Shown: piece by piece, positions 1 through 64,000 of the stretch
Layout of the letters: every line of letters starts with the position of its first letter
How positions within the stretch are numbered: the stretch's first letter is position 1
Assembly (NCBI GenBank): GCA_022563315.1
Contig: JADFNO010000001.1
Coordinates: 2,503 to 66,502 of the forward strand
Length of the DNA: 64,000 nt
Direction of reading: 5' to 3'
Source: Planctomycetota bacterium
Lineage (GTDB): Bacteria; Planctomycetota; Phycisphaerae; Phycisphaerales; SM1A02
Notes under the pieces: generated by a model
Told to the model about the DNA's origin: nothing
Database searches by the model: none
Seen by the model: only the letters and a program-made list of their open reading frames with translations
Position numbers and translations under genes: made by a program

Positions 1-1597
1 GCTTTACATGCCTACAACCGATCCCGGCATCAGTGCGATGAAGGCGCGGGAACTCCTCCAGCAAACCGACAAGCTCATCATGCAGTTCCCGGAGGTGCAG
101 TACGTCTTTGGCAAGATCGGACGAGCCGAAACCGCGACTGATCCCGCTCCCCTGCCGATGATCGAAACCACGATCACCCTGCATCGTGACAAGAGCAAGT
201 GGCGGCAGGTGCCGCTGCGACGCTTCTATGACTCGTGGCCTGAATTCGTCAAACCGGTGCTGCGCAAGATCTGGCCCAAGAGCCGTCCCATCACGCTTGA
301 TGAGCTCCGCTACGGCTACGACTGGCCGGATGGAACGCATGTGCCCGGCCTCAACGAAATCATTCAGATTCCTGGACTGACCAATTCCTGGACAATGCCC
401 ATCAAGACGCGGATCGACATGCTCTCTACCGGCATCAAGACGCCGGTCGGCATCAAGATCATGGGATCTGATTTGAGCATCCTCGCGCAGATCAGCGAGC
501 GTGTCGCACAGGTTGTCAAGACGGCCGAGGGTGTCGGCGCTTACACCGTCAGTGCGTTCCCCGAGAAGAGCGTGGGGGGCAACTACCTTGATATCATCAT
601 CGACCGGGACAAGATCGCTCGCTACGCGCTAACGATCGGCGACGTTCAGGACGTGATCATGAGCGCCATGGGCGGGATGAACGTCACCTACACCGTTGAA
701 GGCCTCGAGCGCTATCCGGTCAACGTCAGGTATCCGCATGAATTGCGAGACAACCTGCCCGCGCTGAGGCAGACGCTTGTCGCAACCCCGAGCGGGGCGC
801 AGGTTCCGCTGGGTCAGCTCGCATCAATCAACATCCACAAGGGTCCGCCGCTCGTCAAGAGCGAGAACGCCCGGCTGACCAGTTGGGTCTACGTGGACAT
901 TGCTGGGATCGACGTCGGCACCTACGTCGCCAACGCTCAGCGGGCCGTGAAGGAATCCGTCGAACTTCCCGAAGGATACACGATCATTTGGTCCGGACAA
1001 TACGAATACATGCAAGCGGCCCGGGCCCGGCTGATGATCGTCGTGCCCATGGCCCTCGTGATCATCATTCTGCTGCTTTATATGGCGACGGTGAGTTGGT
1101 TGCGCGTGGCCATCATCATACTCACGTTGCCGTTCAGCCTGGTGGGCGCGATCTGGCTGCTCCATTTCCTTGACTACAACCTCTCGCTCGCCGTGTGGGT
1201 AGGCGTCATCGCGCTCGCCGGCTTAGCGGTGGAAACGGGGATCGTGATGCTGTTGTACCTCGACACCAGCTTTGAGCGCTTCCAAAGTGAGGGGCGCATG
1301 CGAAATACGGACGATCTCTGGCACGCGGTCCACGACGGCGCCGTGAAGCGCATACGCCCCAAGACGATGACGGTGTGTGCGACCTTCGTCGGCCTGTTGC
1401 CGGTGCTCTGGTCCACCGGCGCCGGCGCGGACACGATGCGGCGATTGGCGGTGCCCATGATCGGCGGCGTCACCACGAGCTTTATCCTCGAGCTGTTGAT
1501 CTTCCCCGTGATTTTCTATATCGCCAAGCGGATCGCCATGCACAGCGAGTTCCGCAAGTTTGCGAGCGAGCAATCAAAATTGGAGGCGGTCGCTTGA
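1..1597 (+). CDS. Heavy-metal efflux RND permease, CusA/CzcA family (C-terminal ~530 aa; 5' end outside window)
   Basis: ORF 8..1597 is the only long motif-bearing ORF here and begins within a few nt of the window edge. The translation shows a periplasmic porter segment followed by C-terminal TM helices typical of CusA/CzcA pumps ('GRAETATDPAPLPMIETTITL', 'IIWSGQYEYMQAARARL', 'VIALAGLAVETGIVMLLY'). Confidence 0.85.
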   Translation, partial: LYMPTTDPGISAMKARELLQQTDKLIMQFPEVQYVFGKIGRAETATDPAPLPMIETTITLHRDKSKWRQVPLRRFYDSWPEFVKPVLRKIWPKSRPITLDELRYGYDWPDGTHVPGLNEIIQIPGLTNSWTMPIKTRIDMLSTGIKTPVGIKIMGSDLSILAQISERVAQVVKTAEGVGAYTVSAFPEKSVGGNYLDIIIDRDKIARYALTIGDVQDVIMSAMGGMNVTYTVEGLERYPVNVRYPHELRDNLPALRQTLVATPSGAQVPLGQLASINIHKGPPLVKSENARLTSWVYVDIAGIDVGTYVANAQRAVKESVELPEGYTIIWSGQYEYMQAARARLMIVVPMALVIIILLLYMATVSWLRVAIIILTLPFSLVGAIWLLHFLDYNLSLAVWVGVIALAGLAVETGIVMLLYLDTSFERFQSEGRMRNTDDLWHAVHDGAVKRIRPKTMTVCATFVGLLPVLWSTGAGADTMRRLAVPMIGGVTTSFILELLIFPVIFYIAKRIAMHSEFRKFASEQSKLEAVA

Positions 1598-1974
1598 GAG
1601 CGGATCAGCAGATGATCGAGAAGAAGATCGCGCTCGATGAGGCGGCATGCTGAAGTTCTACACCTAGATGACCGCGTGAATGCTCGATTGAGTATTGAAA
1701 CACAGCACGAGTCCGTTTGGGATCTGTTGGTCACATCAAACGAACAGTCCGATAATCCGCTTGCACGGTTTCTATTCGATCGATCGGGCTCGCCGGTGCG
1801 ATGGCTTCGCGAAGCGACAGCCGAGCCGTCCGCCCAGAGCCGCCGAGTGCTGGGGCGGCTGCCGGCTTCCAGCGTAAATCATCGTGCTAGAAGCGTCGAT
1901 AAGAACTTGGGGTAACCGGTCTGTTATCGCGCTTCTGTGTACCGAGGGATACGTCCCGTAACGCGAGAGCCATT

Positions 1975-2394
1975 ATGAACGGCAAGACGATTCTCGTTGT
2001 GGATGACGAGCCACCAATCAGGTATATGCTGGATCTCAAGCTCCGCCAGGCCGGCTTCTCAGTCATCAGCGCCAGTAATGGCCAGGAAGGCTACACGCTG
2101 GCCTGCGAGCATCGACCCGACCTGGTCGTGAGCGATTACCAGATGCCGGTGATGGACGGCCTGGAGTTTTGTCAGCAGCTGGCAGCCGATCCCGAGACGG
2201 GAGGGATTCCCGTGGTAATGCTGACGGCCCGTGGTCACAAAGTACCGCCAGCCGAGCTCGAGCGGACGAATATCAAATGCTTTCTCGACAAGCCATTCAG
2301 TCCGCGCCACTTGATCGTGCAGATCAAGGAGCTGTTGCAGCTCCCATCAGACGAGAGCAATCCGGTCGATGACGCGGGTTTGAGTGCGGCGTGA
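1975..2394 (+). CDS. Stand-alone response-regulator receiver (CheY-like)
   Basis: 139 aa with 'ILVVDDEPPIR', 'DLVVSDYQMPVMDG', 'MLTARG' and 'LDKPF' receiver signatures and no output domain. Its stop overlaps the next gene's start (GTGA at 2391-2394). Confidence 0.9.
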   Translation: MNGKTILVVDDEPPIRYMLDLKLRQAGFSVISASNGQEGYTLACEHRPDLVVSDYQMPVMDGLEFCQQLAADPETGGIPVVMLTARGHKVPPAELERTNIKCFLDKPFSPRHLIVQIKELLQLPSDESNPVDDAGLSAA

Positions 2395-4010
2395 TGAGCG
2401 GCGCAACTCCGGACAATCCGCTAGCGGCAACGCAACTGCTTTCCGATCGCTGCGCCGAACTGGGTTTGCCGGTGTGGGGTCTCGACGCGCGCGGCGCCAT
2501 TCTCCAGTCGCCCGAGGGCTTTGGCCCGGCTGATCCTTGGCTGCGATCTGGGCTCCTGGGAGATCTAATCCGCAGCGCGGTCACGGCGTCCAGGGCTGGC
2601 GACGACGCGCCTCCGATTGATCTCATTCCCGGGTGTTGGCTCGTGCCGGTCGTCACGGAGCCTTCACAGCCGGAGGCGGGCGTGACAATAATCATGGCTC
2701 TGGGTGAGGCGATCTTCGACACCGAGCAATTCCAAGCCATCTGCGCTTCGTCGCAGCTCGATCCCGAAGAAACGAAAGTCGCCCTGGCGCCGTGCGCTCG
2801 CTATCGCCGAGCTGATCTTGAATATCTCATCCCAATGTTGCAGTGGATGCACGCAGACCTTGATAAAGCGGTCGCAAACCATGGTGCGTTGCGTGACTTC
2901 AGCGGACAACTTGCCCACGCGTTCGAGCAGATCAGCCTCCTGTACCGGCTGGGACGATCGATGCATGGTCTCGCTGATCCCGTCGAGTTCATCAGGATGA
3001 CGTGCGCACTCCTGCGTGAAACACTGGACTTCGAGTGGGTTGCGGTGAAGTTGGCCTCTGATGGGCCGGTGCCGGAAATCGTCGACGCACTCGTTTGCTC
3101 GGGCGATTTTTCGGCCGATCAGAATAAGTTTGGAGCACTCACGGCACAGCTTATTGCCGAGCTTGACACGGATCAGTGGACAAAGCTACTCGAGTGCAAC
3201 GAGAGTGAGTTGGCGGCGCACGTCAAGTCCCAGGTGGTGGTGGAACCGATCGTATGTGCCGACAAGGTAATCGGGCTCTTGCTGGCGGGCGACAAGCGCG
3301 GCCCAGATTCAGAAGTCACGAGTGTCGAGACGCAACTGCTCGACGCCGCGGCTGACTATCTCAGCGCCTTTCTCCACAACGTCGCCATGTACGTCGAGCA
3401 ACGAGCGTTGTTCATGGGAACGCTGAAGGCGCTGACAGCGGCGATCGATGCCAAAGACCCTTACACCTTCGGTCACTCCGAGCGGGTGGCGCTGCTCGGC
3501 TCGCAGCTTGCACGAGCTTGCGGTATGGACGACGCACAGGCAGAGCGGGTGCGGATCGCAGGGTTGGTGCACGATGTAGGCAAGATCGGCGTGCCTGAAG
3601 CCGTGCTCGGGAAGCCCGGCAAGCTTACCGAGGCCGAGTTCGAGCTCATCAAGCGTCACCCCAGGATTGGATACGACATACTCAAGGACATCAACCTCTT
3701 GGAGGATGTCTTGCCCGGTGTGTTGCACCACCATGAACGGGTGGACGGCAAAGGCTACCCCGAGGGGCTCAGCGGAGAGAACATTCCACTGTTAGGTCGG
3801 CTCCTGGCGGTCCCTGACGCCTTCGACGCGATGAGTTCGGATCGACCGTATCGATCGGCCATGACGCGCCAACGAGTGCTCAACGAGATCGCCGATTGCA
3901 CCGGCGCACAATTCGACCCGAATTTTGCCGACGTCTTTCTGACACTGGATCTCACCGAATACGACGCGCTGGTCGCAAGCCACCGGGCGCAGGAGTCCGA
4001 GGCCGCTTGA
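2391..4010 (+). CDS. GAF + HD-GYP domain protein (putative c-di-GMP phosphodiesterase)
   Basis: 'GHSERVALL...GLVHDVGKIGVPEAVL...HHHERVDGKGYPEGL...DAFDAMSSDRPYR' is a complete HD-GYP signature. It is preceded by a GAF-like segment and a ~150-aa N-terminal region. Paralogous to 29800..31452. Confidence 0.9.
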   Translation: MMSGATPDNPLAATQLLSDRCAELGLPVWGLDARGAILQSPEGFGPADPWLRSGLLGDLIRSAVTASRAGDDAPPIDLIPGCWLVPVVTEPSQPEAGVTIIMALGEAIFDTEQFQAICASSQLDPEETKVALAPCARYRRADLEYLIPMLQWMHADLDKAVANHGALRDFSGQLAHAFEQISLLYRLGRSMHGLADPVEFIRMTCALLRETLDFEWVAVKLASDGPVPEIVDALVCSGDFSADQNKFGALTAQLIAELDTDQWTKLLECNESELAAHVKSQVVVEPIVCADKVIGLLLAGDKRGPDSEVTSVETQLLDAAADYLSAFLHNVAMYVEQRALFMGTLKALTAAIDAKDPYTFGHSERVALLGSQLARACGMDDAQAERVRIAGLVHDVGKIGVPEAVLGKPGKLTEAEFELIKRHPRIGYDILKDINLLEDVLPGVLHHHERVDGKGYPEGLSGENIPLLGRLLAVPDAFDAMSSDRPYRSAMTRQRVLNEIADCTGAQFDPNFADVFLTLDLTEYDALVASHRAQESEAA

Positions 4011-4037
4011 CGCCTACCAATCGGGCGGGGATGGCGC

Positions 4038-5789
4038 TCAGTCCACGATGCGCCTCCAGCTCCCAGTTTCGAGCACCATTCTCGGCTGCGTACCGCCAAA
4101 ACCCGGCGGGGGCTTGTCAACGTAGGTCGAGCGGTAACGAAGATCCAGGTCGCTACTCCGAACCAGGACATCCTCTTCCGCGACCACGACGCCGTCAATG
4201 ATGGGATGGTTCTGGAAAACTATCGTTGTTGCGGAGTAGACGAGCCCCTTGATCATCGATGGATATGCATCGAGTACGTCGAGGTTCTCCGACCCCAGTG
4301 GATAGGGATATGGCGTGCCCGGCGGGTTGAAGTTCTCATTGAGCGAACTCTCACTCAGACCGGTCGTTCCGATCCCGATGATGATCTGGTCGTCCACCAA
4401 GAGCGCCGGGTAGTTCGCCACGGCAGGTTCCCACGAGACCGATCCTTGGACCGCTGAGCCTGATCCGGGATCGATCATCACCAGCGTGCCGACAATTCGG
4501 CAGTCTTCAATAAAGACTTTCTTTCCCAGGCAATCAAGTACGTAGATGCCCTGCGGGTTCGTGACTCCGGTTCCGAACGGATTGTTAGAGGGACTAAGAA
4601 CCGTGTGTCTGATGCGGCGGTCACTGGTAAGACCAAGCTCGATCAGCACGGCGTCATCGATTCTGAAACTCTCCAGGCTGGTGTCGGTTTCGACATACAT
4701 CACGGCCGATTCCAACGTGCCGACCCAAGCAAGCGTAAAGTCGCCTTGGAGTCGCTTCCATTTCCCACCAGCCGTCTGTGGTGCCGTGGACCAATAGGAA
4801 AACTTAGGTAACGAGATCGCTGTCTCTTTGTATTCGATCCTGACCGTGATCTTGATGCCGGAAACGTTCACATCCACCTTCTGAGCCTGCGCCTCGACGT
4901 GATAGGTCGCGCCGCTTACGATCTGATCCGTGATGTCATGCGCCGGCCCGGCCCAAGGTGCAGTGCGGTTCGACACCAACAGCGAGGAAGAACCGGTCTT
5001 GGCCTTGGACGAGTCCACGGCGATATCGCACCCGCTATTGAACGGATACCAGTCTGTCGTGCCCGATTCAAAACCCGGATTCGTCAGGAGATTGACCCCG
5101 CCGATGAACAGGTCGTTGTAGTTGATGGGCGTACCGTTGGCGATGTAATAGTCCAGAGCGGTATCTGGGTCCGGCATCTCGCGCTCCGGCACGTTCCTGA
5201 CGACGCTGCCAAAGTACGTACCGCCAACGACATTGCCCGCGGCTTGCGCGTCAGCGTAAATCTCCGTGTTCCCCTGACCGTCGATGTCGCCGTTCGCGCT
5301 GATCGTCTGATTGCTGTTAATCGTGACGTCTTTCATGATGATGTCATCGCCGGCGTGCAACGACACCTCAACCGCGCCCAGCCCCGTCCTCGGCTCCAGC
5401 GTCACCTGTAGTTTATGCCGTGACTGACCTTTGATGCCGGTCGCGGTCAGGATGACCGGATCGTCCGGAGAATCGGTGATATCGTCATCGACGGGGTCGA
5501 ATGCCTCAAGGGAGAATGTTCCACTTCCCATCGGCACGTTGTCGGCCCAGAGCCCGTTCCCTTTTTTCGTCCGCCAGTTCGGATCCTGCTGAATCCACAG
5601 CAAGCCCATCTCGATCCCCGAGCGGGCAAAAAGTCGTGCTTGAGCCGAATCATTGGTGTTTGCCGCCGCCCGCAGTTGCACGCGCATGACGAGCAGCGCC
5701 GACAGGCCGATCACAGTCACGATCATGGACGTCATGAGGACGATCAGATAGACGCTGCCACGGCGATGCGGGATGAGGGAATGTCCCAT
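4038..5789 (-). CDS. GspK/PilX-like minor pseudopilin with inserted CBM4_9-like carbohydrate-binding module
   Basis: The N-terminus 'RRGSVYLIVLMTSMIVTVIGLSALLV' resembles GspK. Residues ~232-383 ('NLLTNPGFESGTTDWYPF...SLLVSNRTAPWAGP...ATYHVEAQA...FRIDDAVL') look like a CBM4_9 jelly roll. It is the last gene of the cluster-1 operon. Confidence 0.6.
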   Translation of the reverse strand: MGHSLIPHRRGSVYLIVLMTSMIVTVIGLSALLVMRVQLRAAANTNDSAQARLFARSGIEMGLLWIQQDPNWRTKKGNGLWADNVPMGSGTFSLEAFDPVDDDITDSPDDPVILTATGIKGQSRHKLQVTLEPRTGLGAVEVSLHAGDDIIMKDVTINSNQTISANGDIDGQGNTEIYADAQAAGNVVGGTYFGSVVRNVPEREMPDPDTALDYYIANGTPINYNDLFIGGVNLLTNPGFESGTTDWYPFNSGCDIAVDSSKAKTGSSSLLVSNRTAPWAGPAHDITDQIVSGATYHVEAQAQKVDVNVSGIKITVRIEYKETAISLPKFSYWSTAPQTAGGKWKRLQGDFTLAWVGTLESAVMYVETDTSLESFRIDDAVLIELGLTSDRRIRHTVLSPSNNPFGTGVTNPQGIYVLDCLGKKVFIEDCRIVGTLVMIDPGSGSAVQGSVSWEPAVANYPALLVDDQIIIGIGTTGLSESSLNENFNPPGTPYPYPLGSENLDVLDAYPSMIKGLVYSATTIVFQNHPIIDGVVVAEEDVLVRSSDLDLRYRSTYVDKPPPGFGGTQPRMVLETGSWRRIVD

Positions 5790-5793
5790 GTTG

Positions 5794-6609
5794 TTAGTCC
5801 ACTTCGATCGTCAAAGAATCAGTATCAATGCCGCCTTGGCCGTCGGAGACCGTGAGGATGGCGGTGTACAACCCCGTGTTCTGATAGGTGTGGTTGATCG
5901 TGATTCCGCTGCCGGAAGTGCCGTCGCCGAAGACCCAGAAGTACACGAGCAGGTCGCCGTCCGGATCGGTGGAAGCGCCGGCGTCGAACGTCACCGTATC
6001 TCCGCCTTCAATCGATACCGGATTGGCAGAGGCTGAAGCGATCGGCGGGCGGTTGCCCGCGATTGCGATGGAATCCGAAACTGTGCTCCTCCAGGCTGCG
6101 GTTCGAAACGCAATGAGCGTCGCAGCCGGTTCGGCGCCCCTTGCAGCCGTCACCGTGATACGCTTGATTCCCGTGGGCGATGACGCGGGTTTCTGAAGAT
6201 CGTTCGGATCGATCCACTGGACCGCAACGCTTCGGGTCCATCCGTTGTAGCCGATGATCGGCGAACCATTCTTGAGTTGCGGCGGCGCAGCCGTCCAACC
6301 GTGATAGTCATCCACATCGTCAAACGCGCTGCGCGAGGGGCCGCTTTCCGATCCTTCCACGCCGAACGAAGGCAGATCGATAGGCTCCTCGTATTCCTGT
6401 TCCAGAATCTCGCTCATTAGATCATATGCAAGTTGTTGCCCCCGGCCGTGATCAGACATGATCAGTTGTATGGTCTTGGATGTCCCCAAGGTGTTCATCG
6501 CGGACACAAGCAGGACGCTCACGAGAACAACGCTGATGACGGCCTCGATCAAGGTGAACGCGCGATTCGCGGTTCCTAAACAGCGCGGAGCTCCGTGGAA
6601 ACGATTCAT
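5794..6609 (-). CDS. Prepilin-type N-terminal cleavage/methylation protein with C-terminal PKD domain
   Basis: 'NRAFTLIEAVISVVLVSVLLVSA' is a prepilin motif. The C-terminus 'VTFDAGASTDPDGDLLVYFWVFGDGTSGSGITINHTYQNTGLYTAILTVSDGQGG' is a PKD signature. It overlaps the upstream gene by 4 nt. Confidence 0.8.
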   Translation of the reverse strand: MNRFHGAPRCLGTANRAFTLIEAVISVVLVSVLLVSAMNTLGTSKTIQLIMSDHGRGQQLAYDLMSEILEQEYEEPIDLPSFGVEGSESGPSRSAFDDVDDYHGWTAAPPQLKNGSPIIGYNGWTRSVAVQWIDPNDLQKPASSPTGIKRITVTAARGAEPAATLIAFRTAAWRSTVSDSIAIAGNRPPIASASANPVSIEGGDTVTFDAGASTDPDGDLLVYFWVFGDGTSGSGITINHTYQNTGLYTAILTVSDGQGGIDTDSLTIEVD

Positions 6610-8288
6610 AGTGTGGACGCCACAACGAGGATACAGACGGAGTCGAACTCAGCATCGGCGCCGGACTCCCCGATCTGGGCATACCGCGCCGTATTGCTTG
6701 CGCCCGTGTACTTCCAGTACAGGTGCGTTGCCTTGTACACGCCGTTCACGAAGACAGCCACCGTATCGTTTTCCGGATCAAGAATGAGGCGCAGATCAAC
6801 GAACTCGCGAGGCAGGCCTTTCACTCGGACGAACGTCTCCGCGGTCGTGGCGTTCAGATAGTGAGCCGCCTTGAGCGTCTGCGTGCCATCGTCTTCCAAC
6901 ACGATCGACGCGCTGATCCTGGCCGACGTCGTATCAACACGGTCGAAGTAGATGTCGAATACTGCACCAGACGCACCGTCGGCGATGGTGTCGCGGAACC
7001 GAATGTTCGCGACGGTCAGTTCGACGAAATCGTTGTCGGGGTAGGTTCGCAGTTGTGTGGTGGTCCCGACCTTCCACGTTCCGCCCCCAAGCTCGGTCGT
7101 ATCGAACACGCTTCCGTCGATCGTTCGCCAATCGGGAACGCCATCCGCATCAACGTCCATGGCGGTCGGGTCAGTGTCAAAGTCAGTCTCCCACCGCGCC
7201 GAGAGCAGCGCCGGCGCATTGAGCGTCTGGATGGACGTCTGCGTACGAGGGGCGTCCGGGCTGCCGGCTTGGAGTGTCACTCGCACCAACTTCAGGAAAC
7301 CGCTCGTGGCGTACTGCGACGGGCCGGGTCGGGTGATCTTCCCGTAGAGTTGGCAGATCATCGACCGCCCACTGTCGTACGTCCAGGACGCACCGCCATC
7401 GAGCGTCCGAAGGCGACCTGATCCACTGTCGTCGTCGTATTGGATCGTGACTGAACTTATGCCGCTGTTGTGCTCGAGCACAAGGCAGATTCCCTCCTCG
7501 GGCATGCGCCATCCTTCTGCACCGAACGAATATTCGTGCCACGTGAAAGCGGCGGGATCGAGTTGCAACTGATTCAACGGGAACTGCTCCAGTACCGTGT
7601 CGGTGGGCTGCAGATTCGCGTCGGCGGGACGGATCTGAACCTTCGCGGATCCTGGACTCGAGGCTTGCTTCGCTTTGAACTTGATTCGCGTCGGCCGCCA
7701 ACTCATAGCGATGCCGGGTAGATCGGGAGCGAAGTACTGCCCGATCCAATCAGAGGCGGTCACCGCAAACGCCTTGAGCCCGCTGGTGTCTGTGTAATCG
7801 ACCATCAACGAATCGAAGGCATCCTCCACGCCGGCGCCGGGATAGGATTCCGTCGTGCTTTGGATGTCGTAAACGAGATTGAACAGATTGACATCAGCGA
7901 GGAATGGCACCTCCGGTCGGCTGTTGTATTGCCTTATCAGCGGATCACCTGCGATTCCGGTCCATGCGTAGCGGATTCGTTCGGAGATCCCGTTGCCGTC
8001 ACGATCGGGCACAGTGAAGGTGAGCGACGTCTGCGATCGCTCGGCAATGGAGAGCGCGGTCTCGAGCTCGTTTACGATTTGATCAAGCGCCGTGCCGGCC
8101 TCAACGGACTTGATAAGAGGGCTGTCGTTGTTAGGGAGAGCATGGCTTGCCAGCACGATCGACGAACCTATGCCGACGAGCAGAATCGAGAGAATGGCCA
8201 GGCTCACAGTCAGTTCGATGAGTGTAAACCCCCGCCGTGGCCGTCCGGGCGGTACCCAGATCGATGAGTGACCAGACTGACGAGCCAT
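6606..8288 (-). CDS. Large prepilin-type minor pseudopilin (GspJ/PulJ-like N-terminus, LamG/ConA-like C-terminal region suspected)
   Basis: 'RRGFTLIELTVSLAILSILLVGIG' is a prepilin motif and 'SLTFTVPDRDGNGISERIRYAW' is PulJ-like. At 560 aa it is far larger than canonical minor pseudopilins. Confidence 0.75.
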   Translation of the reverse strand: MARQSGHSSIWVPPGRPRRGFTLIELTVSLAILSILLVGIGSSIVLASHALPNNDSPLIKSVEAGTALDQIVNELETALSIAERSQTSLTFTVPDRDGNGISERIRYAWTGIAGDPLIRQYNSRPEVPFLADVNLFNLVYDIQSTTESYPGAGVEDAFDSLMVDYTDTSGLKAFAVTASDWIGQYFAPDLPGIAMSWRPTRIKFKAKQASSPGSAKVQIRPADANLQPTDTVLEQFPLNQLQLDPAAFTWHEYSFGAEGWRMPEEGICLVLEHNSGISSVTIQYDDDSGSGRLRTLDGGASWTYDSGRSMICQLYGKITRPGPSQYATSGFLKLVRVTLQAGSPDAPRTQTSIQTLNAPALLSARWETDFDTDPTAMDVDADGVPDWRTIDGSVFDTTELGGGTWKVGTTTQLRTYPDNDFVELTVANIRFRDTIADGASGAVFDIYFDRVDTTSARISASIVLEDDGTQTLKAAHYLNATTAETFVRVKGLPREFVDLRLILDPENDTVAVFVNGVYKATHLYWKYTGASNTARYAQIGESGADAEFDSVCILVVASTL

Positions 8289-8752
8289 TATTGGACCTCC
8301 GCCGATCCAGTGTCTGGGTTGATAACCACGGTCCTTGTCTCCTCGCCAACCTGCACCGTGATGACGCCGCCGCTGTCGGGTACGCCATAGCCGTCAAATG
8401 TGAGCTGCGCATCGCCGCCCATGTCCACAGAAGCGATTCGAGCCAGGTACGGCGGCTCCTGGAGCATCACGACATACGTCATGCTCTGTCCATCGAGTGC
8501 GCGAACATTTGGAATTGAATAGGCGTGATTGGTAGTATCGAAACTGATGGTTCGGCTGGAGCTTGTCGTCTTGGCGGTCTGTTGGGCAAGCCTTATATCA
8601 GCGATGATTCGTCGTGCTGCAGCCTCGGCGCGATATCGAACCAAGGCGTTGGCGTATCTGGGTGCGGCAATCGCCGCCACGATTGTGATGACGGAGAGCA
8701 CCATTACCAGATCGATGAGCGTAAAACTACGATGATGCTGAGCGCCCAACAT
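8288..8752 (-). CDS. GspH/FimT-like minor pseudopilin
   Basis: 'HHRSFTLIDLVMVLSVITIVAAIAAPRY' is a prepilin motif. 154 aa, with a 1-nt overlap with the next gene. Confidence 0.75.
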   Translation of the reverse strand: MLGAQHHRSFTLIDLVMVLSVITIVAAIAAPRYANALVRYRAEAAARRIIADIRLAQQTAKTTSSSRTISFDTTNHAYSIPNVRALDGQSMTYVVMLQEPPYLARIASVDMGGDAQLTFDGYGVPDSGGVITVQVGEETRTVVINPDTGSAEVQ

Positions 8753-8850
8753 ACCATCGCCCCTTGTCGTTGTTCCTACCGGGGCTTGTGCAGTATCGCG
8801 CCATCACCAGCCGGCGCTGACCAGAGCGCCCCGCCGTTCGATCACGTGAA

Positions 8851-9327
8851 TCAGTAGGTGTTGTACAGCTTCCCGCTGACGTCGGCCTCGGTCGTGGTGT
8901 TGGCCACGATCGTACCGCTCACGTCGTTGTAGACCCAACCAGCACCAGCCGCGCCCGCGGTGTCGGTAACGCCAACGCTACCGCGTTCCGTTCCGACGGC
9001 AAGCGGCGGAATCTTCCGGAGGTACGGACCGTAGATGAACACGCCGCCTTTGGTGGTGTTCGTGGCCCCATTGAAATCCGTAAACAACGTCATTTGGTCG
9101 ACGAAGTTGGCGAGCACCGGAAACGTTCCACCATGCTCGGTCGCGTAGATATCCAGACCGCTTCTCATCACGGCCAAGCTGCCCGACAGCGACGAATCTG
9201 CGGCGCCTGCAGCGCCACGACTCATCCGAGGAATCGCGATCGCGGCGATGATCCCGATGATCACCACGACGATGATCAGCTCAATGAGGCTGAACGCTCG
9301 TTTGACGTGCTTTCGGGAAGAACTCAT
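8851..9327 (-). CDS. Major pilin / GspG-like pseudopilin (cluster 1)
   Basis: 'KRAFSLIELIIVVVIIGIIAAIAIPRMS' is a class III signal/prepilin motif. I chose the ATG at 9327 (a GGAGG lies ~8 nt upstream); the longest ORF extends to 9390. Confidence 0.8.
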   Translation of the reverse strand: MSSSRKHVKRAFSLIELIIVVVIIGIIAAIAIPRMSRGAAGAADSSLSGSLAVMRSGLDIYATEHGGTFPVLANFVDQMTLFTDFNGATNTTKGGVFIYGPYLRKIPPLAVGTERGSVGVTDTAGAAGAGWVYNDVSGTIVANTTTEADVSGKLYNTY

Positions 9328-9516
9328 TCTCCGGCCTCCATAAGGCTTATTTGATGGGAACGACAATCCAGGCATCTGCTCGATCTCCAATTCATTATCG
9401 TCGGCTCTTGAGCGCTAGTTGAGTTGCGGTGGTGTCATGGCGCCGATGCTTGACACCTGTCAGCCACCGGGACAGGCCGATAAGTACGACTCGCTTTCGT
9501 CCGTCGAAAGCATTCG

Positions 9517-10071
9517 CTATTGCTGAGACAACTGAAGTTCGACCCGGACCCCGTTCGATTCCAGCACAGCATTACGGGCTCCCACCGAAATGAGCCGGAA
9601 GCCATCGATCTGTTGCCCGATAAACAGGCACTTGTCGTCGACGATAGCCGACCCATTGGCCCCCCCCGCCATGACGGCCATGAGACGGTGCGACCGGACG
9701 AACCTCGCGGCCGCAGAGCCGCCCACGTCCGGCTGCTGAACAACTGTGCCATCGTCATCGCCGAACCAACTCGGGGATAGCTCGAACGCGTCGCGTACGT
9801 CGGTGAGGTCCAGCGACCGAGCCTCGGCCACGGCCGAAAGGCGATCCGCGATGTTGCCGCCCTCGACTGGCAAGTCCGCCATCGCGGCGAGATCACGCCG
9901 GGCTGCGTCCAATACGGAGGTCGATGACGTCATCGCGTACTCGCTGACGGATGAATCCTGTGCTGCGGCATCGCTGGGGGCGAAGAACGTCTTATCGGCC
10001 GCAAATGCCGACAGACCGGCCACCAGCACGCATCCATAGACCTTGTGTTTTGTAGTGATAGGCATCGCCAT
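9517..10071 (-). CDS. PilP/GspC-like inner-membrane pilus assembly protein (tentative)
   Basis: One N-terminal TM helix and a C-terminal beta-rich segment ('LMAVMAGGANGSAIVDDKCLFIGQQIDGFRLISVGARNAVLE') that aligns by eye with the paralog at 37420..38043. It sits after the pilMNO-like genes. The start is uncertain (longest ORF extends to 10155). Confidence 0.45.
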   Translation of the reverse strand: MAMPITTKHKVYGCVLVAGLSAFAADKTFFAPSDAAAQDSSVSEYAMTSSTSVLDAARRDLAAMADLPVEGGNIADRLSAVAEARSLDLTDVRDAFELSPSWFGDDDGTVVQQPDVGGSAAARFVRSHRLMAVMAGGANGSAIVDDKCLFIGQQIDGFRLISVGARNAVLESNGVRVELQLSQQ

Positions 10072-10115
10072 AGACACAGACGATTCATCGCGGCCCTCTG
10101 CAAGTGATTTTTCGA

Positions 10116-10682
10116 CTATTTCGAGTCCGGCACGGCTATCGGAGCCGCATACCACACAAGATCGAACTGAAACTGCGCCGGCGAGCTCGGATTATCGGAC
10201 AGCTCAAACGCTGTGACGCGCACGTCGTGAAGGCGCTCGTGGAGCTCGTGAAGAAACGCAGCGCAATCGGAGTAATTGCCCGTCCCAGAAACGTTGATAG
10301 GGATCGTCTGAAACTGCTCACCGGATTCTGCATCCCTTGACCGCGACTCGTCAATAACCAGATTCTGTGCCACCGCCACATTGATAATCTGCGCCATGCG
10401 CGCGTTCAGAAGCTTCACCGGCTCCAAGTGCACCCAACTCGTCTCCCGCGCCTGTTGGACGAGTCCGACCTCTCGCTTGAGCTGTTTACATACGTCCTCG
10501 ATTTGCGCTGCGAGCGTGCGTTGGTCCGCAAGTTCAGATTGGGCCGCATCGCGAGCGATGGCTGCGTGAGAGATCGGCCGGACTACGATAAAGAAGGCGG
10601 CAAGAGAGAACAGTCCGAAGAGTCCTACTCCCATGATCTCCACATGCCAGCGCTGGGGTCTGAATGGGGATCGCGTAGTCAT
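10116..10682 (-). CDS. pilO: PilO-like pilus assembly protein
   Basis: 188 aa with an N-terminal TM, a coiled coil and a C-terminal globular part. It lies directly after the PilN-like gene with a 4-nt overlap. Confidence 0.6.
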   Translation of the reverse strand: MTTRSPFRPQRWHVEIMGVGLFGLFSLAAFFIVVRPISHAAIARDAAQSELADQRTLAAQIEDVCKQLKREVGLVQQARETSWVHLEPVKLLNARMAQIINVAVAQNLVIDESRSRDAESGEQFQTIPINVSGTGNYSDCAAFLHELHERLHDVRVTAFELSDNPSSPAQFQFDLVWYAAPIAVPDSK

Positions 10683-11299
10683 GGTTGCAATCCCTCCTCG
10701 GTCTCAAGTAGACATTCAACGTGAAACGCGATGGCGTCGCCATCCAAGAACGGTTCACGCCTGGTGTCGAGCAGCTTGACTTGGCGAAACAGCGATGTCT
10801 CTTCAAGCCGCAATACGAACTCGGATACGGCCTGTTGCGACAGCCCGAGCCCGCCGAGCTGAAGCTGGATGGTCGTCGATTCCCGCGCGACTCCCGTCGC
10901 CGGCCCGCGCATACCGGGCGACTTATGGAGTGTCGTGAGCTTGCAGTTGCGCAGAATGATTCGATCACCGAGGGTTGTTGACAACAGCGCAAGTAAGGCG
11001 CTCCAGTCCGGCTGCTTTCCTATGGTCAGCGATGTTGTCAGCTCGGCGCGCGATCGGATAAGTTCGCCTCGCAACGCGGCAAGTTCCGACTCGGACTCCG
11101 CAACAAGGCCGTTGACCTGACGAAGTTCGTCGCGTAGGCCCGTATCATCGTTCAGCGCCGTCGCCCCGACAAGCACCAACACCCCAAGCCAACCGAGACC
11201 ATAGACAGCGCATGTCATGAACCAAAAGCGGATGCGAGCGCTGCGGACTTGCGCTTCGCGGCGGGCTGAGGGTACAAGATTTACGCTGATTACTGACAT
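10679..11299 (-). CDS. pilN: PilN-like pilus assembly protein
   Basis: The N-terminal 'VNLVPSARRE' (INLLP-type PilM-binding motif) is followed by a TM helix and a coiled coil. Confidence 0.7.
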   Translation of the reverse strand: MSVISVNLVPSARREAQVRSARIRFWFMTCAVYGLGWLGVLVLVGATALNDDTGLRDELRQVNGLVAESESELAALRGELIRSRAELTTSLTIGKQPDWSALLALLSTTLGDRIILRNCKLTTLHKSPGMRGPATGVARESTTIQLQLGGLGLSQQAVSEFVLRLEETSLFRQVKLLDTRREPFLDGDAIAFHVECLLETEEGLQP

Positions 11300-12351
11300 T
11301 ATCCATCCGGATGGCTGGCAAGGCCTACCGCGGCCGTCAGCAGGGGTGAGGCGCCATGCTTAGAAATGGCAGCCGTGACGTCGGCGATGTCTGTCGGTGC
11401 GACCGAGCGCCCTTCTATGCCAAGGTCTGCGGCGATCCGTGACACGAGGCCGGCGAGACCGGCTCCCTCGCCCGTCACAAAGATGCGCTCAACACGTCCC
11501 TGCGCATATTCCTGCGTTGCGAAAGTAATGGAGGCCTTCAATTCGGTGACAAGCCGGTCGACGTATCTCACGATCTGGTTGTGGACAGCGCTGGCCAGAT
11601 CTGATCGTGCATCCCCATTCGCACCAACTGTTTCACACCCGACCTCCGCGATGAGGCGGTCCGTGATCTGGGCATCGATGTCGTACGTGGTTTGCAATGA
11701 CGCATGCAATTGGCTTAGGCTTGAATCGACCAGGGTGCGCTCGAAGACAACTACCCCTCCACGGACCAAGGCGAGTTCTGCAAAACCCCATCCGACGTTC
11801 AGCAGAGCGGCCAGACCGTCCGACTCCGCAGAAAGCCGGCCGCACGCGCGCGCCAGCGCGCAGAGCCGAACATCAATCGCTCGCACCGTCAATCCAGCGC
11901 CTTCGAAGATATCGATCGCTGCATTCGCCAGCTCCGAGCGGCACGCCACGGCCATCACATGCTCGACCGCCGTTGCGCTACTATGTCCCCGCACGTCCCA
12001 CGAGGCTATCTCGAGGGCTTGGGGATCACAGTGATGTGCCTTGGCGAGCTGGTTTCTGGCCGCTTGTGATCGCTCGGCCTGGGCGCCGTTTGATGAAACC
12101 TTGAGGATGCTGGTCATCACGGCTTCAGTGGGTAGGGCAAATACGACATCGCGGCCGCGAAATCCCTGCCGGTACAGAATATCGGTGACGCGACAGAGCT
12201 CGTCTTCGTCCAGGGGAATCGTGCTGTCGGCGCGAGGAATGGATATTGCAGCCTCGACGCGCAGATGATTCCGCGACTGCGTCAGTTGCACTGCGTTGAC
12301 GTTCCGACCGTCGGCGTCAATGCCGATTGATGATCGCCGTGTCCTGAACAC
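11299..12351 (-). CDS. pilM: PilM-like actin-fold pilus assembly ATPase
   Basis: 350 aa with an 'IGIDADGRNVNAVQL' N-terminal phosphate-1-like motif and an actin/FtsA-like layout. It precedes the pilN/pilO-like genes. Confidence 0.85.
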   Translation of the reverse strand: MFRTRRSSIGIDADGRNVNAVQLTQSRNHLRVEAAISIPRADSTIPLDEDELCRVTDILYRQGFRGRDVVFALPTEAVMTSILKVSSNGAQAERSQAARNQLAKAHHCDPQALEIASWDVRGHSSATAVEHVMAVACRSELANAAIDIFEGAGLTVRAIDVRLCALARACGRLSAESDGLAALLNVGWGFAELALVRGGVVVFERTLVDSSLSQLHASLQTTYDIDAQITDRLIAEVGCETVGANGDARSDLASAVHNQIVRYVDRLVTELKASITFATQEYAQGRVERIFVTGEGAGLAGLVSRIAADLGIEGRSVAPTDIADVTAAISKHGASPLLTAAVGLASHPDG

Positions 12352-12355
12352 CCCT

Positions 12356-13582
12356 TTACGCTCCTCCTTGAGTAAGTGACGTCAGGTCAAACAACGGCAC
12401 GAACATACTCAGAGCAAGGAAGGCGACGACGACGCCAAGGATAATGAGAATGATCGGCTCGACGATGCTGGCGAGCGTGCGAACGACGACCTCGTTCTCC
12501 TCGTCCATGAACTCGGCCATATCCGTCAACACGACGGCGAGCTGGCCGCTCTCTTCGCCGTGGCGGATCGCCTCCGTCATGGACGGATTGATCAGATAGG
12601 TCCCTTCAAACGACGCACTAAGCGGGCTACCGTTCGCTACGCCTTCCTCAGCGCATCGCATGAGATCGGCATACCGGGTGTTGACGGTCGCTCGGCGGGT
12701 CAGCCGCAGCGCTTCGAGTAGTTGCACCTGGCTACTCAGGAGTACGCCGAGGAGCGTCGCGATCCGAGCGGTAATCAAGCTGCGGACAAAGTGGCCGAGG
12801 TAGGGAAGCCGGACCAGCCAGGTGTCTACAGTGCGCCGCCCGACCGGTGTGGACAGCCCATACTTGCCCGCAGCGGCCGTGATCGCCGCCAGAATCAGCA
12901 ACATCCACCATTTCGATCGGAGCACACCGCTGATCGTCAGGAGCATCTGCGTCGTCGGCGGGAGTGGGGCGTCCAGCGTCTCGAAGAGCCCCGCGAAGCG
13001 GGGAAGTACAAAAACGATCATCACCGTCACTACGACGACTCCAACCGTCGCCAAAAGACACGGGTAGATCAGTGCCCCCGCGATCGACCGGCGAATCCGC
13101 AATTGCTGGCGCGAAAGATCTGCCAAACGATTGAGCATTGAGTCAAGCTTTCCCGCAGCCTCGCCGGCCGCCATGAGGCTCTGGCAAACCGTATCGAAGC
13201 ACAAGGGGTGTTGCTTCATCGCCTCCGACAGCGAGCTGCCGCCCTCGATCTGCCGGCACAGATCGTTGAGCACGTCGCGCCAAGGCCCCGGTGCGACTTG
13301 ACGTCGGATTGCATCCAGCGACTGTGCCAGCGGTGTTCCCGTACGAACCAACACCGCCAATTGGCGAGAGAACATGGTGAGATTCTTCAGGCGGCGGCCG
13401 CGCCCACGGGGCGGGGTTATGCGTGATCCTGATGCACGAAAGCTTCTCGCCCCATCGGATCGCTCCGTCACATGTGAACCGGGAGCATCCAACGATCCGC
13501 TCGACTCGACCGTTGTCGTGTCGTCGGACGAACGACCGACCGAGCTTGCAGACTGATCTCCAGATCGCAACGCCAGTTTCAT
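12356..13582 (-). CDS. GspF/PilC-family inner-membrane platform protein (cluster 1)
   Basis: Two T2SSF-type repeats ('FSRQLAVLVRTGTPLAQSLDAI', 'LVRSLITARIATLLGVLLSSQVQLLEALRL') and three TM segments. The N-terminal ~65 aa are low complexity. Confidence 0.9.
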   Translation of the reverse strand: MKLALRSGDQSASSVGRSSDDTTTVESSGSLDAPGSHVTERSDGARSFRASGSRITPPRGRGRRLKNLTMFSRQLAVLVRTGTPLAQSLDAIRRQVAPGPWRDVLNDLCRQIEGGSSLSEAMKQHPLCFDTVCQSLMAAGEAAGKLDSMLNRLADLSRQQLRIRRSIAGALIYPCLLATVGVVVVTVMIVFVLPRFAGLFETLDAPLPPTTQMLLTISGVLRSKWWMLLILAAITAAAGKYGLSTPVGRRTVDTWLVRLPYLGHFVRSLITARIATLLGVLLSSQVQLLEALRLTRRATVNTRYADLMRCAEEGVANGSPLSASFEGTYLINPSMTEAIRHGEESGQLAVVLTDMAEFMDEENEVVVRTLASIVEPIILIILGVVVAFLALSMFVPLFDLTSLTQGGA

Positions 13583-15363
13583 GCTGCCCCCCTCGTCTGC
13601 TCCCCAAGACCGGGATCAGCAGGAGCGACCCCCGCGACCGGGTCTAATGCAAAATCATCGTCGATGTGAGTTGCTCTGAGAACTTCCTCCAGGCTGCTCT
13701 TTCCTCGGATAGCGAGGCCGACGCCTTCCTCGCGCAATGTTGTGACGCCTTGCTCGGTGAGCTTCGCTCGCAGTTCATGGGTCGGAGCGGCTCGATGGAT
13801 CAGCTGTCGTACCGGCCCGGTGATTCGCATGACCTCATAGATACCCACCCGGCCCTGGAACCCGCTGTTGTAGCACTGTTGGCAGCCGACACCCTTGGTG
13901 AAGGCCAGCCCGGTCTTGTCGATAGCGCCGGCATCCTGGAGCACCTGCTCGGTGGGGTAATATTTCGTGGCGCATCCTTCGCAGTTCGTACGAATGAGGC
14001 GCTGAGCCACGACACCATTGAGCGCGCTCGACAGAAGATACGGCTCGAGGCCCATGTCCAGAAGTCGTGCCACCGCACCGGGAGCATCGTTCGTGTGCAA
14101 GGTGGCAAGGACGAGGTGACCCGTCAACGCCGCCTGCACAGCGACTCGCGCTGTCTCTTCGTCGCGAATCTCGCCCACCATGATGATGTCGGGGTCCTGG
14201 CGAAGAATGCTTCTCAAGGCGCGCCCGAACGTCATACCCACAGCCTCGTGGACCTGGATTTGGTTGATGAGGTCGAGTTGATACTCCACAGGATCTTCGA
14301 CCGTGACAACATTAATCTCCGGGCTGCGAAGAAGATCGAGCGCGGAGTAGAGCGTCGTCGTCTTGCCGCTTCCAGTCGGACCCGTGACCAGACCAAGACC
14401 ATGCGGTTGTTCCAGAATCTGCTTGAAATCCGCCATCGCGGCCGGCTGTAAGCCAAGATCTTCCAGCCTGATCGTCAAGTTTTCTTTGTCGAGGATCCGG
14501 ATCACGATCTTTTCGCCCAGCAGCGTCGGCATGCTGGAGACACGCAGGTCGATCTCGCGTCCAGCGGCAATGATCCGGATTCGCCCCTCCTGCGGCAAGC
14601 GCTTCTCAGCAACATCCATCCCGGCCATGACCTTCACACGTGAGACGATCGGAGCGTGCATCCCCGCCGGCGGCTGCATCAGACGCTGCAGGATCCCGTC
14701 TATCCGGTAGCGAATACGCGTGCCCTTTCGCTCAGGCTCAATATGAACATCGCTGGCGCCGTCTTGAACTGCGGTGAGCAGCGCCATGTTCACGAGATTC
14801 ACGATCGGGCTGCCTTCGACCATCTGATCGAGATCGGCGGCAGCGCCTTCGTCGACCGTTTCGCGTTCAACCACCTCGACGTCCGAGTCCTTCAGTGAAG
14901 CGAGGAACGCATCGACATCGACGTTGCCTCCAGCATACTTCTTTATGAACTCGATGATGTTGGATTCAAGCGCCAGGACCGGACGGATCTTGCAGCCGGT
15001 GAGACGTCGCAACGTATCAATCGTCGGTAGAGCCTGCGGTTCGGCCATCGCCACCGTCAGCGACTCGTGAACCTTGAAGATCGGGATGACCTTGAGTCGC
15101 GTGGCCTCCTCCTCGCCGATCATCCCAAGCAGTGAAGGATCAATCAGCCCATGTCGAAGCACGCAACCGCGTACACCCAGGCATTTGCTCAGCGTCCGTA
15201 CGATCGCGCCGGGACTGATCACGCCTTCGGCAACAAGCAGCTCGCCCAGACGAAGCTCGCTGCTCTTTTGCTGGTCCAGGGCTTGCGCCAACTGGTCCTC
15301 GGTAAGAACACCTTCCTCGACCAGCGCTTCGCCGACTCGAAATTTGCCGGCCGGTTCCGTCAC
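13579..15363 (-). CDS. GspE/PilB-family secretion/pilus extension ATPase with N-terminal MshEN-type motif (cluster 1)
   Basis: Walker A 'GPTGSGKTTT', Asp/His boxes, a tetracysteine 'CEGC...CQQC', and an N-terminal tandem 'RVGEALVEEGVLTEDQLAQALDQQ' / 'RLGELLVAEGVISPGAIVRTL'. It has a GTG start overlapping the STAS stop (GTGA). Confidence 0.95.
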   Translation of the reverse strand: MTEPAGKFRVGEALVEEGVLTEDQLAQALDQQKSSELRLGELLVAEGVISPGAIVRTLSKCLGVRGCVLRHGLIDPSLLGMIGEEEATRLKVIPIFKVHESLTVAMAEPQALPTIDTLRRLTGCKIRPVLALESNIIEFIKKYAGGNVDVDAFLASLKDSDVEVVERETVDEGAAADLDQMVEGSPIVNLVNMALLTAVQDGASDVHIEPERKGTRIRYRIDGILQRLMQPPAGMHAPIVSRVKVMAGMDVAEKRLPQEGRIRIIAAGREIDLRVSSMPTLLGEKIVIRILDKENLTIRLEDLGLQPAAMADFKQILEQPHGLGLVTGPTGSGKTTTLYSALDLLRSPEINVVTVEDPVEYQLDLINQIQVHEAVGMTFGRALRSILRQDPDIIMVGEIRDEETARVAVQAALTGHLVLATLHTNDAPGAVARLLDMGLEPYLLSSALNGVVAQRLIRTNCEGCATKYYPTEQVLQDAGAIDKTGLAFTKGVGCQQCYNSGFQGRVGIYEVMRITGPVRQLIHRAAPTHELRAKLTEQGVTTLREEGVGLAIRGKSSLEEVLRATHIDDDFALDPVAGVAPADPGLGEQTRGAA

Positions 15364-15695
15364 AGAAAGCTCCTCACCGCGGAGTTCACGTCCGTGAAAT
15401 GCTCAAATTCGCAGGTCAGTTCCGTCAGTTCGAACACTTCACGAAGCACGTCGTTGACACCGGCGATCTTCAGAACTTGCCCGGTCTGGGTGAGCTGTTG
15501 CGAAACCTCGACCAGTACTTCCAATCCTCTGCTGTCTATGAACGGGACGTTGGACGCGTCGAGAACCAGCCGACCAAGACTCTTTACCCGCACCTCGAGC
15601 ATCTGGGTTTTGAGGCGCTCGGCGTCGTCCTGAGTCAACGCGCCAATGGGCCTGACGACAGCGACCGCACCGTAATTGAGTTCCTCGATCTTCAT
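15360..15695 (-). CDS. STAS-domain protein (anti-sigma-factor-antagonist fold), cluster 1
   Basis: 111 aa. 'LVLDASNVPFIDSRGLEVLV' matches the SpoIIAA/RsbV-type core, including the conserved Ser. Confidence 0.85.
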   Translation of the reverse strand: MKIEELNYGAVAVVRPIGALTQDDAERLKTQMLEVRVKSLGRLVLDASNVPFIDSRGLEVLVEVSQQLTQTGQVLKIAGVNDVLREVFELTELTCEFEHFTDVNSAVRSFL

Positions 15696-15701
15696 CCTCG
15701 T

Positions 15702-17567
15702 CTACGCCGCCTCTGCATGCACGGGCAGCCGCACGCTGAACGTGCTCCCCTTATCGAGCTGCGACTCGACGCGTATTTCGCCCCCGTGGAGTCGTATAAT
15801 CTCCCGCGCGAGCGACAGTCCCAACCCCGAACCGGTTATCTCGGCCACGCGTGGGTCGTTAGCGCGCCCGAATCTTGCGAATATGCGAACCATGTCTTCT
15901 TCGCTAATGCCGATGCCGTTGTCGACGATGTCTACGGTCACCTCGTCATTCTCGACATCGACGTTGACGGTGATGCGCCCGCCTTGAGGCGTATACTTGA
16001 TCGCGTTGTTCAGGATGTTGTGCAGCGCCAAAGTGAGCTTGTCCCGATCTCCCTTGATGACCGGGAGCTTCGGCGGCAGGTTGAACTCCAGCGCGGTGCC
16101 CTTTTCCTTGGCCTGAGCGGAACACTCCGTTTGCATTTCCTCAAACAACGCCTCCAGTCGCACATCGTCCTTTCGCAGTTCGATAGTTCCGGCCTCAATC
16201 TCCGCCACAGACAACATGTCATTGACGACGCGCTCCAGTCGTCTCGTCTCCTGATTGATCACGTTGAGACATTGAGCCCGAGTTTCCGGATCTGCATGCC
16301 CTTCCTCGATGGCGGTTTCGGCACACAGACGGATGTTTGTCAACGGCGTACGCAACTCATGTGCCACCTGCGTCACGAACGTGTTGCGAGATTCATCCGC
16401 CACGCGCTGCTGGGTTACGTCCTCGATGACGATAACGGCGGCGCTGGGATCCTCACGCCGTAGCGAACGCATTGTGAAGCGAAGGACCGCGCCGCCGCCG
16501 CTGTCGCTGTCGCTGCCGCCGTCGCCGCGCGTATCGACTTCTACGGATACACGGTTGCCCGCCGTCGCTGAAGCTACCTCGGATAGCAATTCGACCACAT
16601 GCTTGTCCGGCGCGATCTCGCGGAAGCCAGCGCCACGGATCTCATCTGGCGACGTGTCCAGGAATGCAGCCGCAGCCCCGTTGGCGTATGTGATGTCGAG
16701 ATTCCGGTCCACCACGATGAACCCATACCACATCTCTTCCAACGCGTTGCCCAGTTCGCTACCGGACTGCACCGGAGATTGCAGGATTCCCTCGACGCGC
16801 CGGCTCATGACTTGCTCTTGAAGCTGCTCCTTCTCCGTCACCAGTTTGTTCCAGGCCTCGGCCTCAGCCCGGCGCGTACCTTGGATAACCAGCGTGGCCG
16901 GTTCGGACCCACCGGCTTCGTGGGCCAGCAATGCCTCTCGTATGAGACCCATCGTGCCCAACCGGGCGCGCATACGCCGGTACACCAGCAGAAGCGATAT
17001 CAAAGCGAGAGCGCCGATGATGCCGACGCCAGTCTGAGCTTCCCAGAAGTAGGCGATGTCGTTCGTTACATTCGCGGTGAGATCGAGCTGCCCAGGGCCG
17101 CGACCGGGAACCGTCAACGGGTATATCAGGCTGAGCAATCCGTCGGGCGTTTGGGCCGACGACTCTGCGACCGCAGAGCCTGACCATGTCGCCGGCAGTT
17201 CGGTCAGTGTGATTCGGGAGGGTTCGGCGTCCGCGATGACCTGCCCATCGCCAAGAATGATCCTGCAGCGATCGAGATCGAAGGTGCGGGCTGCATCAGC
17301 CAGCAGTCGGCGCGTGACCGACAGCTCGTTCGAGGACAGGAGACTCGTTACTGTCTCGGTCAGAATCAAGCCCAACGAGTGAATCTCGTCAATGCGCGCG
17401 GCCTCCATCGCGTTTCGATGAACACGGAAGGTCCAATAGGCGGTGCCGCCCATGACCGCCAACAGGATGGCCGCCAGGACCAGACCGGTGGATGCAACAA
17501 CCGACTCACCGCGCAGCAACATGCTGCTCGGCCACCACGGCTTCTTTGGCCTCCCTGATGGCGTCAT
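15702..17567 (-). CDS. Sensor histidine kinase (TM, PAS-like, HisKA, HATPase_c), cluster 1
   Basis: H-box 'VAHELRTPLTNI', N-box 'LNNAIKYTPQGG', and G-boxes 'DNGIGI' and 'GSGLGLSLA'. I chose the ATG at 17567; the longest ORF extends to 17744. Confidence 0.9.
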   Translation of the reverse strand: MTPSGRPKKPWWPSSMLLRGESVVASTGLVLAAILLAVMGGTAYWTFRVHRNAMEAARIDEIHSLGLILTETVTSLLSSNELSVTRRLLADAARTFDLDRCRIILGDGQVIADAEPSRITLTELPATWSGSAVAESSAQTPDGLLSLIYPLTVPGRGPGQLDLTANVTNDIAYFWEAQTGVGIIGALALISLLLVYRRMRARLGTMGLIREALLAHEAGGSEPATLVIQGTRRAEAEAWNKLVTEKEQLQEQVMSRRVEGILQSPVQSGSELGNALEEMWYGFIVVDRNLDITYANGAAAAFLDTSPDEIRGAGFREIAPDKHVVELLSEVASATAGNRVSVEVDTRGDGGSDSDSGGGAVLRFTMRSLRREDPSAAVIVIEDVTQQRVADESRNTFVTQVAHELRTPLTNIRLCAETAIEEGHADPETRAQCLNVINQETRRLERVVNDMLSVAEIEAGTIELRKDDVRLEALFEEMQTECSAQAKEKGTALEFNLPPKLPVIKGDRDKLTLALHNILNNAIKYTPQGGRITVNVDVENDEVTVDIVDNGIGISEEDMVRIFARFGRANDPRVAEITGSGLGLSLAREIIRLHGGEIRVESQLDKGSTFSVRLPVHAEAA

Positions 17568-18067
17568 ACAACAACATCTCCGTCGCCGAAGAGAATCGGC
17601 TCCAGTATGAGGCTCGTATCGGCTATATAGAATCGGACCTGAACAGACGCCGAAGCCCTTCGATCCCTTGCGAATACTGATGCGTGTATGGTCCGAATAC
17701 TCGATCCCGCGGCAGAGCTTGTGCTTCTGGAAGATGGACGGCATCGGCTGATGGGGGCGTGGCTCGATGGTCGTTTGACGCTTCGCCGCAAACGGGATTC
17801 AAGCGATCGGCGGCGCCCACGTCAGGAGACAGCCCCCGAGAGCGCTGATACCGAGGCAGCCCACCCGTAGGTACTATTCTCACCGCCCGCGGAAACACAC
17901 GATGCGAGGGAGTTGGCGCGCGCAGACCAAGGCCGCCATATCCGCTGACCGGCCTTTGGCGAGGCTCAGGCCAACGGGTTGGTCACAGTGCTCCCGAGCG
18001 TGGCGAGAAGGCCATCTTGCAGGGATTCGGCAGCACGGTTGCGGTTCGCGCACGCCGATCGCGCGAA

Positions 18068-21274
<3,207 letters not shown>

Positions 21275-21540
21275 CCCACCAGCTTACCGATCGCGCCGCC
21301 GTTCCGCACACCCAAAACGGGAATATGGGAGCAGCAATGGCAAAAATGTGTCTCCTCGGGCGGCCGCAAAGCCGTGTGGTGACGGGGTTTTGAGCCATTC
21401 GGTCGGTTGGCCCGCTGCGAAACGCAGCCCCGCGATGGCGAGCAGAATCCTCGGATCTCACCACGGGCGCAGCGTTACTCGCCTGTCGAGGCCTCGATGC
21501 CTTCTTCTAAAACCCACCCTGTCGCATTCGGTGCAACAGC

Positions 21541-21564
21541 CCGCGGATATGCATCCGCGGCTAG
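21541..21564. repeat. REP-like hairpin element, copy 1 (ccgcggat-atgc-atccgcgg + ctag)
   Basis: A perfect 8-bp stem with a 4-nt loop. It is nearly identical to the element at 25787-25810 ('gcggatatNcatccgcNgctag') and lies downstream of the tmRNA. Confidence 0.7.
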
Positions 21565-21592
21565 CACGTTTTGATGCCGTCTTGTTCTCCCT

Positions 21593-21648
21593 CAATGCCT
21601 TGATGCCTCGATGCCTCGATGCCTCGATGCCTTGATGCCTTGATGCCT
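21593..21648. repeat. 8-bp tandem array (YRATGCCT x7)
   Basis: The units read caatgcct, tgatgcct, cgatgcct x3, tgatgcct x2. The array starts 15 nt past the tmRNA 3' end. Confidence 0.9.
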
Positions 21649-21662
21649 TCTTCAAGAAGAAG

Positions 21663-22011
21663 TGGAGCCGGGGGGAATCGAACCCCCGTGCCGGAACAGT
21701 CAGCAAGCCGCGTCTACACGTGTAGTCGTTATTTGATCTTGGTGAATTAGGCGACTAACGACCGCCTCCTAAAACACCATGGCATACAAGTTTCTCGCTC
21801 CGCCGAAGTATGCCAGCCCATTGGAGCCAGCCCGATGATCGTCGATCGCCAGCCGTATCGGGCGTCAAGCTGACGATCGTCACCGCAATTACGCGGCGAG
21901 TGCTAACTGAGTGTCAGCAATTATTAGTTTGCATCCTTTTTACGTGGCAAGGATGCTCCACGACGCGCAGCAACAAGCCTTCCCTGTCCGGTCGAATCCA
22001 ATTTCGGCCCC
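21663..22011 (-). ncRNA. ssrA: tmRNA (SsrA)
   Basis: On the minus strand the 5' end 'GGGGCCGAAATTGGATTCGACCGGACAGGG' and the 3' end 'CGGGGGTTCGATTCCCCCCGGCTCCA' form the tRNA-Ala-like acceptor and T-arm. An internal tag reading frame 'GCT GAC ACT CAG TTA GCA CTC GCC GCG TAA' (21889-21918) encodes ADTQLALAA-stop. CCA is not fully encoded. Confidence 0.9.
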
Positions 22012-22133
22012 AGTTGTCAAAGAAGAGGAAGAAAGGCACGAAGGCATTAGGCATTAGTGAAGAAGGCATCATATGCATGCCAGTTACATCGGTCGAGATC
22101 GAAGACCACACCAGCGAACGGCAGTGATTATCC

Positions 22134-22526
22134 ATGGTGGGGTATGATCCTGAGCTTATGAACAGGCTCGCGCAGACACCGAAGCCCCCCTACTACGCGG
22201 TCGTGTTCTCGTCACAGCGAACCGAGAACGATGCCGATGGTTATGCTGAAATGTCAGACCGTATGTTCGCGCTCGCCGCCCAGCAACCGGGCTATCTGGG
22301 TGTGGAGGCCGTGTCAGGCGAGGACAGCTTTGGGATGACGGTTTCGTATTGGGAAAGCCTTGACGCGATCCGGAACTGGCGAGCGCAAGCGGAACACAAG
22401 ATCGCACAGGCGCAAGGCCGAGCGAAGTGGTACGAGAATTACAAACGTCGGATTTGTCTGGTGGAGACGGAGTACAGTTTTGAGCGCACCGCAGGACGCA
22501 GTAGTGATAGCGGAGTTGGATCGTGA
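22134..22526 (+). CDS. Antibiotic-biosynthesis-monooxygenase (ABM)-like small protein
   Basis: 130 aa. 'YYAVVFSSQRTEN...GYLGVEAV...MTVSYWESLDAIRNWRAQAEH' fits the ABM ferredoxin-like fold family. Confidence 0.7.
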   Translation: MVGYDPELMNRLAQTPKPPYYAVVFSSQRTENDADGYAEMSDRMFALAAQQPGYLGVEAVSGEDSFGMTVSYWESLDAIRNWRAQAEHKIAQAQGRAKWYENYKRRICLVETEYSFERTAGRSSDSGVGS

Positions 22527-23200
22527 AACGGATATTGTTCTTCTATCTGATTCTGACGATCATCATCGGCACGCCGATTTCGTGGTACGCCTGGCCGAAG
22601 TCGCTTCCTCATCAGATGTCACCTTCCGACATGAGACTCTATTACCGAGGATTCGGGTTCAATGACGGGACCGGCATCTTCGGCAGACGCTGGTATGCGG
22701 TGACATTCGATCCCGAGCATGACGGCAGTCATTGGCAATTCGAGTTCATCGATTCAGGATATAACCCATACAAGGCGTTCTACTCAGACGGCTCGCTCCA
22801 GCAAGAAGGTAAATGCAGAATCGAGATCATGGGACTTGAGTATGCGCCGTACCCCAACTGGAGTGATTTGGAATGGGCAAAGTGCTATCGGCCGGATGGT
22901 TCACTTGGATCGAAAATTGTCGACGGCACCGGAACCCAAACGCAATGGATGCAGGATGGAACTAAGGTATGGGAATTGGAGTTAGTGGACTACGAGCGCG
23001 TAGCTCACACAAGGTGGTATCCCAACGGACAGTTGCGCACCCACCAAGCCTACGTGAACGGCGAAGTGCACGGACCCTTTATCAGCTACTATCCGTCCGG
23101 AGCCAAGCAGACCGAGGGCGCGTACGACGCAGGACGGCGCGTCGGCACATGGATCCGGTACAACGAGGACGGTTCCGTTGAATCAACCGAGTCAAATTGA
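22523..23200 (+). CDS. MORN-variant repeat protein (YwqK-like)
   Basis: An N-terminal TM plus repeats such as 'WYPNGQLRTHQAYVNGEVHGPFISYYPSGAKQTEGAYDAGRRVGTWIRYNEDGS'. It overlaps the ABM gene by 4 nt. Confidence 0.65.
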   Translation: MKRILFFYLILTIIIGTPISWYAWPKSLPHQMSPSDMRLYYRGFGFNDGTGIFGRRWYAVTFDPEHDGSHWQFEFIDSGYNPYKAFYSDGSLQQEGKCRIEIMGLEYAPYPNWSDLEWAKCYRPDGSLGSKIVDGTGTQTQWMQDGTKVWELELVDYERVAHTRWYPNGQLRTHQAYVNGEVHGPFISYYPSGAKQTEGAYDAGRRVGTWIRYNEDGSVESTESN

Positions 23201-23228
23201 ATGATCGAGAATCGGGACGGCGAAAGCT

Positions 23229-23260
23229 CGATGCCTCGATGCCATGACGCCGCTATGCCT
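23229..23260. repeat. Degenerate 8-bp tandem array (cgatgcct-like x4)
   Basis: The units read cgatgcct, cgatgcca, tgacgccg, ctatgcct. The array abuts the adk stop codon. Confidence 0.6.
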
Positions 23261-23877
23261 CACCCGAGCGGGTTGCCGAAGTGGTCGCGATAGACGGGTA
23301 CGATCGCTTGGAGCACTTGCATCAGCACCTCGGCCGGCGTACCGACGGCGATCACGTCGCTGATCAGATGCGCATCGTAATAACTCAGCACCGGCGCGGT
23401 TTCTTCATCGTACACCTCGAAGCGCCGGCGAATGACCGATTCGTCGGCATCATCAATTCGCCCTTCGGTCTCGGCCCGCTTCTTCATGCGTTGCACCATC
23501 TCGTCGATGTTGGGGGCCTTGAGATGGATGATTCGCAGCACCTCGATGTGCGCATCGACGATCTTCGCCTGGTTGACGTTGCGCGGAATTCCATCTAACA
23601 CGAGCAGGTCCGTACCGGGTCGAAAATCCTCGGCCTCGATCTTCTGTTGCATGTAACCCTGCCAGGCCCGGATCGTGAACTCGTCCGGGACGAGCAACCC
23701 CTGCGAGGAATACTCCAAAAACTTCTTGCCCAGCTCGGATTCTTTGTCGAGTGAGCGGAAAACATCGCCGGTGGCGAGATGGAAGAAGCCGGGGATATGG
23801 CCGAGGAGTTTGCCCTGGGTTCCCTTGCCTACGCCCGGGGCGCCAAAGAGGAGCACACTTTGGTAACGGCCTGCCAT
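23260..23877 (-). CDS. adk: Adenylate kinase
   Basis: P-loop 'LLFGAPGVGKGTQGKLL', plus 'ATGDVFR' and 'VLDGIPRNVNQA'. I chose the ATG at 23877 (205 aa). The longer ORF to 24363 overlaps recJ and has no Adk homology. Confidence 0.9.
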   Translation of the reverse strand: MAGRYQSVLLFGAPGVGKGTQGKLLGHIPGFFHLATGDVFRSLDKESELGKKFLEYSSQGLLVPDEFTIRAWQGYMQQKIEAEDFRPGTDLLVLDGIPRNVNQAKIVDAHIEVLRIIHLKAPNIDEMVQRMKKRAETEGRIDDADESVIRRRFEVYDEETAPVLSYYDAHLISDVIAVGTPAEVLMQVLQAIVPVYRDHFGNPLG

Positions 23878-23913
23878 GCGAAATCTCCGAGATCGTGGTC
23901 GCGAGCGAACAGT

Positions 23914-25776
23914 ATGGCGAGAAACGGTCGAGTCGCAAAGCCCCCCCCGCCCCCGGAATTGAAAAGAAGGCAACCGGGTTCCATAGGTGGCGAGCCACGG
24001 CCACAAAGCGTATCGTCCGCAGTCGTGCGAGGGTTGACCCGACGTTGGATTTATCGTGCACCGGGCGAGGCGACCCCGGCCGAGCCATCGTCCGTCGTGC
24101 AGCGGGTCTTGAAAGCTCGCGGATTGACCGGCCCGGATGCCATTCGCCGATTCTGCGAGCCGAAGCTCACTGACCTCCACGATCCGGGGCTGCTCCCCAA
24201 TGTAGAACGTGCGGCCCTGCGGCTGGTCGAGGCGGTGCGCGGCCAAGAGCAGATCGTGATCTATGGCGACTACGACGTCGATGGGATCACCGCCAGCGCT
24301 ATCCTTTATTACATCATCAAGGCGGTCGCGCCGGACGCCAACGTTCGGACCTACGTGCCGCACCGTATAGATGACGGTTACGGCCTCAGCGGTGACGCAT
24401 TACGGCAGCTCAGATCAGACGGGGCCCAGCTCGTGATCTCGGTGGATTGCGGCATCACCGCGATCGAGCCGGCCCGAATCGCCCGTGAGATCGGCCTGGA
24501 CCTGATCATCACCGACCACCACCGTCCGCCGCAGGAAGCAGGTGCGCTGCCGGACGCCTTTGCGATCGTCCATCCGGGTTTGCCTGGAAGTACGTATCCA
24601 TTCAGCGAGCTTTGCGGCGCGGGTGTCGCCTACAAGCTCGCGTGGCTGTTTGCAACAGTTTGGTGCGGCTCCAAGCGCGTCGGCAAATCACTCCAACAGA
24701 CGCTGCTTCATTTGTTGCCGCTCGCTGCCCTGGGGACGATCGCGGACGTCGTGCCGTTGGTTGACGAGAATAGGGTGATTGCCATGTTCGGCTTGCGTTG
24801 GATGAAGCAGACACCCATCGTTGGGTTGCGGGCGCTGATCGAAGCTTCGGGCCTGATGGACGAACATATCGACTCAGAGAAAGTGGGGTTCGTGCTCGGA
24901 CCGCGACTCAATGCTTGCGGACGAATGGGTCATGCGGAAGAAGCGTTGCGTATGCTCACGACGTCCTCCACTGGGGAAGCTGCGACAATCGCAGCCCAAC
25001 TCACGCAGTTGAATAGACAGCGCCAGAAGACGGAGCGGGAGGTATGTGATCACGCGGCCCAAATGGCTGAAGATTCGGGAATGACCGCCGACGATCACCG
25101 CGCGATCGTTTTGGCCGATGAATCCTGGCATCGTGGGGTGATCGGGGTAGTATGTTCTCGGATCGTCGATCGCTTCGGCCGGCCAACGATCCTGCTTCAG
25201 CGAGAAGGCGATACGTGCAAGGGTTCGGCGCGCAGTATCGACGGATACTCGATGTACGATGCGCTGAGCGCATGCTCGGATCATCTGCTCAATTTCGGCG
25301 GGCACGATGGCGCGGCTGGTCTGTCCGTAGCGACGGCGAATCTTCCCGCCTTCACCGAAGCGTTCGTCGAGCACGCCAACGCCCACATCAGCGCCGAGGA
25401 ACTCACGCCAGCTGTGGACATCGACTGCGACGCCACGCTAGACGAGCTGGATATGGATACGGTGAAGCGGATCGCGGCCCTGTCGCCGTTCGGCCGATCG
25501 AATCCTCGCCCCGCGCTGCGCATTGAGCGGGCCACGCTCGCCGAGGCGCCTCGCCAGATTGGCAGGAACGGCCGGCACCTGACGCTCCGGCTGCAACAGG
25601 ATCTCGGGGCGAGCCGAAAGATCGTGCGAACCGTCTGGTGGGGTGCGGGCGGCTTGGCCGCTGATCTTGCTGCGGGCATGTGCCTGGACGTCATCATCGA
25701 ACCCAAGATCAATACCTGGAACGGTCGGACGAGCGTCGAGGGCGAAATCAAAGACGTGCGCGTGTGCGAAGTGTGA
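23914..25776 (+). CDS. recJ: Single-stranded-DNA-specific exonuclease RecJ
   Basis: DHH motifs 'IVIYGDYDVDGITASAIL', 'VDCGI' and 'IITDHH', plus the DHHA1 motif 'FGGHDGAAG'. I chose the ATG at 23914; the longest ORF begins at 23779. Confidence 0.9.
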   Translation: MARNGRVAKPPPPPELKRRQPGSIGGEPRPQSVSSAVVRGLTRRWIYRAPGEATPAEPSSVVQRVLKARGLTGPDAIRRFCEPKLTDLHDPGLLPNVERAALRLVEAVRGQEQIVIYGDYDVDGITASAILYYIIKAVAPDANVRTYVPHRIDDGYGLSGDALRQLRSDGAQLVISVDCGITAIEPARIAREIGLDLIITDHHRPPQEAGALPDAFAIVHPGLPGSTYPFSELCGAGVAYKLAWLFATVWCGSKRVGKSLQQTLLHLLPLAALGTIADVVPLVDENRVIAMFGLRWMKQTPIVGLRALIEASGLMDEHIDSEKVGFVLGPRLNACGRMGHAEEALRMLTTSSTGEAATIAAQLTQLNRQRQKTEREVCDHAAQMAEDSGMTADDHRAIVLADESWHRGVIGVVCSRIVDRFGRPTILLQREGDTCKGSARSIDGYSMYDALSACSDHLLNFGGHDGAAGLSVATANLPAFTEAFVEHANAHISAEELTPAVDIDCDATLDELDMDTVKRIAALSPFGRSNPRPALRIERATLAEAPRQIGRNGRHLTLRLQQDLGASRKIVRTVWWGAGGLAADLAAGMCLDVIIEPKINTWNGRTSVEGEIKDVRVCEV

Positions 25777-25786
25777 TCGCAAGAGC

Positions 25787-25810
25787 CTGCGGATATTCAT
25801 CCGCAGCTAG
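25787..25810. repeat. REP-like hairpin element, copy 2 (ctgcggat-attc-atccgcag + ctag); probable bidirectional terminator
   Basis: An 8-bp perfect stem between the convergent recJ and GAF genes. It belongs to the same sequence family as 21541-21564. Confidence 0.7.
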
Positions 25811-26286
25811 GAAGAGTGCGAAGTAAGTCCGGCCGCTTCGAGCACCTGATGTAAACCGAGCGCATCGGATTCATCGAACGCGCCGAGGTCCGACGAATCG
25901 ATATCCAGCACACCCCAGCACACGCCGCGCTCATCGAGCAGCGGCATGACGATCTCGGATCGGTCCCGCGGATCGCAGGCGATGTAGTTCTCGCCCAGTT
26001 CAGTCACGTCCCGAACGATGCGCGGTTTCTTGGAGCGCAACGCCTGACCGCACACACCGTGCAGGCCGATCGGTGAACACGCCGGCTTGTCACGGCGCCA
26101 ACTCAGCACGAGCCTCTTCTCATCCGGCTCGTGCGGCCTATCAATATAGAAACCGACCCAGGAGTACCCGTGATTCTCAAAGGCGACCCACAGCGCGTCA
26201 ACGACCGCGAGCATGCGCTGGTCGCGTGCGCCGATCGGCTTCAATTGATCGACCACGGCTTGATAGTCACGAGACGTAGACGCCAT
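25807..26286 (-). CDS. GAF-domain protein, free methionine-(R)-sulfoxide reductase (fRMsr/YebR)-like
   Basis: 'WVGFYI...CSPIGLHGVCGQA...IVRDVTELGENYIACDPRDRSEIVMPL...GVLDIDS' resembles fRMsr-type GAF proteins. I chose the ATG at 26286 (159 aa); the ORF extends to 26340. Confidence 0.7.
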   Translation of the reverse strand: MASTSRDYQAVVDQLKPIGARDQRMLAVVDALWVAFENHGYSWVGFYIDRPHEPDEKRLVLSWRRDKPACSPIGLHGVCGQALRSKKPRIVRDVTELGENYIACDPRDRSEIVMPLLDERGVCWGVLDIDSSDLGAFDESDALGLHQVLEAAGLTSHSS

Positions 26287-26357
26287 GGCACGATGATAGA
26301 TCGTTGAAGGCGACGATGGGTTGTGCCTCCGTAGGGTCAAGCCCTACGGCTAAACCT

Positions 26358-26445
26358 CAATGCCTCATTGCCTCGATGCCTCGATGCCTCGATGCCTTGA
26401 TGCCTTGATGCCTTGATGCCTTGATGCCTTGATGCCTTGATGCCT
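26358..26445. repeat. 8-bp tandem array (YRWTGCCT x11)
   Basis: The units read caatgcct, cattgcct, cgatgcct x3, tgatgcct x6. The array ends 7 nt before the GspF-2 stop codon. Confidence 0.9.
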
Positions 26446-26452
26446 TCCGCCC

Positions 26453-27703
26453 TCACCCGCCGGCCATCACTTTGCCCATGCTAAAGATCGGCAGCAGCAG
26501 CGCCAGGGCGACCGAGCCAATCACCACACCCATGAGAATGATCATCACCGGTTCAATGTATGCGGTAACTTGGCGCACGGCGGCGTCCAGCTCCTCCTGA
26601 CTGAACTGGGCGATGCGCTCCATGACCTCGGGCAGGCGGCCGGATCGCTCACCGGCTGAGATCATCGAGGCGACATTAGCGCCGACGAATTTGTGCTGAA
26701 AAACGGCGTCGCTCATCTGCCGGCCGTTGCGAATTTCGTCGGTCATGGTATCCCAGAGCCGATCGTAGTACGCGTTATTCGTCACGCCGCGGCAGATATC
26801 AATAACGTCGAGCACGTTGACGCCCGTGCCCAGGAGGGTGGCCATCGTGCGTGAAGCGCGGGTGATGTACAACTGCCGGTACATGCCGCGTAACCCAGGC
26901 ACATTCAGCCGGACCCAATCGGCGGCTCGCCGGCCGGACTGAGTCTTCAGCCAGACCACGAGCGCGACGACGGCGAGAATACTCAGCGGCCCATACCACA
27001 GGTACTCAGTGGTTATGAAATTACTCATCGCCAGCAGAATCCTGGTCGGCGTGGGCAGTGACGCGGATCGCTCGCCGTAGATCGTGGCAAACCGAGGCAG
27101 CACGAACGCCATCAGGAAAACGGTCATCGCGAGACTGCTCGCCATCATGAAGAGGGGGTAGGCCAGTGCTCCCTTCACTTGCCGTGCCGTCTGCCGCTCC
27201 TTGGAGAGGTACTCGCCGACTCGTCCCAGCATCAAGGCCATGGTTCCGGAAGCCTCCGACGCTCGCATCAGGCTGATCATCATCGACGGAAAGATGCGAG
27301 GCCACTTCATCATCGATGTTGACAGTGGCTCGCCGCCGTCGAGGTCCTCCCGCACGACAATCAGGACCTCGCGGAAGTCCCGGCTCGGCGTCTGATCGCT
27401 GAACGCCTGCATCGCCTCCGACAACGGCACGCCGGTCTCGAGCATCACCGACAATTGCTGGCAGAACGCAATCACATCCTCACGCTTGACGCGCTTTGCC
27501 GCTTCAGCGCGCCGAATCTGCTTGCGATCGAGTCGTGCGTCGACGCGCATGGGGTTCGCCTCGACCTCGAAGACGAATTTTCCCTCTGCCCGGAGGCGCG
27601 CGTTCACGTCCTCCGGACTCGACGCGATCAGCGTGCCGGTCACGACCGCTCCGGTCTTATCACGGGCCTTGTAGCCGTATGTACTTTCGACTGGCATAGA
27701 CAA
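26453..27703 (-). CDS. GspF/PilC-family platform protein (cluster 2)
   Basis: 416 aa with two T2SSF repeats ('FCQQLSVMLETGVPLSEAM', 'ITRASRTMATLLGTGVNVLDVIDI') and three TM segments. Confidence 0.9.
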   Translation of the reverse strand: MSMPVESTYGYKARDKTGAVVTGTLIASSPEDVNARLRAEGKFVFEVEANPMRVDARLDRKQIRRAEAAKRVKREDVIAFCQQLSVMLETGVPLSEAMQAFSDQTPSRDFREVLIVVREDLDGGEPLSTSMMKWPRIFPSMMISLMRASEASGTMALMLGRVGEYLSKERQTARQVKGALAYPLFMMASSLAMTVFLMAFVLPRFATIYGERSASLPTPTRILLAMSNFITTEYLWYGPLSILAVVALVVWLKTQSGRRAADWVRLNVPGLRGMYRQLYITRASRTMATLLGTGVNVLDVIDICRGVTNNAYYDRLWDTMTDEIRNGRQMSDAVFQHKFVGANVASMISAGERSGRLPEVMERIAQFSQEELDAAVRQVTAYIEPVMIILMGVVIGSVALALLLPIFSMGKVMAGG

Positions 27704-27721
27704 ATCGTTCTCACATCTGCG

Positions 27722-29455
27722 TCACATGCTCGTGACGTAGAACACTTCCTCAGCGGTGGTCAATCCACCCTCGACCTTTTCCATGCCGTCCGCGCGCAAC
27801 GTTCCAAAGCCGCTCTTGGCGAGAATGGTTCGAAGCTCCTGGAGGTTCGCCCCGCGCGCGACGGCGGTCAGAAGCTCCTCGTCGGGAACGAGCAGCTCGA
27901 AGATTCCAATTCGCCCGGCGAAACCCGTCCCGCGACACCGACTGCAGCCTTGACCGCGAGAGAGATCCTCAATCGGGCCGCAGTAATTCTCGACGGCCTC
28001 GCGGATGACCGGCTCGGGCTCGTACGTCTCCTTGCAATGTGGGCAGATTTTCCGCACCAGACGCTGAGCGAGGACGCCGCGGAGGGTCGCCGCCACCAGG
28101 TAGGGCTCGATCCCGATGTTGACAAGGCGAGTCACGGCGCTGGGCGCATCGTTGGTATGGAGGGTTGAGAAGACCAGATGCCCGGTCAACGCCGCCTGGA
28201 TCGCCGTGGCGGCGGTCTCGGCATCACGCACCTCGCCGACCATCAGTATGTCGGGGTCTTGACGTAACATCGAGCGCAGGGCGAGCGCGAAGCTGAACCC
28301 GGCTTTCTCATTCACCTGTGACTGATTGATGCCCGGGATGTTCGCTTCGATCGGGTCCTCGACCGTGCATATGTTCTGCTCGTCGGAGTTGAGCAGGCTC
28401 AGCACAGAGTACAAGGTTGTCGACTTGCCGGACCCGGTCGGCCCGGTGACGAGTACGACGCCGTTGGGCTGGCGGACAACCTCCTTCCAACCCAGGAGCA
28501 TCCCCGCCGAAAACCCGAGCTTGTCCAGTGACACGATCGAGTTGCGGTTGTCGATGATCCGGATCACGACCTTCTCGCCGAACTTGCCCGGCATGGTGGA
28601 GACGCGAAGATCGATCGGTCGGCCGTCCATCCGCACGTGGATATCGCCGTCTTGCGGCAAGCGCCGCTCGGAGATGTCAAGATTGCTCATGATCTTGATG
28701 CGGCTCGTCAGCGCCGCGTGCATCTGGTAGGGCGGGGCAAGCCGCTCGTACAATCGGCCGTCTACTCGGTACCGGACGCGCAGGCGATGATCGTCCGGCT
28801 CGATATGGATATCCGAGGCGGCGTCCTGCACCGCGCAATAGATAATGTAGTTGACAAGCTTCACGACCGGACTGTGCCCGGCGACTTCCTCAAGATCAGC
28901 CAACTCGGTGACCTGCCGCTCGATGAGGCTGAAATCGGCTTCATCGATGTCTTCATAAATGTCGTCGATGACAAAGACGTTCGCGGCCGGCAAGTACGAA
29001 CGAAGCGAGGTCTCGATCTCGGCGCTCGTCGCGGCGACGATCTGGACCTCATGCCCCGTCAGCCGCTGAATCTCCTCCACCAGGAAGACGTTGGCCGGCT
29101 CCGATACCGCAACCGTCAGTACGCCGCGGACAAGGAACAGGGGCAGGATCGTGTGCTCCTCAACAAACTCGCGCGGCAGAAGTTCGATGATTTGGGGATC
29201 CGCAATCTTTGCGGTATTCTGAACGAACGGCACACCATAGCCATCCGCAAGCGCCTCGATAACCTGCGGATCAGTGGCGAAATTCATTTCCACGAGGATT
29301 TCGCCGATCAGCTTCTTGTGCCCTTTTTGAGCTTGATGCTCGAGGGCCTCGGTGAGTTGGCTCGGCGTGATATATCCCTTGGCGATAAGCATCTCACCCA
29401 GTTGGCGGCGCGGGCCTGCGTCGACACTCGATGTTATTCGCGAATGCTGAATCAT
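27722..29455 (-). CDS. GspE/PilB-family ATPase (cluster 2)
   Basis: Walker A 'GPTGSGKSTT', a tetracysteine 'CPHC...CSRC', a T2SSE_N-like region, and a partly degenerate MshEN-like N-terminus. Confidence 0.95.
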   Translation of the reverse strand: MIQHSRITSSVDAGPRRQLGEMLIAKGYITPSQLTEALEHQAQKGHKKLIGEILVEMNFATDPQVIEALADGYGVPFVQNTAKIADPQIIELLPREFVEEHTILPLFLVRGVLTVAVSEPANVFLVEEIQRLTGHEVQIVAATSAEIETSLRSYLPAANVFVIDDIYEDIDEADFSLIERQVTELADLEEVAGHSPVVKLVNYIIYCAVQDAASDIHIEPDDHRLRVRYRVDGRLYERLAPPYQMHAALTSRIKIMSNLDISERRLPQDGDIHVRMDGRPIDLRVSTMPGKFGEKVVIRIIDNRNSIVSLDKLGFSAGMLLGWKEVVRQPNGVVLVTGPTGSGKSTTLYSVLSLLNSDEQNICTVEDPIEANIPGINQSQVNEKAGFSFALALRSMLRQDPDILMVGEVRDAETAATAIQAALTGHLVFSTLHTNDAPSAVTRLVNIGIEPYLVAATLRGVLAQRLVRKICPHCKETYEPEPVIREAVENYCGPIEDLSRGQGCSRCRGTGFAGRIGIFELLVPDEELLTAVARGANLQELRTILAKSGFGTLRADGMEKVEGGLTTAEEVFYVTSM

Positions 29456-29467
29456 CTTTCGCTCGAT

Positions 29468-29803
29468 CTACCGCAGGCTCTTGGCGGCGGCCTCTATGCT
29501 TTCGTGAACGGCGAACCGCCGATCAAGTCGGGTGACCTCAAAAATCTTCTGCACGGTCTCGCCGGGATTGACCAGTCGGCACTGGCCGGAGCGATTCGCC
29601 GTCTCATCCATGATCCACAGCAGCAGCTCGAGCCCCGCCGAGTCGATCAGTGTCAGATGCTCCAGGTCCAGGACGACGTCGCGGACCCCGGCGTCGAAGC
29701 GCTCCTGGCAGGTGCGGCGGAAGGCATCGGCCGAATCGGCGGTCAGTTCGCCACTGACCGTCAGCACGGTGATGGAGTCGTGATCTTCATAGCTGAGCTT
29801 CAT
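29468..29803 (-). CDS. STAS-domain protein, cluster 2
   Basis: 111 aa. 'VVLDLEHLTLIDSAGLELLL' is the core motif with the conserved Ser. There is an ATGA overlap with the upstream HD-GYP gene. Confidence 0.85.
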   Translation of the reverse strand: MKLSYEDHDSITVLTVSGELTADSADAFRRTCQERFDAGVRDVVLDLEHLTLIDSAGLELLLWIMDETANRSGQCRLVNPGETVQKIFEVTRLDRRFAVHESIEAAAKSLR

Positions 29804-31452
29804 GCTGCATCCTCCCGCGGCCGGGCCGCATCGTCTTGCAGGGCGCGATGCTCACGTACCAGACGGTCATAGCCGCTGAAATCGAGCGTGACGAATACCG
29901 GGGCCAAATCCGGATCGAACTGTGTGCCTGCGCATTGACTGATCTCGGCCAGGACCTCGGACCGTGTCATGGCGGCGCGATAGGTTCGTGTCGAACTCAT
30001 GGCATCGAACGAGTCCGCCAAGGCAATCAGCCGGGCCACCATCGGAATCCGCTGCCCCGAGAGTCCATGCGGGTAGCCCGCGCCGTCCCAGCGCTCGTGG
30101 TGGTAGAGGACGCCCGGGAGAATATCTTTCAACTGGGGAATGTCCTTCAAGATGCGGTATCCGATCTCCGGATGCTTGCGCATGGAGTCGAACTCCTCCT
30201 CGGTCAGCTTCCCGGGTTTGCAGAGAACAGTCTCGGGCACGCCGATCTTGCCGACGTCATGGATCAGGCCGGTGATCTGCATTCGACTGATGGTGTGGTC
30301 AGGCAGTCCGATTGCCTTGGCCAACTCTTGCGTAAGGTGGGCGACTCGTCGGGAGTGGCCAGAGGTGTATTGATCCTTCGCATCGATCGAGGCGGTCAGC
30401 GCATCGAGCGTGCCGAGAAACATCGCGTTGAGATCGTCGTACAGCGCGGCATTCTCGAGGAAGATCGCCATGTGCGTTGCTGTCGCGCCAAGCAGTTTCA
30501 TATCGACGGACGAGACGTCCCGGTCCGGCCCCTGCTTCTCGCCGGCAACGAGCAATCCGATCACTCGGTCGTCACGACTGATCGGGTGTGCCAGCACTGA
30601 TTTGCCGAGATCCGCAAAGCGGGCGTGCTCGTCGTTGATCGCCGGCCCCAGGACCAGCGGCGTCTCGGGCTGGGCCAGACTGAGCAGGTCTTGAACAAGA
30701 GGCCGCAGCGCGTCAACGGGTAGGTTCGGCTCGCCGCTCACTGTAAACAAGCCCGCGAGTTTCTTCAGCCGATCACGATCGTCCGCGAGCAGGGCCGCGA
30801 CCCAACCGTACGGCAATGTCCCCAACAGCTCCTCGCACACGATCGTGACGAACCGTCTCGGCTGCTGCACGACCGTCATGCTTTGCGTGATCGAATAGAG
30901 CAAGCTGATCTCTTCGTACGAGTCGGCAAGCTGCTGACCCACGCTCTCCATGGCTTCGTCGTTCGAGGCCAGTTGAACATGGTCGGCGAGCGCATAGCTG
31001 GTCATCACGGCCAGTCTTTGGACGTCGGCTTCACCGGCGGGCGGAAGCTCGGCGAGTCGGCGACGCGTCAGTTCGAAGTCCATGCGCACAGACTGGCACA
31101 TTGCTGACAGTTGCTCGCAATCGAGGAACGCGTCGGTGAGGATCACCGCCACGGCATAGCCGACCCGTCGGCGGCGACGGACGCGCGGCATGGGGAAGAC
31201 CCAGCAGCCCGGGAACAACTCGAGACCCGGCAGCTCGCTGAGTTGTTTCCATTTCCCGGCCGCTTCTCGCAGAGCGCCTCGGAAAATGCGCGAAAGGCAG
31301 AACAAATCCGCCAGCCAGTCGGTGCCCGGCCGCGGCCTGGAGTTCAAATGCCCCACGGTATCGCAGTCCAACAGCAGCAGACCGACCTCCCGGAGCCGTT
31401 GCGCGACGGCTCGGGTCGCCTTGGTCTCGAGATGGCTGTCGCGCTGATTCAC
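29800..31452 (-). CDS. GAF + HD-GYP domain protein (cluster 2)
   Basis: 'GHSRRVAHL...GLIHDVGKIGVPETVL...YHHERWDGAGYPHGL...DSFDAMSSTRTYR'. By eye it is ~60% identical to 2391..4010 over the catalytic half. Confidence 0.9.
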   Translation of the reverse strand: MNQRDSHLETKATRAVAQRLREVGLLLLDCDTVGHLNSRPRPGTDWLADLFCLSRIFRGALREAAGKWKQLSELPGLELFPGCWVFPMPRVRRRRRVGYAVAVILTDAFLDCEQLSAMCQSVRMDFELTRRRLAELPPAGEADVQRLAVMTSYALADHVQLASNDEAMESVGQQLADSYEEISLLYSITQSMTVVQQPRRFVTIVCEELLGTLPYGWVAALLADDRDRLKKLAGLFTVSGEPNLPVDALRPLVQDLLSLAQPETPLVLGPAINDEHARFADLGKSVLAHPISRDDRVIGLLVAGEKQGPDRDVSSVDMKLLGATATHMAIFLENAALYDDLNAMFLGTLDALTASIDAKDQYTSGHSRRVAHLTQELAKAIGLPDHTISRMQITGLIHDVGKIGVPETVLCKPGKLTEEEFDSMRKHPEIGYRILKDIPQLKDILPGVLYHHERWDGAGYPHGLSGQRIPMVARLIALADSFDAMSSTRTYRAAMTRSEVLAEISQCAGTQFDPDLAPVFVTLDFSGYDRLVREHRALQDDAARPREDAA

Positions 31453-31862
31453 CCCGTCTTTGTCCTCGATTTGCGCAGCCCGGTCTCATCCGCGGCGCAA
31501 CCTGGCAGATCGTTCACCAATTTCAGGACAGCCCGCGGGCTGAACGGTTTGCTGATGACCCCCTTGATGTTCCCGATCTGAAGGTCCTCGTCATCCAAGG
31601 CGTAGCCTCGCGCCGTAATGATCAGCACCGGTATCTGTGACGTCGGACCGTAGTCGGCCAACGCGCGACACAGTTCAAGACCGGTCATGTACGGCATCTG
31701 AAAGTCGGTGATGACGAGATCCGGCAACTCCTGACAGGCGAGTTCGAAGGCCTCCTCGCCGTCCACCGAGGTGAGGACGTCGTGTCCGGCGTTGCGAAGC
31801 TTCAAGGACAGCACGTGCAGGATGTGCGCCTCATCATCAACTACAAGGATTCGATAAGCCAT
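31449..31862 (-). CDS. Stand-alone response-regulator receiver (cluster 2)
   Basis: 'ILVVDDEAHIL', 'DLVITDFQMPYMTG', 'ITARG' and 'SKPF'. The ATG at 31862 has a GAGGAGGAG Shine-Dalgarno upstream. There is a GTGA overlap with the HD-GYP gene. Confidence 0.9.
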   Translation of the reverse strand: MAYRILVVDDEAHILHVLSLKLRNAGHDVLTSVDGEEAFELACQELPDLVITDFQMPYMTGLELCRALADYGPTSQIPVLIITARGYALDDEDLQIGNIKGVISKPFSPRAVLKLVNDLPGCAADETGLRKSRTKTG

Positions 31863-31872
31863 TGACTCCTCC

Positions 31873-33357
31873 TCAGGCCGCCGCTTGCGAACCTGCGTAA
31901 CGCATCGGGATCGAGACCCAGAACTTCGAACCCATTCCGAGTTTGGACTCAATCCCGATCTGCCCGTCGTGAAGCGTCTCCACAATGTGTTTGCACAGAC
32001 TCAACCCCAATCCGGTTCCCGTCGCGATGCGCTTGTAGTTCTCCACACGGTAGAACTTATCGAACAGTTTCGGGATCGCGTCGGGCGGAATACCCAACCC
32101 CGTGTCTGAAACCGTGATCAAGACGCTGCGCGTCAGGTTGTCCGAATCCGCGTTGACGGTCACGCGGCCGCCGTCAGGCGTGTACTTGACCGCATTGGAC
32201 ACGAGATTCAACACAACCTGATACAGCATGTCGAGGTCTCCCTCAACGCTGAGATCAACGTCCGCAACCCGCTTGAGCAGCGAAATCTTCTTCTCACGCG
32301 CCTGTGGCCCCAAGGTGTCCACCGCACGATCGATCAGTTGCTTGATATCGACGTCCTTGCGCTCAATCTGGATTATCCCAGCTTCGATGCGGCTTATGTT
32401 GAGCATGTTGTCGATCAACCGACCCAGGCGCTGCGCCTCGTTGTGAATGATCTTGTAGAACTCCTGGCGAGAGGCCTCATCCGTCGCTTCACCGTCCACG
32501 AGCATCTCGATATAGGCGCTGATCGAGGACAGCGGCGTGCGCAGCTCGTGGCTGGCCTTGGATACAAAATCCGACTTGTTCTGCGAGATCTCACGCTCAC
32601 GAGTGAGATCGTGGAGAATGGTGACGACGCCCGCCACGTCATGTTTGTGGTCTTCGACACAGGTCAGCGTGATATCGAAAACACGCGTCTGCTCGCCCTC
32701 GCTCGAGCCGACGCTGATCTCGTGGTCGGTATGTCGGTGATCGGCGAAATTAGCGTTCTGGCAGGTGTCTTTGATCCACTGGCAAAGCCGGTCGTCACGA
32801 ACCACCCGGTCGATCGGCTGATGGATCGCGCCCGCAGGGTCGAAGCCGAAGATCCGTCCGGCCGCCTCGTTGACGACGACGAGCTCGTTAAAGGCATCGG
32901 TCACGAGCACCGCATCCCACAGCGCGTGGAGGACGGCCTCGATGTGGCGCTGCTCGGCCTCCGCGACGCGATGGCGAATCTCCACCTGGCGCACTTGGTT
33001 GCGCAGGACTTGCTCGCGTTGCGAGAACCGGTCGATGGCCCCGATGAATGCGCGACTGACCGGACGCAACCAACTCGGCCCGACAAACGGCGAACGAGGA
33101 TTTCCCGAATCAGAGCTCGCCTCGATATAAGTGCGGAGCTTCCCCAGAGACCGATCGGTCACGATCCCCAGCGGCAGCAGGATGCCCGAGACGACGACAA
33201 CGAAGATGCACCACAGCACGAGCAGTCGCACAACCGGATGCGACGCGTGACTCCATTCCTGAAACCAATCAAGGTTCAGCGCCGCGAAGGACAAAGCCGT
33301 CGCGGCCACCGACAGAATCAGCACCAGGTATAGACTTGCAACCTTCCCCGCCGTCAC
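31873..33357 (-). CDS. Sensor histidine kinase (2 TM, PAS-like, HisKA, HATPase_c), cluster 2
   Basis: H-box 'ASHELRTPLSSI', N-box 'VSNAVKYTPDGG', and G-boxes 'DTGLGI' and 'GTGLGLSLC'. Confidence 0.9.
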   Translation of the reverse strand: MTAGKVASLYLVLILSVAATALSFAALNLDWFQEWSHASHPVVRLLVLWCIFVVVVSGILLPLGIVTDRSLGKLRTYIEASSDSGNPRSPFVGPSWLRPVSRAFIGAIDRFSQREQVLRNQVRQVEIRHRVAEAEQRHIEAVLHALWDAVLVTDAFNELVVVNEAAGRIFGFDPAGAIHQPIDRVVRDDRLCQWIKDTCQNANFADHRHTDHEISVGSSEGEQTRVFDITLTCVEDHKHDVAGVVTILHDLTREREISQNKSDFVSKASHELRTPLSSISAYIEMLVDGEATDEASRQEFYKIIHNEAQRLGRLIDNMLNISRIEAGIIQIERKDVDIKQLIDRAVDTLGPQAREKKISLLKRVADVDLSVEGDLDMLYQVVLNLVSNAVKYTPDGGRVTVNADSDNLTRSVLITVSDTGLGIPPDAIPKLFDKFYRVENYKRIATGTGLGLSLCKHIVETLHDGQIGIESKLGMGSKFWVSIPMRYAGSQAAA

Positions 33358-33372
33358 AGACCTTCCTTCGCC

Positions 33373-34653
33373 TCAGTGAATCGATCCCTCCTGCACGCGC
33401 CGACCACCCGCCGAGGTTGGCGGCTCGAACGAGCCCGACGGTCTCGGGGCGAGACTCAGGCCCTGGAACAACGCCTGCGCGTCCGCGCTCTCAGGCTCGG
33501 CCCGCAGCGCCTCCGTGTACGCCCGAAGCGCCCCTTCGACATCACCGGCCTCCTCCAGAGTCCGGCCGAGAACAAGATGCGGAAGCGCCGCGGTCGGCGC
33601 CAGGCCGGCCGCCCGCCGCAGCAGCCCCGTCGCCTGCTCGAAGTTGCCCTTGTGTTGCTCATAGATGCCCTTGAGCATGTACCCCTCGTATCGCTGCGGC
33701 GCCAGGGCGATGATGCGAGCACTACACAGCGCCGTTCGCCGGAAGTCACCCAGCTCCCACGCCAACGACCCGAGCCCGATCCACACTTCCGGGTCGCTCG
33801 GACGGATACGCGTCATCTTCAGAAACAGGTTGCGCGCTTCGGTGTTTCGCTGCATCGCCCCCAGACAGCGTGCCTCAAGAAGCATCAACGCTGGGTTCTC
33901 CTCCTTCGACAACTTTTGCAACCGCTTCACCGACTCATAGCACTGGCCGTACAGGCGGGCCGCGTACTGGGCGTGGGCCAGCTCGTCCAGCAACATCGCA
34001 TCATCGGGGTTCAATAACCTCGCCTGGGCAAACAGCTTCGCCGCCCTTGGCGCGTCACCCCTTAGCAGAGCGATCTGGCCAAGCAATTGCCGCATGGCCG
34101 CGTTGTGCTCGAAGTAGTCAAGCTTCGACTCGACGAGCACAAGGGCGTCATCGTACTGTTGCAGCGAAATCAACGCCTCAGCGGTCGCAAGCAGGTACTG
34201 GACCGAGCTCGACTCCAACTCGTGAGCTTGGAGGTAATGCTCATAAGCGCGCGCATCATTCGACCACCGCTGAAACACGATGCCTGCGTAGTAGTGGGCC
34301 TCGGCGAACGTCGGTGCAAACTCGATCGCCTTCTCAAACGCATGGATGGAGCGTTCGAGGCGGTGCGTTTCCATAAGAATCCGCCCCTGGAGCAGGTAAT
34401 AGGCTGGGTTCTGCGGGTACTGCTGGATGGCGGCCGTGATCTGGCGCATCGCATGGTCGAACCGCCCCGTGTTGAACGCCTGTGTCGCCTGGTCGTAGGC
34501 GAGCTGGGCATTGAAGATCGCAACCCGTTCCCGGGCTGACGATCTCATCTCCTCGTGGTAACCGCCGCCTCCACTACATCCAACGAGCAAGACAGCAGTA
34601 ACGAGACCGGCGAGCGAAAAGATCGGGTGGCGTGGGCATGACATACGTCGCAT
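33373..34653 (-). CDS. TPR-repeat lipoprotein (possible PilF/Tgl-like secretin pilotin)
   Basis: Lipobox 'LLVGC' followed by ~10 TPR-like repeats. It lies immediately downstream of the secretin gene. The pilotin role is inferred from position only. Confidence 0.6.
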   Translation of the reverse strand: MRRMSCPRHPIFSLAGLVTAVLLVGCSGGGGYHEEMRSSARERVAIFNAQLAYDQATQAFNTGRFDHAMRQITAAIQQYPQNPAYYLLQGRILMETHRLERSIHAFEKAIEFAPTFAEAHYYAGIVFQRWSNDARAYEHYLQAHELESSSVQYLLATAEALISLQQYDDALVLVESKLDYFEHNAAMRQLLGQIALLRGDAPRAAKLFAQARLLNPDDAMLLDELAHAQYAARLYGQCYESVKRLQKLSKEENPALMLLEARCLGAMQRNTEARNLFLKMTRIRPSDPEVWIGLGSLAWELGDFRRTALCSARIIALAPQRYEGYMLKGIYEQHKGNFEQATGLLRRAAGLAPTAALPHLVLGRTLEEAGDVEGALRAYTEALRAEPESADAQALFQGLSLAPRPSGSFEPPTSAGGRRVQEGSIH

Positions 34654-34746
34654 CTCCTGTAGCAGATCGCGGTTGACGAGCCCCCCCTTTACCAGTCCTC
34701 TCTTTCAACCCTGTGTAAGCGAGCGAATCGCGGTTTGGATCCGTCG

Positions 34747-37392
34747 TCAACGCTCCGGAGTCTCAGGCACGGTCACGACGTGCGGCAGGTAATCGAACGT
34801 GACGAACGGAAACGGATCCTCCCAAACGCGGGCGTCGGCGGCCGCGGGATCCCAACCCATCCACCAGAACACGTGATGATGGCCGAAGCCGGGCACGAAT
34901 TCCTCGGAGATCGAATGGTTTGACGGATCGACGCGGGCCTCGACATTCGGCGTGTTGATCGAAACCGGAGTGTTCGAGAACGGCTGGAACTCGTCAAGCT
35001 GCCCGCTGAGCTGGCTGAACTGAGGGTTCCAGGGGTCGGCCGTCGCCTCGGAGGCGCCGCGAATGAATTGCGACGGCGCGTCCACGGGGGGCGGGGCAAG
35101 GATTTGCATTTCGACCTGCTCATAGCCCGAGCTGCGAACGAACTTGGACGGCTCCTGCTTGACCGGGGGCGGCGGAAGGAATCCGTCGATCAATTCGTCG
35201 TAGCCCGAATCGCCGATGAACACCGACGCTTCATCCTTGAAGGGCGGCGGCGGCACAAACTGGATGGCGCTTTCCATATCTTCGAGCAGCTCGGCGCTGT
35301 CGGACGGATCGTCGCTCTCAGAAGGCGCGAACCAACGGTCCGTATCCTCCTGCATAGGCTCCTGGGTCGGCTCTGGGGAGAACTCCTGAGTCTCTGGTAA
35401 CGCCGGCACCGGACTCTCAAAGTCATCATCCCACAGAACCGCCGATTCGAAATCATCAGCCGGCAGCGGCGGCTCTGCGCTAACAATGGGCTCATTGAAC
35501 TGTACCTGGCGGTCCGCATCATCGCCGGCCTCAGGCTGCGCTTCGGCGACGCTCTGGAGCCAATCGTTGTTGGGCAAGTCTGCTGATGCCGCTTCGGCCG
35601 CAAACGGATTCTGAGGCGTCGTCATCGGAGACGGAAAGGTGGTCACGCTCGCCTGCGACTGAATGGAAGGCGCCATTCGCGAGCGGAAGGCCCGTTCCAT
35701 CATGCTGCGCATGTGCGGGCTTTCTTTGGATCCGACCAGATCCTGGCGGAACCTCACTGCTTCAGGCTGGTTCTGGTTCAGATGCAGCGACGCTTTGATA
35801 TGCCACAAGGCCAGATCGATATCGCCCCGACTCTGCGCGTCCACCGCACGCTGATTGTGGTTAGCAGTGACCTTATCCCGGCTGAACGGCAGCAGGCCTG
35901 CGCGGGCGCCGATCTGGATGGCGTCACCGTAGGCAAGCGCCTCTTCGCCGATCTCCCACAGGACATCGTCTTTCACGATCGTCGGTGTAATCAGGAAGAT
36001 GATTTCGTCACGATCGATGGTGTCATCCTGTCCGCGGAACGCAGCGCCGATCAGCGGGATGTCGCCGAAGAACGGAATCTGGCGGCGCGTGGTTCGAGTC
36101 GATTCTCTATACAAGCCACCCAAGACCAGCGTCTGACCGTCCTTGATGCGGACATTGGTCGTCAACTCGTTCGTCAGCTCGTCGGGGATGGTCACGAGCA
36201 GACCGTTAGCGTCGGTGACGGTGCGCAGGCTCGCCTCGGACACGCTCGGCGACAGCTCCATCCGAATCATCCCGTCCCTGGAGATGAAGGGACGGAACAC
36301 GAGATGAATACCGGTATCCAGAAACTCGACCGTCTGGGTCGTTGTCGTCTGAGTCGCCGTGGTTGAGAGGTAGCCGATGCGAGTACCGACGAGCACCTCA
36401 GCTCGTTGGCGGTTCAAGACCATCACCTTCGGCCGGGCAAGGACCGTCGTGTCGCTGACCTCGTCGAGCACCTTGATGAAGACGCTGATGTCATCCGTGA
36501 GGATACCGATCTTCAGCCCGGCTGGACCGGCGGTTCCGCCCACGGTCGAGTCGAGAGCAAGGGCCTGTCGACCGCCGCTTCCCGCGGCGTCGGTCGCGCT
36601 ACCACCCAACAGTCCATTGACGGCTGACAGTGGATTGAAGACGTCGAGAATGCTGAAGTTCGCGCTACCCAGGATCGTGAAGTCCACGCCGAAGGCATTG
36701 GCCTCGTTCAGCGCGGTCTGGAGAATGGTGGCCTCCACCAGCACCTGCGTGGGCGCCACGTCGAGCTCACCGATCAGCGCGGCGATCGCCTCGAGGTTCT
36801 CCGGATAGTCGTTGACGACAAGCGTGGGAGCGTAGGCGAATGTATCCTCGCCGCCGTCCGTGATCGATGGTCGGTAACCCGGCGTCACCTCGCCGCGATA
36901 TGAGGCCCTGCCGGCTTCGCTCAGCAGTGGTATGATGAACTCGTTGGCATCCACGGCCGAGAGATAGTCCAGTTGGTAGGTACGAGTCTCGGTCTTGCGG
37001 CTTGCCTCCACGATGTCCTGAAACTCGGACTCGGTATAGATGTAGATGAAGTTCCCTTCCTCCATGTATCGGAAGCCGTTGACACGCAGGATGGCATCCA
37101 ACGCCTCGTAGAACGTGACGTCAAAGAGATTGGCGGTCACGGTGGCTGAGACGTTCTTGCTGGTAATGATGTTCTTCTGGCTCTGAATCGAAAGCATCTG
37201 GAGCACCTGGGCCAGGTCGGTGTCCTGGACGGCGAGATCGACCGTCTCGTAGTCCGTAACGTTGACCTTGGCCTCCGCCCCACCTGCCTGGCTCTGCCCG
37301 TTCGCCGGTGCTGCCACCACCGCCCAGGCCGCACAAACGGCAGCGATACGCCCAAAAAAATCGCCGCGGATGACTGTCTTGTTCCTACGCAT
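34747..37392 (-). CDS. Secretin (GspD/PilQ family) with ~400-aa C-terminal extension
   Basis: A signal peptide, N-domains, and the secretin core 'VLARPKVMVLNRQRAEVLVG...GQTLVLGGL...IPFFGDIPLIGAAFR...IIFLITPTIV' ending near aa 473 of 881. Confidence 0.9.
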   Translation of the reverse strand: MRRNKTVIRGDFFGRIAAVCAAWAVVAAPANGQSQAGGAEAKVNVTDYETVDLAVQDTDLAQVLQMLSIQSQKNIITSKNVSATVTANLFDVTFYEALDAILRVNGFRYMEEGNFIYIYTESEFQDIVEASRKTETRTYQLDYLSAVDANEFIIPLLSEAGRASYRGEVTPGYRPSITDGGEDTFAYAPTLVVNDYPENLEAIAALIGELDVAPTQVLVEATILQTALNEANAFGVDFTILGSANFSILDVFNPLSAVNGLLGGSATDAAGSGGRQALALDSTVGGTAGPAGLKIGILTDDISVFIKVLDEVSDTTVLARPKVMVLNRQRAEVLVGTRIGYLSTTATQTTTTQTVEFLDTGIHLVFRPFISRDGMIRMELSPSVSEASLRTVTDANGLLVTIPDELTNELTTNVRIKDGQTLVLGGLYRESTRTTRRQIPFFGDIPLIGAAFRGQDDTIDRDEIIFLITPTIVKDDVLWEIGEEALAYGDAIQIGARAGLLPFSRDKVTANHNQRAVDAQSRGDIDLALWHIKASLHLNQNQPEAVRFRQDLVGSKESPHMRSMMERAFRSRMAPSIQSQASVTTFPSPMTTPQNPFAAEAASADLPNNDWLQSVAEAQPEAGDDADRQVQFNEPIVSAEPPLPADDFESAVLWDDDFESPVPALPETQEFSPEPTQEPMQEDTDRWFAPSESDDPSDSAELLEDMESAIQFVPPPPFKDEASVFIGDSGYDELIDGFLPPPPVKQEPSKFVRSSGYEQVEMQILAPPPVDAPSQFIRGASEATADPWNPQFSQLSGQLDEFQPFSNTPVSINTPNVEARVDPSNHSISEEFVPGFGHHHVFWWMGWDPAAADARVWEDPFPFVTFDYLPHVVTVPETPER

Positions 37393-37419
37393 GATCGGAT
37401 GATCTCCTGCCTACCCTCG

Positions 37420-38043
37420 TTACGGCTTACGGTCGTGAACTCCTGGCGAATCCATCTTCAATTCGAAGCGGTGACCCTCACATTCCAGGACCACCGATCG
37501 AGGTCTGACCGCCGTCAGCTGGAAGCGGACGGCTTCGTTGTCCACGGCGGGTATCGAATCGCCGAGTTGGAATGTCCGGCCACTGATAACAGCCATGGGA
37601 CGGCCCTGCATTACGGCCTCCAAGGTGAATCGGCCCACCAGCGCGCGAAGTTGCGTCGCCCTCAACGCGCCTGGGTCCCTTGAGATTTCGGCCGGTCGCT
37701 CCAGCAACTTGGCTTGATCTTGCGGCAACACGTCAAGCGAGGTGGGTTTGGGGAAGTACTGATCACTGATCAGGAACGGGTCTCGTATCGGGAATTCGGC
37801 CAACTGAACGTTCACGGGAGCGCGGCGACGGTTATCGGAAACTCCAGGCGACGGCGGCCCGTCGGAACTCCGATCGTCGCTGGCGGCAGCGTTTTCATCC
37901 GCCACCGCCGTTCGAGGCAGATTCGACGTCACGATAATCCGCGACCACAGCAGCAGCCCGAGCAAGAAGGTCGCGCAAAGAGCGCCAAACCGACGACGGT
38001 CGGCTGTGAGCTGAATCCACAGACGTCTCAGGATCACAGGCAC
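37420..38043 (-). CDS. PilP/GspC-like protein (cluster 2, tentative)
   Basis: An N-terminal TM and the C-terminal segment 'AVMQGRPMAVISGRTFQLGDSIPAVDNEAVRFQLTAVRPRSVVLE'. It sits between the pilO-like and secretin genes, as in pilMNOPQ. Confidence 0.5.
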   Translation of the reverse strand: MPVILRRLWIQLTADRRRFGALCATFLLGLLLWSRIIVTSNLPRTAVADENAAASDDRSSDGPPSPGVSDNRRRAPVNVQLAEFPIRDPFLISDQYFPKPTSLDVLPQDQAKLLERPAEISRDPGALRATQLRALVGRFTLEAVMQGRPMAVISGRTFQLGDSIPAVDNEAVRFQLTAVRPRSVVLECEGHRFELKMDSPGVHDRKP

Positions 38044-38046
38044 GGA

Positions 38047-38619
38047 TTACCGGCCCTCCTGCGCACGCAACGGCTCAAAGACGGCCTCGAGCCGAACCGA
38101 CGCCGTCACGAGCGGAACCGCCTGGGCATCGTCGCGACTCGCCGACATGTTCACCGACGAGACACGAACGAGGTGTTCCTGGGATTCGGCCGCTCGGAGC
38201 AGCGCAAAAACAGCGTCAAAACGGGCCACCATCTCCACCGTCAGCGGCAGAGCCTGGAAAGGAAAACCAGCCCCGGCCACCGTGTCCTTCGGCTGGCCCG
38301 CCGTGAACGTCTGGTCTTTGATCGTGACGCCGTCCACCGGCAGCGACAGGGCGCGCATCAGTCCGGCGATGTTTGGTGAGTCCGGTATGACCTTGAACTC
38401 GGATTCGATGCGTTTGGAGACCGCCTCAAGCTCCGCCGTCAAGCGATCGATCTCCCGGGCCTGGCCGACGGCGCCTTCGGACTTCCGACGAAGCTCGGCC
38501 ACACGCTCATGAACAGCCCCGGCTTCCCGATAGGCCGGCCAAACAAGCAACAGCCACCCGACCACGACCAGCGCGAACAACCCGAGTGCCCCCAGCATTA
38601 TGCGGCTGCTAGTCGGCAT
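38047..38619 (-). CDS. pilO: PilO-like protein (cluster 2)
   Basis: A TM helix ('MLGALGLFALVVVGWLLLV'), a coiled coil and a globular C-terminus. I chose the ATG at 38619; the longer ORF to 38802 would overlap the pilN-like gene by ~190 nt. Confidence 0.6.
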   Translation of the reverse strand: MPTSSRIMLGALGLFALVVVGWLLLVWPAYREAGAVHERVAELRRKSEGAVGQAREIDRLTAELEAVSKRIESEFKVIPDSPNIAGLMRALSLPVDGVTIKDQTFTAGQPKDTVAGAGFPFQALPLTVEMVARFDAVFALLRAAESQEHLVRVSSVNMSASRDDAQAVPLVTASVRLEAVFEPLRAQEGR

Positions 38620-39283
38620 CGACGACCTCCCCCGCCTGAGGTTGCGGCGCTTCCACAACCCGATACGGAACATCCAGATCGATAAGAAAACTGATGCGGA
38701 ACTCTCTGGCCCCGCGTTCCCTGACGACCAGAGTTCGACTGAAGTCGAGGCTGACATGCTCATACAGCGCGCGAGATTCCATCCGGGCAACGATCTCAGC
38801 AATGTCGGCGTCGGTGGCGGCGAAGCCTCTGAGCTCTCCGGTCAGAACGCGCGGCCGCGGTCCGGTTTCGTCATCCACGCCCCGGCTTCGCGCCGACCGA
38901 CCGGTGCGCCGCACACCAGCCACGAGATCGATTCGGTCGAGCGTGACGTTGACCGGCAGATCGTTGACGACCGTCGCCAGCACTTGACTCATATCCAAGG
39001 GCAGGATGGTGCGCTCGTATCGCTCGGTGAACCGGCGCGCCTCCTGGAGCTGGGCCCGCAACGCGCCGGCTTGGGTCTCACCGGCGATCACCAGCGACGC
39101 CCGCTGCTCGGCCTCGTCAAGCTGCTCCCGGGCATGGCTCAGACGAAACCTCGCGTGAGTAGCGCTGACCGCAAGCAGCACCACCACCGCCATAATGGCG
39201 CCGATGTACCAACCGGCCACGACGCTCGCCTGGCCCCGCGCGCGAATCTGATCCGGCAACAGATCAATGGAGTGCTGGGTCAC
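38609..39283 (-). CDS. pilN: PilN-like protein (cluster 2)
   Basis: 'IDLLPDQIRAR' plus a TM helix. The GTG start at 39283 overlaps the pilM-like stop (GTGA). The longest ORF extends to 39478, inside pilM. Confidence 0.65.
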   Translation of the reverse strand: MTQHSIDLLPDQIRARGQASVVAGWYIGAIMAVVVLLAVSATHARFRLSHAREQLDEAEQRASLVIAGETQAGALRAQLQEARRFTERYERTILPLDMSQVLATVVNDLPVNVTLDRIDLVAGVRRTGRSARSRGVDDETGPRPRVLTGELRGFAATDADIAEIVARMESRALYEHVSLDFSRTLVVRERGAREFRISFLIDLDVPYRVVEAPQPQAGEVVDAD

Positions 39284-40455
39284 GCCGCTTCCTTCCTTCG
39301 CGCGGAGGCGGATCCCTTGCCAGCCCGCGGTTTGCCGGACAGACCCCGCAGGCTCAGCCCCGCCGCCACGGCCCACGATCCCGCCGGCCCGGGATGACGC
39401 AGGTGCTGCGAATGAATCTGTTCCACCAGCGCGCCCAAGGGCAAACCATCGTCCTCGAACACGACCGGGATCTTGCAATGGTCGGCCAACGCCTCTTCGA
39501 GGTGCGGCTCACGCGCCTCACTTCCCGTGAGAATTATCCGGTCAGGCGGATGCCCGCGGAACGTCACGCCGTAGTAACGGATACACAGCAGGACCTCGTT
39601 CACGAAACCGCCCAACAAAGGACGGATCGCTTCGTAGACGGCACGGTCGGTCCGCGGATCAGCGAACGGTTCAGCTTCAGCGTTCGTCGTCGCCGAGGCG
39701 AGCCGTGCCAAACGGAGCTCCTGCGCCGCCGCAATATCCATCTGTAGATGTTCCGCGACCGACCGGTCGAACTGTTCGCCGCCGGTGGCGATCACCTTGC
39801 AGAAGGCGAGCTCTTCTCCGCGCAGGATCATGACCGTCGACCCGGAGGCCTGGACCGCCACCACGGCCCGAACGTGATCTGAATCGGCTTCGCGGCGACA
39901 CCGCCGGCGAAACGCGCGGGCCATCGCGGTAAAGGAAGTCTCGATCGCGGTCGGTCGAAGTCCAGCCGCAAGCAACGGATCGATCCAACGGCGGATCGCG
40001 ACATGTGAAGCCCCGATCAGGAGCACCTCTTCCCGGTCCTCGCTCCCCTGCACCGTGGCGCCGGTTCGTATGAAGTCGACTTCCATCGCGCTACGGTCCA
40101 AGCCGAAGCGCTGGGACGCTTCCCAGGCGGCGGCTTGGGCCAGCTCCGCATCGGGCATGCTCGGCAGCCGCGCCGATTGAACATAGATATCCTGCGGCGG
40201 GAGGCTCACAACGCAGCGGCGCCCGGTGAATCGGCCTGATCCAAACGCCGCCCGCACCCGCTGCGCCAGTCCTACGGGATCTGCTTCCTCTGGGCCGTTG
40301 GGCGGAATATCCACCACGCCCGCCCCCACCACAAACAGCTTTCCCTTATGCTCGCGGAGTTGCAGGATCTTGATTCGGTGAGCCTCGATGTCGATCCCGA
40401 CTGAGCCGATCGACGATAGAAAGCGCCGTGCGAGCACTCTGTTGTCCCTTTCCAC
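39280..40455 (-). CDS. pilM: PilM-like actin-fold protein (cluster 2)
   Basis: 391 aa with a 'VGIDIEAHRIKILQL' N-terminal motif and an FtsA/actin-like layout. Confidence 0.85.
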   Translation of the reverse strand: MERDNRVLARRFLSSIGSVGIDIEAHRIKILQLREHKGKLFVVGAGVVDIPPNGPEEADPVGLAQRVRAAFGSGRFTGRRCVVSLPPQDIYVQSARLPSMPDAELAQAAAWEASQRFGLDRSAMEVDFIRTGATVQGSEDREEVLLIGASHVAIRRWIDPLLAAGLRPTAIETSFTAMARAFRRRCRREADSDHVRAVVAVQASGSTVMILRGEELAFCKVIATGGEQFDRSVAEHLQMDIAAAQELRLARLASATTNAEAEPFADPRTDRAVYEAIRPLLGGFVNEVLLCIRYYGVTFRGHPPDRIILTGSEAREPHLEEALADHCKIPVVFEDDGLPLGALVEQIHSQHLRHPGPAGSWAVAAGLSLRGLSGKPRAGKGSASARRKEAA

Positions 40456-40488
40456 GAGTCCTAAATCGCTAGCCGCTGCCGCACATGC

Positions 40489-41067
40489 CTACGGCATCTT
40501 CGTGACCGTCAGCTTGCCGACAAACGGCGCGATGTCGATCCGATAGAGATTGTCGACCGCCTGAACGTAGATCGGTCCGCCAGTCCCCGGTGCGGCGCCG
40601 CCGGCCATGACCGTTCCCCCCAGCGCGTCGTAGGTGACGTACGGATTCCCGCCATCAATACTGACCGCGCTGATCGAGACATTGTCGAACCGGTTCTTGG
40701 TCGTAAAGTCCACGATATAGCGGCCGGAGTCACCGACCACGCCAAGCGGGTCGTCGATGTAATCCTCTGGGTTCGGAGGGAATGGAGCGTTGAAGTTGGC
40801 CTCCGTGACCCGGTAGATGCAGTACCCGGTACCGTCGGGGTAGAAGTAGACGCGCCGAAACTCCTGATTCGCCAGCGCGTCCGACTGCGCGAAGCTCAGA
40901 TCCGAGATAAGCAGCCGCACCGCGGCCTGGGAGGCGAGACTGTCCTTGTAGGCGAGGTGAGGTATAAGCAGCGCACCGGCTATGCCGAGCACCACGATCA
41001 CAATCAGCAGTTCGATCAAGGTGTAGGCGCACGTGACCGGGCGGCGATGACCAAGACGAGCATTCAT
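40489..41067 (-). CDS. GspH/FimT-like pseudopilin (cluster 2)
   Basis: 'CAYTLIELLIVIVVLGIAGALLIPHL' is a prepilin motif. The ATG at 41067 has an AAGGAG Shine-Dalgarno; the ORF extends to 41256. Confidence 0.75.
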   Translation of the reverse strand: MNARLGHRRPVTCAYTLIELLIVIVVLGIAGALLIPHLAYKDSLASQAAVRLLISDLSFAQSDALANQEFRRVYFYPDGTGYCIYRVTEANFNAPFPPNPEDYIDDPLGVVGDSGRYIVDFTTKNRFDNVSISAVSIDGGNPYVTYDALGGTVMAGGAAPGTGGPIYVQAVDNLYRIDIAPFVGKLTVTKMP

Positions 41068-41089
41068 TAGGCAACTCCTTGGGCTGCGG

Positions 41090-41380
41090 TTAGCGGTCGC
41101 GCTTCGCGTCGATCTGGTCGAGATTCGTGACCTGAACTTTGACGCGCCCACTTTCCAACAGCTTTCTCGTCGCCTCCAAGGTACCTCTGAGCTCCCGAAG
41201 CTCGCGAACCATCCGCTCGCGCTGCTCACCGGCATCCGGAATGCCGCTCCCGCCACGGTCGGCAGCGAACGACGATCGGACCATCCCGCCTCGTCCGGAA
41301 AACTGGGTCCACAGCAACACGGCGAGAAGAATCGTGACGGCTGTAAGAACGATGTTGAGGTAAGCGCCTTGGCGTTTCAT
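41090..41380 (-). CDS. Small single-TM coiled-coil protein, unknown function
   Basis: 96 aa with the TM 'LNIVLTAVTILLAVLLW' and a charged helix 'RERMVRELRELRGTLEATRKLLE'. It is tightly packed within the pilus operon. Confidence 0.5.
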   Translation of the reverse strand: MKRQGAYLNIVLTAVTILLAVLLWTQFSGRGGMVRSSFAADRGGSGIPDAGEQRERMVRELRELRGTLEATRKLLESGRVKVQVTNLDQIDAKRDR

Positions 41381-41383
41381 AGC

Positions 41384-42034
41384 TCACTCCTGCTCCCCGT
41401 CGTAATACATCGCCGCGTCGACAAGCACCGACGCCTCATCCGGACCATCGGACGATTCGGACGACCAGGTGAGGGTGATCCGCAGCCGCTGGGTGGCCTC
41501 GTAGGGGCGCCCAGTCTGCTCAAGCCGCATGTCCGCTACCCCCGTTGCCAGAACAGTAGGTGCAACGAGCGAGTCGGCCCGCCAACGATCGCAAAACCCC
41601 GCGCTCTGCGCCGCGGCCCGGTCCAGAACATGCGACGCCTCGGCCTCGCCCTCGAACAGTTGATACAGCACGATCGTCTGTAACACCTCGCTGTGACTCA
41701 ACACCGCTAACTCAGCTGGCTCCAAACGACCGGGATGCTCGCCGTCCTCCAGCCAGAGCACGAGTTCAGCGTAGGGCGTTGCCCCGCGCGGTCGCACGGC
41801 CAGAACCTCCACGCTGCGCCCGATCAATGCCCCAAGCCCGTTGATGAACTGCTGATTCACGGGGTACCGGGCGGCAATAACGTCACCGCCAATGCTCTGT
41901 GCCGTGAGGAAGCGCGGGGTAACGACGACCGCGGTGACTGACAGCGCTGTCGCCAACGAGAGCGCAATGAGCACGCCGCTCAGGGTGCTGCCCCGATCGT
42001 GAGCTGCTTCAGCCTTGTATCGACGAATGGACAT
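41384..42034 (-). CDS. Membrane-anchored hypothetical protein (GspK-like N-terminus?)
   Basis: 'RGSTLSGVLIALSLATALSVTAVVV' resembles the pseudopilin-K type anchor, but I recognise no other motif. I chose the ATG at 42034; the ORF extends to 42166. Confidence 0.45.
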   Translation of the reverse strand: MSIRRYKAEAAHDRGSTLSGVLIALSLATALSVTAVVVTPRFLTAQSIGGDVIAARYPVNQQFINGLGALIGRSVEVLAVRPRGATPYAELVLWLEDGEHPGRLEPAELAVLSHSEVLQTIVLYQLFEGEAEASHVLDRAAAQSAGFCDRWRADSLVAPTVLATGVADMRLEQTGRPYEATQRLRITLTWSSESSDGPDEASVLVDAAMYYDGEQE

Positions 42035-42192
42035 CAAGGACCCAACCAGTGAGAAACAAGAGCGTTCAGGGACCGTCCCCGGGATACCGGTCTGTGGCGG
42101 CGGTTCATTCAAACCGGACGAAGAGAACGCCGGCGTGTTTCCACGGCCGGCGTCTCGAAAGATCAACTGATTGCTGAAGCGTATCTCCAGTC

Positions 42193-42627
42193 TCAGTCAG
42201 CGTTGCCGTCGCCGTCCAGATCCAGGAAGCCGGTGTCGTCCTGGTTGGGCGCGTAGACATTAATCCCCCAACCGTTGGGATCAGCCCAGATCCAGCCGTT
42301 GCCGGTGCCCCACAGGAGGGCAATGGTGGCGCTGCCGTTCATCATCGGGTTCTTCGGCTCGGACTGCAGGTAGTCGCCGGTGGTCAACTGGTCCCAGCCT
42401 TGGACCAGTGGCTCGAACGGCGTCAGCGGGAACTGGATGTCGTGCAGTTCGATCTGACTGCGGAGCGTTTGCAACTGGGTCACGACGCTGGATTCCATCG
42501 CCTGCTGCGAAGCGTCGGTGAACTGCGGGATGACGATTGCGGCCAGGATGCCGAGGATCACCACCACGATCAAGATTTCGATCAATGTGAATGCCCGGTT
42601 GACCCGGGTCTTGATCTTCGTACGCAT
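42193..42627 (-). CDS. Major pilin / GspG-like pseudopilin (cluster 2)
   Basis: 'NRAFTLIEILIVVVILGILAAIVIPQFTDASQQA' is a canonical prepilin N-terminus. 144 aa; first gene of cluster 2. Confidence 0.85.
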   Translation of the reverse strand: MRTKIKTRVNRAFTLIEILIVVVILGILAAIVIPQFTDASQQAMESSVVTQLQTLRSQIELHDIQFPLTPFEPLVQGWDQLTTGDYLQSEPKNPMMNGSATIALLWGTGNGWIWADPNGWGINVYAPNQDDTGFLDLDGDGNAD

Positions 42628-43089
42628 GAGAATGAACTCCTTGTTGACAAGCTAAGAGAAAATCGCCTCCAAGCGAAGTCGTCAGGGTTCCGGCAGGCAT
42701 CGGGCCGCCGTCCCCTCCGTGTCAATTCCGAGGTCATGCCCACCATGACCCGGCCCTGTGAAGCGCCGCCCCAACCTTCCGGCCAAGCCGACTGTGATCT
42801 ACTCGTCGCACCCGTCGTTGCGTCGTGCCTCCTCCTCCAGAAGCTCGCCGCTGTTCAGGCCGCGAACGAGAACCCGCACTCCTAGTACAAAATGCATATC
42901 GACGCGCGGCAAGTCGCGGTCGAGAACAGCGGGCAAGATCACCCAGCCCCGAGCCGCGCAAGCGAGACAGCTTGAATATTGCATCACCCCGGGTACGCCA
43001 GCTTGCCAGGCCCCCCGTTTGGCCTGACACTTCCAGAGGCAGTATCGGACTCCCCCGGATTGACTTCCCGCTTGAAACGGACGAGTTGA

Positions 43090-43488
43090 CTACGCTGCCA
43101 GGAGCGATTCGAACTGGATCGCGACCCGATAGCCGTCGCCACAGGGGAGACAGCGAACGACCACCCCGCGCTTGGCGACGTAGCCCGGAGCTTTGAACCC
43201 CAGTGAGAGGATCGTTCCCGGCTCAAGCGGCGCGGAGCATTGCGCTCCCAGCCCTTCCCACGAGTAGTCGATCATCTTCAGCGCCTGCATCTGGCCGAAC
43301 CGCTCGCCCGCCACTCGAAACGCCGTGGCCACCCCCTGCACCGGCCAACGGTCATGCGCTCGGCGCTCGAACCGCAGCGGCGCCGGGGCGTCGGCGTCGT
43401 ATTCGGAATCCGATATCGTGTGGGGGGTATGCACCGTACTTCTCCGGGCAAGGCGTGAAGCCGCTTGGCTCCTGTGGTTTTCGGACAT
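43090..43488 (-). CDS. PilZ-domain protein (putative c-di-GMP receptor)
   Basis: 'ERRAHDRWPV' matches the RxxxR motif and 'IDYSWEGLG' matches the D/NxSxxG motif. 132 aa. Confidence 0.65.
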   Translation of the reverse strand: MSENHRSQAASRLARRSTVHTPHTISDSEYDADAPAPLRFERRAHDRWPVQGVATAFRVAGERFGQMQALKMIDYSWEGLGAQCSAPLEPGTILSLGFKAPGYVAKRGVVVRCLPCGDGYRVAIQFESLLAA

Positions 43489-43630
43489 ATCGCAAGCGAC
43501 CTTCAGTCCAGCGCCGGTGATTCCCCGGCTGGAGTCGACCCGGCTCCTCGATCAACGGTTCAGGGTCGTCGGATCAGGCGTACACTTCCCGACGCAGGAT
43601 CGATCAGCCCAACACCGCCAAGGACGCTCC

Positions 43631-44860
43631 ATGCTTCGCATCAAGCCGTTTGCGGCTCTTCGGCCGCTCCCGAACATCGCCGCCCAGGTCTCGTCCGTCC
43701 CCTACGACATCGTGACGACGGCGGAGGCCCGGCAGCTCGCCGCCGACAACCCGCGCAGCTTCCTGCGCGTCCTTCGCCCGGAGATCGACCTGCCCGGCGA
43801 AATGGATCCGCACGACCCGGCCGTGTACGCCGCTGCCAAGCAGAACTTCCAGCGACTGCTGTCGAACGGCGATCTCGTGCGGGAGGATGAACCCAAGCTG
43901 TATCTCTACCGCCAGGTGATCAACGACCACTATCAGATCGGGTTGGTCTGCTGCTGCCACCTGGATGACTACAACAACGACATCATCAAGAAGCACGAGA
44001 AGACGCGACCCGACAAGGAGGACGATCGCACCCGCCACATGCTTGCGATCAACGCCCAGCCCGGCCCGGTTCTGATGACCTACCGCGACCAGCCGAAGAT
44101 CGACAAACTCGTCGCGCAGGACGTGAACAACCGTCCCCTGTTCCACTTTGTCGCGCCGGACGGCGTAACGCATACGGTCTGGACGGTGGACGATGCGCAA
44201 CCCTATTGCGATGTTTTCGCCGAGGTCGAGGCCGCGTACATCGCCGACGGCCATCATCGCTCGGCCAGCGCCGCCCGGGCCGCCGCCCAGCGCCGAGCCG
44301 CGAACCCCAATCACACCGGCCACGAGGAATACAACTGGTTTCTCACCGTGCTCTTCCCCGCAAGTCAGCTCACCATCTTGCCCTACAACCGCGTCGTGAC
44401 TGATCTAGCCGGGCAAAGCGTGCAGCAGGTGCTGAAACGCCTGGCCGAAGTCGGAAACCTCAGCGATACCCAAGAGTCACAGCCGGACCGATCGGGCGTC
44501 TTTGGTATCTACCTTGATGGATCGTGGAGGCAACTGACATTGGACGAGGCAACCATTGACCGCTCCGACCCCATCCAATCCCTTGATGTCGCCCTGCTCC
44601 AGGACCGCGTGCTGGAGCCGATCTTCTCCATCGGCGACCCGCGCAGCGATCAGCGCCTCGATTTCATCGGCGGACTGAACAGCTCGCAGAAGCTTGTCAG
44701 CCGCGTTCACAGCGGTGACGCGGCCGCAGCCTTCTCCCTTTTCCCAACCACAATTCAGCAACTTCTGTCCGTAGCCGACGCCGGACTCGTCATGCCGCCC
44801 AAATCCACCTGGTTCGAACCCAAACTGCGCAGCGGACTCTTCATTCACATGCTCGACTAG
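43631..44860 (+). CDS. DUF1015-family protein
   Basis: 'MLRIKPFAALRPLPNIAAQVSSVPYDIV...HEKTRPDKEDDR...YIADGHHRSASA' matches what I recall of DUF1015. I chose the ATG at 43631; the ORF opens at 43325. Confidence 0.75.
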   Translation: MLRIKPFAALRPLPNIAAQVSSVPYDIVTTAEARQLAADNPRSFLRVLRPEIDLPGEMDPHDPAVYAAAKQNFQRLLSNGDLVREDEPKLYLYRQVINDHYQIGLVCCCHLDDYNNDIIKKHEKTRPDKEDDRTRHMLAINAQPGPVLMTYRDQPKIDKLVAQDVNNRPLFHFVAPDGVTHTVWTVDDAQPYCDVFAEVEAAYIADGHHRSASAARAAAQRRAANPNHTGHEEYNWFLTVLFPASQLTILPYNRVVTDLAGQSVQQVLKRLAEVGNLSDTQESQPDRSGVFGIYLDGSWRQLTLDEATIDRSDPIQSLDVALLQDRVLEPIFSIGDPRSDQRLDFIGGLNSSQKLVSRVHSGDAAAAFSLFPTTIQQLLSVADAGLVMPPKSTWFEPKLRSGLFIHMLD

Positions 44861-44895
44861 GGCACTTGCCGCCGAGAACGCAGCGGGGAAGAAAC

Positions 44896-45027
44896 CACAG
44901 ATGAACACAGATAGACACAGATAGAACTGGGAAGCCGGACCTGACGAGCGAGTCTTCGAGCGAGGAAGGTCCGGGTGGAAGGGGAAAGAAACGTCGAAGC
45001 GCAGCGGAGATCCCGATTCCATCGGGG
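44896..45027. repeat. Mosaic repeat unit, copy 1 (cacagat words + ccggacc/ggtccgg hairpin + 'gtcgaagcgcagcggagatCCCGATtccATCGGG' hairpin)
   Basis: It aligns by eye with 45557-45803. The conserved blocks are 'gggaagccggacctgacgagcg', 'gaggaaggtccgggtgg' and 'gtcgaagcgYagcggagatcccgattccatcgggg'. Confidence 0.8.
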
Positions 45028-45078
45028 TCGAAACGCCAAAATGCTGATCGCTGACCGCTGAAAGCTGATCGCTCCCCC

Positions 45079-45306
45079 CTACCCCTTCTTGCTTCGGCGG
45101 GGCAGTCGGGGCGCACCACCACCGCCGCCGGCGGCGCTTCGGCCGACACTGTCCACGCCGAAGGGATTGTCCGCAAAGGCCGTTCCCGGGTCCGGGTTCG
45201 GTGCGGTGGAATCGCCGGCCTCCTTCGCCTTGGCACGAGCAGCCTTGGCCTTCTTTTCTTTCCGGGCCTTGGCCTTCCTCAGTTTCTCGCGGTCGCGCTT
45301 ACTCAT
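45079..45306 (-). CDS. Small lysine/arginine-rich hypothetical protein
   Basis: 75 aa beginning 'MSKRDREKLRKAKARKEKKAKAARAKAKE'. An AAGGA lies ~5 nt upstream of the ATG. It lies between the two mosaic repeat units. Confidence 0.4.
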   Translation of the reverse strand: MSKRDREKLRKAKARKEKKAKAARAKAKEAGDSTAPNPDPGTAFADNPFGVDSVGRSAAGGGGGAPRLPRRSKKG

Positions 45307-45403
45307 GACGTCCTTCTAGGGGTCCGGGGGTCCGGGGGTCCGTGCCTGTGTTGTGCCGTCATTATGGCTGCCCCAACGGCCCAAGGCGAGCGGATTCGGC
45401 GAA

Positions 45404-45498
45404 GAAGTGTAAAGCCGCGACCAGTGGTCGCGCTTGGTCGAAGCAGAGAACGCCGGAACGCGAAGGCACGAAGTGTAAAGCCGCGACCAGTGGTCGCG
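45404..45498. repeat. Two identical 29-bp hairpin-containing direct repeats separated by 37 bp
   Basis: 'gaagtgtaaagccgcgaccagtggtcgcg' occurs at 45404-45432 and 45470-45498, with an internal palindrome cgcgacc-agt-ggtcgcg. Confidence 0.85.
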
Positions 45499-45556
45499 AG
45501 GGGGGGAAGGAAGGAGTCAGGAGTCGGGAGACCTCAAGCCGCAAGCCTTCTTTCGC

Positions 45557-45803
45557 CACAGATGAACATGGATGGGCACGGATAGAACCGGGAAGCCGGA
45601 CCTGACGAGCGTCCCGATTCGATCGGGAGAGGAAGGTCCGGGTGGCACGGCAAGGAACCGTCGAAACATCGAAACATCGAAACGTCTCAAACCTCAAGCC
45701 TCAAACCTCCCCCATGCAACCATGGCGGACTGATGGCTAATGGTTTATGCCAACGCCTAATGCCCAATGTCGAAGCGTAGCGGAGATCCCGATTCCATCG
45801 GGG
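45557..45803. repeat. Mosaic repeat unit, copy 2 (expanded by tandem 8-mers 'cgaaacat' x3 and 'ctcaaacc'-like)
   Basis: It has the same conserved blocks as copy 1, an inner hairpin tcccgat-tcg-atcggga (45612-45628), and a terminal hairpin cccgat-tcc-atcggg (45788-45802). Confidence 0.8.
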
Positions 45804-45938
45804 CCTAATGCCTTCTTCTCCAGGTGTCATTCTGAGCCGCGCAAGGACGCAAACAAATCATCGTGGGACCTTTTCCTTCCCTGAGCATTTCTATGCCTCA
45901 ATGGCCTTCGCCACGTCGCCGTGTACGCCTTCGAGTCG

Positions 45939-47744
45939 CTACTCGGGCACACTCACGAAATCGTCGTGCTTGAGGTGATGGCGATACGAAATCGGAAGTG
46001 CCTGCGCATATTGAGTCGCTGGTCGCGTGTTCGTTTCTTGGGTTGATACGTTCTCAATCATGATGCCGATCACAAGTCCGCGTCGATCAACCACTGGGCC
46101 ACCGCTAATACCTACACTCGAAACCACGCTCAGTTGTATAAATCGCTCGTTCGTCACCGGGGATGTCGAGAGTGCCGTAACCGTCCCGATTATTGCGACA
46201 AGTGCCTCTTTACGATTGAGTAAGGTCGGAAATCCAAGCGCCATGACCTCCTCTCCGATCTTCGGAAGGCGGTACTGAGTCGGAAGTCGACTAAGTCTCT
46301 CCATTCGCCTGTCGTTGACCCGAATCAGGCCGAAATCTACGCCGTGCTGTACGTGCTTCCACGCAACGGCCGTTGGCCTGATGGCGGGGTCGAAGGGATC
46401 CTCCAGGGTCAATGGGTATGGCTTGACCTTTGTATCCTCCTCCTCTCGCCCCGCGATGCAGTGGCCGGCAGTAGCGAATAAGTGATTGCCAAAATAGAAG
46501 GCGGTGCCGCCGGTCAAGTCTTCGCCAACCTGAACCTCGAGTAGACATATGCTCCCGCGATAGCGTTCGACTATCCTCGTCCACGGCTCAGGTTGAACTG
46601 ATATCCCCCGGAGAGGGGTTGATGCCAGCTCGCGCACATGCATTGGCTTCCGCGGGACCGTGACAGCGTCAATGAAGTGCGCTCGTGCCTGAAGTCGCCG
46701 GTAGACGGGGTCATCAGCGCCGCGGACCATTCGCATGAACTCAAGATTTCCCCTCACCACTCGCTTGAATGTGTCTTCGGATGTGTTCGAGCGTCCAGAG
46801 TACCGTGAATATTCCTCGGCCGCAGCGGCCGGTCCTTTTCGATCCCAATTGTGAATCATTGCTCGCAGTGTCCTAATGAACCTCCTGGAGACGTTCGGGA
46901 ACTCATTCACGGTGAGACCTGTCACTTCCTGGCGTTGCCATCGATTCGACAGTCGAACTTTGCTTCGATTGATTTCGAAGTTGTGCTTCTCTATGACCTT
47001 TTTTAGCAGCTCACCAGCACTTACGGTTCCGTCACTTGCGACCACAGCGAGTTTTTTACTGATCACCGGCGCGGTGGTGGAGAACGTTATGTCATCCGCG
47101 TATCGCGTGTAGACGCACCGAGTTTGCGACGCCAGACGTTGCAACGATGTGTCTAGAGATCGGCAGACAATGTTCGAGATCATGGGCGATGTCGGCCCGC
47201 CCTGCGGAAGCCTCCCGCAATCCATACAGCATATCTGTGCAAGAATCTCCGCAGCACTTTTACCGATGCTGTACGGCTCTGCTTGCAGCGTCGCCGCGAT
47301 CCGGCCAACGTGAATTGTCGGGAAGAAGTCTGCCAAGTCGATGTTCAGCACTATTCGCTGCCCAACGTGAGGGATCGCGTTGGTGAGGATGCTCTGACCA
47401 CGAATGAACCCGTGCGCGGAGGGTTTCCGATCGAACACAATCTGCAGGACGCGCGCGAGTTTGATCTGTAGAATCGATAGATTCTTTGGGGGTGCCGAAA
47501 TATGTCTGACTCCACCCCTAGACTTTGGGATAGAGAACGATCGGTAGTTCTTTCGTTCGCGCCGAACGTACAGAACCCAGGCGAGGAACCGTAGCTTCAC
47601 TTCCAGCAACCGCGCAACATCGCGCCGAGTTTCTAGCAGCGCGAAGCGATTGCGGATCGTGTCATCGTTAGCCCGTAGTACGGCTGGAGAAACAGAAAAT
47701 GCTGGGCCCTCAGCTGGCATTCCATCTCCGCGGAGTAGATACAT
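45939..47744 (-). CDS. Retron-type reverse transcriptase fused to C-terminal trypsin-like (S1) serine protease
   Basis: RT motifs 'SIPKSRGGVRHISAP', 'LTNAIPH', 'NIDLADFFPTI', 'LPQGGPTSPMISN', 'YTRYADDITFS' (YADD at 47091-47102) and 'QEVTGLTVN'. Protease triad motifs 'FATAGHC', 'DFGLIRV' and 'GISGGPVV'. An alternative ATG at 47720 has a better GGAG Shine-Dalgarno. Confidence 0.9.
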   Translation of the reverse strand: MYLLRGDGMPAEGPAFSVSPAVLRANDDTIRNRFALLETRRDVARLLEVKLRFLAWVLYVRRERKNYRSFSIPKSRGGVRHISAPPKNLSILQIKLARVLQIVFDRKPSAHGFIRGQSILTNAIPHVGQRIVLNIDLADFFPTIHVGRIAATLQAEPYSIGKSAAEILAQICCMDCGRLPQGGPTSPMISNIVCRSLDTSLQRLASQTRCVYTRYADDITFSTTAPVISKKLAVVASDGTVSAGELLKKVIEKHNFEINRSKVRLSNRWQRQEVTGLTVNEFPNVSRRFIRTLRAMIHNWDRKGPAAAAEEYSRYSGRSNTSEDTFKRVVRGNLEFMRMVRGADDPVYRRLQARAHFIDAVTVPRKPMHVRELASTPLRGISVQPEPWTRIVERYRGSICLLEVQVGEDLTGGTAFYFGNHLFATAGHCIAGREEEDTKVKPYPLTLEDPFDPAIRPTAVAWKHVQHGVDFGLIRVNDRRMERLSRLPTQYRLPKIGEEVMALGFPTLLNRKEALVAIIGTVTALSTSPVTNERFIQLSVVSSVGISGGPVVDRRGLVIGIMIENVSTQETNTRPATQYAQALPISYRHHLKHDDFVSVPE

Positions 47745-48184
47745 GACCCTTGGCTACATCGCTAACCATCGCACCAAGTGGCTGGTGAGTCGGCCTATTC
47801 ACGAACGTTGTCCAAGGCCGTCGCGTAACGCGACAGCAATCAATGCCGTCGAGGGCCCAGCATGGGCAAAGATATCAAGTAGGCGCGTTTCCCGAAAGTT
47901 TGGCAGAGTCACGCCACCGCCGTAACCGCCGACATGTCCCCCGTCAACGGTCCACTCCTCTTGGCATGCAATGTCTCCAGCTACCGACACAACGTCACCT
48001 GGAGCCGAGCGGCGGCCTGACCCCTGAGTAGTTGACGCCTGTGCAGGGGGCATTGGGGACGATGACGGACACCCAGGACTCGTAGGACTCGCTGTGCGTG
48101 GCGCTCGGAGTGATGGTGGGGTTGATTGTGTGCGGGCGCGAACCGGGTTGACACAACCCGGCTCGCTACGGTTGACATCCCGAT

Positions 48185-48199
48185 CCCGATGGAATCGGG
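48185..48199. repeat. cccgat-gga-atcggg hairpin (inverted-loop copy of the 45012/45788 hairpin)
   Basis: It has the same 6-bp stem as the copies on the other side of the RT gene, with the complementary loop. Confidence 0.6.
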
Positions 48200-48340
48200 A
48201 CAGGGGGAATCGGGAGCGCGCGGGGATCGGGATCGGCAGTTATGCCGTTGTTGGGCCCCCATACTCGGCCTAGACCCCCAAGTGGCTTGTTTGAGGGGCG
48301 TTGAGGGGCGGGGTCTCGGCCGGGGCGATACACTAGAAGG

Positions 48341-49624
48341 ATGATGGCCAGCAGCTCTGCTTCCACGGCGATCCGCGAGACGGGCGGGCCGACGGCGACC
48401 AGCCGAACGGCGGGGCTCGGCGTGTTGATTGCGGACAAGTTCGAGCAGGCGGGCATCGACGGGCTGGAGGCGCTGGGCTGCACGGTTCACTTTCAACCCA
48501 CACTTACCGCAGATGATCTCGCAGAAGCGGTCAGTGCGCACGACCCGGACGTGATCATCGTTCGCTCGACAAAGGTGCCCGCGTCGGCGTTCACGGCGGC
48601 GAAGAAGTTGAGTCTGGTTATTCGAGCTGGGGCGGGCTACGACACGATCGACGTGAGAGCTGCCTCGGCGCGGGGTGTGTTCGTCGCCAACTGCCCGGGG
48701 AAGAACGCGATCGCGGTAGCGGAACTCACCTGGGCGCTGATTCTTGCCTGCGACCGCCGTGTGCCCGACCAAACGCTTGAGCTTCGGCAAGGGAAGTGGA
48801 ACAAGAAGGAATACGCCAAGGCAGCAGGACTGTACGGGCGAACGCTCGGCATTGTGGGGTTTGGCCGCATCGGCCAGGCGGTGGCTACGCGTGGGCGGGC
48901 ATTCGGCATGAACGTCGTTGCCTGGTCGCGCAGCCTCACCCAGGAAAAGGCGGACGAGTTCGACGTGGCGTACTGCTCCAACCTCATCAACCTGGCGAAG
49001 ATGGCGGATGTGGTGTCGATCAACATCGCGGCGACGGCGGACACCAAGAACATCATCGACGAGCAATTCTGTGCCGCGCTCAAGGACGGTGCGTACGTCG
49101 TCAACACCAGCCGGGGCAGCGTGGTGGATCAGGCGGCGCTCACGACCGCCATTCGTGAGCGAGGCGTTCGCGCGGGTTTGGATGTCTACGCCACGGAGCC
49201 GGCCGCGGCGGATAAGACTTTCGCCGACCCGATCGTCAACGAGCCGAACGTCTACGGCACACACCACATCGGCGCTGCCACCGACCAGGCCCAGCAAGCG
49301 GTCGCCGACGAGGTTGTGCGCATCGTCCGCTCGTACATGAGCGCGGGGGTGGTGCCGAACTGTGTGAACCGCGCAGCCTCCACCACCGCCACGACGCTGC
49401 TCACGGTGCGACACCTCAACAAGCCGGGCGTTTTGGCGCACGTTTTTTACACGCTTGGCCAAGCGAACATCAACGTCGAGGAGATGGAGAACATCATTTA
49501 CGAAGGGGCGGAGGCCGCGTGCGCTCGCATTCAACTCGACGATCGCCCCAACGAGGGCGAGATCAACGCCATCCGCGCCAACGACAACGTGCTGAGTGTG
49601 AATATCACCAGCATCACCGATTGA
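48341..49624 (+). CDS. serA: D-3-phosphoglycerate dehydrogenase (with C-terminal ACT domain)
   Basis: An NAD-binding 'LGIVGFGRIGQAVA', the catalytic region 'NTSRGSVVD...HIGAAT', and an ACT-like C-terminus. It is followed by serC. Confidence 0.85.
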   Translation: MMASSSASTAIRETGGPTATSRTAGLGVLIADKFEQAGIDGLEALGCTVHFQPTLTADDLAEAVSAHDPDVIIVRSTKVPASAFTAAKKLSLVIRAGAGYDTIDVRAASARGVFVANCPGKNAIAVAELTWALILACDRRVPDQTLELRQGKWNKKEYAKAAGLYGRTLGIVGFGRIGQAVATRGRAFGMNVVAWSRSLTQEKADEFDVAYCSNLINLAKMADVVSINIAATADTKNIIDEQFCAALKDGAYVVNTSRGSVVDQAALTTAIRERGVRAGLDVYATEPAAADKTFADPIVNEPNVYGTHHIGAATDQAQQAVADEVVRIVRSYMSAGVVPNCVNRAASTTATTLLTVRHLNKPGVLAHVFYTLGQANINVEEMENIIYEGAEAACARIQLDDRPNEGEINAIRANDNVLSVNITSITD

Positions 49625-49653
49625 CCGTTGATCACGAACGGCGGCTACGAGAC

Positions 49654-50781
49654 ATGAGTACGACCACGACCCCCACTATTGCCGAGCCGAAGTCCGGCTC
49701 GAAGCGCATCTATAACTTCTCCGCCGGGCCGGCCATACTTCCCGAGGCGGTGCTGCGGCAGGCGCAGCACGATATTTGGAACGTGCAAGACAGCGGCATC
49801 GGCATCTGTGAGCACAGCCACCGCGGCCAGGTTTTCAACCGCGTCATCGCCGAGGCCGAGGCAGACTGCCGAGCGATCGCTGATATCAGCGACGACTACG
49901 CCGTGCTGTTCCTGCAAGGCGGGGCGTCACTCCAATTCGCGATGGCGCCGATGAACTTTCTCAAGAAGGATCGGACGGCTGACTATCTCCATACCGGCGA
50001 GTGGACGAAAAAGGCGATCGCCGACGCCAAACTGTTCGGCAACGTGAACGTCGCCTTCGACGGCGGGCAGTCGAATTTCGATCACGTTCCGGCGGCCCAG
50101 GAGATCAACGCCAGCGACGCCCCTGCGTATACGTTCTATTGCTCGAACAACACGATCTACGGCACGGAATACGCAAGTACGCCTTCCAGTGCGGCACCGC
50201 TGATCTGTGACGCCAGCTCGGATATTCTCAGTCGGCCTATCGAGGTGAGCAAGCACGGGTTGATCTTTGCCGGCGCGCAGAAGAACCTCGGCCCGGCTGG
50301 GTGTACGCTCGTGATTATCCGCAAGGACTTTCTTAACGGCGCGAACACCGGCCTGCCTCAAATGCTCGACTACCGCAAACACGTTGAGAAGGGCTCGCGC
50401 CTCAACACCCCGCCCGCGTTCGCCATCTACATGATGGGCTTGGTGTTCAAATGGATTCTGGATCAAGGCGGGCTGGCGACACTGGCCGATCGTAACCGGA
50501 AGAAGGCTGCGATCATGTACGACGCCATCGAATCCTCCGGCGGGTTTTACAAAGGCGTTGCGCGGGCGGATTCACGCTCGCTGATGAATGTCACCTTCCG
50601 CACGCCCAACGACGACCTGGATAAGAAGTTCATCGAGGAAGCGCTTGCCAGCGACATGTCCGGCCTGAAGGGGCATCGTTCAGCGGGTGGACTGCGAGCC
50701 TCGATCTACAACGCATTTCCCAAGGCAGGTTGCGAAGCGTTAGCCCAGTTCATGAAGGACTTCGCCCAGCGCAACGGGTGA
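49654..50781 (+). CDS. serC: Phosphoserine aminotransferase
   Basis: 'IYNFSAGPAILPEAVL', 'FAGAQKNLGPAG' (PLP-Lys region) and 'GHRSAGGLRASIYNA'. I chose the ATG at 49654; the ORF opens at 49519. Confidence 0.9.
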   Translation: MSTTTTPTIAEPKSGSKRIYNFSAGPAILPEAVLRQAQHDIWNVQDSGIGICEHSHRGQVFNRVIAEAEADCRAIADISDDYAVLFLQGGASLQFAMAPMNFLKKDRTADYLHTGEWTKKAIADAKLFGNVNVAFDGGQSNFDHVPAAQEINASDAPAYTFYCSNNTIYGTEYASTPSSAAPLICDASSDILSRPIEVSKHGLIFAGAQKNLGPAGCTLVIIRKDFLNGANTGLPQMLDYRKHVEKGSRLNTPPAFAIYMMGLVFKWILDQGGLATLADRNRKKAAIMYDAIESSGGFYKGVARADSRSLMNVTFRTPNDDLDKKFIEEALASDMSGLKGHRSAGGLRASIYNAFPKAGCEALAQFMKDFAQRNG

Positions 50782-50884
50782 GGCGATCGCACGTACCTCT
50801 GAGTTCCTCCAAGCGTTGCAGCCCTTCACTCGAAAGTGCCGAACCGGTTCGGCATTGACGTCGTAGCCAAGATGTTGGGATCCA

Positions 50885-51877
50885 ATGGATACACCACACC
50901 TGGATCAACCTGCCAGATTGAGTGAGGTAAGGCTACATTTTGCCGAAAACCGTTCGGCGATCATTACCTGCGCCATATTCGCCTGGGTTGTCTTCGGAGT
51001 ATTCTCCTTTGGCTTTGCGTTGGCTGATAGTGGGATCATCCCCACGGTAGGGCTGTACGTTCTGGCTTGGTTGATTCTGGGGGGATCAATCGCTTTGCAT
51101 GTACTGGCGATACGTCGGTTGCGCCGCACCTTGGCGGCCAATACGTTCCAACTTTGCACCCAATGCCGCCATTCACTGCGGGGACTTGCTGATGTCGGCA
51201 GCTGCCCGGAGTGCGGCGAGAACTTTGATATCCAAGTCGTGTGCACAACATGGCGACGGGTCGTTCATCTTCCGGAATCAGCTTCACCGAGTGATTATTG
51301 GGTGAGACAGTTTACCCCACCGGCGACGCGGCGACAGCGCGTTTTCGACGTGATCTTCGGTCTCGTGATGCCGGTCGTGTGCATGATCTTCGATCCGATC
51401 GTCTTCAAGGGTTCGGGCCTGTTCTCGGATGAGGGAATGTTCAGCGAGTTGCGATGGTTTGCGTATACCGGTCTCGCGGTCGAACTCATCGCCCTTGGAA
51501 TATGGCTTCAATATGGTGAACAATTGAGCCGGGGGCGCGACGTTGTCGGCGGCACCCTGCTCGGCGGAGCGATCGTTGCCGCACTGATCGGGATGACGAT
51601 CTTCCCGCTGAGCCTGATCGGTATCCTTTTTATCCTCGTCGGCACGCTCGGCTTTACCCCTTTCCTTACATCGCTGGTTCTTGCCCGCAACGCTGCCCGC
51701 GCCCTGGCGCGGGGTAACGATGATTCGCCTAGACCGGGACGTCGGCTCAGGATGGGGTTCGGTCTGTTGATCCTAGCAACCGTGGTTATTGCCGCTCACG
51801 CTATCCAGCACGAGGGCAATATCGAGACGATGATCACGATCGACCTCGATGACGACGATCCAGCGGATAACTGGTAA
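50885..51877 (+). CDS. Polytopic membrane protein with cytoplasmic zinc-ribbon-like CxxC...CxxC
   Basis: 'CTQCRHSLRGLADVGSCPECG' lies between TM segments. There are ~8 predicted TM helices and no family that I recognise. Confidence 0.55.
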   Translation: MDTPHLDQPARLSEVRLHFAENRSAIITCAIFAWVVFGVFSFGFALADSGIIPTVGLYVLAWLILGGSIALHVLAIRRLRRTLAANTFQLCTQCRHSLRGLADVGSCPECGENFDIQVVCTTWRRVVHLPESASPSDYWVRQFTPPATRRQRVFDVIFGLVMPVVCMIFDPIVFKGSGLFSDEGMFSELRWFAYTGLAVELIALGIWLQYGEQLSRGRDVVGGTLLGGAIVAALIGMTIFPLSLIGILFILVGTLGFTPFLTSLVLARNAARALARGNDDSPRPGRRLRMGFGLLILATVVIAAHAIQHEGNIETMITIDLDDDDPADNW

Positions 51878-51967
51878 CGGTCCAAACGTTCGACGGACTC
51901 GGGGGATAGCCCCTGAGTCTTCATCGGAGCCACCTGTTGTTGCTCCAAGCAGCGCGTCGCCGTACGC

Positions 51968-53455
51968 TTGGATGAGATGAGACGGCGTGTATGGTTGATA
52001 GGTGCGGCGGCGGCGATCGTGACGGCAGTTGCGTTTGTCGTCACGCGCTCGTCTGAACCGGCGCTGCCCGATCCGCCGGTGTTCACGATCCTCGCCGATG
52101 CTGATCCTGACGTTGCCCGCGCGATCACGAGCGCAACGAAAGCCGTGCTGGAGGATCGATCGAATCACGCGCGGTGGGTAAAGCTAGCGATGGTCTACCA
52201 AGCCAACTACATGCTCCCTGAAGCGGCGCAGTGCTACGAACAAGCGATCTCAATGAACGCACAGGACGTTCAGAGCTGGTACTTCCTGGCGATTGTTCGG
52301 TCCTATGGCGGCAATCTGGACGGCGCGGTTGAGGCGTTGCGCCGATCAATTGCGATACGCGATTCATATGCTCCTGCACATCGTCGACTCGGTGAGTGGC
52401 TGATTGACTTTAACGAGCTGGATGAGGCGCGACGTGAATTTGAGATCGCTATCGAGCTGGACGCAAACGATCCGCACGCACCGATCGGGCTGGCGCGACT
52501 GGCGCTTCAGGCGAACCGCCTCGACGAAGCGCGCGAGATTCTTCATCAGGTCACCAACGCACCCAACGGCCAGATCGCGCTCGCGTTTCAATTGCTCGGC
52601 GCCGTGTATCAGCGTATGGGGCAAACCGAGCGGGCCCAGCGCCTCGTGCAACACAGCCGGACGATCACGTCCGAGGATCACGATTCCTGGCTCAATACCG
52701 TCAACCAACATCGAGCCGGACAGGAGGCGAAGCTCGACTATGCCAAGCAGCTCGTCCTGCAGCAGCGATTCGACGAGGCGATCGGAGTTTTGCATTCGCT
52801 CGACCGATACTACCCCGACGATGCGGTCATTCCGAATAATCTTGGCGTGATCTACCGTGCGCAAGGCCGGCTGGAGGACTCAACCAAGGAATTCCTGCGC
52901 GCCAAACAGCGCAACAACACATACTTCGAAGCCGACTACAACTTGGCGATGAACTGTCTGTTAGAAGGTGAATCGGCCGAAGAACCGATCCGGTCAGCTC
53001 TGCTCCAAAGCGCCCAGCAGCACCTTGATCGGGTGTTTGTGATCAATCCATCATACGGGCCCGCGGTTGGGCTTCATGGCAGCCTTCTCAAGCAGCACGG
53101 TAAGTTGGAGCTTGCCCTGAGTCGATTCCATGAAGCGGCGCGTCTGGACCCAGCCCGGCCTCAGTGGCTGTATAGCGCCGCGGTGATCCTGCACGATCTG
53201 GGGCGAAACAAAGAGGCCCTTGACGTTTTGGAACAGGTTCTCACCAGCGCGCCGTACTTCATCCAGGCCTATTTCACGCTTGCCAACGCCTATGTTGCAC
53301 TTGGCCGCACCGAGCAGGCCCAAGCCGCACTGCAATCAGTCGCACAATTGCAACCGGATCACCCCGCCCTTGCCGAAGCGATGAAGCGACTGAACATCAA
53401 CAGAAATACGCCGAACTTGCCACGCCAATCGCCACCCAATCGGCCGGGGAACTGA
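51968..53455 (+). CDS. TPR-repeat protein
   Basis: An N-terminal anchor followed by >10 TPR-like 34-aa repeats. It is followed 4 nt later by the CRTAC1-like gene. Confidence 0.75.
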   Translation: MDEMRRRVWLIGAAAAIVTAVAFVVTRSSEPALPDPPVFTILADADPDVARAITSATKAVLEDRSNHARWVKLAMVYQANYMLPEAAQCYEQAISMNAQDVQSWYFLAIVRSYGGNLDGAVEALRRSIAIRDSYAPAHRRLGEWLIDFNELDEARREFEIAIELDANDPHAPIGLARLALQANRLDEAREILHQVTNAPNGQIALAFQLLGAVYQRMGQTERAQRLVQHSRTITSEDHDSWLNTVNQHRAGQEAKLDYAKQLVLQQRFDEAIGVLHSLDRYYPDDAVIPNNLGVIYRAQGRLEDSTKEFLRAKQRNNTYFEADYNLAMNCLLEGESAEEPIRSALLQSAQQHLDRVFVINPSYGPAVGLHGSLLKQHGKLELALSRFHEAARLDPARPQWLYSAAVILHDLGRNKEALDVLEQVLTSAPYFIQAYFTLANAYVALGRTEQAQAALQSVAQLQPDHPALAEAMKRLNINRNTPNLPRQSPPNRPGN

Positions 53456-53458
53456 TCC

Positions 53459-55174
53459 GTGATCGTCCAACCGAAACGGAACCGAATTCAGTTCAGCCTG
53501 CACGCGGTCTGCTTTGTGATCGTCGCGCTCCTGTTGACGGCTTGCGGAAGTGATGAGCGATCGCCGGAGGTCACCGGCCTTGAGCCCGTCGCACCCGCGC
53601 CGTTCGTCGAAGTCGCACAGACGCGCGGCCTCATCTTCACCCAACATTCCGGTCATCAGGACCAATACTTCAGCCCCGAGATTATCGCCGGCGGAGTCGC
53701 ACTCCTGGACATGGACAACGACGGCGATCTGGACGTGTATCTAATTCAGTCGGGCCGCATCGGTGAACCGGAGTGGGAACCGGCCGGAAATCAACTGTTC
53801 CGCAATCGTGGCGACGGCTCGTTCGAGAACGTTACTGATAACAGCGGCGCCGAGGACCGCGGGTACGGCATGGGCGTCGCCACCGGTGATTACGACAACG
53901 ACGGCGATGTGGATCTATACGTCACGAACGTCGGCCGCAATACGTTGCTCCGTAATGAGGGCAATGGCCGTTTCGTCGATGTCACCGACGAAGCGGGCGT
54001 TGGAGGCGATCTCTGGTCGTCCAGCGCTGCGTTCCTTGACTACGACGCGGACGGCGACCTTGACCTGTTCGTCTGCAACTATATTCATTGGTCCGTGGCG
54101 GGCGAACGACAGTGTAGGGACGCCGCCGGAGCGCCCGATTATTGCGGGCCGCTTGAGTACCTCGCGCCGACCAAGGACACGCTGTATCGCAACAACGCCG
54201 ATGGATCGTTCACCGATGTGACCAACGAGCTGGGCATCTCGATGGCGGTCGGCAACGGATTGGGGGTCGCGGTCGGCGATTACAACAACGACGGCCGACT
54301 GGATATTTTCGTCGCGAACGACGCCGTGGAGGACGTGCTGTGGATCAAGGGCGCCGACGGGCGCTTCGTCAACCAAGCGCTGACGATGGGCTGTGCCCGT
54401 GACGAAGCTGGTCAGGCCAAAGGCAGCATGGGAATCGGTTCGGCCGACCTCGACGACGACGGCGACCTCGATCTGCTGATCGTCAATCTTCGCGGCGAGA
54501 CAGACAGTCTCTTTCGCAACGAAGGAAGCTACTTCGCCGACATCACCGGGGCTGCGGGGTTAGGCAGGCTCAGTCGGGGCTTCACTCGCTTCGGGGTCGG
54601 CTTCTTCGACTACGACAACGACGGCAAGCTCGATATCTATCAAGCCAACGGCCGTGTGCTTCGTGCTGACCCCGCGTATTCCGAGAATCCCTATGCGGAG
54701 CCCAACGTGCTTATGCGCGGCGTCGGGTCCGGCAAGTTTGCCGAAATCCTGCCACGCGGCGGAATCGTTCCGATGCTCGCCCACAACAGCCGAGGCGCGG
54801 CCTTCGGCGATCTCGATAACGACGGCGGGATCGATATTGTCGTTGTCAACCGCGACGGGCCAGCGTACTACCTGAGCAACCAAGCGCCCGACCGAGGGCA
54901 TTGGATCATGTTTCGTGTGATGGATGAGCATGGCCGTGACGCCTTGGGAGCAGTCGTCACCGGCGTCGTGAACGGCCGCACCATGCGGCGCGATGTGCAG
55001 ACCGCGTACAGCTATTGCTCGGCGAACGACCCGCGCGTTCACTTCGGCCTCGGCGACGCGCACATTATTCAGAACATCACAGTTCATTGGGTGGACCGAT
55101 CGACATCCTCGTTTGGTGATTTCGACGCAGGGCACATCGTCACCCTGCGCCGATCCGAAGGGGCAGCACAGTAA
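53459..55174 (+). CDS. FG-GAP/VCBS repeat + ASPIC/UnbV protein (CRTAC1 family)
   Basis: Repeated 'DxDNDGDLDxxV' FG-GAP calcium-binding motifs and a C-terminal 'GYSYCSANDPRVHFGLG'-type ASPIC/UnbV motif. Confidence 0.85.
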   Translation: MIVQPKRNRIQFSLHAVCFVIVALLLTACGSDERSPEVTGLEPVAPAPFVEVAQTRGLIFTQHSGHQDQYFSPEIIAGGVALLDMDNDGDLDVYLIQSGRIGEPEWEPAGNQLFRNRGDGSFENVTDNSGAEDRGYGMGVATGDYDNDGDVDLYVTNVGRNTLLRNEGNGRFVDVTDEAGVGGDLWSSSAAFLDYDADGDLDLFVCNYIHWSVAGERQCRDAAGAPDYCGPLEYLAPTKDTLYRNNADGSFTDVTNELGISMAVGNGLGVAVGDYNNDGRLDIFVANDAVEDVLWIKGADGRFVNQALTMGCARDEAGQAKGSMGIGSADLDDDGDLDLLIVNLRGETDSLFRNEGSYFADITGAAGLGRLSRGFTRFGVGFFDYDNDGKLDIYQANGRVLRADPAYSENPYAEPNVLMRGVGSGKFAEILPRGGIVPMLAHNSRGAAFGDLDNDGGIDIVVVNRDGPAYYLSNQAPDRGHWIMFRVMDEHGRDALGAVVTGVVNGRTMRRDVQTAYSYCSANDPRVHFGLGDAHIIQNITVHWVDRSTSSFGDFDAGHIVTLRRSEGAAQ

Positions 55175-55299
55175 TACGAATCGCAGTTGATCCGCAGGCG
55201 GGTGCCATGCTTTGACCCGTTAGGGCAAAGCATGCTTCACCGCTTCGCGGATGAAGCATGGCACCCGCGAAACGCACGAGAATCATTTGAGATTCGTAT
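55174..55299. repeat. Nested inverted-repeat element filling a convergent intergenic region
   Basis: The outer stem is atacgaatc/gattcgtat (55174-55182 / 55291-55299). The middle stem is gggtgccatgctt/aagcatggcaccc (55200-55212 / 55254-55266). The inner stem is catgctttg/caaagcatg (55206-55214 / 55226-55234). Confidence 0.75.
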
Positions 55300-55305
55300 A
55301 ATTCG

Positions 55306-56199
55306 TCAGCCGCCGAGCTTCGCCGCAATCGCCATTGCCTGGCCGGCGTAGCTTCGCCCGAAGAGGTTGACGTGATTCAACACGTGGTAAAGCTGGTACA
55401 CCGCAATGCGCGAGTCGAGCTGGGCGCGGTCGCTCACGTTCGCCTCGTACGACTGGAAGCAACCGTCAGGGAAACCGCCGAAGAGTTTCATCATGGCGAT
55501 GTCCGCCCACCCGTCGCCGATGCAGCAGGCGGGATCGATCACGGCGATGCGCTCAGTCGCGTCGTCCCCATCGCACGCGGGTAGCGCATTTCCCGACCAG
55601 AGGTCGCCGTGCAACAGGGCCGGCTTCGGCTGACGGGGGATATGATCTTCCAGCGCGTCGATGACCGCTTGAATTCGCGCTGCTTCGTTCGTATCCAACC
55701 GCCCACGCTTGGCGGCGAGATCGAGCTGATGACCGAGGCGATGCTCTGCGTTGAACTGCACCCAATCGTCGCACCATGTATTGGGTTGGGGCGTCGTTCC
55801 CAGATGATTGTCAGTTTGGAAGCCGTAGCGGTGGCCTGCGTCGGTTTGATGCAAGCCGGCAAGCTCCTCGCCGAAGCGTGTCCATGTGCGAGGGGACACG
55901 GCTGCATGTTCGATCGCCGTCATTAGAAGCACCGCGACGCCGGCGCTCTCGATCACCGCCAACGGCTTGGGAACAAGGAGCGTGTTTGTCCGGGCCAACG
56001 CTCGGAGCCCCTCGGCTTCCTCTTGAAACATGTGCAGATGCGCCGCAGAGTTGGTCTTCGCGACAACAGTGACGCCGTCGCGTAAACGAATCTCTTGCAC
56101 ACGGTGAATGCAGCCGCCGGACAGATCGCGGATGCGGATGATCGTTGGCTCAAGGGCGGCTTCGTGGAGTGACTGCTCGATCGCCTCGCGACTACTCAT
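55306..56199 (-). CDS. Fructosamine/ketosamine-3-kinase family protein
   Basis: 'LLHGDLWSGN' and 'VIDPACCIGDGWADIAM' are kinase-fold motifs typical of the fructosamine kinase family. Confidence 0.8.
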   Translation of the reverse strand: MSSREAIEQSLHEAALEPTIIRIRDLSGGCIHRVQEIRLRDGVTVVAKTNSAAHLHMFQEEAEGLRALARTNTLLVPKPLAVIESAGVAVLLMTAIEHAAVSPRTWTRFGEELAGLHQTDAGHRYGFQTDNHLGTTPQPNTWCDDWVQFNAEHRLGHQLDLAAKRGRLDTNEAARIQAVIDALEDHIPRQPKPALLHGDLWSGNALPACDGDDATERIAVIDPACCIGDGWADIAMMKLFGGFPDGCFQSYEANVSDRAQLDSRIAVYQLYHVLNHVNLFGRSYAGQAMAIAAKLGG

Positions 56200-56684
56200 C
56201 GAACGGCGGCCAACAGCTCATCGAGCAGCGCGTCGCAAGCGGCGTCGATCAACCGAAAGACGGTCTCGAAACCGTCATTGCCGCCATAGTACGGATCGGG
56301 CACCTCCAAAATCTCAGACGCCGGATTTGCCTCCAGGAGCAGTCGCAGTTTCTGTTGCGGCGCTCCCCAATTTACGAGGTCCTCGCGGTTAGTCTCGTCC
56401 ATACAGATGAGATGGTCGAATCGCTGAAAGTCTTCGCGCGTGACCTGACGAGCACGACTGGGAAGGACGATGCCGTGCCGCTGGGCGATCTCTCGTGCCC
56501 GGCGATCCGGGCGCTCGCCGGCATGCCAATGACCGGTCCCGGCGGAATCAACCGTGAAGCGGTCGGCGACGCCGCGCTGGTTCAGCTTGTGCAGGAAAGC
56601 GCCTTCGGCCAGGGGGCTGCGGCAGATATTCCCCATGCACACGAAAAGGACGCTGGTTCGGGCAGGTGCACTCATCTTCGTCAA
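56196..56684 (-). CDS. Low-molecular-weight protein-tyrosine phosphatase
   Basis: The 'VLFVCMGNICRSPLAEG' C-X5-R-S P-loop and a downstream 'DPYYG' Asp loop. Confidence 0.9.
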   Translation of the reverse strand: MTKMSAPARTSVLFVCMGNICRSPLAEGAFLHKLNQRGVADRFTVDSAGTGHWHAGERPDRRAREIAQRHGIVLPSRARQVTREDFQRFDHLICMDETNREDLVNWGAPQQKLRLLLEANPASEILEVPDPYYGGNDGFETVFRLIDAACDALLDELLAAVR

Positions 56685-56734
56685 ACACTCGTGCGGCGTT
56701 GGATCCTCTTTTGATAGCGATGGGCCTTGCGATG

Positions 56735-58465
56735 TTATCCGCGAAGGTCCTCCTCCTGGCGGGCCGAAGCGGGCGTTGACGGCTGGGTCTTCGATAATCG
56801 CTGCGGCTGCGAGACGGCGTAATGGTGCTGACGCCGGGCCGCCTTGACGGCAAAGAGACCGATAAAGCCGAACAGCACGAGTGCGATTGCGTAGATGACG
56901 CGCACGCGCAGGTCCGTCTTCAGAACGAGCGCCGCGAGCACCACGCCGAGGATCGCAAACGCAAATCCCATCCCGTAGACGGCGAAGACGGCGCGTTTGA
57001 CGCCGCCCAGCGCACGTCTGAGTTGATGATGGATATGCTGATCATCAGCGGCGGACATCGACGTGCCGGCCAGCCACCGCCGGATGATCGCCAGCGTTGT
57101 ATCCATGATGGGAACGGAAAAGACGATGAGCCCGGCGAAGACGAGGTGGGTCGCCCCTTGTTCCCCAAGCATCAGGATGATGACAACGCACAGGTAGCCC
57201 AGCAGCAGACTTCCCGAGTCGCCCAGAAAGATCGACGCGGGATTGAAGTTGTGCGGGAGGAACCCCAGCACGGCTCCCAACAGAGCCATGCACAGAAGTA
57301 TCCGCGCGCCGGCGAGTGTGGCCGCCTCTAACGTTGCGGTCACTTGACCCAGGTTCGGATTGTACCGAAGCGGATACTGCACCGGCATCTGGGGTGTCGC
57401 GGTGATATAACCCGCCTCGACCAGCGTCTCGATCTCCCTGGGGAAGTGGCCGGTATCGTTGCGGTACTGCTGCACCCTACGCTGCACGGTTTCCACAATC
57501 CTCGCCGCTGCGGCTGTCCGGTCGTCCTTCGCGGAAACTTCGCCTCGACCGTCGTCGTAGGCCAACACCCAGCCGACGGGCGGCTCGGGCAGCGCAGCGA
57601 GATACCCGGCTGCGACAAGCGCACTCAAATCCCCGGGCAAGTCAGCCTGCTCTTGGGCATAGCGATCGATCTGCGATTGCACGGTAGAAGCGACCTCCAC
57701 GGCTTCAGCCTGTCTCGCCTCAAAGGCGCTGTTCGCTTGCGGCGCAACCAGCAGGCAGATCGCCAGTAAGCCCAAGGCAACAATCCCGGTGACGCCCGAC
57801 AGCAGGCCGTCGAGACCGTCGATCAAGTTCGCAGCGTTGCATCCGCCGAGTACGAAGACGGCGATGATTGCGGTTCCGATCCAATAGAAGACGTGGCCGT
57901 TGAGCACGTGGAACGACCCGAGAAGGACGATCACGTCGTCGGGCCCGCCCATGAACGGTTTGAGCACGCCTTCGGCCACCCGCACGCCGATGTCGTTGAT
58001 GGCCAAGGCGGCGGCGGCGACGAGCTGGCCGGCAATCTTCAGCCGCGGATCCCACCCCCACAGGTCGTCGGCCAACCCGGTGAACATGATCGCCACCATC
58101 CCCAGCACGATGGCGATCGGCAGCGGACGATAGTTGGCCGCCACGCCGTCCATGTACACATAACTCGTGGCGATGGCGATGATCAGACCGAGGAACACGG
58201 CCACGCCGCCAAACTTCGCGATTGGATAGGGGTGCGTTTTTCGCGCCTGATCCGGCCGGTCGATTGCGCCGGCAGCGACGGCGAACCGCCGCACGAACGG
58301 TGTGATGAGCAACGTCACCATAAACGCCACGATGAAGATCAGTACGTAGCTGTTCAACAGATCCATGGCCGGGGCCGCAAACGACTGCGACTCATCTGCG
58401 AACAGATCGAGATCGCCTGTGAGAGTTCCGGCCGGATCCAATTGGGCCAACACGACCAACATCAC
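56735..58465 (-). CDS. WecA/MraY-family (GT4) polyprenyl-phosphate sugar-1-phosphate transferase with ~145-aa loop insertion
   Basis: 'NAANLIDGLDGL' and 'HNFNPASIFLGDSGS' are family motifs. At 576 aa it exceeds the ~350-aa size usual for this family because of an insert at aa ~242-385. Confidence 0.85.
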   Translation of the reverse strand: MMLVVLAQLDPAGTLTGDLDLFADESQSFAAPAMDLLNSYVLIFIVAFMVTLLITPFVRRFAVAAGAIDRPDQARKTHPYPIAKFGGVAVFLGLIIAIATSYVYMDGVAANYRPLPIAIVLGMVAIMFTGLADDLWGWDPRLKIAGQLVAAAALAINDIGVRVAEGVLKPFMGGPDDVIVLLGSFHVLNGHVFYWIGTAIIAVFVLGGCNAANLIDGLDGLLSGVTGIVALGLLAICLLVAPQANSAFEARQAEAVEVASTVQSQIDRYAQEQADLPGDLSALVAAGYLAALPEPPVGWVLAYDDGRGEVSAKDDRTAAAARIVETVQRRVQQYRNDTGHFPREIETLVEAGYITATPQMPVQYPLRYNPNLGQVTATLEAATLAGARILLCMALLGAVLGFLPHNFNPASIFLGDSGSLLLGYLCVVIILMLGEQGATHLVFAGLIVFSVPIMDTTLAIIRRWLAGTSMSAADDQHIHHQLRRALGGVKRAVFAVYGMGFAFAILGVVLAALVLKTDLRVRVIYAIALVLFGFIGLFAVKAARRQHHYAVSQPQRLSKTQPSTPASARQEEDLRG

Positions 58466-59463
58466 GCAGTCGACTCCAGCGAGGGAAGATCGCTGCCCAG
58501 CTCAGTGGCGAGATCGCGGATCGTCTGGGACAACGGCGTGGTCGGCGTAAACCCGGTCACCTGACGGAGGCGTGTCAGGTCCGGTTGGCGATGCCGCAGA
58601 TCATCGAAGTTTGGACCGAACGCCTCATCGTATGACAGGTGGTCGATCGTCGAGGTGCTGTCGAGCGTCGTGCGCACAAGCTCGGCCAGTTCGCCGATCT
58701 CGATTCGTTGATCACTGCCCACGTTGAATATCCGGCCGATGCACCGGGGTTCAGCGAGCAGGACCGGCAACAGGTTCACCACATCGCGGACATCGCAGAA
58801 GCATCGCGTTTGCCGGCCGTCGCCGTAGACCTGAATCGGCTTGTCGGCGAGGGCGGCGCCCACGAATCGAGGCAGCACCATTCCGTATCGGCCGACTTGG
58901 CGCGGACCGACAATGTTGAAGAAGCGCGCGATAACCACCGGCAATCCCTGCTGCCGATGATGCGCCAAGGCAAGATGCTCATCGATCGCTTTGGAGCATG
59001 CGTACGCCCACCGGGGCTGGGTCGGCGGCCCGTACGTCACGTCGTCGTCTTCTGCGAAGGGAGTTCGCGTCGATTTGCCGTACACTTCCGACGTTGACGC
59101 GATCAACGTGGGCGTCATCCCGGCGGTGGCGAAGTCGAGGATCGCCGACGTCTCCAACACGTTCGTATCGATGGTGTGGATGGGGTCTTGGACCACCAAT
59201 CGAACGCCGACCGCGGCAGCGAGGTGGTAGATTTCACTGATCTTTGTTGGGTCAAGATCGCGGACGGCCTCCGATACGCCCGCTTCGATGAAGGTCAGGT
59301 CTTTCTCCGGGACGCGGCCCAGATTGCGGCGCCGGCCGGTGGCGAGATTGTCGATCACGATCACATGGTCGCCTCGGCGCACCAGGTATTCAACGAGATG
59401 TGACCCGATGAAGCCAGCCCCCCCCGTAACCAATGAGACGCGCTTTGGGGAGGTCGGGGTCAT
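58462..59463 (-). CDS. NAD-dependent sugar-nucleotide epimerase/dehydratase (UDP-glucuronate decarboxylase-like SDR)
   Basis: 'VTGGAGFIGSHL' is a Rossmann motif and 'YACSKAIDE' is the YxxxK catalytic motif. Confidence 0.85.
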   Translation of the reverse strand: MTPTSPKRVSLVTGGAGFIGSHLVEYLVRRGDHVIVIDNLATGRRRNLGRVPEKDLTFIEAGVSEAVRDLDPTKISEIYHLAAAVGVRLVVQDPIHTIDTNVLETSAILDFATAGMTPTLIASTSEVYGKSTRTPFAEDDDVTYGPPTQPRWAYACSKAIDEHLALAHHRQQGLPVVIARFFNIVGPRQVGRYGMVLPRFVGAALADKPIQVYGDGRQTRCFCDVRDVVNLLPVLLAEPRCIGRIFNVGSDQRIEIGELAELVRTTLDSTSTIDHLSYDEAFGPNFDDLRHRQPDLTRLRQVTGFTPTTPLSQTIRDLATELGSDLPSLESTA

Positions 59464-59638
59464 GGCGTGAAGTCTCCTGCCGCGCGACCGTGGCCGGAGC
59501 CGGACGTCCCGGACCAGGCGGCGTCTCGCCCAAGCCGGTCCGAGGCGAAACCACGATACGGCGGCCCATGATCGACGACGGCGGTGGCCGTCGGGGGCGT
59601 GGTCGCTGCCCCCTCCCGCGCGCCGGCCGGGATGTACC

Positions 59639-61846
59639 TCACGTCGCTGACGATGTTGAACTGTACCCCGCCATAGCGGCGAAGTTCTTCTTGAAGTAGC
59701 CTCCGGCTGTTCCCCGCGGACGATTCAGGATGACTCCCAGTTGCTCGCAGCTTGCGTCCATCAGTTGATTGATCAGTCGAGCCACGAGCCCGCGCTGCTC
59801 CTGGTTGGCGCGGACGATCAGGACGGCGGCGTCCAGCTTGTTGGCCAGCACCAGCGCGTCGCCGGCCACGACCGCCGGCGGGGCGTCGACCAGCACGAGG
59901 TCGTACCGGGTGCGGAGCTCAGCCATGACACTATCAAACGCGCCGTTGTTCAGTCGTTCAAAAGCCCGGTTGGCGGGGCGCCCGGCCGTGACGACATCGA
60001 TCCCGTGCTCGGTGGTACGGATAACCTCGTCCAGAGAGGCCTCGCCCGCGAGCAGATCGCCCAAGCCCGGATCATCGCCGGACACGCCCATCACCTCGGC
60101 AAGACGAGGTCTGCGGAAGTTCCCGTCCACGATCACTACCTTCCGGCCGGCGGCGGCGGCGGCGGCGGCAAGATTGGTAGCGGCGGTCGTCGTCCCGGCG
60201 TCGGGGAGGCCGCCGACCAGCAGCAGCGTCCGGTGGCCCGATTGATCCATCGCCTTGGCAATGAGCGCTGACACCTGTCGATAGGACTCGGCCAGGACAC
60301 TATTGGGACACTCCCGAACGACAAGCTCCGCCGCGGCGGACTTGCACGGATCCTCCGCCAGCTCGGGAATCACGCCCAGCACGCGGCCCGAGGGCAGCAC
60401 CTCGATGTCGGCTGCGCTCTTGACACGCTGATCCGTTATCTCGCGAAGGAAGATCAAGCCGATCACCGACCCAACCACGAGAAGCGTCGTCAACGGAACC
60501 ACCAGCTCGATCTTGGGGAATGACTTCTCGCGCGGCAGCTGGGCGTTCTGGGCGATGCGGACACGACGGGCGTCGTCCCTCAATTGAACCAGCTTGATTT
60601 CGTTGATCGCCATCAAGGTGTCATCTCGCCGCCCTAGGAGCAGCTCCCGCTGGTACTCCATCTCACGATAGTGAGACATATCCGCAGACAGCGTGCGCAG
60701 CAGCCCGTCGTTCTGCTCATGTTTCTCTTCCAGTCCATCCAGTACGCTCCGCAGGGACTCGATCTGGGCGCCGTACTGTTTAAGCTCGGCCTGGAGATTG
60801 TCCGTCATGATCTCTTTGATCTTGTTCTCGTACTCCGCCTCGGTGGCGCGAAGCCTCGCCTCTCCCCTCAGGATCATCGGATGGTCCGGATCACGGTATT
60901 GCTCGCGAAGCCCGTAGAGAACGGTCTTGGTGCCCAACATAGCCGCCTCGTGCGGTCGAACCAGGGCGTCCATCTCGGCCCTGCGGCGGTCTTCCTCGGT
61001 CGGGGACACCGTACCCTCCAGCTTCGCTGCGAGCTGCAGATACCGGTTCTCGGCGAAGCTCAACGAAGATTGCGAGCCGGCGATCTGTCCCGTCAACCCC
61101 TCTTGAGCCATCGCCAGCTGACTCGACCGGGAATGGTCGATGTCGGTGATGCCCTTCTCTCGGATGTATGCTTCGATTTCCTGGCCGAGGTCGTCGAGAT
61201 TCCGGGTAAACGTGCCGAGCTGGGACTGGAAGACCTCTAGATTAACGTTGTACGCAACACGATCGTCGGCCTTGCGCTTAGCGATGTAAGCGTCGGCGAC
61301 CGCGCCCAACACCTCGGGCACGTCCAAAGCGTTGCCGTTCGACCACTTCAGGGTGAACAAGTTGCTGCCCGCCACCAGGCGCGCGCGTAGATCGTCCTCG
61401 AGATCGTCTACGGCCTCATCGAGTTCGCCGACATTGAGGTCCCCGGCGAAGTTCGCGATGTACCATGTGGTGTTTTGAACATCCGGCTTCTTGACCGCCG
61501 CCTCCAGCACAGGACGACTCAAAAGCAGGTACATCTCCGTCGTCGCCAAACGGGTGAGCACATCCTGCCGCTCGATATCACCGACTATCGGGTCGAACCC
61601 TTCGTCTAGTGCACCGCGGATCTCGAAGACTACTACTGCGCTATACAGTGGTAGCAGGAAGTAGAAGAGGACGAAGGCGACGAATCCGAGCACGACCCCA
61701 GTGACGATCGAGCTAAGGATCAGCAACAGGTGACGTCGCAGGACGCGGAACGGATCCAGGGTGCGCGTAGTGGCAGGCACGGCCGAGGTTCTCGGTCGAG
61801 CGCCCGTCGGCGGAACGGGGGGGCGAGATGATGTAGCGGTAGTCAT
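59639..61846 (-). CDS. Wzc/GumC-like polysaccharide co-polymerase fused to a BY-kinase-like domain (Walker A lysine missing)
   Basis: An N-terminal Wzz-type segment with 2 TM and a long coiled coil. The C-terminal region reads 'GGLPDAGTTTAATNLA...VVIVDGNFRRP...DLVLVDAPP'. Confidence 0.8.
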   Translation of the reverse strand: MTTATSSRPPVPPTGARPRTSAVPATTRTLDPFRVLRRHLLLILSSIVTGVVLGFVAFVLFYFLLPLYSAVVVFEIRGALDEGFDPIVGDIERQDVLTRLATTEMYLLLSRPVLEAAVKKPDVQNTTWYIANFAGDLNVGELDEAVDDLEDDLRARLVAGSNLFTLKWSNGNALDVPEVLGAVADAYIAKRKADDRVAYNVNLEVFQSQLGTFTRNLDDLGQEIEAYIREKGITDIDHSRSSQLAMAQEGLTGQIAGSQSSLSFAENRYLQLAAKLEGTVSPTEEDRRRAEMDALVRPHEAAMLGTKTVLYGLREQYRDPDHPMILRGEARLRATEAEYENKIKEIMTDNLQAELKQYGAQIESLRSVLDGLEEKHEQNDGLLRTLSADMSHYREMEYQRELLLGRRDDTLMAINEIKLVQLRDDARRVRIAQNAQLPREKSFPKIELVVPLTTLLVVGSVIGLIFLREITDQRVKSAADIEVLPSGRVLGVIPELAEDPCKSAAAELVVRECPNSVLAESYRQVSALIAKAMDQSGHRTLLLVGGLPDAGTTTAATNLAAAAAAAGRKVVIVDGNFRRPRLAEVMGVSGDDPGLGDLLAGEASLDEVIRTTEHGIDVVTAGRPANRAFERLNNGAFDSVMAELRTRYDLVLVDAPPAVVAGDALVLANKLDAAVLIVRANQEQRGLVARLINQLMDASCEQLGVILNRPRGTAGGYFKKNFAAMAGYSSTSSAT

Positions 61847-61901
61847 GGCTCTTGCCTTGTGTGGGTAGTGAGACGACGGACATCAGCCCGCCGGCTTCGG
61901 T

Positions 61902-63971
61902 TTATTCGTCGTTCTGTGCTCTTCTGATATCGTCTTCCAGGCGTTCTATCTCAGCCTGAGTCTGCGGATCGGGCCTCAATTCGATCGCTCGGTTCACATA
62001 GGTCTGGGCGGCATCCAAGCGACCCTGCTTGAACAGGACCGAGGCCAAGTGATACATGCTCTCCGCCGATTCCAGCAGGCTTACGCTGCGTCGAAGCGGA
62101 TCCTCAGCCTCGTCGAACCGCTGCAGGTGGTACTGGACCCACCCAAGTGTATCCAGAATAGATGGATCATCAGGCCTCAACTCAGCGGCGTGCTTCACCA
62201 GGCCTAGGGCCGTGCTTGGATCACCCAGTCGTTCGGCATACACGAATGCAGCGTTGTTCAGTGCAACGGTGTTATTCGGATCCAGCTCGATCACCTGGTC
62301 GAAGGCATCGACGGCTGCCTGGTACTCCTTGCCGATCAGGGCATATTTTCCCAAGTTCATCAACAAAAGAACACGAAACTGCGGGTTGTCCTCCGGGGCT
62401 TGCTCAATGGCAAGTCGCTGTAGCTCAATCGCGCGACTGCGACCATCGGGACCGGAGGTGAACCAACTCGTAGCCAGCCAGTTCAGATCCAGGGCGGTGG
62501 GCTTGTCATCACTGACCTCCAACACGAACTGTTCCAGCTCTTGCACCTGCTGTGGACGAAACAGCTCCACCAGCGCTTCGAACCAGACCTCCAGAGACGC
62601 CAACGCGACCTGCGGGCCGCCCTGGGCATGATGTTCCCGGTACGCGATGCGCATCTGGGCGAGTGCCGCGGCGCGTTGCCCGGCGCCGTTCAGCGCACGT
62701 GCATAGAGGCTCCGCAGCTTGACGTCCTGTTCGAGCCAGGATTCAGCCTCCGCGATCATCCCGACGAGGGCGGCGAAGTTCGGTCTCTCCATCTCCAGCA
62801 CGATTTCACTCATCGCGGTCAGTCGCGCCTTGGTCGGCTTGAGCCGATACGCCTCGCCATAGGACTTCACGGCGAGCTGCAACTCGCCCTGGCGCCGGAG
62901 CAACTCGCCTTTCGCCTTATGCCAGACCGGTTCAAGCGGATCTCGCTCTATCGCCTCATCGATTGCTGCGACGGCCGCCACAAGCTCGTTTTGGCTTTCA
63001 TACAACGTCACGAGCAGGGCGCGGGCGCCGCGGTTGTCGGGCGATCGCTCCAGAAAGCGATTCAATTCACCGATCGCCGATCGCTCGTCGCCCATAGCTC
63101 GGTATATATCGACGCGAACGATGCTTGTTGGATCCACGGCCGCCCGCACGTCGTCCGCTGTATCCAAAGCCAGAAGCGCTTCGTCCAGCAAGCTCCGCAT
63201 CCCGGATCGCCGGAACTCGTGCAGAAAGCTCTGCGCGGTCTGGATGTGCGGTCTCGGGTCGCGGGGCCGCTCCGCCTCCGCCTGCGCCAGCATTTGGCGC
63301 TGCCTCGCGTAACGCTCCGTGGCCAACTCAGCTTCGCCGTTATCGTACAGCTCGTCTGCCTCTCGGCCGAGAATCGAAGCCAACAGCATCACCGAACTGA
63401 AGTCGGCGCCATCGGCATCCACCAGTTCCTGCAAGCGCCGGTTGGCTTGTTCAAGATGGCCCAAGTTGGCGTGGCCCTCGACGATGCGCAGCGACAACAA
63501 GCGATCAAAGCCAAGCTCCAGCAGCTCGTTGCACAGGTCAATGCCTTCCTCGAAGGCGCCGGAGGCGAAGAAAAGATCAATCAGGGCTCGATCCGCCTCT
63601 CGCCGCTCGGGATCTTGGTAGGCCCGCGCCCGCTGGAACGTTGCCTCGGCCTCCCGTGGCTGGTTCGTCGACGCCTGGTAGCGCCCCAGCGACGCGAACA
63701 TGGCCAGGGTGCGTTCAGCTTCCTGCCATCGCTGCAGGTAGTCCACTAATATCTGTTCACCGGCGGCAACCTCGCCCCGACTCCGGAGCAAGTTCGCGCG
63801 AACGTACGCGAGTGCAAGCGTGTCGCCGACTTGCACTTCCAGGGCGTCGAGGATCGCGTTGGACTCGTTGATCCAATCAGCCGCGGTCTGCTCCAACAGC
63901 TTCGTTCTCGTCTTGCCCTGCACCTGCCGCCAGCGAGCCATGTCGAACCTCGACTGACCCTCGTCGTCCAA
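61902..63971 (-). CDS. TPR-repeat protein (N-terminus may extend beyond window)
   Basis: 689 aa made almost entirely of TPR-like repeats. The start lies within 30 nt of the window edge, so the true 5' end is uncertain. Confidence 0.7.
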   Translation of the reverse strand: MDDEGQSRFDMARWRQVQGKTRTKLLEQTAADWINESNAILDALEVQVGDTLALAYVRANLLRSRGEVAAGEQILVDYLQRWQEAERTLAMFASLGRYQASTNQPREAEATFQRARAYQDPERREADRALIDLFFASGAFEEGIDLCNELLELGFDRLLSLRIVEGHANLGHLEQANRRLQELVDADGADFSSVMLLASILGREADELYDNGEAELATERYARQRQMLAQAEAERPRDPRPHIQTAQSFLHEFRRSGMRSLLDEALLALDTADDVRAAVDPTSIVRVDIYRAMGDERSAIGELNRFLERSPDNRGARALLVTLYESQNELVAAVAAIDEAIERDPLEPVWHKAKGELLRRQGELQLAVKSYGEAYRLKPTKARLTAMSEIVLEMERPNFAALVGMIAEAESWLEQDVKLRSLYARALNGAGQRAAALAQMRIAYREHHAQGGPQVALASLEVWFEALVELFRPQQVQELEQFVLEVSDDKPTALDLNWLATSWFTSGPDGRSRAIELQRLAIEQAPEDNPQFRVLLLMNLGKYALIGKEYQAAVDAFDQVIELDPNNTVALNNAAFVYAERLGDPSTALGLVKHAAELRPDDPSILDTLGWVQYHLQRFDEAEDPLRRSVSLLESAESMYHLASVLFKQGRLDAAQTYVNRAIELRPDPQTQAEIERLEDDIRRAQNDE

Positions 63972-64000
63972 AATGTGCTCGAAACTGGGCTTTCCCCCGC

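Follow-up and report, generated by a model that had tools for sequence, protein, structure and literature searches.

Two planctomycete type IVa-pilus-like gene clusters accompanied by histidine kinase, receiver, HD-GYP and STAS genes

What is known of how type IV pilus and type II secretion system (T2SS) motors are controlled comes mostly from Proteobacteria, Myxococcus and cyanobacteria, where c-di-GMP binding, adaptors of the PilZ/FimX kind and CheY-like regulators are at work. What role, then, could a histidine kinase (HK), a stand-alone receiver (REC), an HD-GYP protein and a STAS protein have beside the assembly ATPase of a planctomycete pilus cluster? The stretch of DNA analysed here as a whole (64,000 nucleotides, hereafter the window) comes from a marine Phycisphaerales planctomycete and holds two type IVa-pilus-like assembly gene clusters, ancient duplicates of each other, each with its own HK, REC, HD-GYP and STAS genes (Table 1). 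We found no publication describing this cassette arrangement in the searchable literature, in agreement with a preliminary description of the locus that knew of no pilus or T2SS with such an architecture.

Two cassettes and their conservation

The six cassette genes of cluster 2 are ORFs with Pfam-assigned domains, all on the minus strand; in cluster 1, the HK, STAS, ATPase and platform genes lie on the minus strand and the REC and HD-GYP pair on the plus strand, with the HD-GYP 1 gene convergent with the cluster end. The genes and positions that the preliminary description gave for both clusters were recovered as ORFs with the corresponding Pfam domains, and its view that the cassettes contain the same parts holds for all domains except that Pfam calls GAF only in HD-GYP 2, despite which the two HD-GYP proteins align over their full length. 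Each kinase has two transmembrane segments, N-terminal in HK 2 (by hydropathy) and, in HK 1, N-terminal to PAS and set around a loop of ~130 aa. The longest ORFs of receiver 2 and HK 1 reach 31985 and 17744, and the lengths adopted (137 and 621 aa) were taken from gene calls on related contigs; the true start of the PilZ gene is probably internal to its ORF, with relatives of about 114 aa.

Table 1. Genes of the two clusters in the window (positions are those of the window; HMM scores in bits)
Feature	Position	Strand	Assignment and remarks
Cluster 2 PilZ-domain protein	43090-43488	-	Pfam PilZ; head of cluster
Cluster 2 major pilin-like protein	42193-42627	-	N_methyl motif; pilin/pseudopilin block 40489-42627
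Cluster 2 pilin/pseudopilin	41384-42166	-	same block
Cluster 2 pilin/pseudopilin	40489-41256	-	same block
Cluster 2 PilM	39280-40455	-	Pfam PilM_2; alignment subcomplex 37420-40455
Cluster 2 PilN-like	~38609-39283	-	Pfam PilN; same subcomplex; gene calls in relatives
Cluster 2 PilO/GspM-like	~38047-38619	-	Pfam PilO/T2SSM; same subcomplex; gene calls in relatives
Cluster 2 membrane protein, 207 aa	37420-38043	-	same subcomplex; one predicted transmembrane segment
Cluster 2 secretin	34747-37392	-	Pfam Secretin 145.8, N0 domain
Cluster 2 TPR protein	33373-34653	-	multiple TPR families; between secretin and HK 2
Histidine kinase 2	31873-33357	-	PAS, HisKA, HATPase_c; H-box SHELRTP
Stand-alone receiver 2	31449-31862	-	137 aa; Response_reg 74.9
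Predicted sensor-GAF-HD-GYP phosphodiesterase 2	29800-31452	-	HD_5 135.5, HD, GAF_3
STAS protein 2	29468-29803	-	111 aa; STAS 78.1
PilB-like assembly ATPase 2	27722-29455	-	MshEN and T2SSE; T2SSE 443.9
PilC/GspF platform protein 2	26453-27703	-	T2SSF 181.8, two repeats
Small GAF protein	25807-26340	-	GAF_2/GAF; downstream of platform 2
Histidine kinase 1	15702-17567	-	PAS, HisKA, HATPase_c
STAS protein 1	15360-15695	-	111 aa; STAS 56.6
PilB-like assembly ATPase 1	13579-15363	-	T2SSE 453
PilC/GspF platform protein 1	12356-13582	-	T2SSF 190
Cluster 1 PilM	11299-12351	-	alignment gene; block 9517-12351
Cluster 1 PilN	10679-11299	-	alignment gene
Cluster 1 PilO	10116-10682	-	alignment gene
Cluster 1 further gene	~9517-10071	-	block 9517-12351; gene calls in relatives
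Cluster 1 pilin	8851-9390	-	pilin block 4038-9390
Cluster 1 GspH-like protein	8288-8752	-	
Cluster 1 large N_methyl protein	6606-8288	-	
Cluster 1 N_methyl + PKD protein	5794-6609	-	
Cluster 1 GspK-like N-terminus + CBM_4_9 protein	4038-5789	-	
Stand-alone receiver 1	1975-2394	+	139 aa; Response_reg 86.2
Predicted sensor-HD-GYP phosphodiesterase 1	2391-4010	+	HD_5 133.4

Start-stop overlaps, earlier described as linking the cassette genes, were found (4 nt each) for some gene pairs: in cluster 2, REC overlaps HD-GYP and HD-GYP overlaps STAS, and in cluster 1, STAS overlaps ATPase and ATPase overlaps platform, whereas STAS2/ATPase2 and ATPase2/platform2 are separated by gaps of 12 and 18 nt. 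The REC/HD-GYP overlap of 4 nt is present in both window copies, including the pair relocated away from cluster 1. Divergence between the clusters is deeper than the ~50-60% identity first estimated, with computed values of 24-46% (HK 35%, REC 46%, HD-GYP 43%, STAS 24%, ATPase 42%, platform 29%).

Conservation was surveyed in 80 genome loci retrieved by the STAS protein alone with a DSAGLE peptide pattern, so that conservation of DSAGLE itself is partly a matter of ascertainment. The STAS gene directly precedes the ATPase gene, followed by platform genes, in 77 of these loci, and contig ends account for two of the three exceptions; because the adjacency recurs in so many independently retrieved loci, the STAS-ATPase arrangement is not due to chance. 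The full cluster-2 order HK-REC-HD-GYP-STAS-ATPase occurs in 47 of the 80 loci and the cluster-1 order HK-STAS-ATPase in 17, while the TPR protein between secretin and HK keeps its position in 48. Cassette loci are distributed over Phycisphaerae and Planctomycetia and include one of a cultured isolate, Maioricimonas sp. JC845. This gene-neighbourhood survey, which the preliminary description had named as a check, thus finds the order conserved outside the source genome and across Planctomycetota, bearing out the view that the cassette was duplicated and kept as a unit. Its parts co-diverge as two old lineages, and each ATPase has therefore kept its own STAS, HK, REC and HD-GYP. The small GAF gene is peripheral and was seen in 14 of the 80 loci, close relatives only.

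Machine type and candidate c-di-GMP readers

The motors had been described as GspE/PilB. The full-length best PDB matches are PilB structures (5zfr, 5tsg and 3jc8 for ATPase 2), and GspE structures align to the two ATPases only from about residue 119-177 onward, so the motors look PilB-like rather than like a classical GspE, although each ATPase scores 586 bits with TIGR02538, which is short of the cut-off of 675.65 and ties with GspE. Both clusters have separate PilM, PilN and PilO genes (PilM_2, PilN and PilO models) as well as N_methyl prepilin-type motifs, and the cluster 2 pilin block combines the N_methyl motif with a sub-threshold GspG match and FTLIE-type N-termini. We consider it unlikely that the clusters are instead T2SSs, in which the cassette would tune protein secretion. 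That interpretation draws on GspE, GspF, GspD, GspG and GspH models scoring about equal to pilus models, on a window without a PilT retraction ATPase and on the large pseudopilin-like proteins with PKD and CBM domains that close cluster 1. It is opposed by the full-length PilB matches, by GspE, GspF, GspD and GspG equivalog cut-offs that were all missed, and by PilM, PilN and PilO standing as separate genes in place of GspL/GspM, with neither GspC nor GspL detected in the clusters. The secretin, present within the window in cluster 2 only, scores below the cut-offs of the GspD, PilQ and MshL models alike. Neither PilT nor a prepilin peptidase was among the window ORFs scanned, and both may lie elsewhere in the genome.

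Both ATPases exceed the cut-off (38 bits) of NF053729, an MshE-related c-di-GMP motif model, with 59.4 bits for ATPase 1 and 55 bits for ATPase 2. The published MshEN motif consists of two 24-residue units, RLGxxLLxxGLLxxxxLxxxLxxQ, with a 5-residue spacer. Residues 9-61 of ATPase 1 (RVGxxLVxxGVL...Q, a 5-residue spacer, RLGxxLVxxGVI) fit this tandem motif near-canonically, apart from a C in place of the final Q, and its N-terminus matches the V. cholerae MshEN crystal sequence 5htl. The motif of ATPase 2, at residues 18-70, has Q for R in motif I, a 7-residue spacer and a motif II without R, G and Q; its orthologues share these departures. Because the second half-site lacks Arg and Gln and the spacer is longer, c-di-GMP binding by ATPase 2, with its half-degenerate motif, is doubtful. 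MshE-type ATPases are activated by c-di-GMP binding (PMC4624772, PMC4624765, PMC5013675), and from its N-terminal motif the motor ATPase is itself likely to be a c-di-GMP receptor.

The canonical PilZ protein encoded at the cluster 2 head scores 29.4 bits against PF07238 (cut-off 22.5), its RxxxR (R43..R47) and DxSxxG (D74, S76, G79) motifs are invariant in 15 homologues, and its gene holds the same place before a pilin gene in five related loci (L094-L098). With an MshE-type motif in both ATPases, it provides a plausible local reader for the predicted c-di-GMP hydrolysis, which strengthens the c-di-GMP part of the earlier proposal. No GGDEF, RsbW-like kinase or PP2C domain was found in the Pfam-scanned ORFs or by single-sequence probes of all window ORFs, as had been noted before; the want of a local diguanylate cyclase counts against the c-di-GMP model proposed below. 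The V. cholerae MSHA pilus likewise has an assembly ATPase, MshE, with an N-terminal MshEN c-di-GMP motif, and we take cluster 2, with its succession from alignment proteins through secretin, TPR protein and ATPase to platform, to resemble mshI-J-K-L-M-N-E-G in gene order. The msh operon, however, is not known to contain embedded HK, REC, HD-GYP or STAS genes, and cluster 2 further differs in the degenerate second half-site and longer spacer of its ATPase and in a secretin that falls short of the MshL model.

Receiver, HD-GYP and STAS proteins as candidate motor regulators

We propose that each type IVa-pilus-like cluster is served by a dedicated, post-translational control set of HK, REC, HD-GYP and STAS proteins, a model that in our estimate has an even chance of being right. 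The membrane PAS histidine kinase would pass phosphate to the stand-alone receiver, which would modulate the coupled sensor-GAF-HD-GYP phosphodiesterase as one half of a split RpfG-like pair and so lower c-di-GMP near the machine. This c-di-GMP would be read by the PilB-like ATPase through its MshE-type N-terminal domain and, in cluster 2, by the PilZ protein from the operon head as a second reader. The 111-aa SpoIIAA-like STAS protein, co-made with the ATPase, would be its cognate binding partner, probably phosphorylatable at Ser55, and may set ATPase activity or recruitment by analogy with the action of MlaB on MlaF.

Receiver 2 has all of the residues DD, D53, T83 and K105. HDVGK, HHE and GYP motifs are all present in HD-GYP 2, HD, HHE and GYP motifs in HD-GYP 1, and the catalytic motifs are intact in 64 of 66 orthologues. 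The AF2 model of HD-GYP 2 (pLDDT 82) has coiled-coil, GAF and HD-GYP parts besides an alpha/beta domain at its N-terminus, with 4mcw, 9rbz and 4r8z as top Foldseek matches, so that both the HD and HHExxDGxGYP motifs and the fold of the HD-GYP family were found. The GAF-HD-GYP part is closest in fold to PmGH, the active GAF-like HD-GYP enzyme of Persephonella marina (PDB 4mcw, E 2e-15), which shares the HD, HHE and GYP motifs; beyond this, the window protein extends, as confidently modelled, by the alpha/beta domain at its N-terminus plus a long coiled coil of about 190 residues.

RpfC/RpfG of Xanthomonas is an HD-GYP two-component system that influences pilus-dependent motility, and the cassette resembles it in that a sensor kinase is combined with a receiver and with an HD-GYP c-di-GMP phosphodiesterase, here a predicted one. 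It differs in that two distinct genes, which overlap and lie inside a pilus operon, encode REC and HD-GYP, that HD-GYP 2 carries a sensor of its own at the N-terminus along with GAF, and that the kinase is not a hybrid, being without REC and HPt domains. In every locus, the window included, REC and HD-GYP had a gene each, with no ORF scoring for both domains. The two genes are translationally coupled, and the earlier likening of the pair to a split RpfG is upheld. A rather unlikely alternative is that HK and REC do not act through HD-GYP at all, the receiver instead acting directly on the motor or STAS, like CheY, PilG or PilH, and HD-GYP forming a parallel input under its own N-terminal sensor and GAF domains. 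Some loci (L070, L080, L083, L087-L089) retain HK-REC-STAS-ATPase with HD-GYP absent within 10 kb, so that REC may act on something else instead of HD-GYP or in addition to it; in cluster-1-type loci, moreover, HD-GYP is divergent, convergent or several kb off, with HK and STAS positions fixed, and about 340 residues of HD-GYP 2 form its own sensor domains in a high-confidence model. These observations are countered by the overlap kept even by the relocated REC/HD-GYP pair, by REC and HD-GYP genes adjoining in at least 47 loci, and by their co-divergence by type in Phycisphaerae, which is noisy in Planctomycetia type-1 loci.

As for the STAS proteins, STAS2 reaches 80.1 bits and STAS1 47.7 bits against TIGR00377 (cut-off 53.45), with DSAGLE (Ser55) and DSRGLE motifs, respectively. 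Their closest sequence relatives of solved structure are SpoIIAA, RsbV and TM1442, of equal length and with GELxxD and DSxGL phospho-serine motifs; by sequence, the window STAS looks like a phosphorylatable anti-sigma antagonist, yet its fixed neighbour, unlike that of SpoIIAA/RsbV, is a pilus ATPase. A precedent for an ATPase as STAS target is MlaB, a single-domain STAS protein encoded beside the ATPase MlaF, which it binds and regulates through an interface that includes the residue equivalent to the phospho-site (PMC7367683). MlaF, however, is an ABC ATPase rather than a PilB/GspE hexamer, and similarity to MlaB is weak (26-28 bits against the NF033618 cut-off of 90; PDB MlaB chains at E about 4e-4). 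The STAS-ATPase contact we suggest for the window cassette is purely inferred.

The STAS protein could instead be an ordinary partner-switching antagonist whose phosphorylation is set by a remote RsbW-type kinase and PP2C phosphatase, with an anti-sigma factor or other enzyme as target; it would then control transcription or c-di-GMP synthesis and leave the ATPase untouched, its gene preceding that of the ATPase for co-expression only. Its SpoIIAA/TM1442-like character fits such a role, and the long relatives among the best 150 of 55,839 STAS representatives, where no STAS-T2SSE fusion was seen, combine STAS in one protein with an RsbW-like kinase, PP2C or Ser/Thr kinase domain (HATPase_c_2, SpoIIE or Pkinase) and therefore indicate classical partner switching. 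HsbA of Pseudomonas aeruginosa, moreover, is a STAS antagonist tying a two-component phosphorelay and partner switching to c-di-GMP and motility (PMC5085249), although the HsbR-HsbA-HsbD system involves a REC-PP2C-kinase protein along with a diguanylate cyclase, as opposed to the stand-alone REC and HD-GYP of the window without a local STAS kinase or phosphatase. We nevertheless give this explanation a low probability. No STAS kinase, phosphatase or sigma factor genes were found nearby in the window or in Pfam-annotated relatives, whose contigs are free of RsbW-like kinase and PP2C; low-sensitivity single-sequence probes of the window and 90 related loci found no RsbW-like kinase, and in those loci a PP2C-like match only in L069 and in L078, a locus without the ATPase. 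Each ATPase lineage also keeps its own, strongly diverged STAS (24% identity) immediately upstream, often overlapping, a pattern more in keeping with a physical, cognate partner than with a global switch common to the lineages. Returning to the STAS protein as ATPase partner, we put forward more tentatively still that such proteins are a new class of dedicated, phospho-switchable partners of PilB/GspE-family ATPases which, with the stand-alone receiver, may act throughout the phylum as a 'clutch' on the pilus motors, in parallel with c-di-GMP.

Implications for planctomycete pili

Planctomycetota are noted for unusual surface fibres, attachment and polysaccharide capture, and the CBM and PKD domains on the cluster 1 minor pilins hint at a link to the last of these. 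In this phylum, a kinase, a receiver, a predicted c-di-GMP hydrolase and a STAS protein are built into the motor operon, in two sets since an ancient duplication, and the occurrence of the cluster in the cultured Maioricimonas sp. JC845 makes the model testable. If the STAS protein does bind the ATPase, these motors would gain a new class of regulator and STAS switches a new target, and the 'clutch', if real, would give STAS partner switching a new output and type IV filaments a new mode of control. Even without STAS-ATPase binding, the cassette would offer a clean natural example of c-di-GMP signalling that acts locally, its sensor, hydrolase and receptor all being encoded by a single operon.

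Two cassettes within filament-assembly clusters

Each of the cassette genes named in the preliminary description, histidine kinase (HK), receiver (REC), GAF-HD-GYP, STAS, ATPase and platform, was confirmed by ORF listing and Pfam scans at its proposed position in both clusters, with the copies distinguished below by the suffixes 1 and 2. The linkage of these genes by start-stop overlaps held in part: 4-base overlaps join REC to HD-GYP and HD-GYP to STAS in cluster 2, and STAS to ATPase and ATPase to platform in cluster 1, but STAS2 and ATPase2 are separated by a gap of 12 nt. The paralogue identity of 50-60% estimated by eye was too high, with BLASTP giving 35% for HK, 46% for REC, 43% for HD-GYP, 24% for STAS, 42% for ATPase and 29% for the platform protein.

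Positions of cassette genes and other features in the window
Feature	Position	Strand	Basis or remark
HK2 (PAS-HisKA-HATPase_c)	31873-33357	minus	ORF listing, Pfam
REC2, stand-alone receiver	31449-31862	minus	ORF listing, Pfam
GAF-HD-GYP 2	29800-31452	minus	ORF listing, Pfam
STAS2, 111 aa	29468-29803	minus	ORF listing, Pfam
ATPase2 (MshEN+T2SSE)	27722-29455	minus	ORF listing, Pfam
Platform protein 2 (T2SSF)	26453-27703	minus	ORF listing, Pfam
Cluster 2 TPR protein	33373-34653		
Cluster 2 secretin	34747-37392		
Cluster 2 pilin	42193-42627		
PilZ protein	43090-43488	minus	
Small GAF protein	25807-26340	minus	
HK1	15702-17567		621 aa as called in relatives
STAS1	15360-15695		
ATPase1	13579-15363		
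Platform 1	12356-13582		
REC1	1975-2394	plus	
HD-GYP 1	2391-4010	plus	
Cluster 1 minor-pilin block	4038-8288	minus	
Candidate type XI retron	45939-47744	minus	
Polysaccharide-related block	55306-63971	minus	
Low-molecular-weight phosphotyrosine phosphatase	56196-56684	minus	

Each cassette belongs to a complete cluster for filament assembly. In cluster 2 the genes follow one another with no large gaps between the pilin and the platform protein, in the order pilin, two pilin-like genes, PilM, PilN, PilO, a 207-aa membrane protein, secretin, TPR protein and the six-gene cassette. In cluster 1, PilM/N/O and then a block of pilin-like genes lie beyond the platform gene; no cluster 1 secretin was found within the window, and one is present downstream in the cluster-1-type loci of Planctomycetia. 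Promoter and terminator scans of positions 25000-44000 gave no more sites than shuffled sequence.

The NCBIfam equivalogs for GspE and PilB were tied and both below cut-off, as were the platform, secretin and pilin models. For both ATPases, the best full-length alignment to solved structures was to the type IVa PilB of Geobacter and Myxococcus, and alignments to GspE structures started only at about residue 119-177. Because of these full-length PilB matches and the separate PilM, PilN and PilO genes, we call both clusters, from their sequences, PilB-like and type IVa-pilus-like systems. Neither PilT nor a prepilin peptidase is encoded in the window, and the machines could therefore be secretion systems instead of pili, an assignment that we consider improbable.

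The minor-pilin block of cluster 1 varies between relatives. In the window it encodes a 560-aa N_methyl protein, a 271-aa protein with N_methyl and PKD domains, and a 583-aa protein whose N-terminus is GspK-like and which carries a carbohydrate-binding domain, CBM_4_9; two related loci whose STAS1 is identical to that of the window (L091 and L092) have genes of 352, 176 and 175 aa instead. This suggests that the filament tip of cluster 1 is swappable and carbohydrate-binding. Just downstream of the cluster 2 platform gene lies a stand-alone small GAF protein, whose position is kept only in the closest 14 loci.

Two further loci were noted in the window. A single gene encodes a predicted type XI retron, in which a reverse transcriptase and a trypsin-like protease form one fused protein (PADLOC RT-Protease_XI, 471 bits; Pfam RVT_1 and Trypsin_2). 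It lies between a DUF1015 gene and dehydrogenase/aminotransferase genes, and since these flanks adjoin directly in four related loci (L094-L097), the retron resembles a defence island inserted at this point. The polysaccharide-related block, unrelated to the cassette, includes besides the phosphatase a family 4 glycosyltransferase, an epimerase/dehydratase, a TPR protein and a 735-aa protein whose C-terminal ParA/MinD-like P-loop domain is reminiscent of a BY-kinase.

Conservation of the cassette across Planctomycetota

A protein identical to STAS2 was found, with the same gene order, in a Planctomycetota MAG contig (GCA_022572665.1) and in several metagenome contigs, and STAS2 homologues were labelled Phycisphaerales or Planctomycetota. 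Using a STAS alignment and the peptide patterns DSAGLE and H-x-x-x-E-x-A-A-K to scan one genome per GTDB species, we obtained 136 related stretches and annotated the best 80 with HMMs made from the window proteins. Conservation of the two patterns is partly built in because they were used in the scan; adjacency to the ATPase is not. The gene order is kept well outside this genome: among the best 80 of the 136 loci, STAS immediately precedes the ATPase and platform genes in 77, and the three exceptions are two loci at contig ends and an ATPase-less Riflebacteria locus (L078). The order HK-REC-HD-GYP-STAS-ATPase occurs in 47 of the 80, usually after PilM, secretin and TPR genes; 17 have HK-STAS-ATPase ahead of platform and PilM, and their REC and HD-GYP genes, also close by, differ between loci in place and orientation; three have HK-REC-STAS-ATPase without HD-GYP. 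Among the taxa represented are Phycisphaerales, Sedimentisphaerales, Pirellulales, Fuerstiella and Maioricimonas sp. JC845, which is in culture, along with one MAG labelled Deltaproteobacteria (L087). Three loci (L061, L065 and L069) carry, at about 10.2-13.3 kb within each, a tandem ATPase pair in the order STAS-ATPase-ATPase-platform.

The ATPases split into E2-like and E1-like lineages. In cluster-2-type loci all parts are nearest to the cluster 2 copy of the window, and in cluster-1-type loci HK and ATPase are consistently nearest to cluster 1, with noisier assignment of STAS, REC, HD-GYP and platform in those of Planctomycetia. The duplication is therefore old and the cassette moved as a unit, which bears out the preliminary description on this point. 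In cluster-2-type loci, the median identity to the window copy is 49% for STAS and 67% for the ATPase, and the degree of conservation of STAS is similar to that of the other signalling parts.

Candidate readers and hydrolases of c-di-GMP

The link to c-di-GMP is stronger than could be seen from the gene list of the preliminary description. ATPase 1 and ATPase 2 score 59.4 and 55 bits against the NCBIfam model for the MshE-related c-di-GMP motif (cut-off 38). The motif of ATPase 1, RVGEALVEEGVLTEDQLAQALDQQ followed by KSSEL and RLGELLVAEGVISPGAIVRTLSKC, is essentially canonical, and the N-terminus of this ATPase matches the MshEN crystal sequence 5htl. In ATPase 2 and its orthologues, motif I has QLG (or P/R-LG), the spacer is seven residues long, and motif II (LIGEILVEMNFA...G) lacks Arg, Gly and Gln; judged by these residues, binding of c-di-GMP by ATPase 2 is uncertain. 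A small PilZ protein, absent from the earlier gene list, is encoded at the head of cluster 2, between the divergent DUF1015 gene and the pilin gene, a position shared with other Phycisphaerales genomes. In 15 homologues the RxxxR and DxSxxG motifs of this protein do not vary, and the protein may compensate for the degenerate motif of ATPase 2.

Both HD-GYP proteins contain HDVGK, HHE and GYP, which are kept in 64 of 66 orthologues. The AF2 model of HD-GYP 2 (mean pLDDT 82) starts with an alpha/beta domain (about residues 1-140) and a long coiled coil, after which come GAF, a connecting helix and the HD-GYP domain; among known folds, PmGH, an active GAF-like HD-GYP enzyme (4mcw, E 2e-15), matches it best, with DvhD and PA4781 next. 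In both proteins the N-terminal ~140 residues form a confidently modelled alpha/beta domain that belongs to no Pfam family and precedes a 50-residue coiled coil, with W46, P81, G82 and C119 invariant across 38 homologues. An RsbW-like kinase hidden within the N-terminal 200 residues was considered and rejected: a Pfam search relaxed to E 10 produced no meaningful match, and AF2 gives a PAS/GAF-like alpha/beta domain and coiled coil, not a GHKL fold.

One operon thus brings together the sensor kinase, the receiver, an HD-GYP hydrolase that has sensor domains of its own, and MshEN and PilZ as one or two candidate receptors. No diguanylate cyclase is encoded locally; as in the preliminary description, GGDEF, RsbW-like kinase and PP2C domains were all absent among the window ORFs scanned.

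The STAS protein and a proposed model of motor control

The STAS protein is a single-domain, SpoIIAA-like protein, closest among solved structures to Thermotoga TM1442 and SpoIIAA; STAS2 scores above the cut-off of the anti-sigma-antagonist superfamily model and STAS1 just under it, and both contain the D-S-x-G-L phospho-serine motif. In the model that we favour, HK would phosphorylate REC, REC would modulate HD-GYP, and c-di-GMP would be lowered locally, its level being read by the MshEN domain of the ATPase (plus PilZ in cluster 2); in parallel, STAS would act on the ATPase as a second input, probably in a phospho-dependent manner. Since c-di-GMP binding promotes pilus assembly in known MshE-type systems (PMC4624772, PMC4624765), HD-GYP would, by analogy, be an off switch for assembly. 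The receiver could instead have the motor or STAS as its direct target, and HD-GYP would then be an input in parallel. This reading is supported by loci in which HK-REC-STAS-ATPase is kept and HD-GYP is missing (L070, L080, L083 and L087-L089); the REC/HD-GYP overlap, fixed even where the pair has been relocated, speaks against it, and we regard it as somewhat unlikely.

For STAS, the alternative is classical partner switching, in which it would work through a remote kinase without contacting the ATPase. Several observations argue for a cognate STAS-ATPase partnership: STAS is fixed immediately upstream of the ATPase gene and often overlaps it, each of the two ATPase lineages has kept a STAS of its own, the two being very diverged, low-sensitivity single-sequence probes found no RsbW-like kinase in the window or in 90 related loci, PP2C-like matches occur only in L069 and in the Riflebacteria locus L078, and MlaB-MlaF offers a precedent of an ATPase regulated by a STAS protein (PMC7367683). 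However, when a STAS profile was searched against 1.84 billion representatives, no STAS-T2SSE fusion was seen in the best 150 of 55,839 matches, and the long relatives among these 150 were multi-STAS proteins with RsbW-like kinase, PP2C, Ser/Thr kinase or glycosyltransferase domains, the first three of which favour partner switching. Similarity to MlaB is also weak; STAS-ATPase contact is therefore our favoured inference and not a result, and we think it doubtful that STAS works through a remote kinase.

The individual parts belong to known families: MshE-type c-di-GMP-binding ATPases, HD-GYP hydrolases under two-component control as in RpfC/RpfG, PilZ receptors and SpoIIAA-like STAS proteins. 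Literature searches for STAS with HD-GYP and pili, Planctomycetes STAS with T2SS or HD-GYP with pili, anti-sigma antagonist with GspE, and STAS with PilB returned no description, and the MshEN paper goes no further than noting proteins in which the MshEN domain is fused to REC and HD-GYP. The view that the arrangement is undescribed agrees with this full-text search, although most subscription journals are outside its coverage and a prior mention is possible. What is new is the fixed combination of these parts within a motor operon, and the pairing of STAS with a PilB/GspE-family ATPase across the whole phylum and through an ancient duplication. Overall, the c-di-GMP half of the model runs along established lines and the STAS half is inferred; the cassette is strikingly conserved, and the model can be tested directly.

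Follow-up and report, generated by a model that had tools for sequence, protein, structure and literature searches.

We find that a locus in a 64,000-nt stretch of Planctomycetota DNA (the window) is almost certainly a type XI retron together with its ncRNA. It is of an already known kind, a catalogued bacterial anti-virus family in which a reverse transcriptase (RT) is fused to a protease. To this description we add (i) the ncRNA component, (ii) the HtrA-like nature of the protease and (iii) the placement of the cassette in a variable hotspot.

The RT–protease fusion and its retron type

The gene and its RT half comprise the following features:
45939..47744, minus strand: RT–protease fusion ORF, 601 aa from M1 (ATG; ORF list, PADLOC)
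46911..47531, minus strand: RT palm and fingers, residues 72–278 (Pfam RVT_1, 3e-18)
46671..46886, minus strand: helical thumb region, residues 287–358 (AF2 model)

A first-pass annotation of the window had described exactly this 601-aa ORF, and the motifs it listed, LTNAIPH, YADD, RQEVTGLTVN, TAGHC (H428), DFGLIRV (D470) and GISGGP (S547), are all present in the translation. The true start is probably M9 at 47720, which gives 593 aa, because a 96% identical relative (P0001, 593 aa) is annotated from this residue and residues 1–9 are disordered in the structure model (pLDDT < 50); P0002 likewise begins at the M9 position. Pfam identifies RVT_1 at residues 72–278 (3e-18) and Trypsin_2 at residues 413–561 (8.5e-14), the two domains that the first-pass annotation had proposed to check. 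In the RT half, NAxxH corresponds to N122 and H126, the YADD codons lie at 47091–47102, and VTG occupies residues 274–276. Aligning 42 full-length homologues, we found N122, H126, D217/D218, V274-T275-G276, H428, D470 and S547 to be invariant.

The PADLOC model RT-Protease_XI matches at 1.2e-141 over 3–493 of 510 model positions, placing the gene in an RT–protease fusion family that was catalogued as type XI by Mestre et al. (2020, NAR, PMC7736814). The best PADLOC models, XI (1e-141), XII (2e-120) and I-C (3e-98) in that order, represent the three fusion types of clade 8, and on this basis the RT is assigned by sequence to the clade-8 retrons, together with Eco2 (I-C), XI and XII. The earlier reading of the RT as retron-type is borne out by its best sequence and fold matches, which are solved retron RTs, and by the PADLOC top 25, all of them retron RT models. 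Among solved structures the matches rank retron Ec67 before Ec86, with a group II intron RT far behind. Eco2 RT matches the window RT in sequence (4e-56) and in fold (3e-28), with an rmsd of 2.3 Å and 36% identity, and the structural alignment extends over the thumb region. The thumb is modelled as helices 287–303, 305–316, 323–341 and 346–358 with pLDDT > 90. A stretch of about 100 aa previously taken for a linker between the two domains is therefore mostly RT thumb in the model (pLDDT 90), and the real linker measures about 30 residues.

The protease domain and its likely role

45975..46550, minus strand: HtrA-like S1 protease domain without PDZ, residues ~399–590 (Pfam Trypsin_2 8.5e-14, profile, Foldseek)

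The chymotrypsin-fold protease with an intact triad that had been read from the motifs holds up under alignment: H428 (codon 46461–46463), D470 (46335–46337) and S547 (46104–46106) are conserved throughout the 42 homologues, and the motifs fall on S1 catalytic positions. A profile of the domain matches Deg2, DegQ, HTRA1 and DegS (1e-18 to 1e-14), and the alignment puts H, D and S at the catalytic positions; in the Deg2 profile alignment, TAGH, D-G-I and G-SGGP stand opposite TNAHC, DIALL and GNSGGP. Foldseek aligns the domain with DegQ and DegS at 1e-10 and a TM-score of ~0.7. From these comparisons we classify the C-terminal domain as an HtrA-like protease domain. The protein is not a canonical HtrA protein, because the RT–protease gives no Pfam match to a PDZ domain and the chain ends about 10 residues past the protease fold.

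With the HtrA family (DegS, DegP, DegQ, Deg2, HTRA1; MEROPS S1C) the window domain shares the chymotrypsin fold, the aligned His-Asp-Ser and a GxSGGP-type motif. Unlike that family, it has neither PDZ domain nor signal peptide or periplasmic context, and its fusion partner is a cytoplasmic RT. HtrA proteins are typically activated allosterically in an oligomer-dependent manner, which may serve as a lead for the window protease, and the regulation of a PDZ-less HtrA-like domain could have nothing to do with msDNA.

These properties bear on whether the protease acts as a toxic abortive-infection effector. In an otherwise genuine retron it might instead process the fusion in cis, separating or maturing the RT, or cleave phage proteins directly and spare the host. 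HtrA-family enzymes are often devoted to quality control or processing, the window domain carries no PDZ, a short lower-confidence linker (residues ~360–387 of the model) lies between thumb and protease, and the literature names no substrate. We nevertheless consider such a role unlikely, given that every characterised retron, the closest relative Eco2 included, has a growth-arresting partner or fused effector, and that the same RT and ncRNA cassette is found elsewhere fused to TIR-like, Toprim-like and cyclase modules, as expected of interchangeable effectors and not of a maturation enzyme.

A foreign cassette in a variable hotspot

The retron lies in a cassette delimited as follows (no strand assigned):
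45499..48295: variable cassette with the retron, ~2.8 kb (window compared with L172 and L171 by blastn)
45404..45509: left junction, a 40-nt repeat in two copies, both with the palindrome GCCGCGACCAGTGGTCGCG
48291..48310: right junction, tandem TTGAGGGGCG x2, ~45 bp before the serA start

In blastn comparisons with the related loci, homology stops at 45498 (L172; 45404 for L171) and restarts at 48296. The slot is bordered by a conserved DUF1015 gene and a 75-aa ORF on one side and by serA on the other, with sharp breakpoints. It holds the retron in the window, L167 and L168, DarTG in L172 (DarT 2e-59, DarG 3e-129), and in L178 and L179 a MTase_II gene (3e-102) with a ParB_N protein and a protein of no assigned family. 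The locus is a variable defence hotspot, the retron being replaced in close relatives by DarTG or a restriction-modification-like module. That the cassette has no separate effector gene, as first noted, agrees with the public annotation of a 99.5% identical contig, which calls no further gene within it.

The hairpins and tandem repeats reported around the gene are real. The window and L172 part immediately past the second palindrome of the left junction, and the palindrome TCCCGATTC-N-ATCGGGA recurs in the conserved sequence to the left of the cassette. We considered the flanking palindromes as element ends or att sites; no recombinase is present. Scans of the retron locus recognised no sigma-70 promoter, and terminator-like sites occur there at no more than chance level.

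The cassette is compositionally foreign to its host. The RT coding sequence has 55.3% G+C (60.6% in the whole window), placing it at the 1st percentile of same-size windows, and its GC3 is 61% as against 80–81% in the DUF1015 and serA genes. Four earlier spot counts of G+C (50%, 48.3%, 56.7% and 76.7%) are exact. The accompanying claim that this is the only obviously accessory gene in the window has to be revised, as a MORN_2 ORF (22523–23200) sits in an equally low-GC stretch.

Foreign G+C and GC3, together with a hotspot whose alternative contents are DarTG and an RM-like module, support a defence role. DarTG is a toxin-antitoxin system that is itself anti-phage. The same foreign composition, and the presence of a toxin-antitoxin system in the hotspot, would also suit a selfish or addiction cargo derived from a retron, which would confer no net anti-phage function and in which loss of an msDNA 'antitoxin' would be toxic, or else an inactive remnant; we found no report of defence by a type XI retron. 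We judge this quite improbable. Both domains retain their catalytic residues, the ncRNA is intact, near-identical copies from other samples (96% and 96.7% identical) keep the ORF open, and DarTG itself acts against phage.

The ncRNA and the predicted msDNA

The locus had been described as a single-gene system. We identified a second component, an ncRNA that overlaps the start of the ORF:
47699..47863, minus strand: retron ncRNA (msr-msd), 165 nt, bounded by the a1/a2 inverted repeat; overlapping the RT ORF at its first codons
47851..47863, minus strand: a1, 5′ arm of the closing helix, AUGCUGGGCCCUC (inverted repeat)
47699..47711, minus strand: a2, 3′ arm of the closing helix, GAGGGCCCAGCAU (within the RT ORF, codons 4–8 from M9)
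47803..47846, minus strand: msr module with linker, conserved hairpin and AA-N-GU motif (covariance model R2)
47841, minus strand: predicted priming (branching) G, from the fold and the RT-DNA start in Mestre-1122, 1143 and 1163
47723..47806, minus strand: predicted msd template, 84 nt, with boundaries carried over from three sequenced type XI RT-DNAs

The arms a1 and a2 form a perfect 13-bp helix around 139 nt, and the ncRNA folds at −76.4 kcal/mol (z = −3.5). In 32 of 39 family loci the highest-scoring long-range inverted repeat has the same geometry, compared with 17% of shuffles and 6/39 in-gene controls. Across these 39 loci (29–49% protein identity) the arm geometry is conserved and the arm sequences are unrelated. 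Strand tests of G·U over A·C pairs favour the RT-sense strand for the ncRNA. Family loci had to be collected with an alignment query, as a scan of the genome collection with a single protein returned no relatives; our blind screen picked up the Mestre-1122 element (L132). The 96% relative (L161) was unusable for covariation because its flanks are ~99.5% identical and its 74 CDS differences are clustered in one patch.

MAFFT applied to the entire ncRNA gave an aligned msr with ragged covarying arms, so a model was built for the msr module only, and a separate positional screen served to test the arms. A first covariance model (R1) gave the correct match at E = 0.5, and one round of re-alignment led to R2, which was built without any window sequence. 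Searching both strands of the 64 kb with R2 returned the msr as the sole match, at 19.0 bits and E = 0.013. Its hairpin (47817–47837; 9 bp, loop UUA) shows compensatory changes in 9/9 pairs, with a covariation score of 0.55 vs 0.26 in shuffles, and the AA-N-GU motif lies at 47804–47811.

Three type XI retrons, Mestre-1122, 1143 and 1163, yield RT-DNA in E. coli as determined by PAGE and sequencing, with synthesis beginning immediately 5′ of a conserved GA(A/G) and ending at AA-N-GU (Khan et al. 2024, PMC10849725). Transferring these boundaries to the window, the predicted msDNA would be the reverse complement of 47723..47806, CATCTCCGCGG...TTCACGAAC. In the predicted fold, GGCAUU (47842–47847) pairs with AAUGCC (47716–47721) in an inner helix that the putative priming G at 47841 follows. 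Another G (47850) stands directly after a1, and the choice between the two Gs depends on the inner helix. A G is at or adjoining the arm end in 23/39 family loci. Family-wide, the inner helix (5.77 bp) is no better than in shuffles (5.76 bp), and for this reason we treat the priming G as a prediction.

The ribosome-binding site (GGAG) and the RT start codon both lie within the 3′ part of the ncRNA fold. This arrangement would fit a mere 5′-UTR or translational regulator, or a chance palindrome, in place of a template for reverse transcription; the covariance score is modest at 19 bits, and Rfam returned nothing significant over 44500–48800. Such a reading is very improbable in view of an arm geometry kept across 39 loci despite unrelated arm sequences, of the covarying msr hairpin, and of the homologous elements in three type XI retrons that were found by sequencing to template RT-DNA.

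An RT of another class in a protease fusion unrelated to retrons has negligible probability and is effectively refuted, since its weak generic similarities fall far below cutoffs for group II intron RT/maturases (TIGR04416, 54 bits vs a cutoff of 300; Rfam detects no intron RNA in 44500–48800) and for Abi/UG RTs (Drt2 and Drt3a, 26–36 bits), no template/variable repeat pair of a diversity-generating retroelement (DGR) occurs in 44700–48450, and PADLOC's top 25 hold retron RT models only, with no DGR RT model among the matches. The grouping with group II intron or DGR RTs that the first-pass annotation had named as evidence against a retron is accordingly not what we observe.

Discussion

Proposed mechanism. 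Taking the locus as a type XI retron, we regard it as moderately probable that msDNA made by the RT restrains the fused protease and that phage releases it. Reverse transcription would be primed by the 2′-OH of a G where the closing helix ends on its inner side (predicted 47841), and the RT would synthesise msDNA from ~84 nt of the ncRNA. The complex of msDNA and RT would hold the fused protease inactive until phage infection perturbs the msDNA by degradation, modification or binding. The released protease would then cleave host and/or phage proteins and stop phage production, probably by abortive infection. In Eco2, the msDNA cages the fused effector and the phage nuclease DenB frees it, and the authors of that work propose the same logic for type XI (PMC12916289). 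The gating of proteolysis by an RT product, as hypothesised in the first-pass annotation, is the field's default expectation. Its statement that no mechanism has been demonstrated for RT–protease fusions agrees with the literature (PMC12916289), in which we found no report of phage defence, trigger, substrate or structure for type XI retrons.

With the ribosome-binding site and start codon enclosed in the ncRNA fold, synthesis of the RT–protease may in addition be tuned by how the RNA folds and is processed. More tentatively, and with slightly less confidence than an even chance would carry, we suggest that the msDNA acts as an allosteric cage gating an HtrA-type protease, and that reverse transcription and RNase H processing feed back on RT–protease synthesis; the feedback would follow from the burial of both signals in the closing helix of an ncRNA that is part of the same transcript.

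Relation to known systems. Like the window element, other type XI retrons combine a clade-8 RT and a C-terminal trypsin-like protease within a single ORF, and they have no separate effector. The type XI ncRNAs of Khan et al. (2024) and that of the window lie upstream, are bounded by a1 and a2 and have the same msr hairpin, AA-N-GU stop and GA(A/G) start. They are also similar in size, the predicted msd of the window being 84 nt and the measured RT-DNA templates of its type XI relatives 55–82 nt. The window retron differs from other type XI members in its Planctomycetota host and in its RT start codon, which is inside the closing helix but 8–17 nt past it in most members. Apart from the two near-identical metagenomic copies, it is 29–49% identical to the remaining type XI proteins.

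Eco2/Ec67 (type I-C, RT-Toprim), the closest solved structure for the RT half, likewise consists of one protein, in which the effector is fused to the RT, and an ncRNA located upstream. Its effector, however, is a Toprim RNase that cuts tRNA, whereas that of the window is a protease domain. Eco2 trimerises via its msDNA and is triggered by DenB, which is specific to T-even-type coliphages (PMC12916289, PMC12405507). The type XII retrons (RT-TIR) have the same type of ncRNA module, and the window RT half scores nearly as well on RT-TIR_XII models (1.8e-120), but their C-terminal effector is different. NCBIfam Retron_TIR_antiphage matches residues 41–360 of the window protein at 4e-104, and its full-length cutoff is missed (349 of 600 bits) because there is no TIR domain.

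Implications. The locus provides a clean, fully delimited type XI example, with ncRNA, predicted msDNA, catalytic residues and cassette borders, from the under-studied phylum Planctomycetota. A 2026 survey lists canonical type XI without a usable ncRNA model; our family-level ncRNA evidence reconciles that survey with the validated type XI ncRNAs of Khan et al. (2024). An immune role is supported by the hotspot, in which DarTG and an RM-like module occur as alternatives. By itself the locus gives no answer to how a retron controls a protease. If the proposal is true, bacterial immunity would gain its first protease effector gated by a nucleic acid, an HtrA-type protease caged by msDNA.

The RT-protease gene

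The open reading frame reported by the first-pass annotation exists as described (601 aa, 45939-47744, minus strand), and all motifs quoted for it are present in its translation. Pfam gives the proposed domain pair, RVT_1 at residues 72-278 (3e-18) and Trypsin_2 at residues 413-561 (8.5e-14). In a family alignment of 42 full-length homologues (35-96% identity), N122 and H126 of the retron-typical NAxxH motif, D217 and D218 of YADD and V274-T275-G276 (VTG) are invariant, and the protease triad H428, D470 and S547 is unchanged in all 42. The region between the domains, initially read as a ~100-aa linker, is mostly helical RT thumb in an AlphaFold2 model derived from the family alignment (pLDDT 90, pTM 0.83).

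The gene is foreign by composition. G+C of the coding sequence is 55.3% vs 60.6% for the window, at the 1st percentile of same-size windows, and GC3 is 61%, whereas the neighbouring DUF1015 and serA genes have 80-81%; the G+C spot counts made earlier were exact. The gene had been called the only accessory gene in the window, but a MORN_2 ORF sits in an equally low-G+C stretch. This second accessory-gene candidate (22523-23200, plus strand, 225 aa, MORN_2 repeats at 3.5e-10) has a hydrophobic segment at its N-terminus; around it (near 21500-23300) G+C falls to about 55%, the lowest in the window.

Translation probably starts at M9 (47720), the methionine at residue 9 of the ORF. In the 99.5% identical contig JADFHB010000001.1 (L167:9309-10979), the gene call comprises 556 aa and starts only at window ORF residue 46; it thereby cuts off residues 20-45, a segment that the family conserves and the model folds with confidence. 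Compared with L161, the locus of a 96% identical relative, the RT gene shows 74 nucleotide differences, nearly all in one ~770-nt patch (window 46668-47440, CDS nt 281-1053 from M9), while outside it the gene and the 420 nt preceding the gene share about 99.5% identity. Such clustering may reflect a recombined patch inside the RT domain.

Assignment to type XI retrons

The PADLOC RT-Protease_XI models match at near full-length coverage (1.2e-141 and 9e-140), and the next models, RT-TIR_XII and RT-Toprim_I-C, match the RT half only; XI, XII and I-C are the three fusion types within retron RT clade 8 (Mestre et al. 2020, PMC7736814). Compared by sequence with solved structures, the RT half is closest to retron Ec67/Eco2, a type I-C RT-Toprim retron (4e-56), followed by Ec86 (1e-32), and reaches only about 1e-6 against group II intron RT structures. 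Assignment to the group II intron RTs was rejected, the maturase model reaching 54 bits where its cutoff is 300.

The N-terminal half of the AlphaFold2 model superposes on the Eco2 cryo-EM structures over about 335 residues (E = 3e-28, rmsd 2.3 Å). By fold, the C-terminal half matches the HtrA proteases DegQ, DegS and DegP (E = 1e-10, TM about 0.7), and a profile built from just the protease domain matches Deg2, DegQ, HTRA1 and DegS (1e-18 to 1e-14), with the family TAGH, D-G-I and G-SGGP motifs landing on the Deg2 catalytic residues His, Asp and Ser. The C-terminal half thus resembles HtrA proteases in fold and catalytic motifs but differs in that neither Pfam nor the AlphaFold2 model reveals a PDZ domain. 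Because the RT is closest to retron structures and not group II-like, and because the protease motifs align to catalytic residues, the retron RT-protease interpretation of the first-pass annotation stands; the system is not new, having already been catalogued as type XI. We conclude that a genuine type XI retron, complete and well delimited, occupies the locus.

A conserved ncRNA upstream of the RT

A retron requires an msr-msd RNA, its template RNA. None had been located in the window, and we found a candidate msr-msd element directly upstream of the ORF, adjoining its 5′ side and overlapping its first codons:

47851-47863 and 47699-47711: a1/a2 inverted repeat (5′ and 3′ arms of the closing helix), perfect, 13 nt, enclosing 139 nt
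47726-47729: ribosome-binding site GGAG, inside the 3′ part of the ncRNA fold
47718-47720: M9 ATG, inside the 3′ part of the ncRNA fold

The 186-nt stretch around the repeat has a fold energy of −76.4 kcal/mol (z = −3.5). The start codon lies within the ncRNA fold here, whereas it follows the 3′ arm by 8-17 nt in most type XI relatives.

We screened 39 loci with full-length RT-protease relatives (29-49% protein identity) for the best long-range inverted repeat between −400 and +120 relative to the RT start. The top-scoring repeat has window-like geometry, scored as a 5′ arm placed 40-190 nt ahead of the estimated start of the RT, in 32/39 loci; in these the end of the 3′ arm falls between about −25 and +70, with 85-140 nt between the arms. 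Arm sequences are unrelated from locus to locus. In controls, the top repeat fell into the positional window in 17% of dinucleotide shuffles and in 6/39 in-gene regions, and repeat scores exceeded the 95th percentile of the shuffles in 29/39 loci. With strand-symmetric seed selection, helix-flanking positions show G.U 31 times vs A.C 9 times (p = 7e-4), which identifies the element as an RNA in the same sense as the RT.

Three internal features recur across the loci: a hairpin whose loop is of the ..UA(A/C)CUGCG.. type, an AA-N-GU motif that follows within a few nucleotides, and a GA(A/G) that directly precedes the closing helix on its 3′ side. We built an msr covariance model from the other loci and published type XI ncRNAs, leaving out the window and L161 sequences; after one round of re-alignment it matched the window at 47846-47803 on the minus strand (19.0 bits, E = 0.013), the only match in 64 kb on both strands. 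In the model-fitted alignment, whose counts are biased towards the structure to which it was fitted, the hairpin shows compensatory changes in 9/9 pairs, 84% paired cells vs 67% in shuffles, and a covariation score of 0.55 vs 0.26 in shuffles and ≤0.22 with partners slid.

Type XI was described as lacking a recognisable ncRNA (Mestre et al. 2020, PMC7736814), and a 2026 preprint places canonical type XI among the types without a usable model; the XI-like lineages for which it gives ncRNAs all lack the protease. Type XI retrons with ncRNAs predicted by hand and bounded by a1/a2 were expressed by Khan et al. 2024 (PMC10849725), who sequenced RT-DNA for Mestre-1122, 1143 and 1163 at yields of 0.02x, 0.79x and 0.26x of Eco1, with ncRNA and RT-DNA sequences of all three in their Supplement 3; RT-DNA production by type XI retrons is thus already known. 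The element found at locus L132 in our blind screen is the published Mestre-1122 ncRNA. In all three retrons, the RT-DNA template begins at AA-N-GU and ends immediately 5′ of GA(A/G). Transferring these boundaries, we infer for the window:

47723-47806: predicted msd template, 84 nt
47841: predicted priming G, after the inner helix GGCAUU/AAUGCC

Tested across the family, the inner helix scored no better than in shuffled sequences.

RT relatives with other C-terminal domains

Among RT-domain relatives, those nearest to the window RT (51-53% identity) carry a nucleotide cyclase or GGDEF domain instead of the protease:

L173:2387-4288, L176:202-2051, L177:117-1966: RT-cyclase, C-terminal class III nucleotide cyclase (PF00211, ~1e-24)
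L174:744-2479, L175:183-1918: RT-GGDEF, C-terminal GGDEF domain (PF00990, 5e-40)

Upstream of these genes, the msr model matches at 22.8-34.7 bits, with a1/a2 arms of 15-17 bp and an interior of 124-142 nt, the ncRNA type seen in the window. They look like retrons with effectors that synthesise second messengers. Cyclase and GGDEF domains are absent from the Mestre 2020 type table and the 2026 type XI survey, and no description of such fusions with this ncRNA was found in the papers searched. Other RT-only relatives with an upstream msr match have mutually different C-terminal regions (L010, L014, L089 and L002, with an EGKTD motif; L017 and L018; L011 and L015; L005), which on motif inspection look Toprim-, TIR-, PD-(D/E)xK-nuclease- and AlbA_2-like.

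Proposed mechanism

Activation of HtrA proteases is allosteric and oligomer-dependent, which makes gating of the protease by msDNA plausible. Eco2, the closest structural relative of the window RT, is the sole fused-effector retron of known mechanism: three RT-Toprim subunits are joined by msDNA with the nuclease caged, and degradation of the msDNA by the phage nuclease DenB releases Toprim, which cuts tRNAs (PMC12916289). In the explanation favoured here, which follows this analogy, msDNA would keep the HtrA-like protease inactive until a phage interferes with the msDNA and so switches the protease on. The literature searched holds no report of phage defence, trigger or substrate for any type XI retron.

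Genomic context of the retron

The DUF1015 protein of the window is 100% identical to one in a Planctomycetes MAG, and JADFHB010000001.1 (GCA_022567375.1) is 99.5% identical to window 42000-51860. Relatives with 92-96% identical DUF1015 keep pilus or type II secretion genes, PilZ, DUF1015 and a 75-aa ORF. The contents of the adjoining slot in related contigs are listed with this ORF:

45079-45306, minus strand: 75-aa ORF, lysine/arginine-rich; 74-75 aa beside DUF1015 in all related contigs examined
L172, 8993-11333: DarT (2e-59) and DarG (3e-129), then serA and serC as in the window
L178, 8827-12400: type II methyltransferase (3e-102), ParB_N protein and 275-aa unknown protein; likewise in L179
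L171, 8835-9310: HTH_23 protein at the contig end

In L178 and L179, serA is absent from the stretch available. The 75-aa ORF has no match in Pfam or PADLOC and, because it is conserved near DUF1015 in every related contig examined, is probably a real core gene.

Several repeats surround the retron. The 17-nt palindrome TCCCGATTC-N-ATCGGGA occurs in 4 copies in 64 kb vs 0.12 expected by chance (45011-45027, 45612-45628, 45787-45803, 48184-48200), every copy lying in one of the two intergenic regions on either side of the retron; a REP-like repeat, a terminator and a recombination site are possible readings of it. A non-coding unit of ~140 nt is segmentally duplicated (44895-45032 vs 45556-45665 plus 45766-45808, 84-91% identity), with no further copy elsewhere in the window; its first copy, the only one in L172, lies between DUF1015 and the 75-aa ORF, and the second lies inside the variable cassette delimited below, split by ~100 nt. 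Of the four TCCCGATTC-N-ATCGGGA palindromes, the one at 45011 falls outside the cassette, in conserved sequence.

Between the window and L172, homology ends at 45498, right after the palindrome GCCGCGACCAGTGGTCGCG, and restarts at 48296, which leaves about 45 bp to the start of serA. No recombinase was found near the cassette. Since slot contents differ between relatives with sharp breakpoints, the retron is, judged by these comparisons, the cargo of a 2.8-kb variable cassette (45499-48295) in a defence hotspot, a location that, homology aside, speaks for an immune role.
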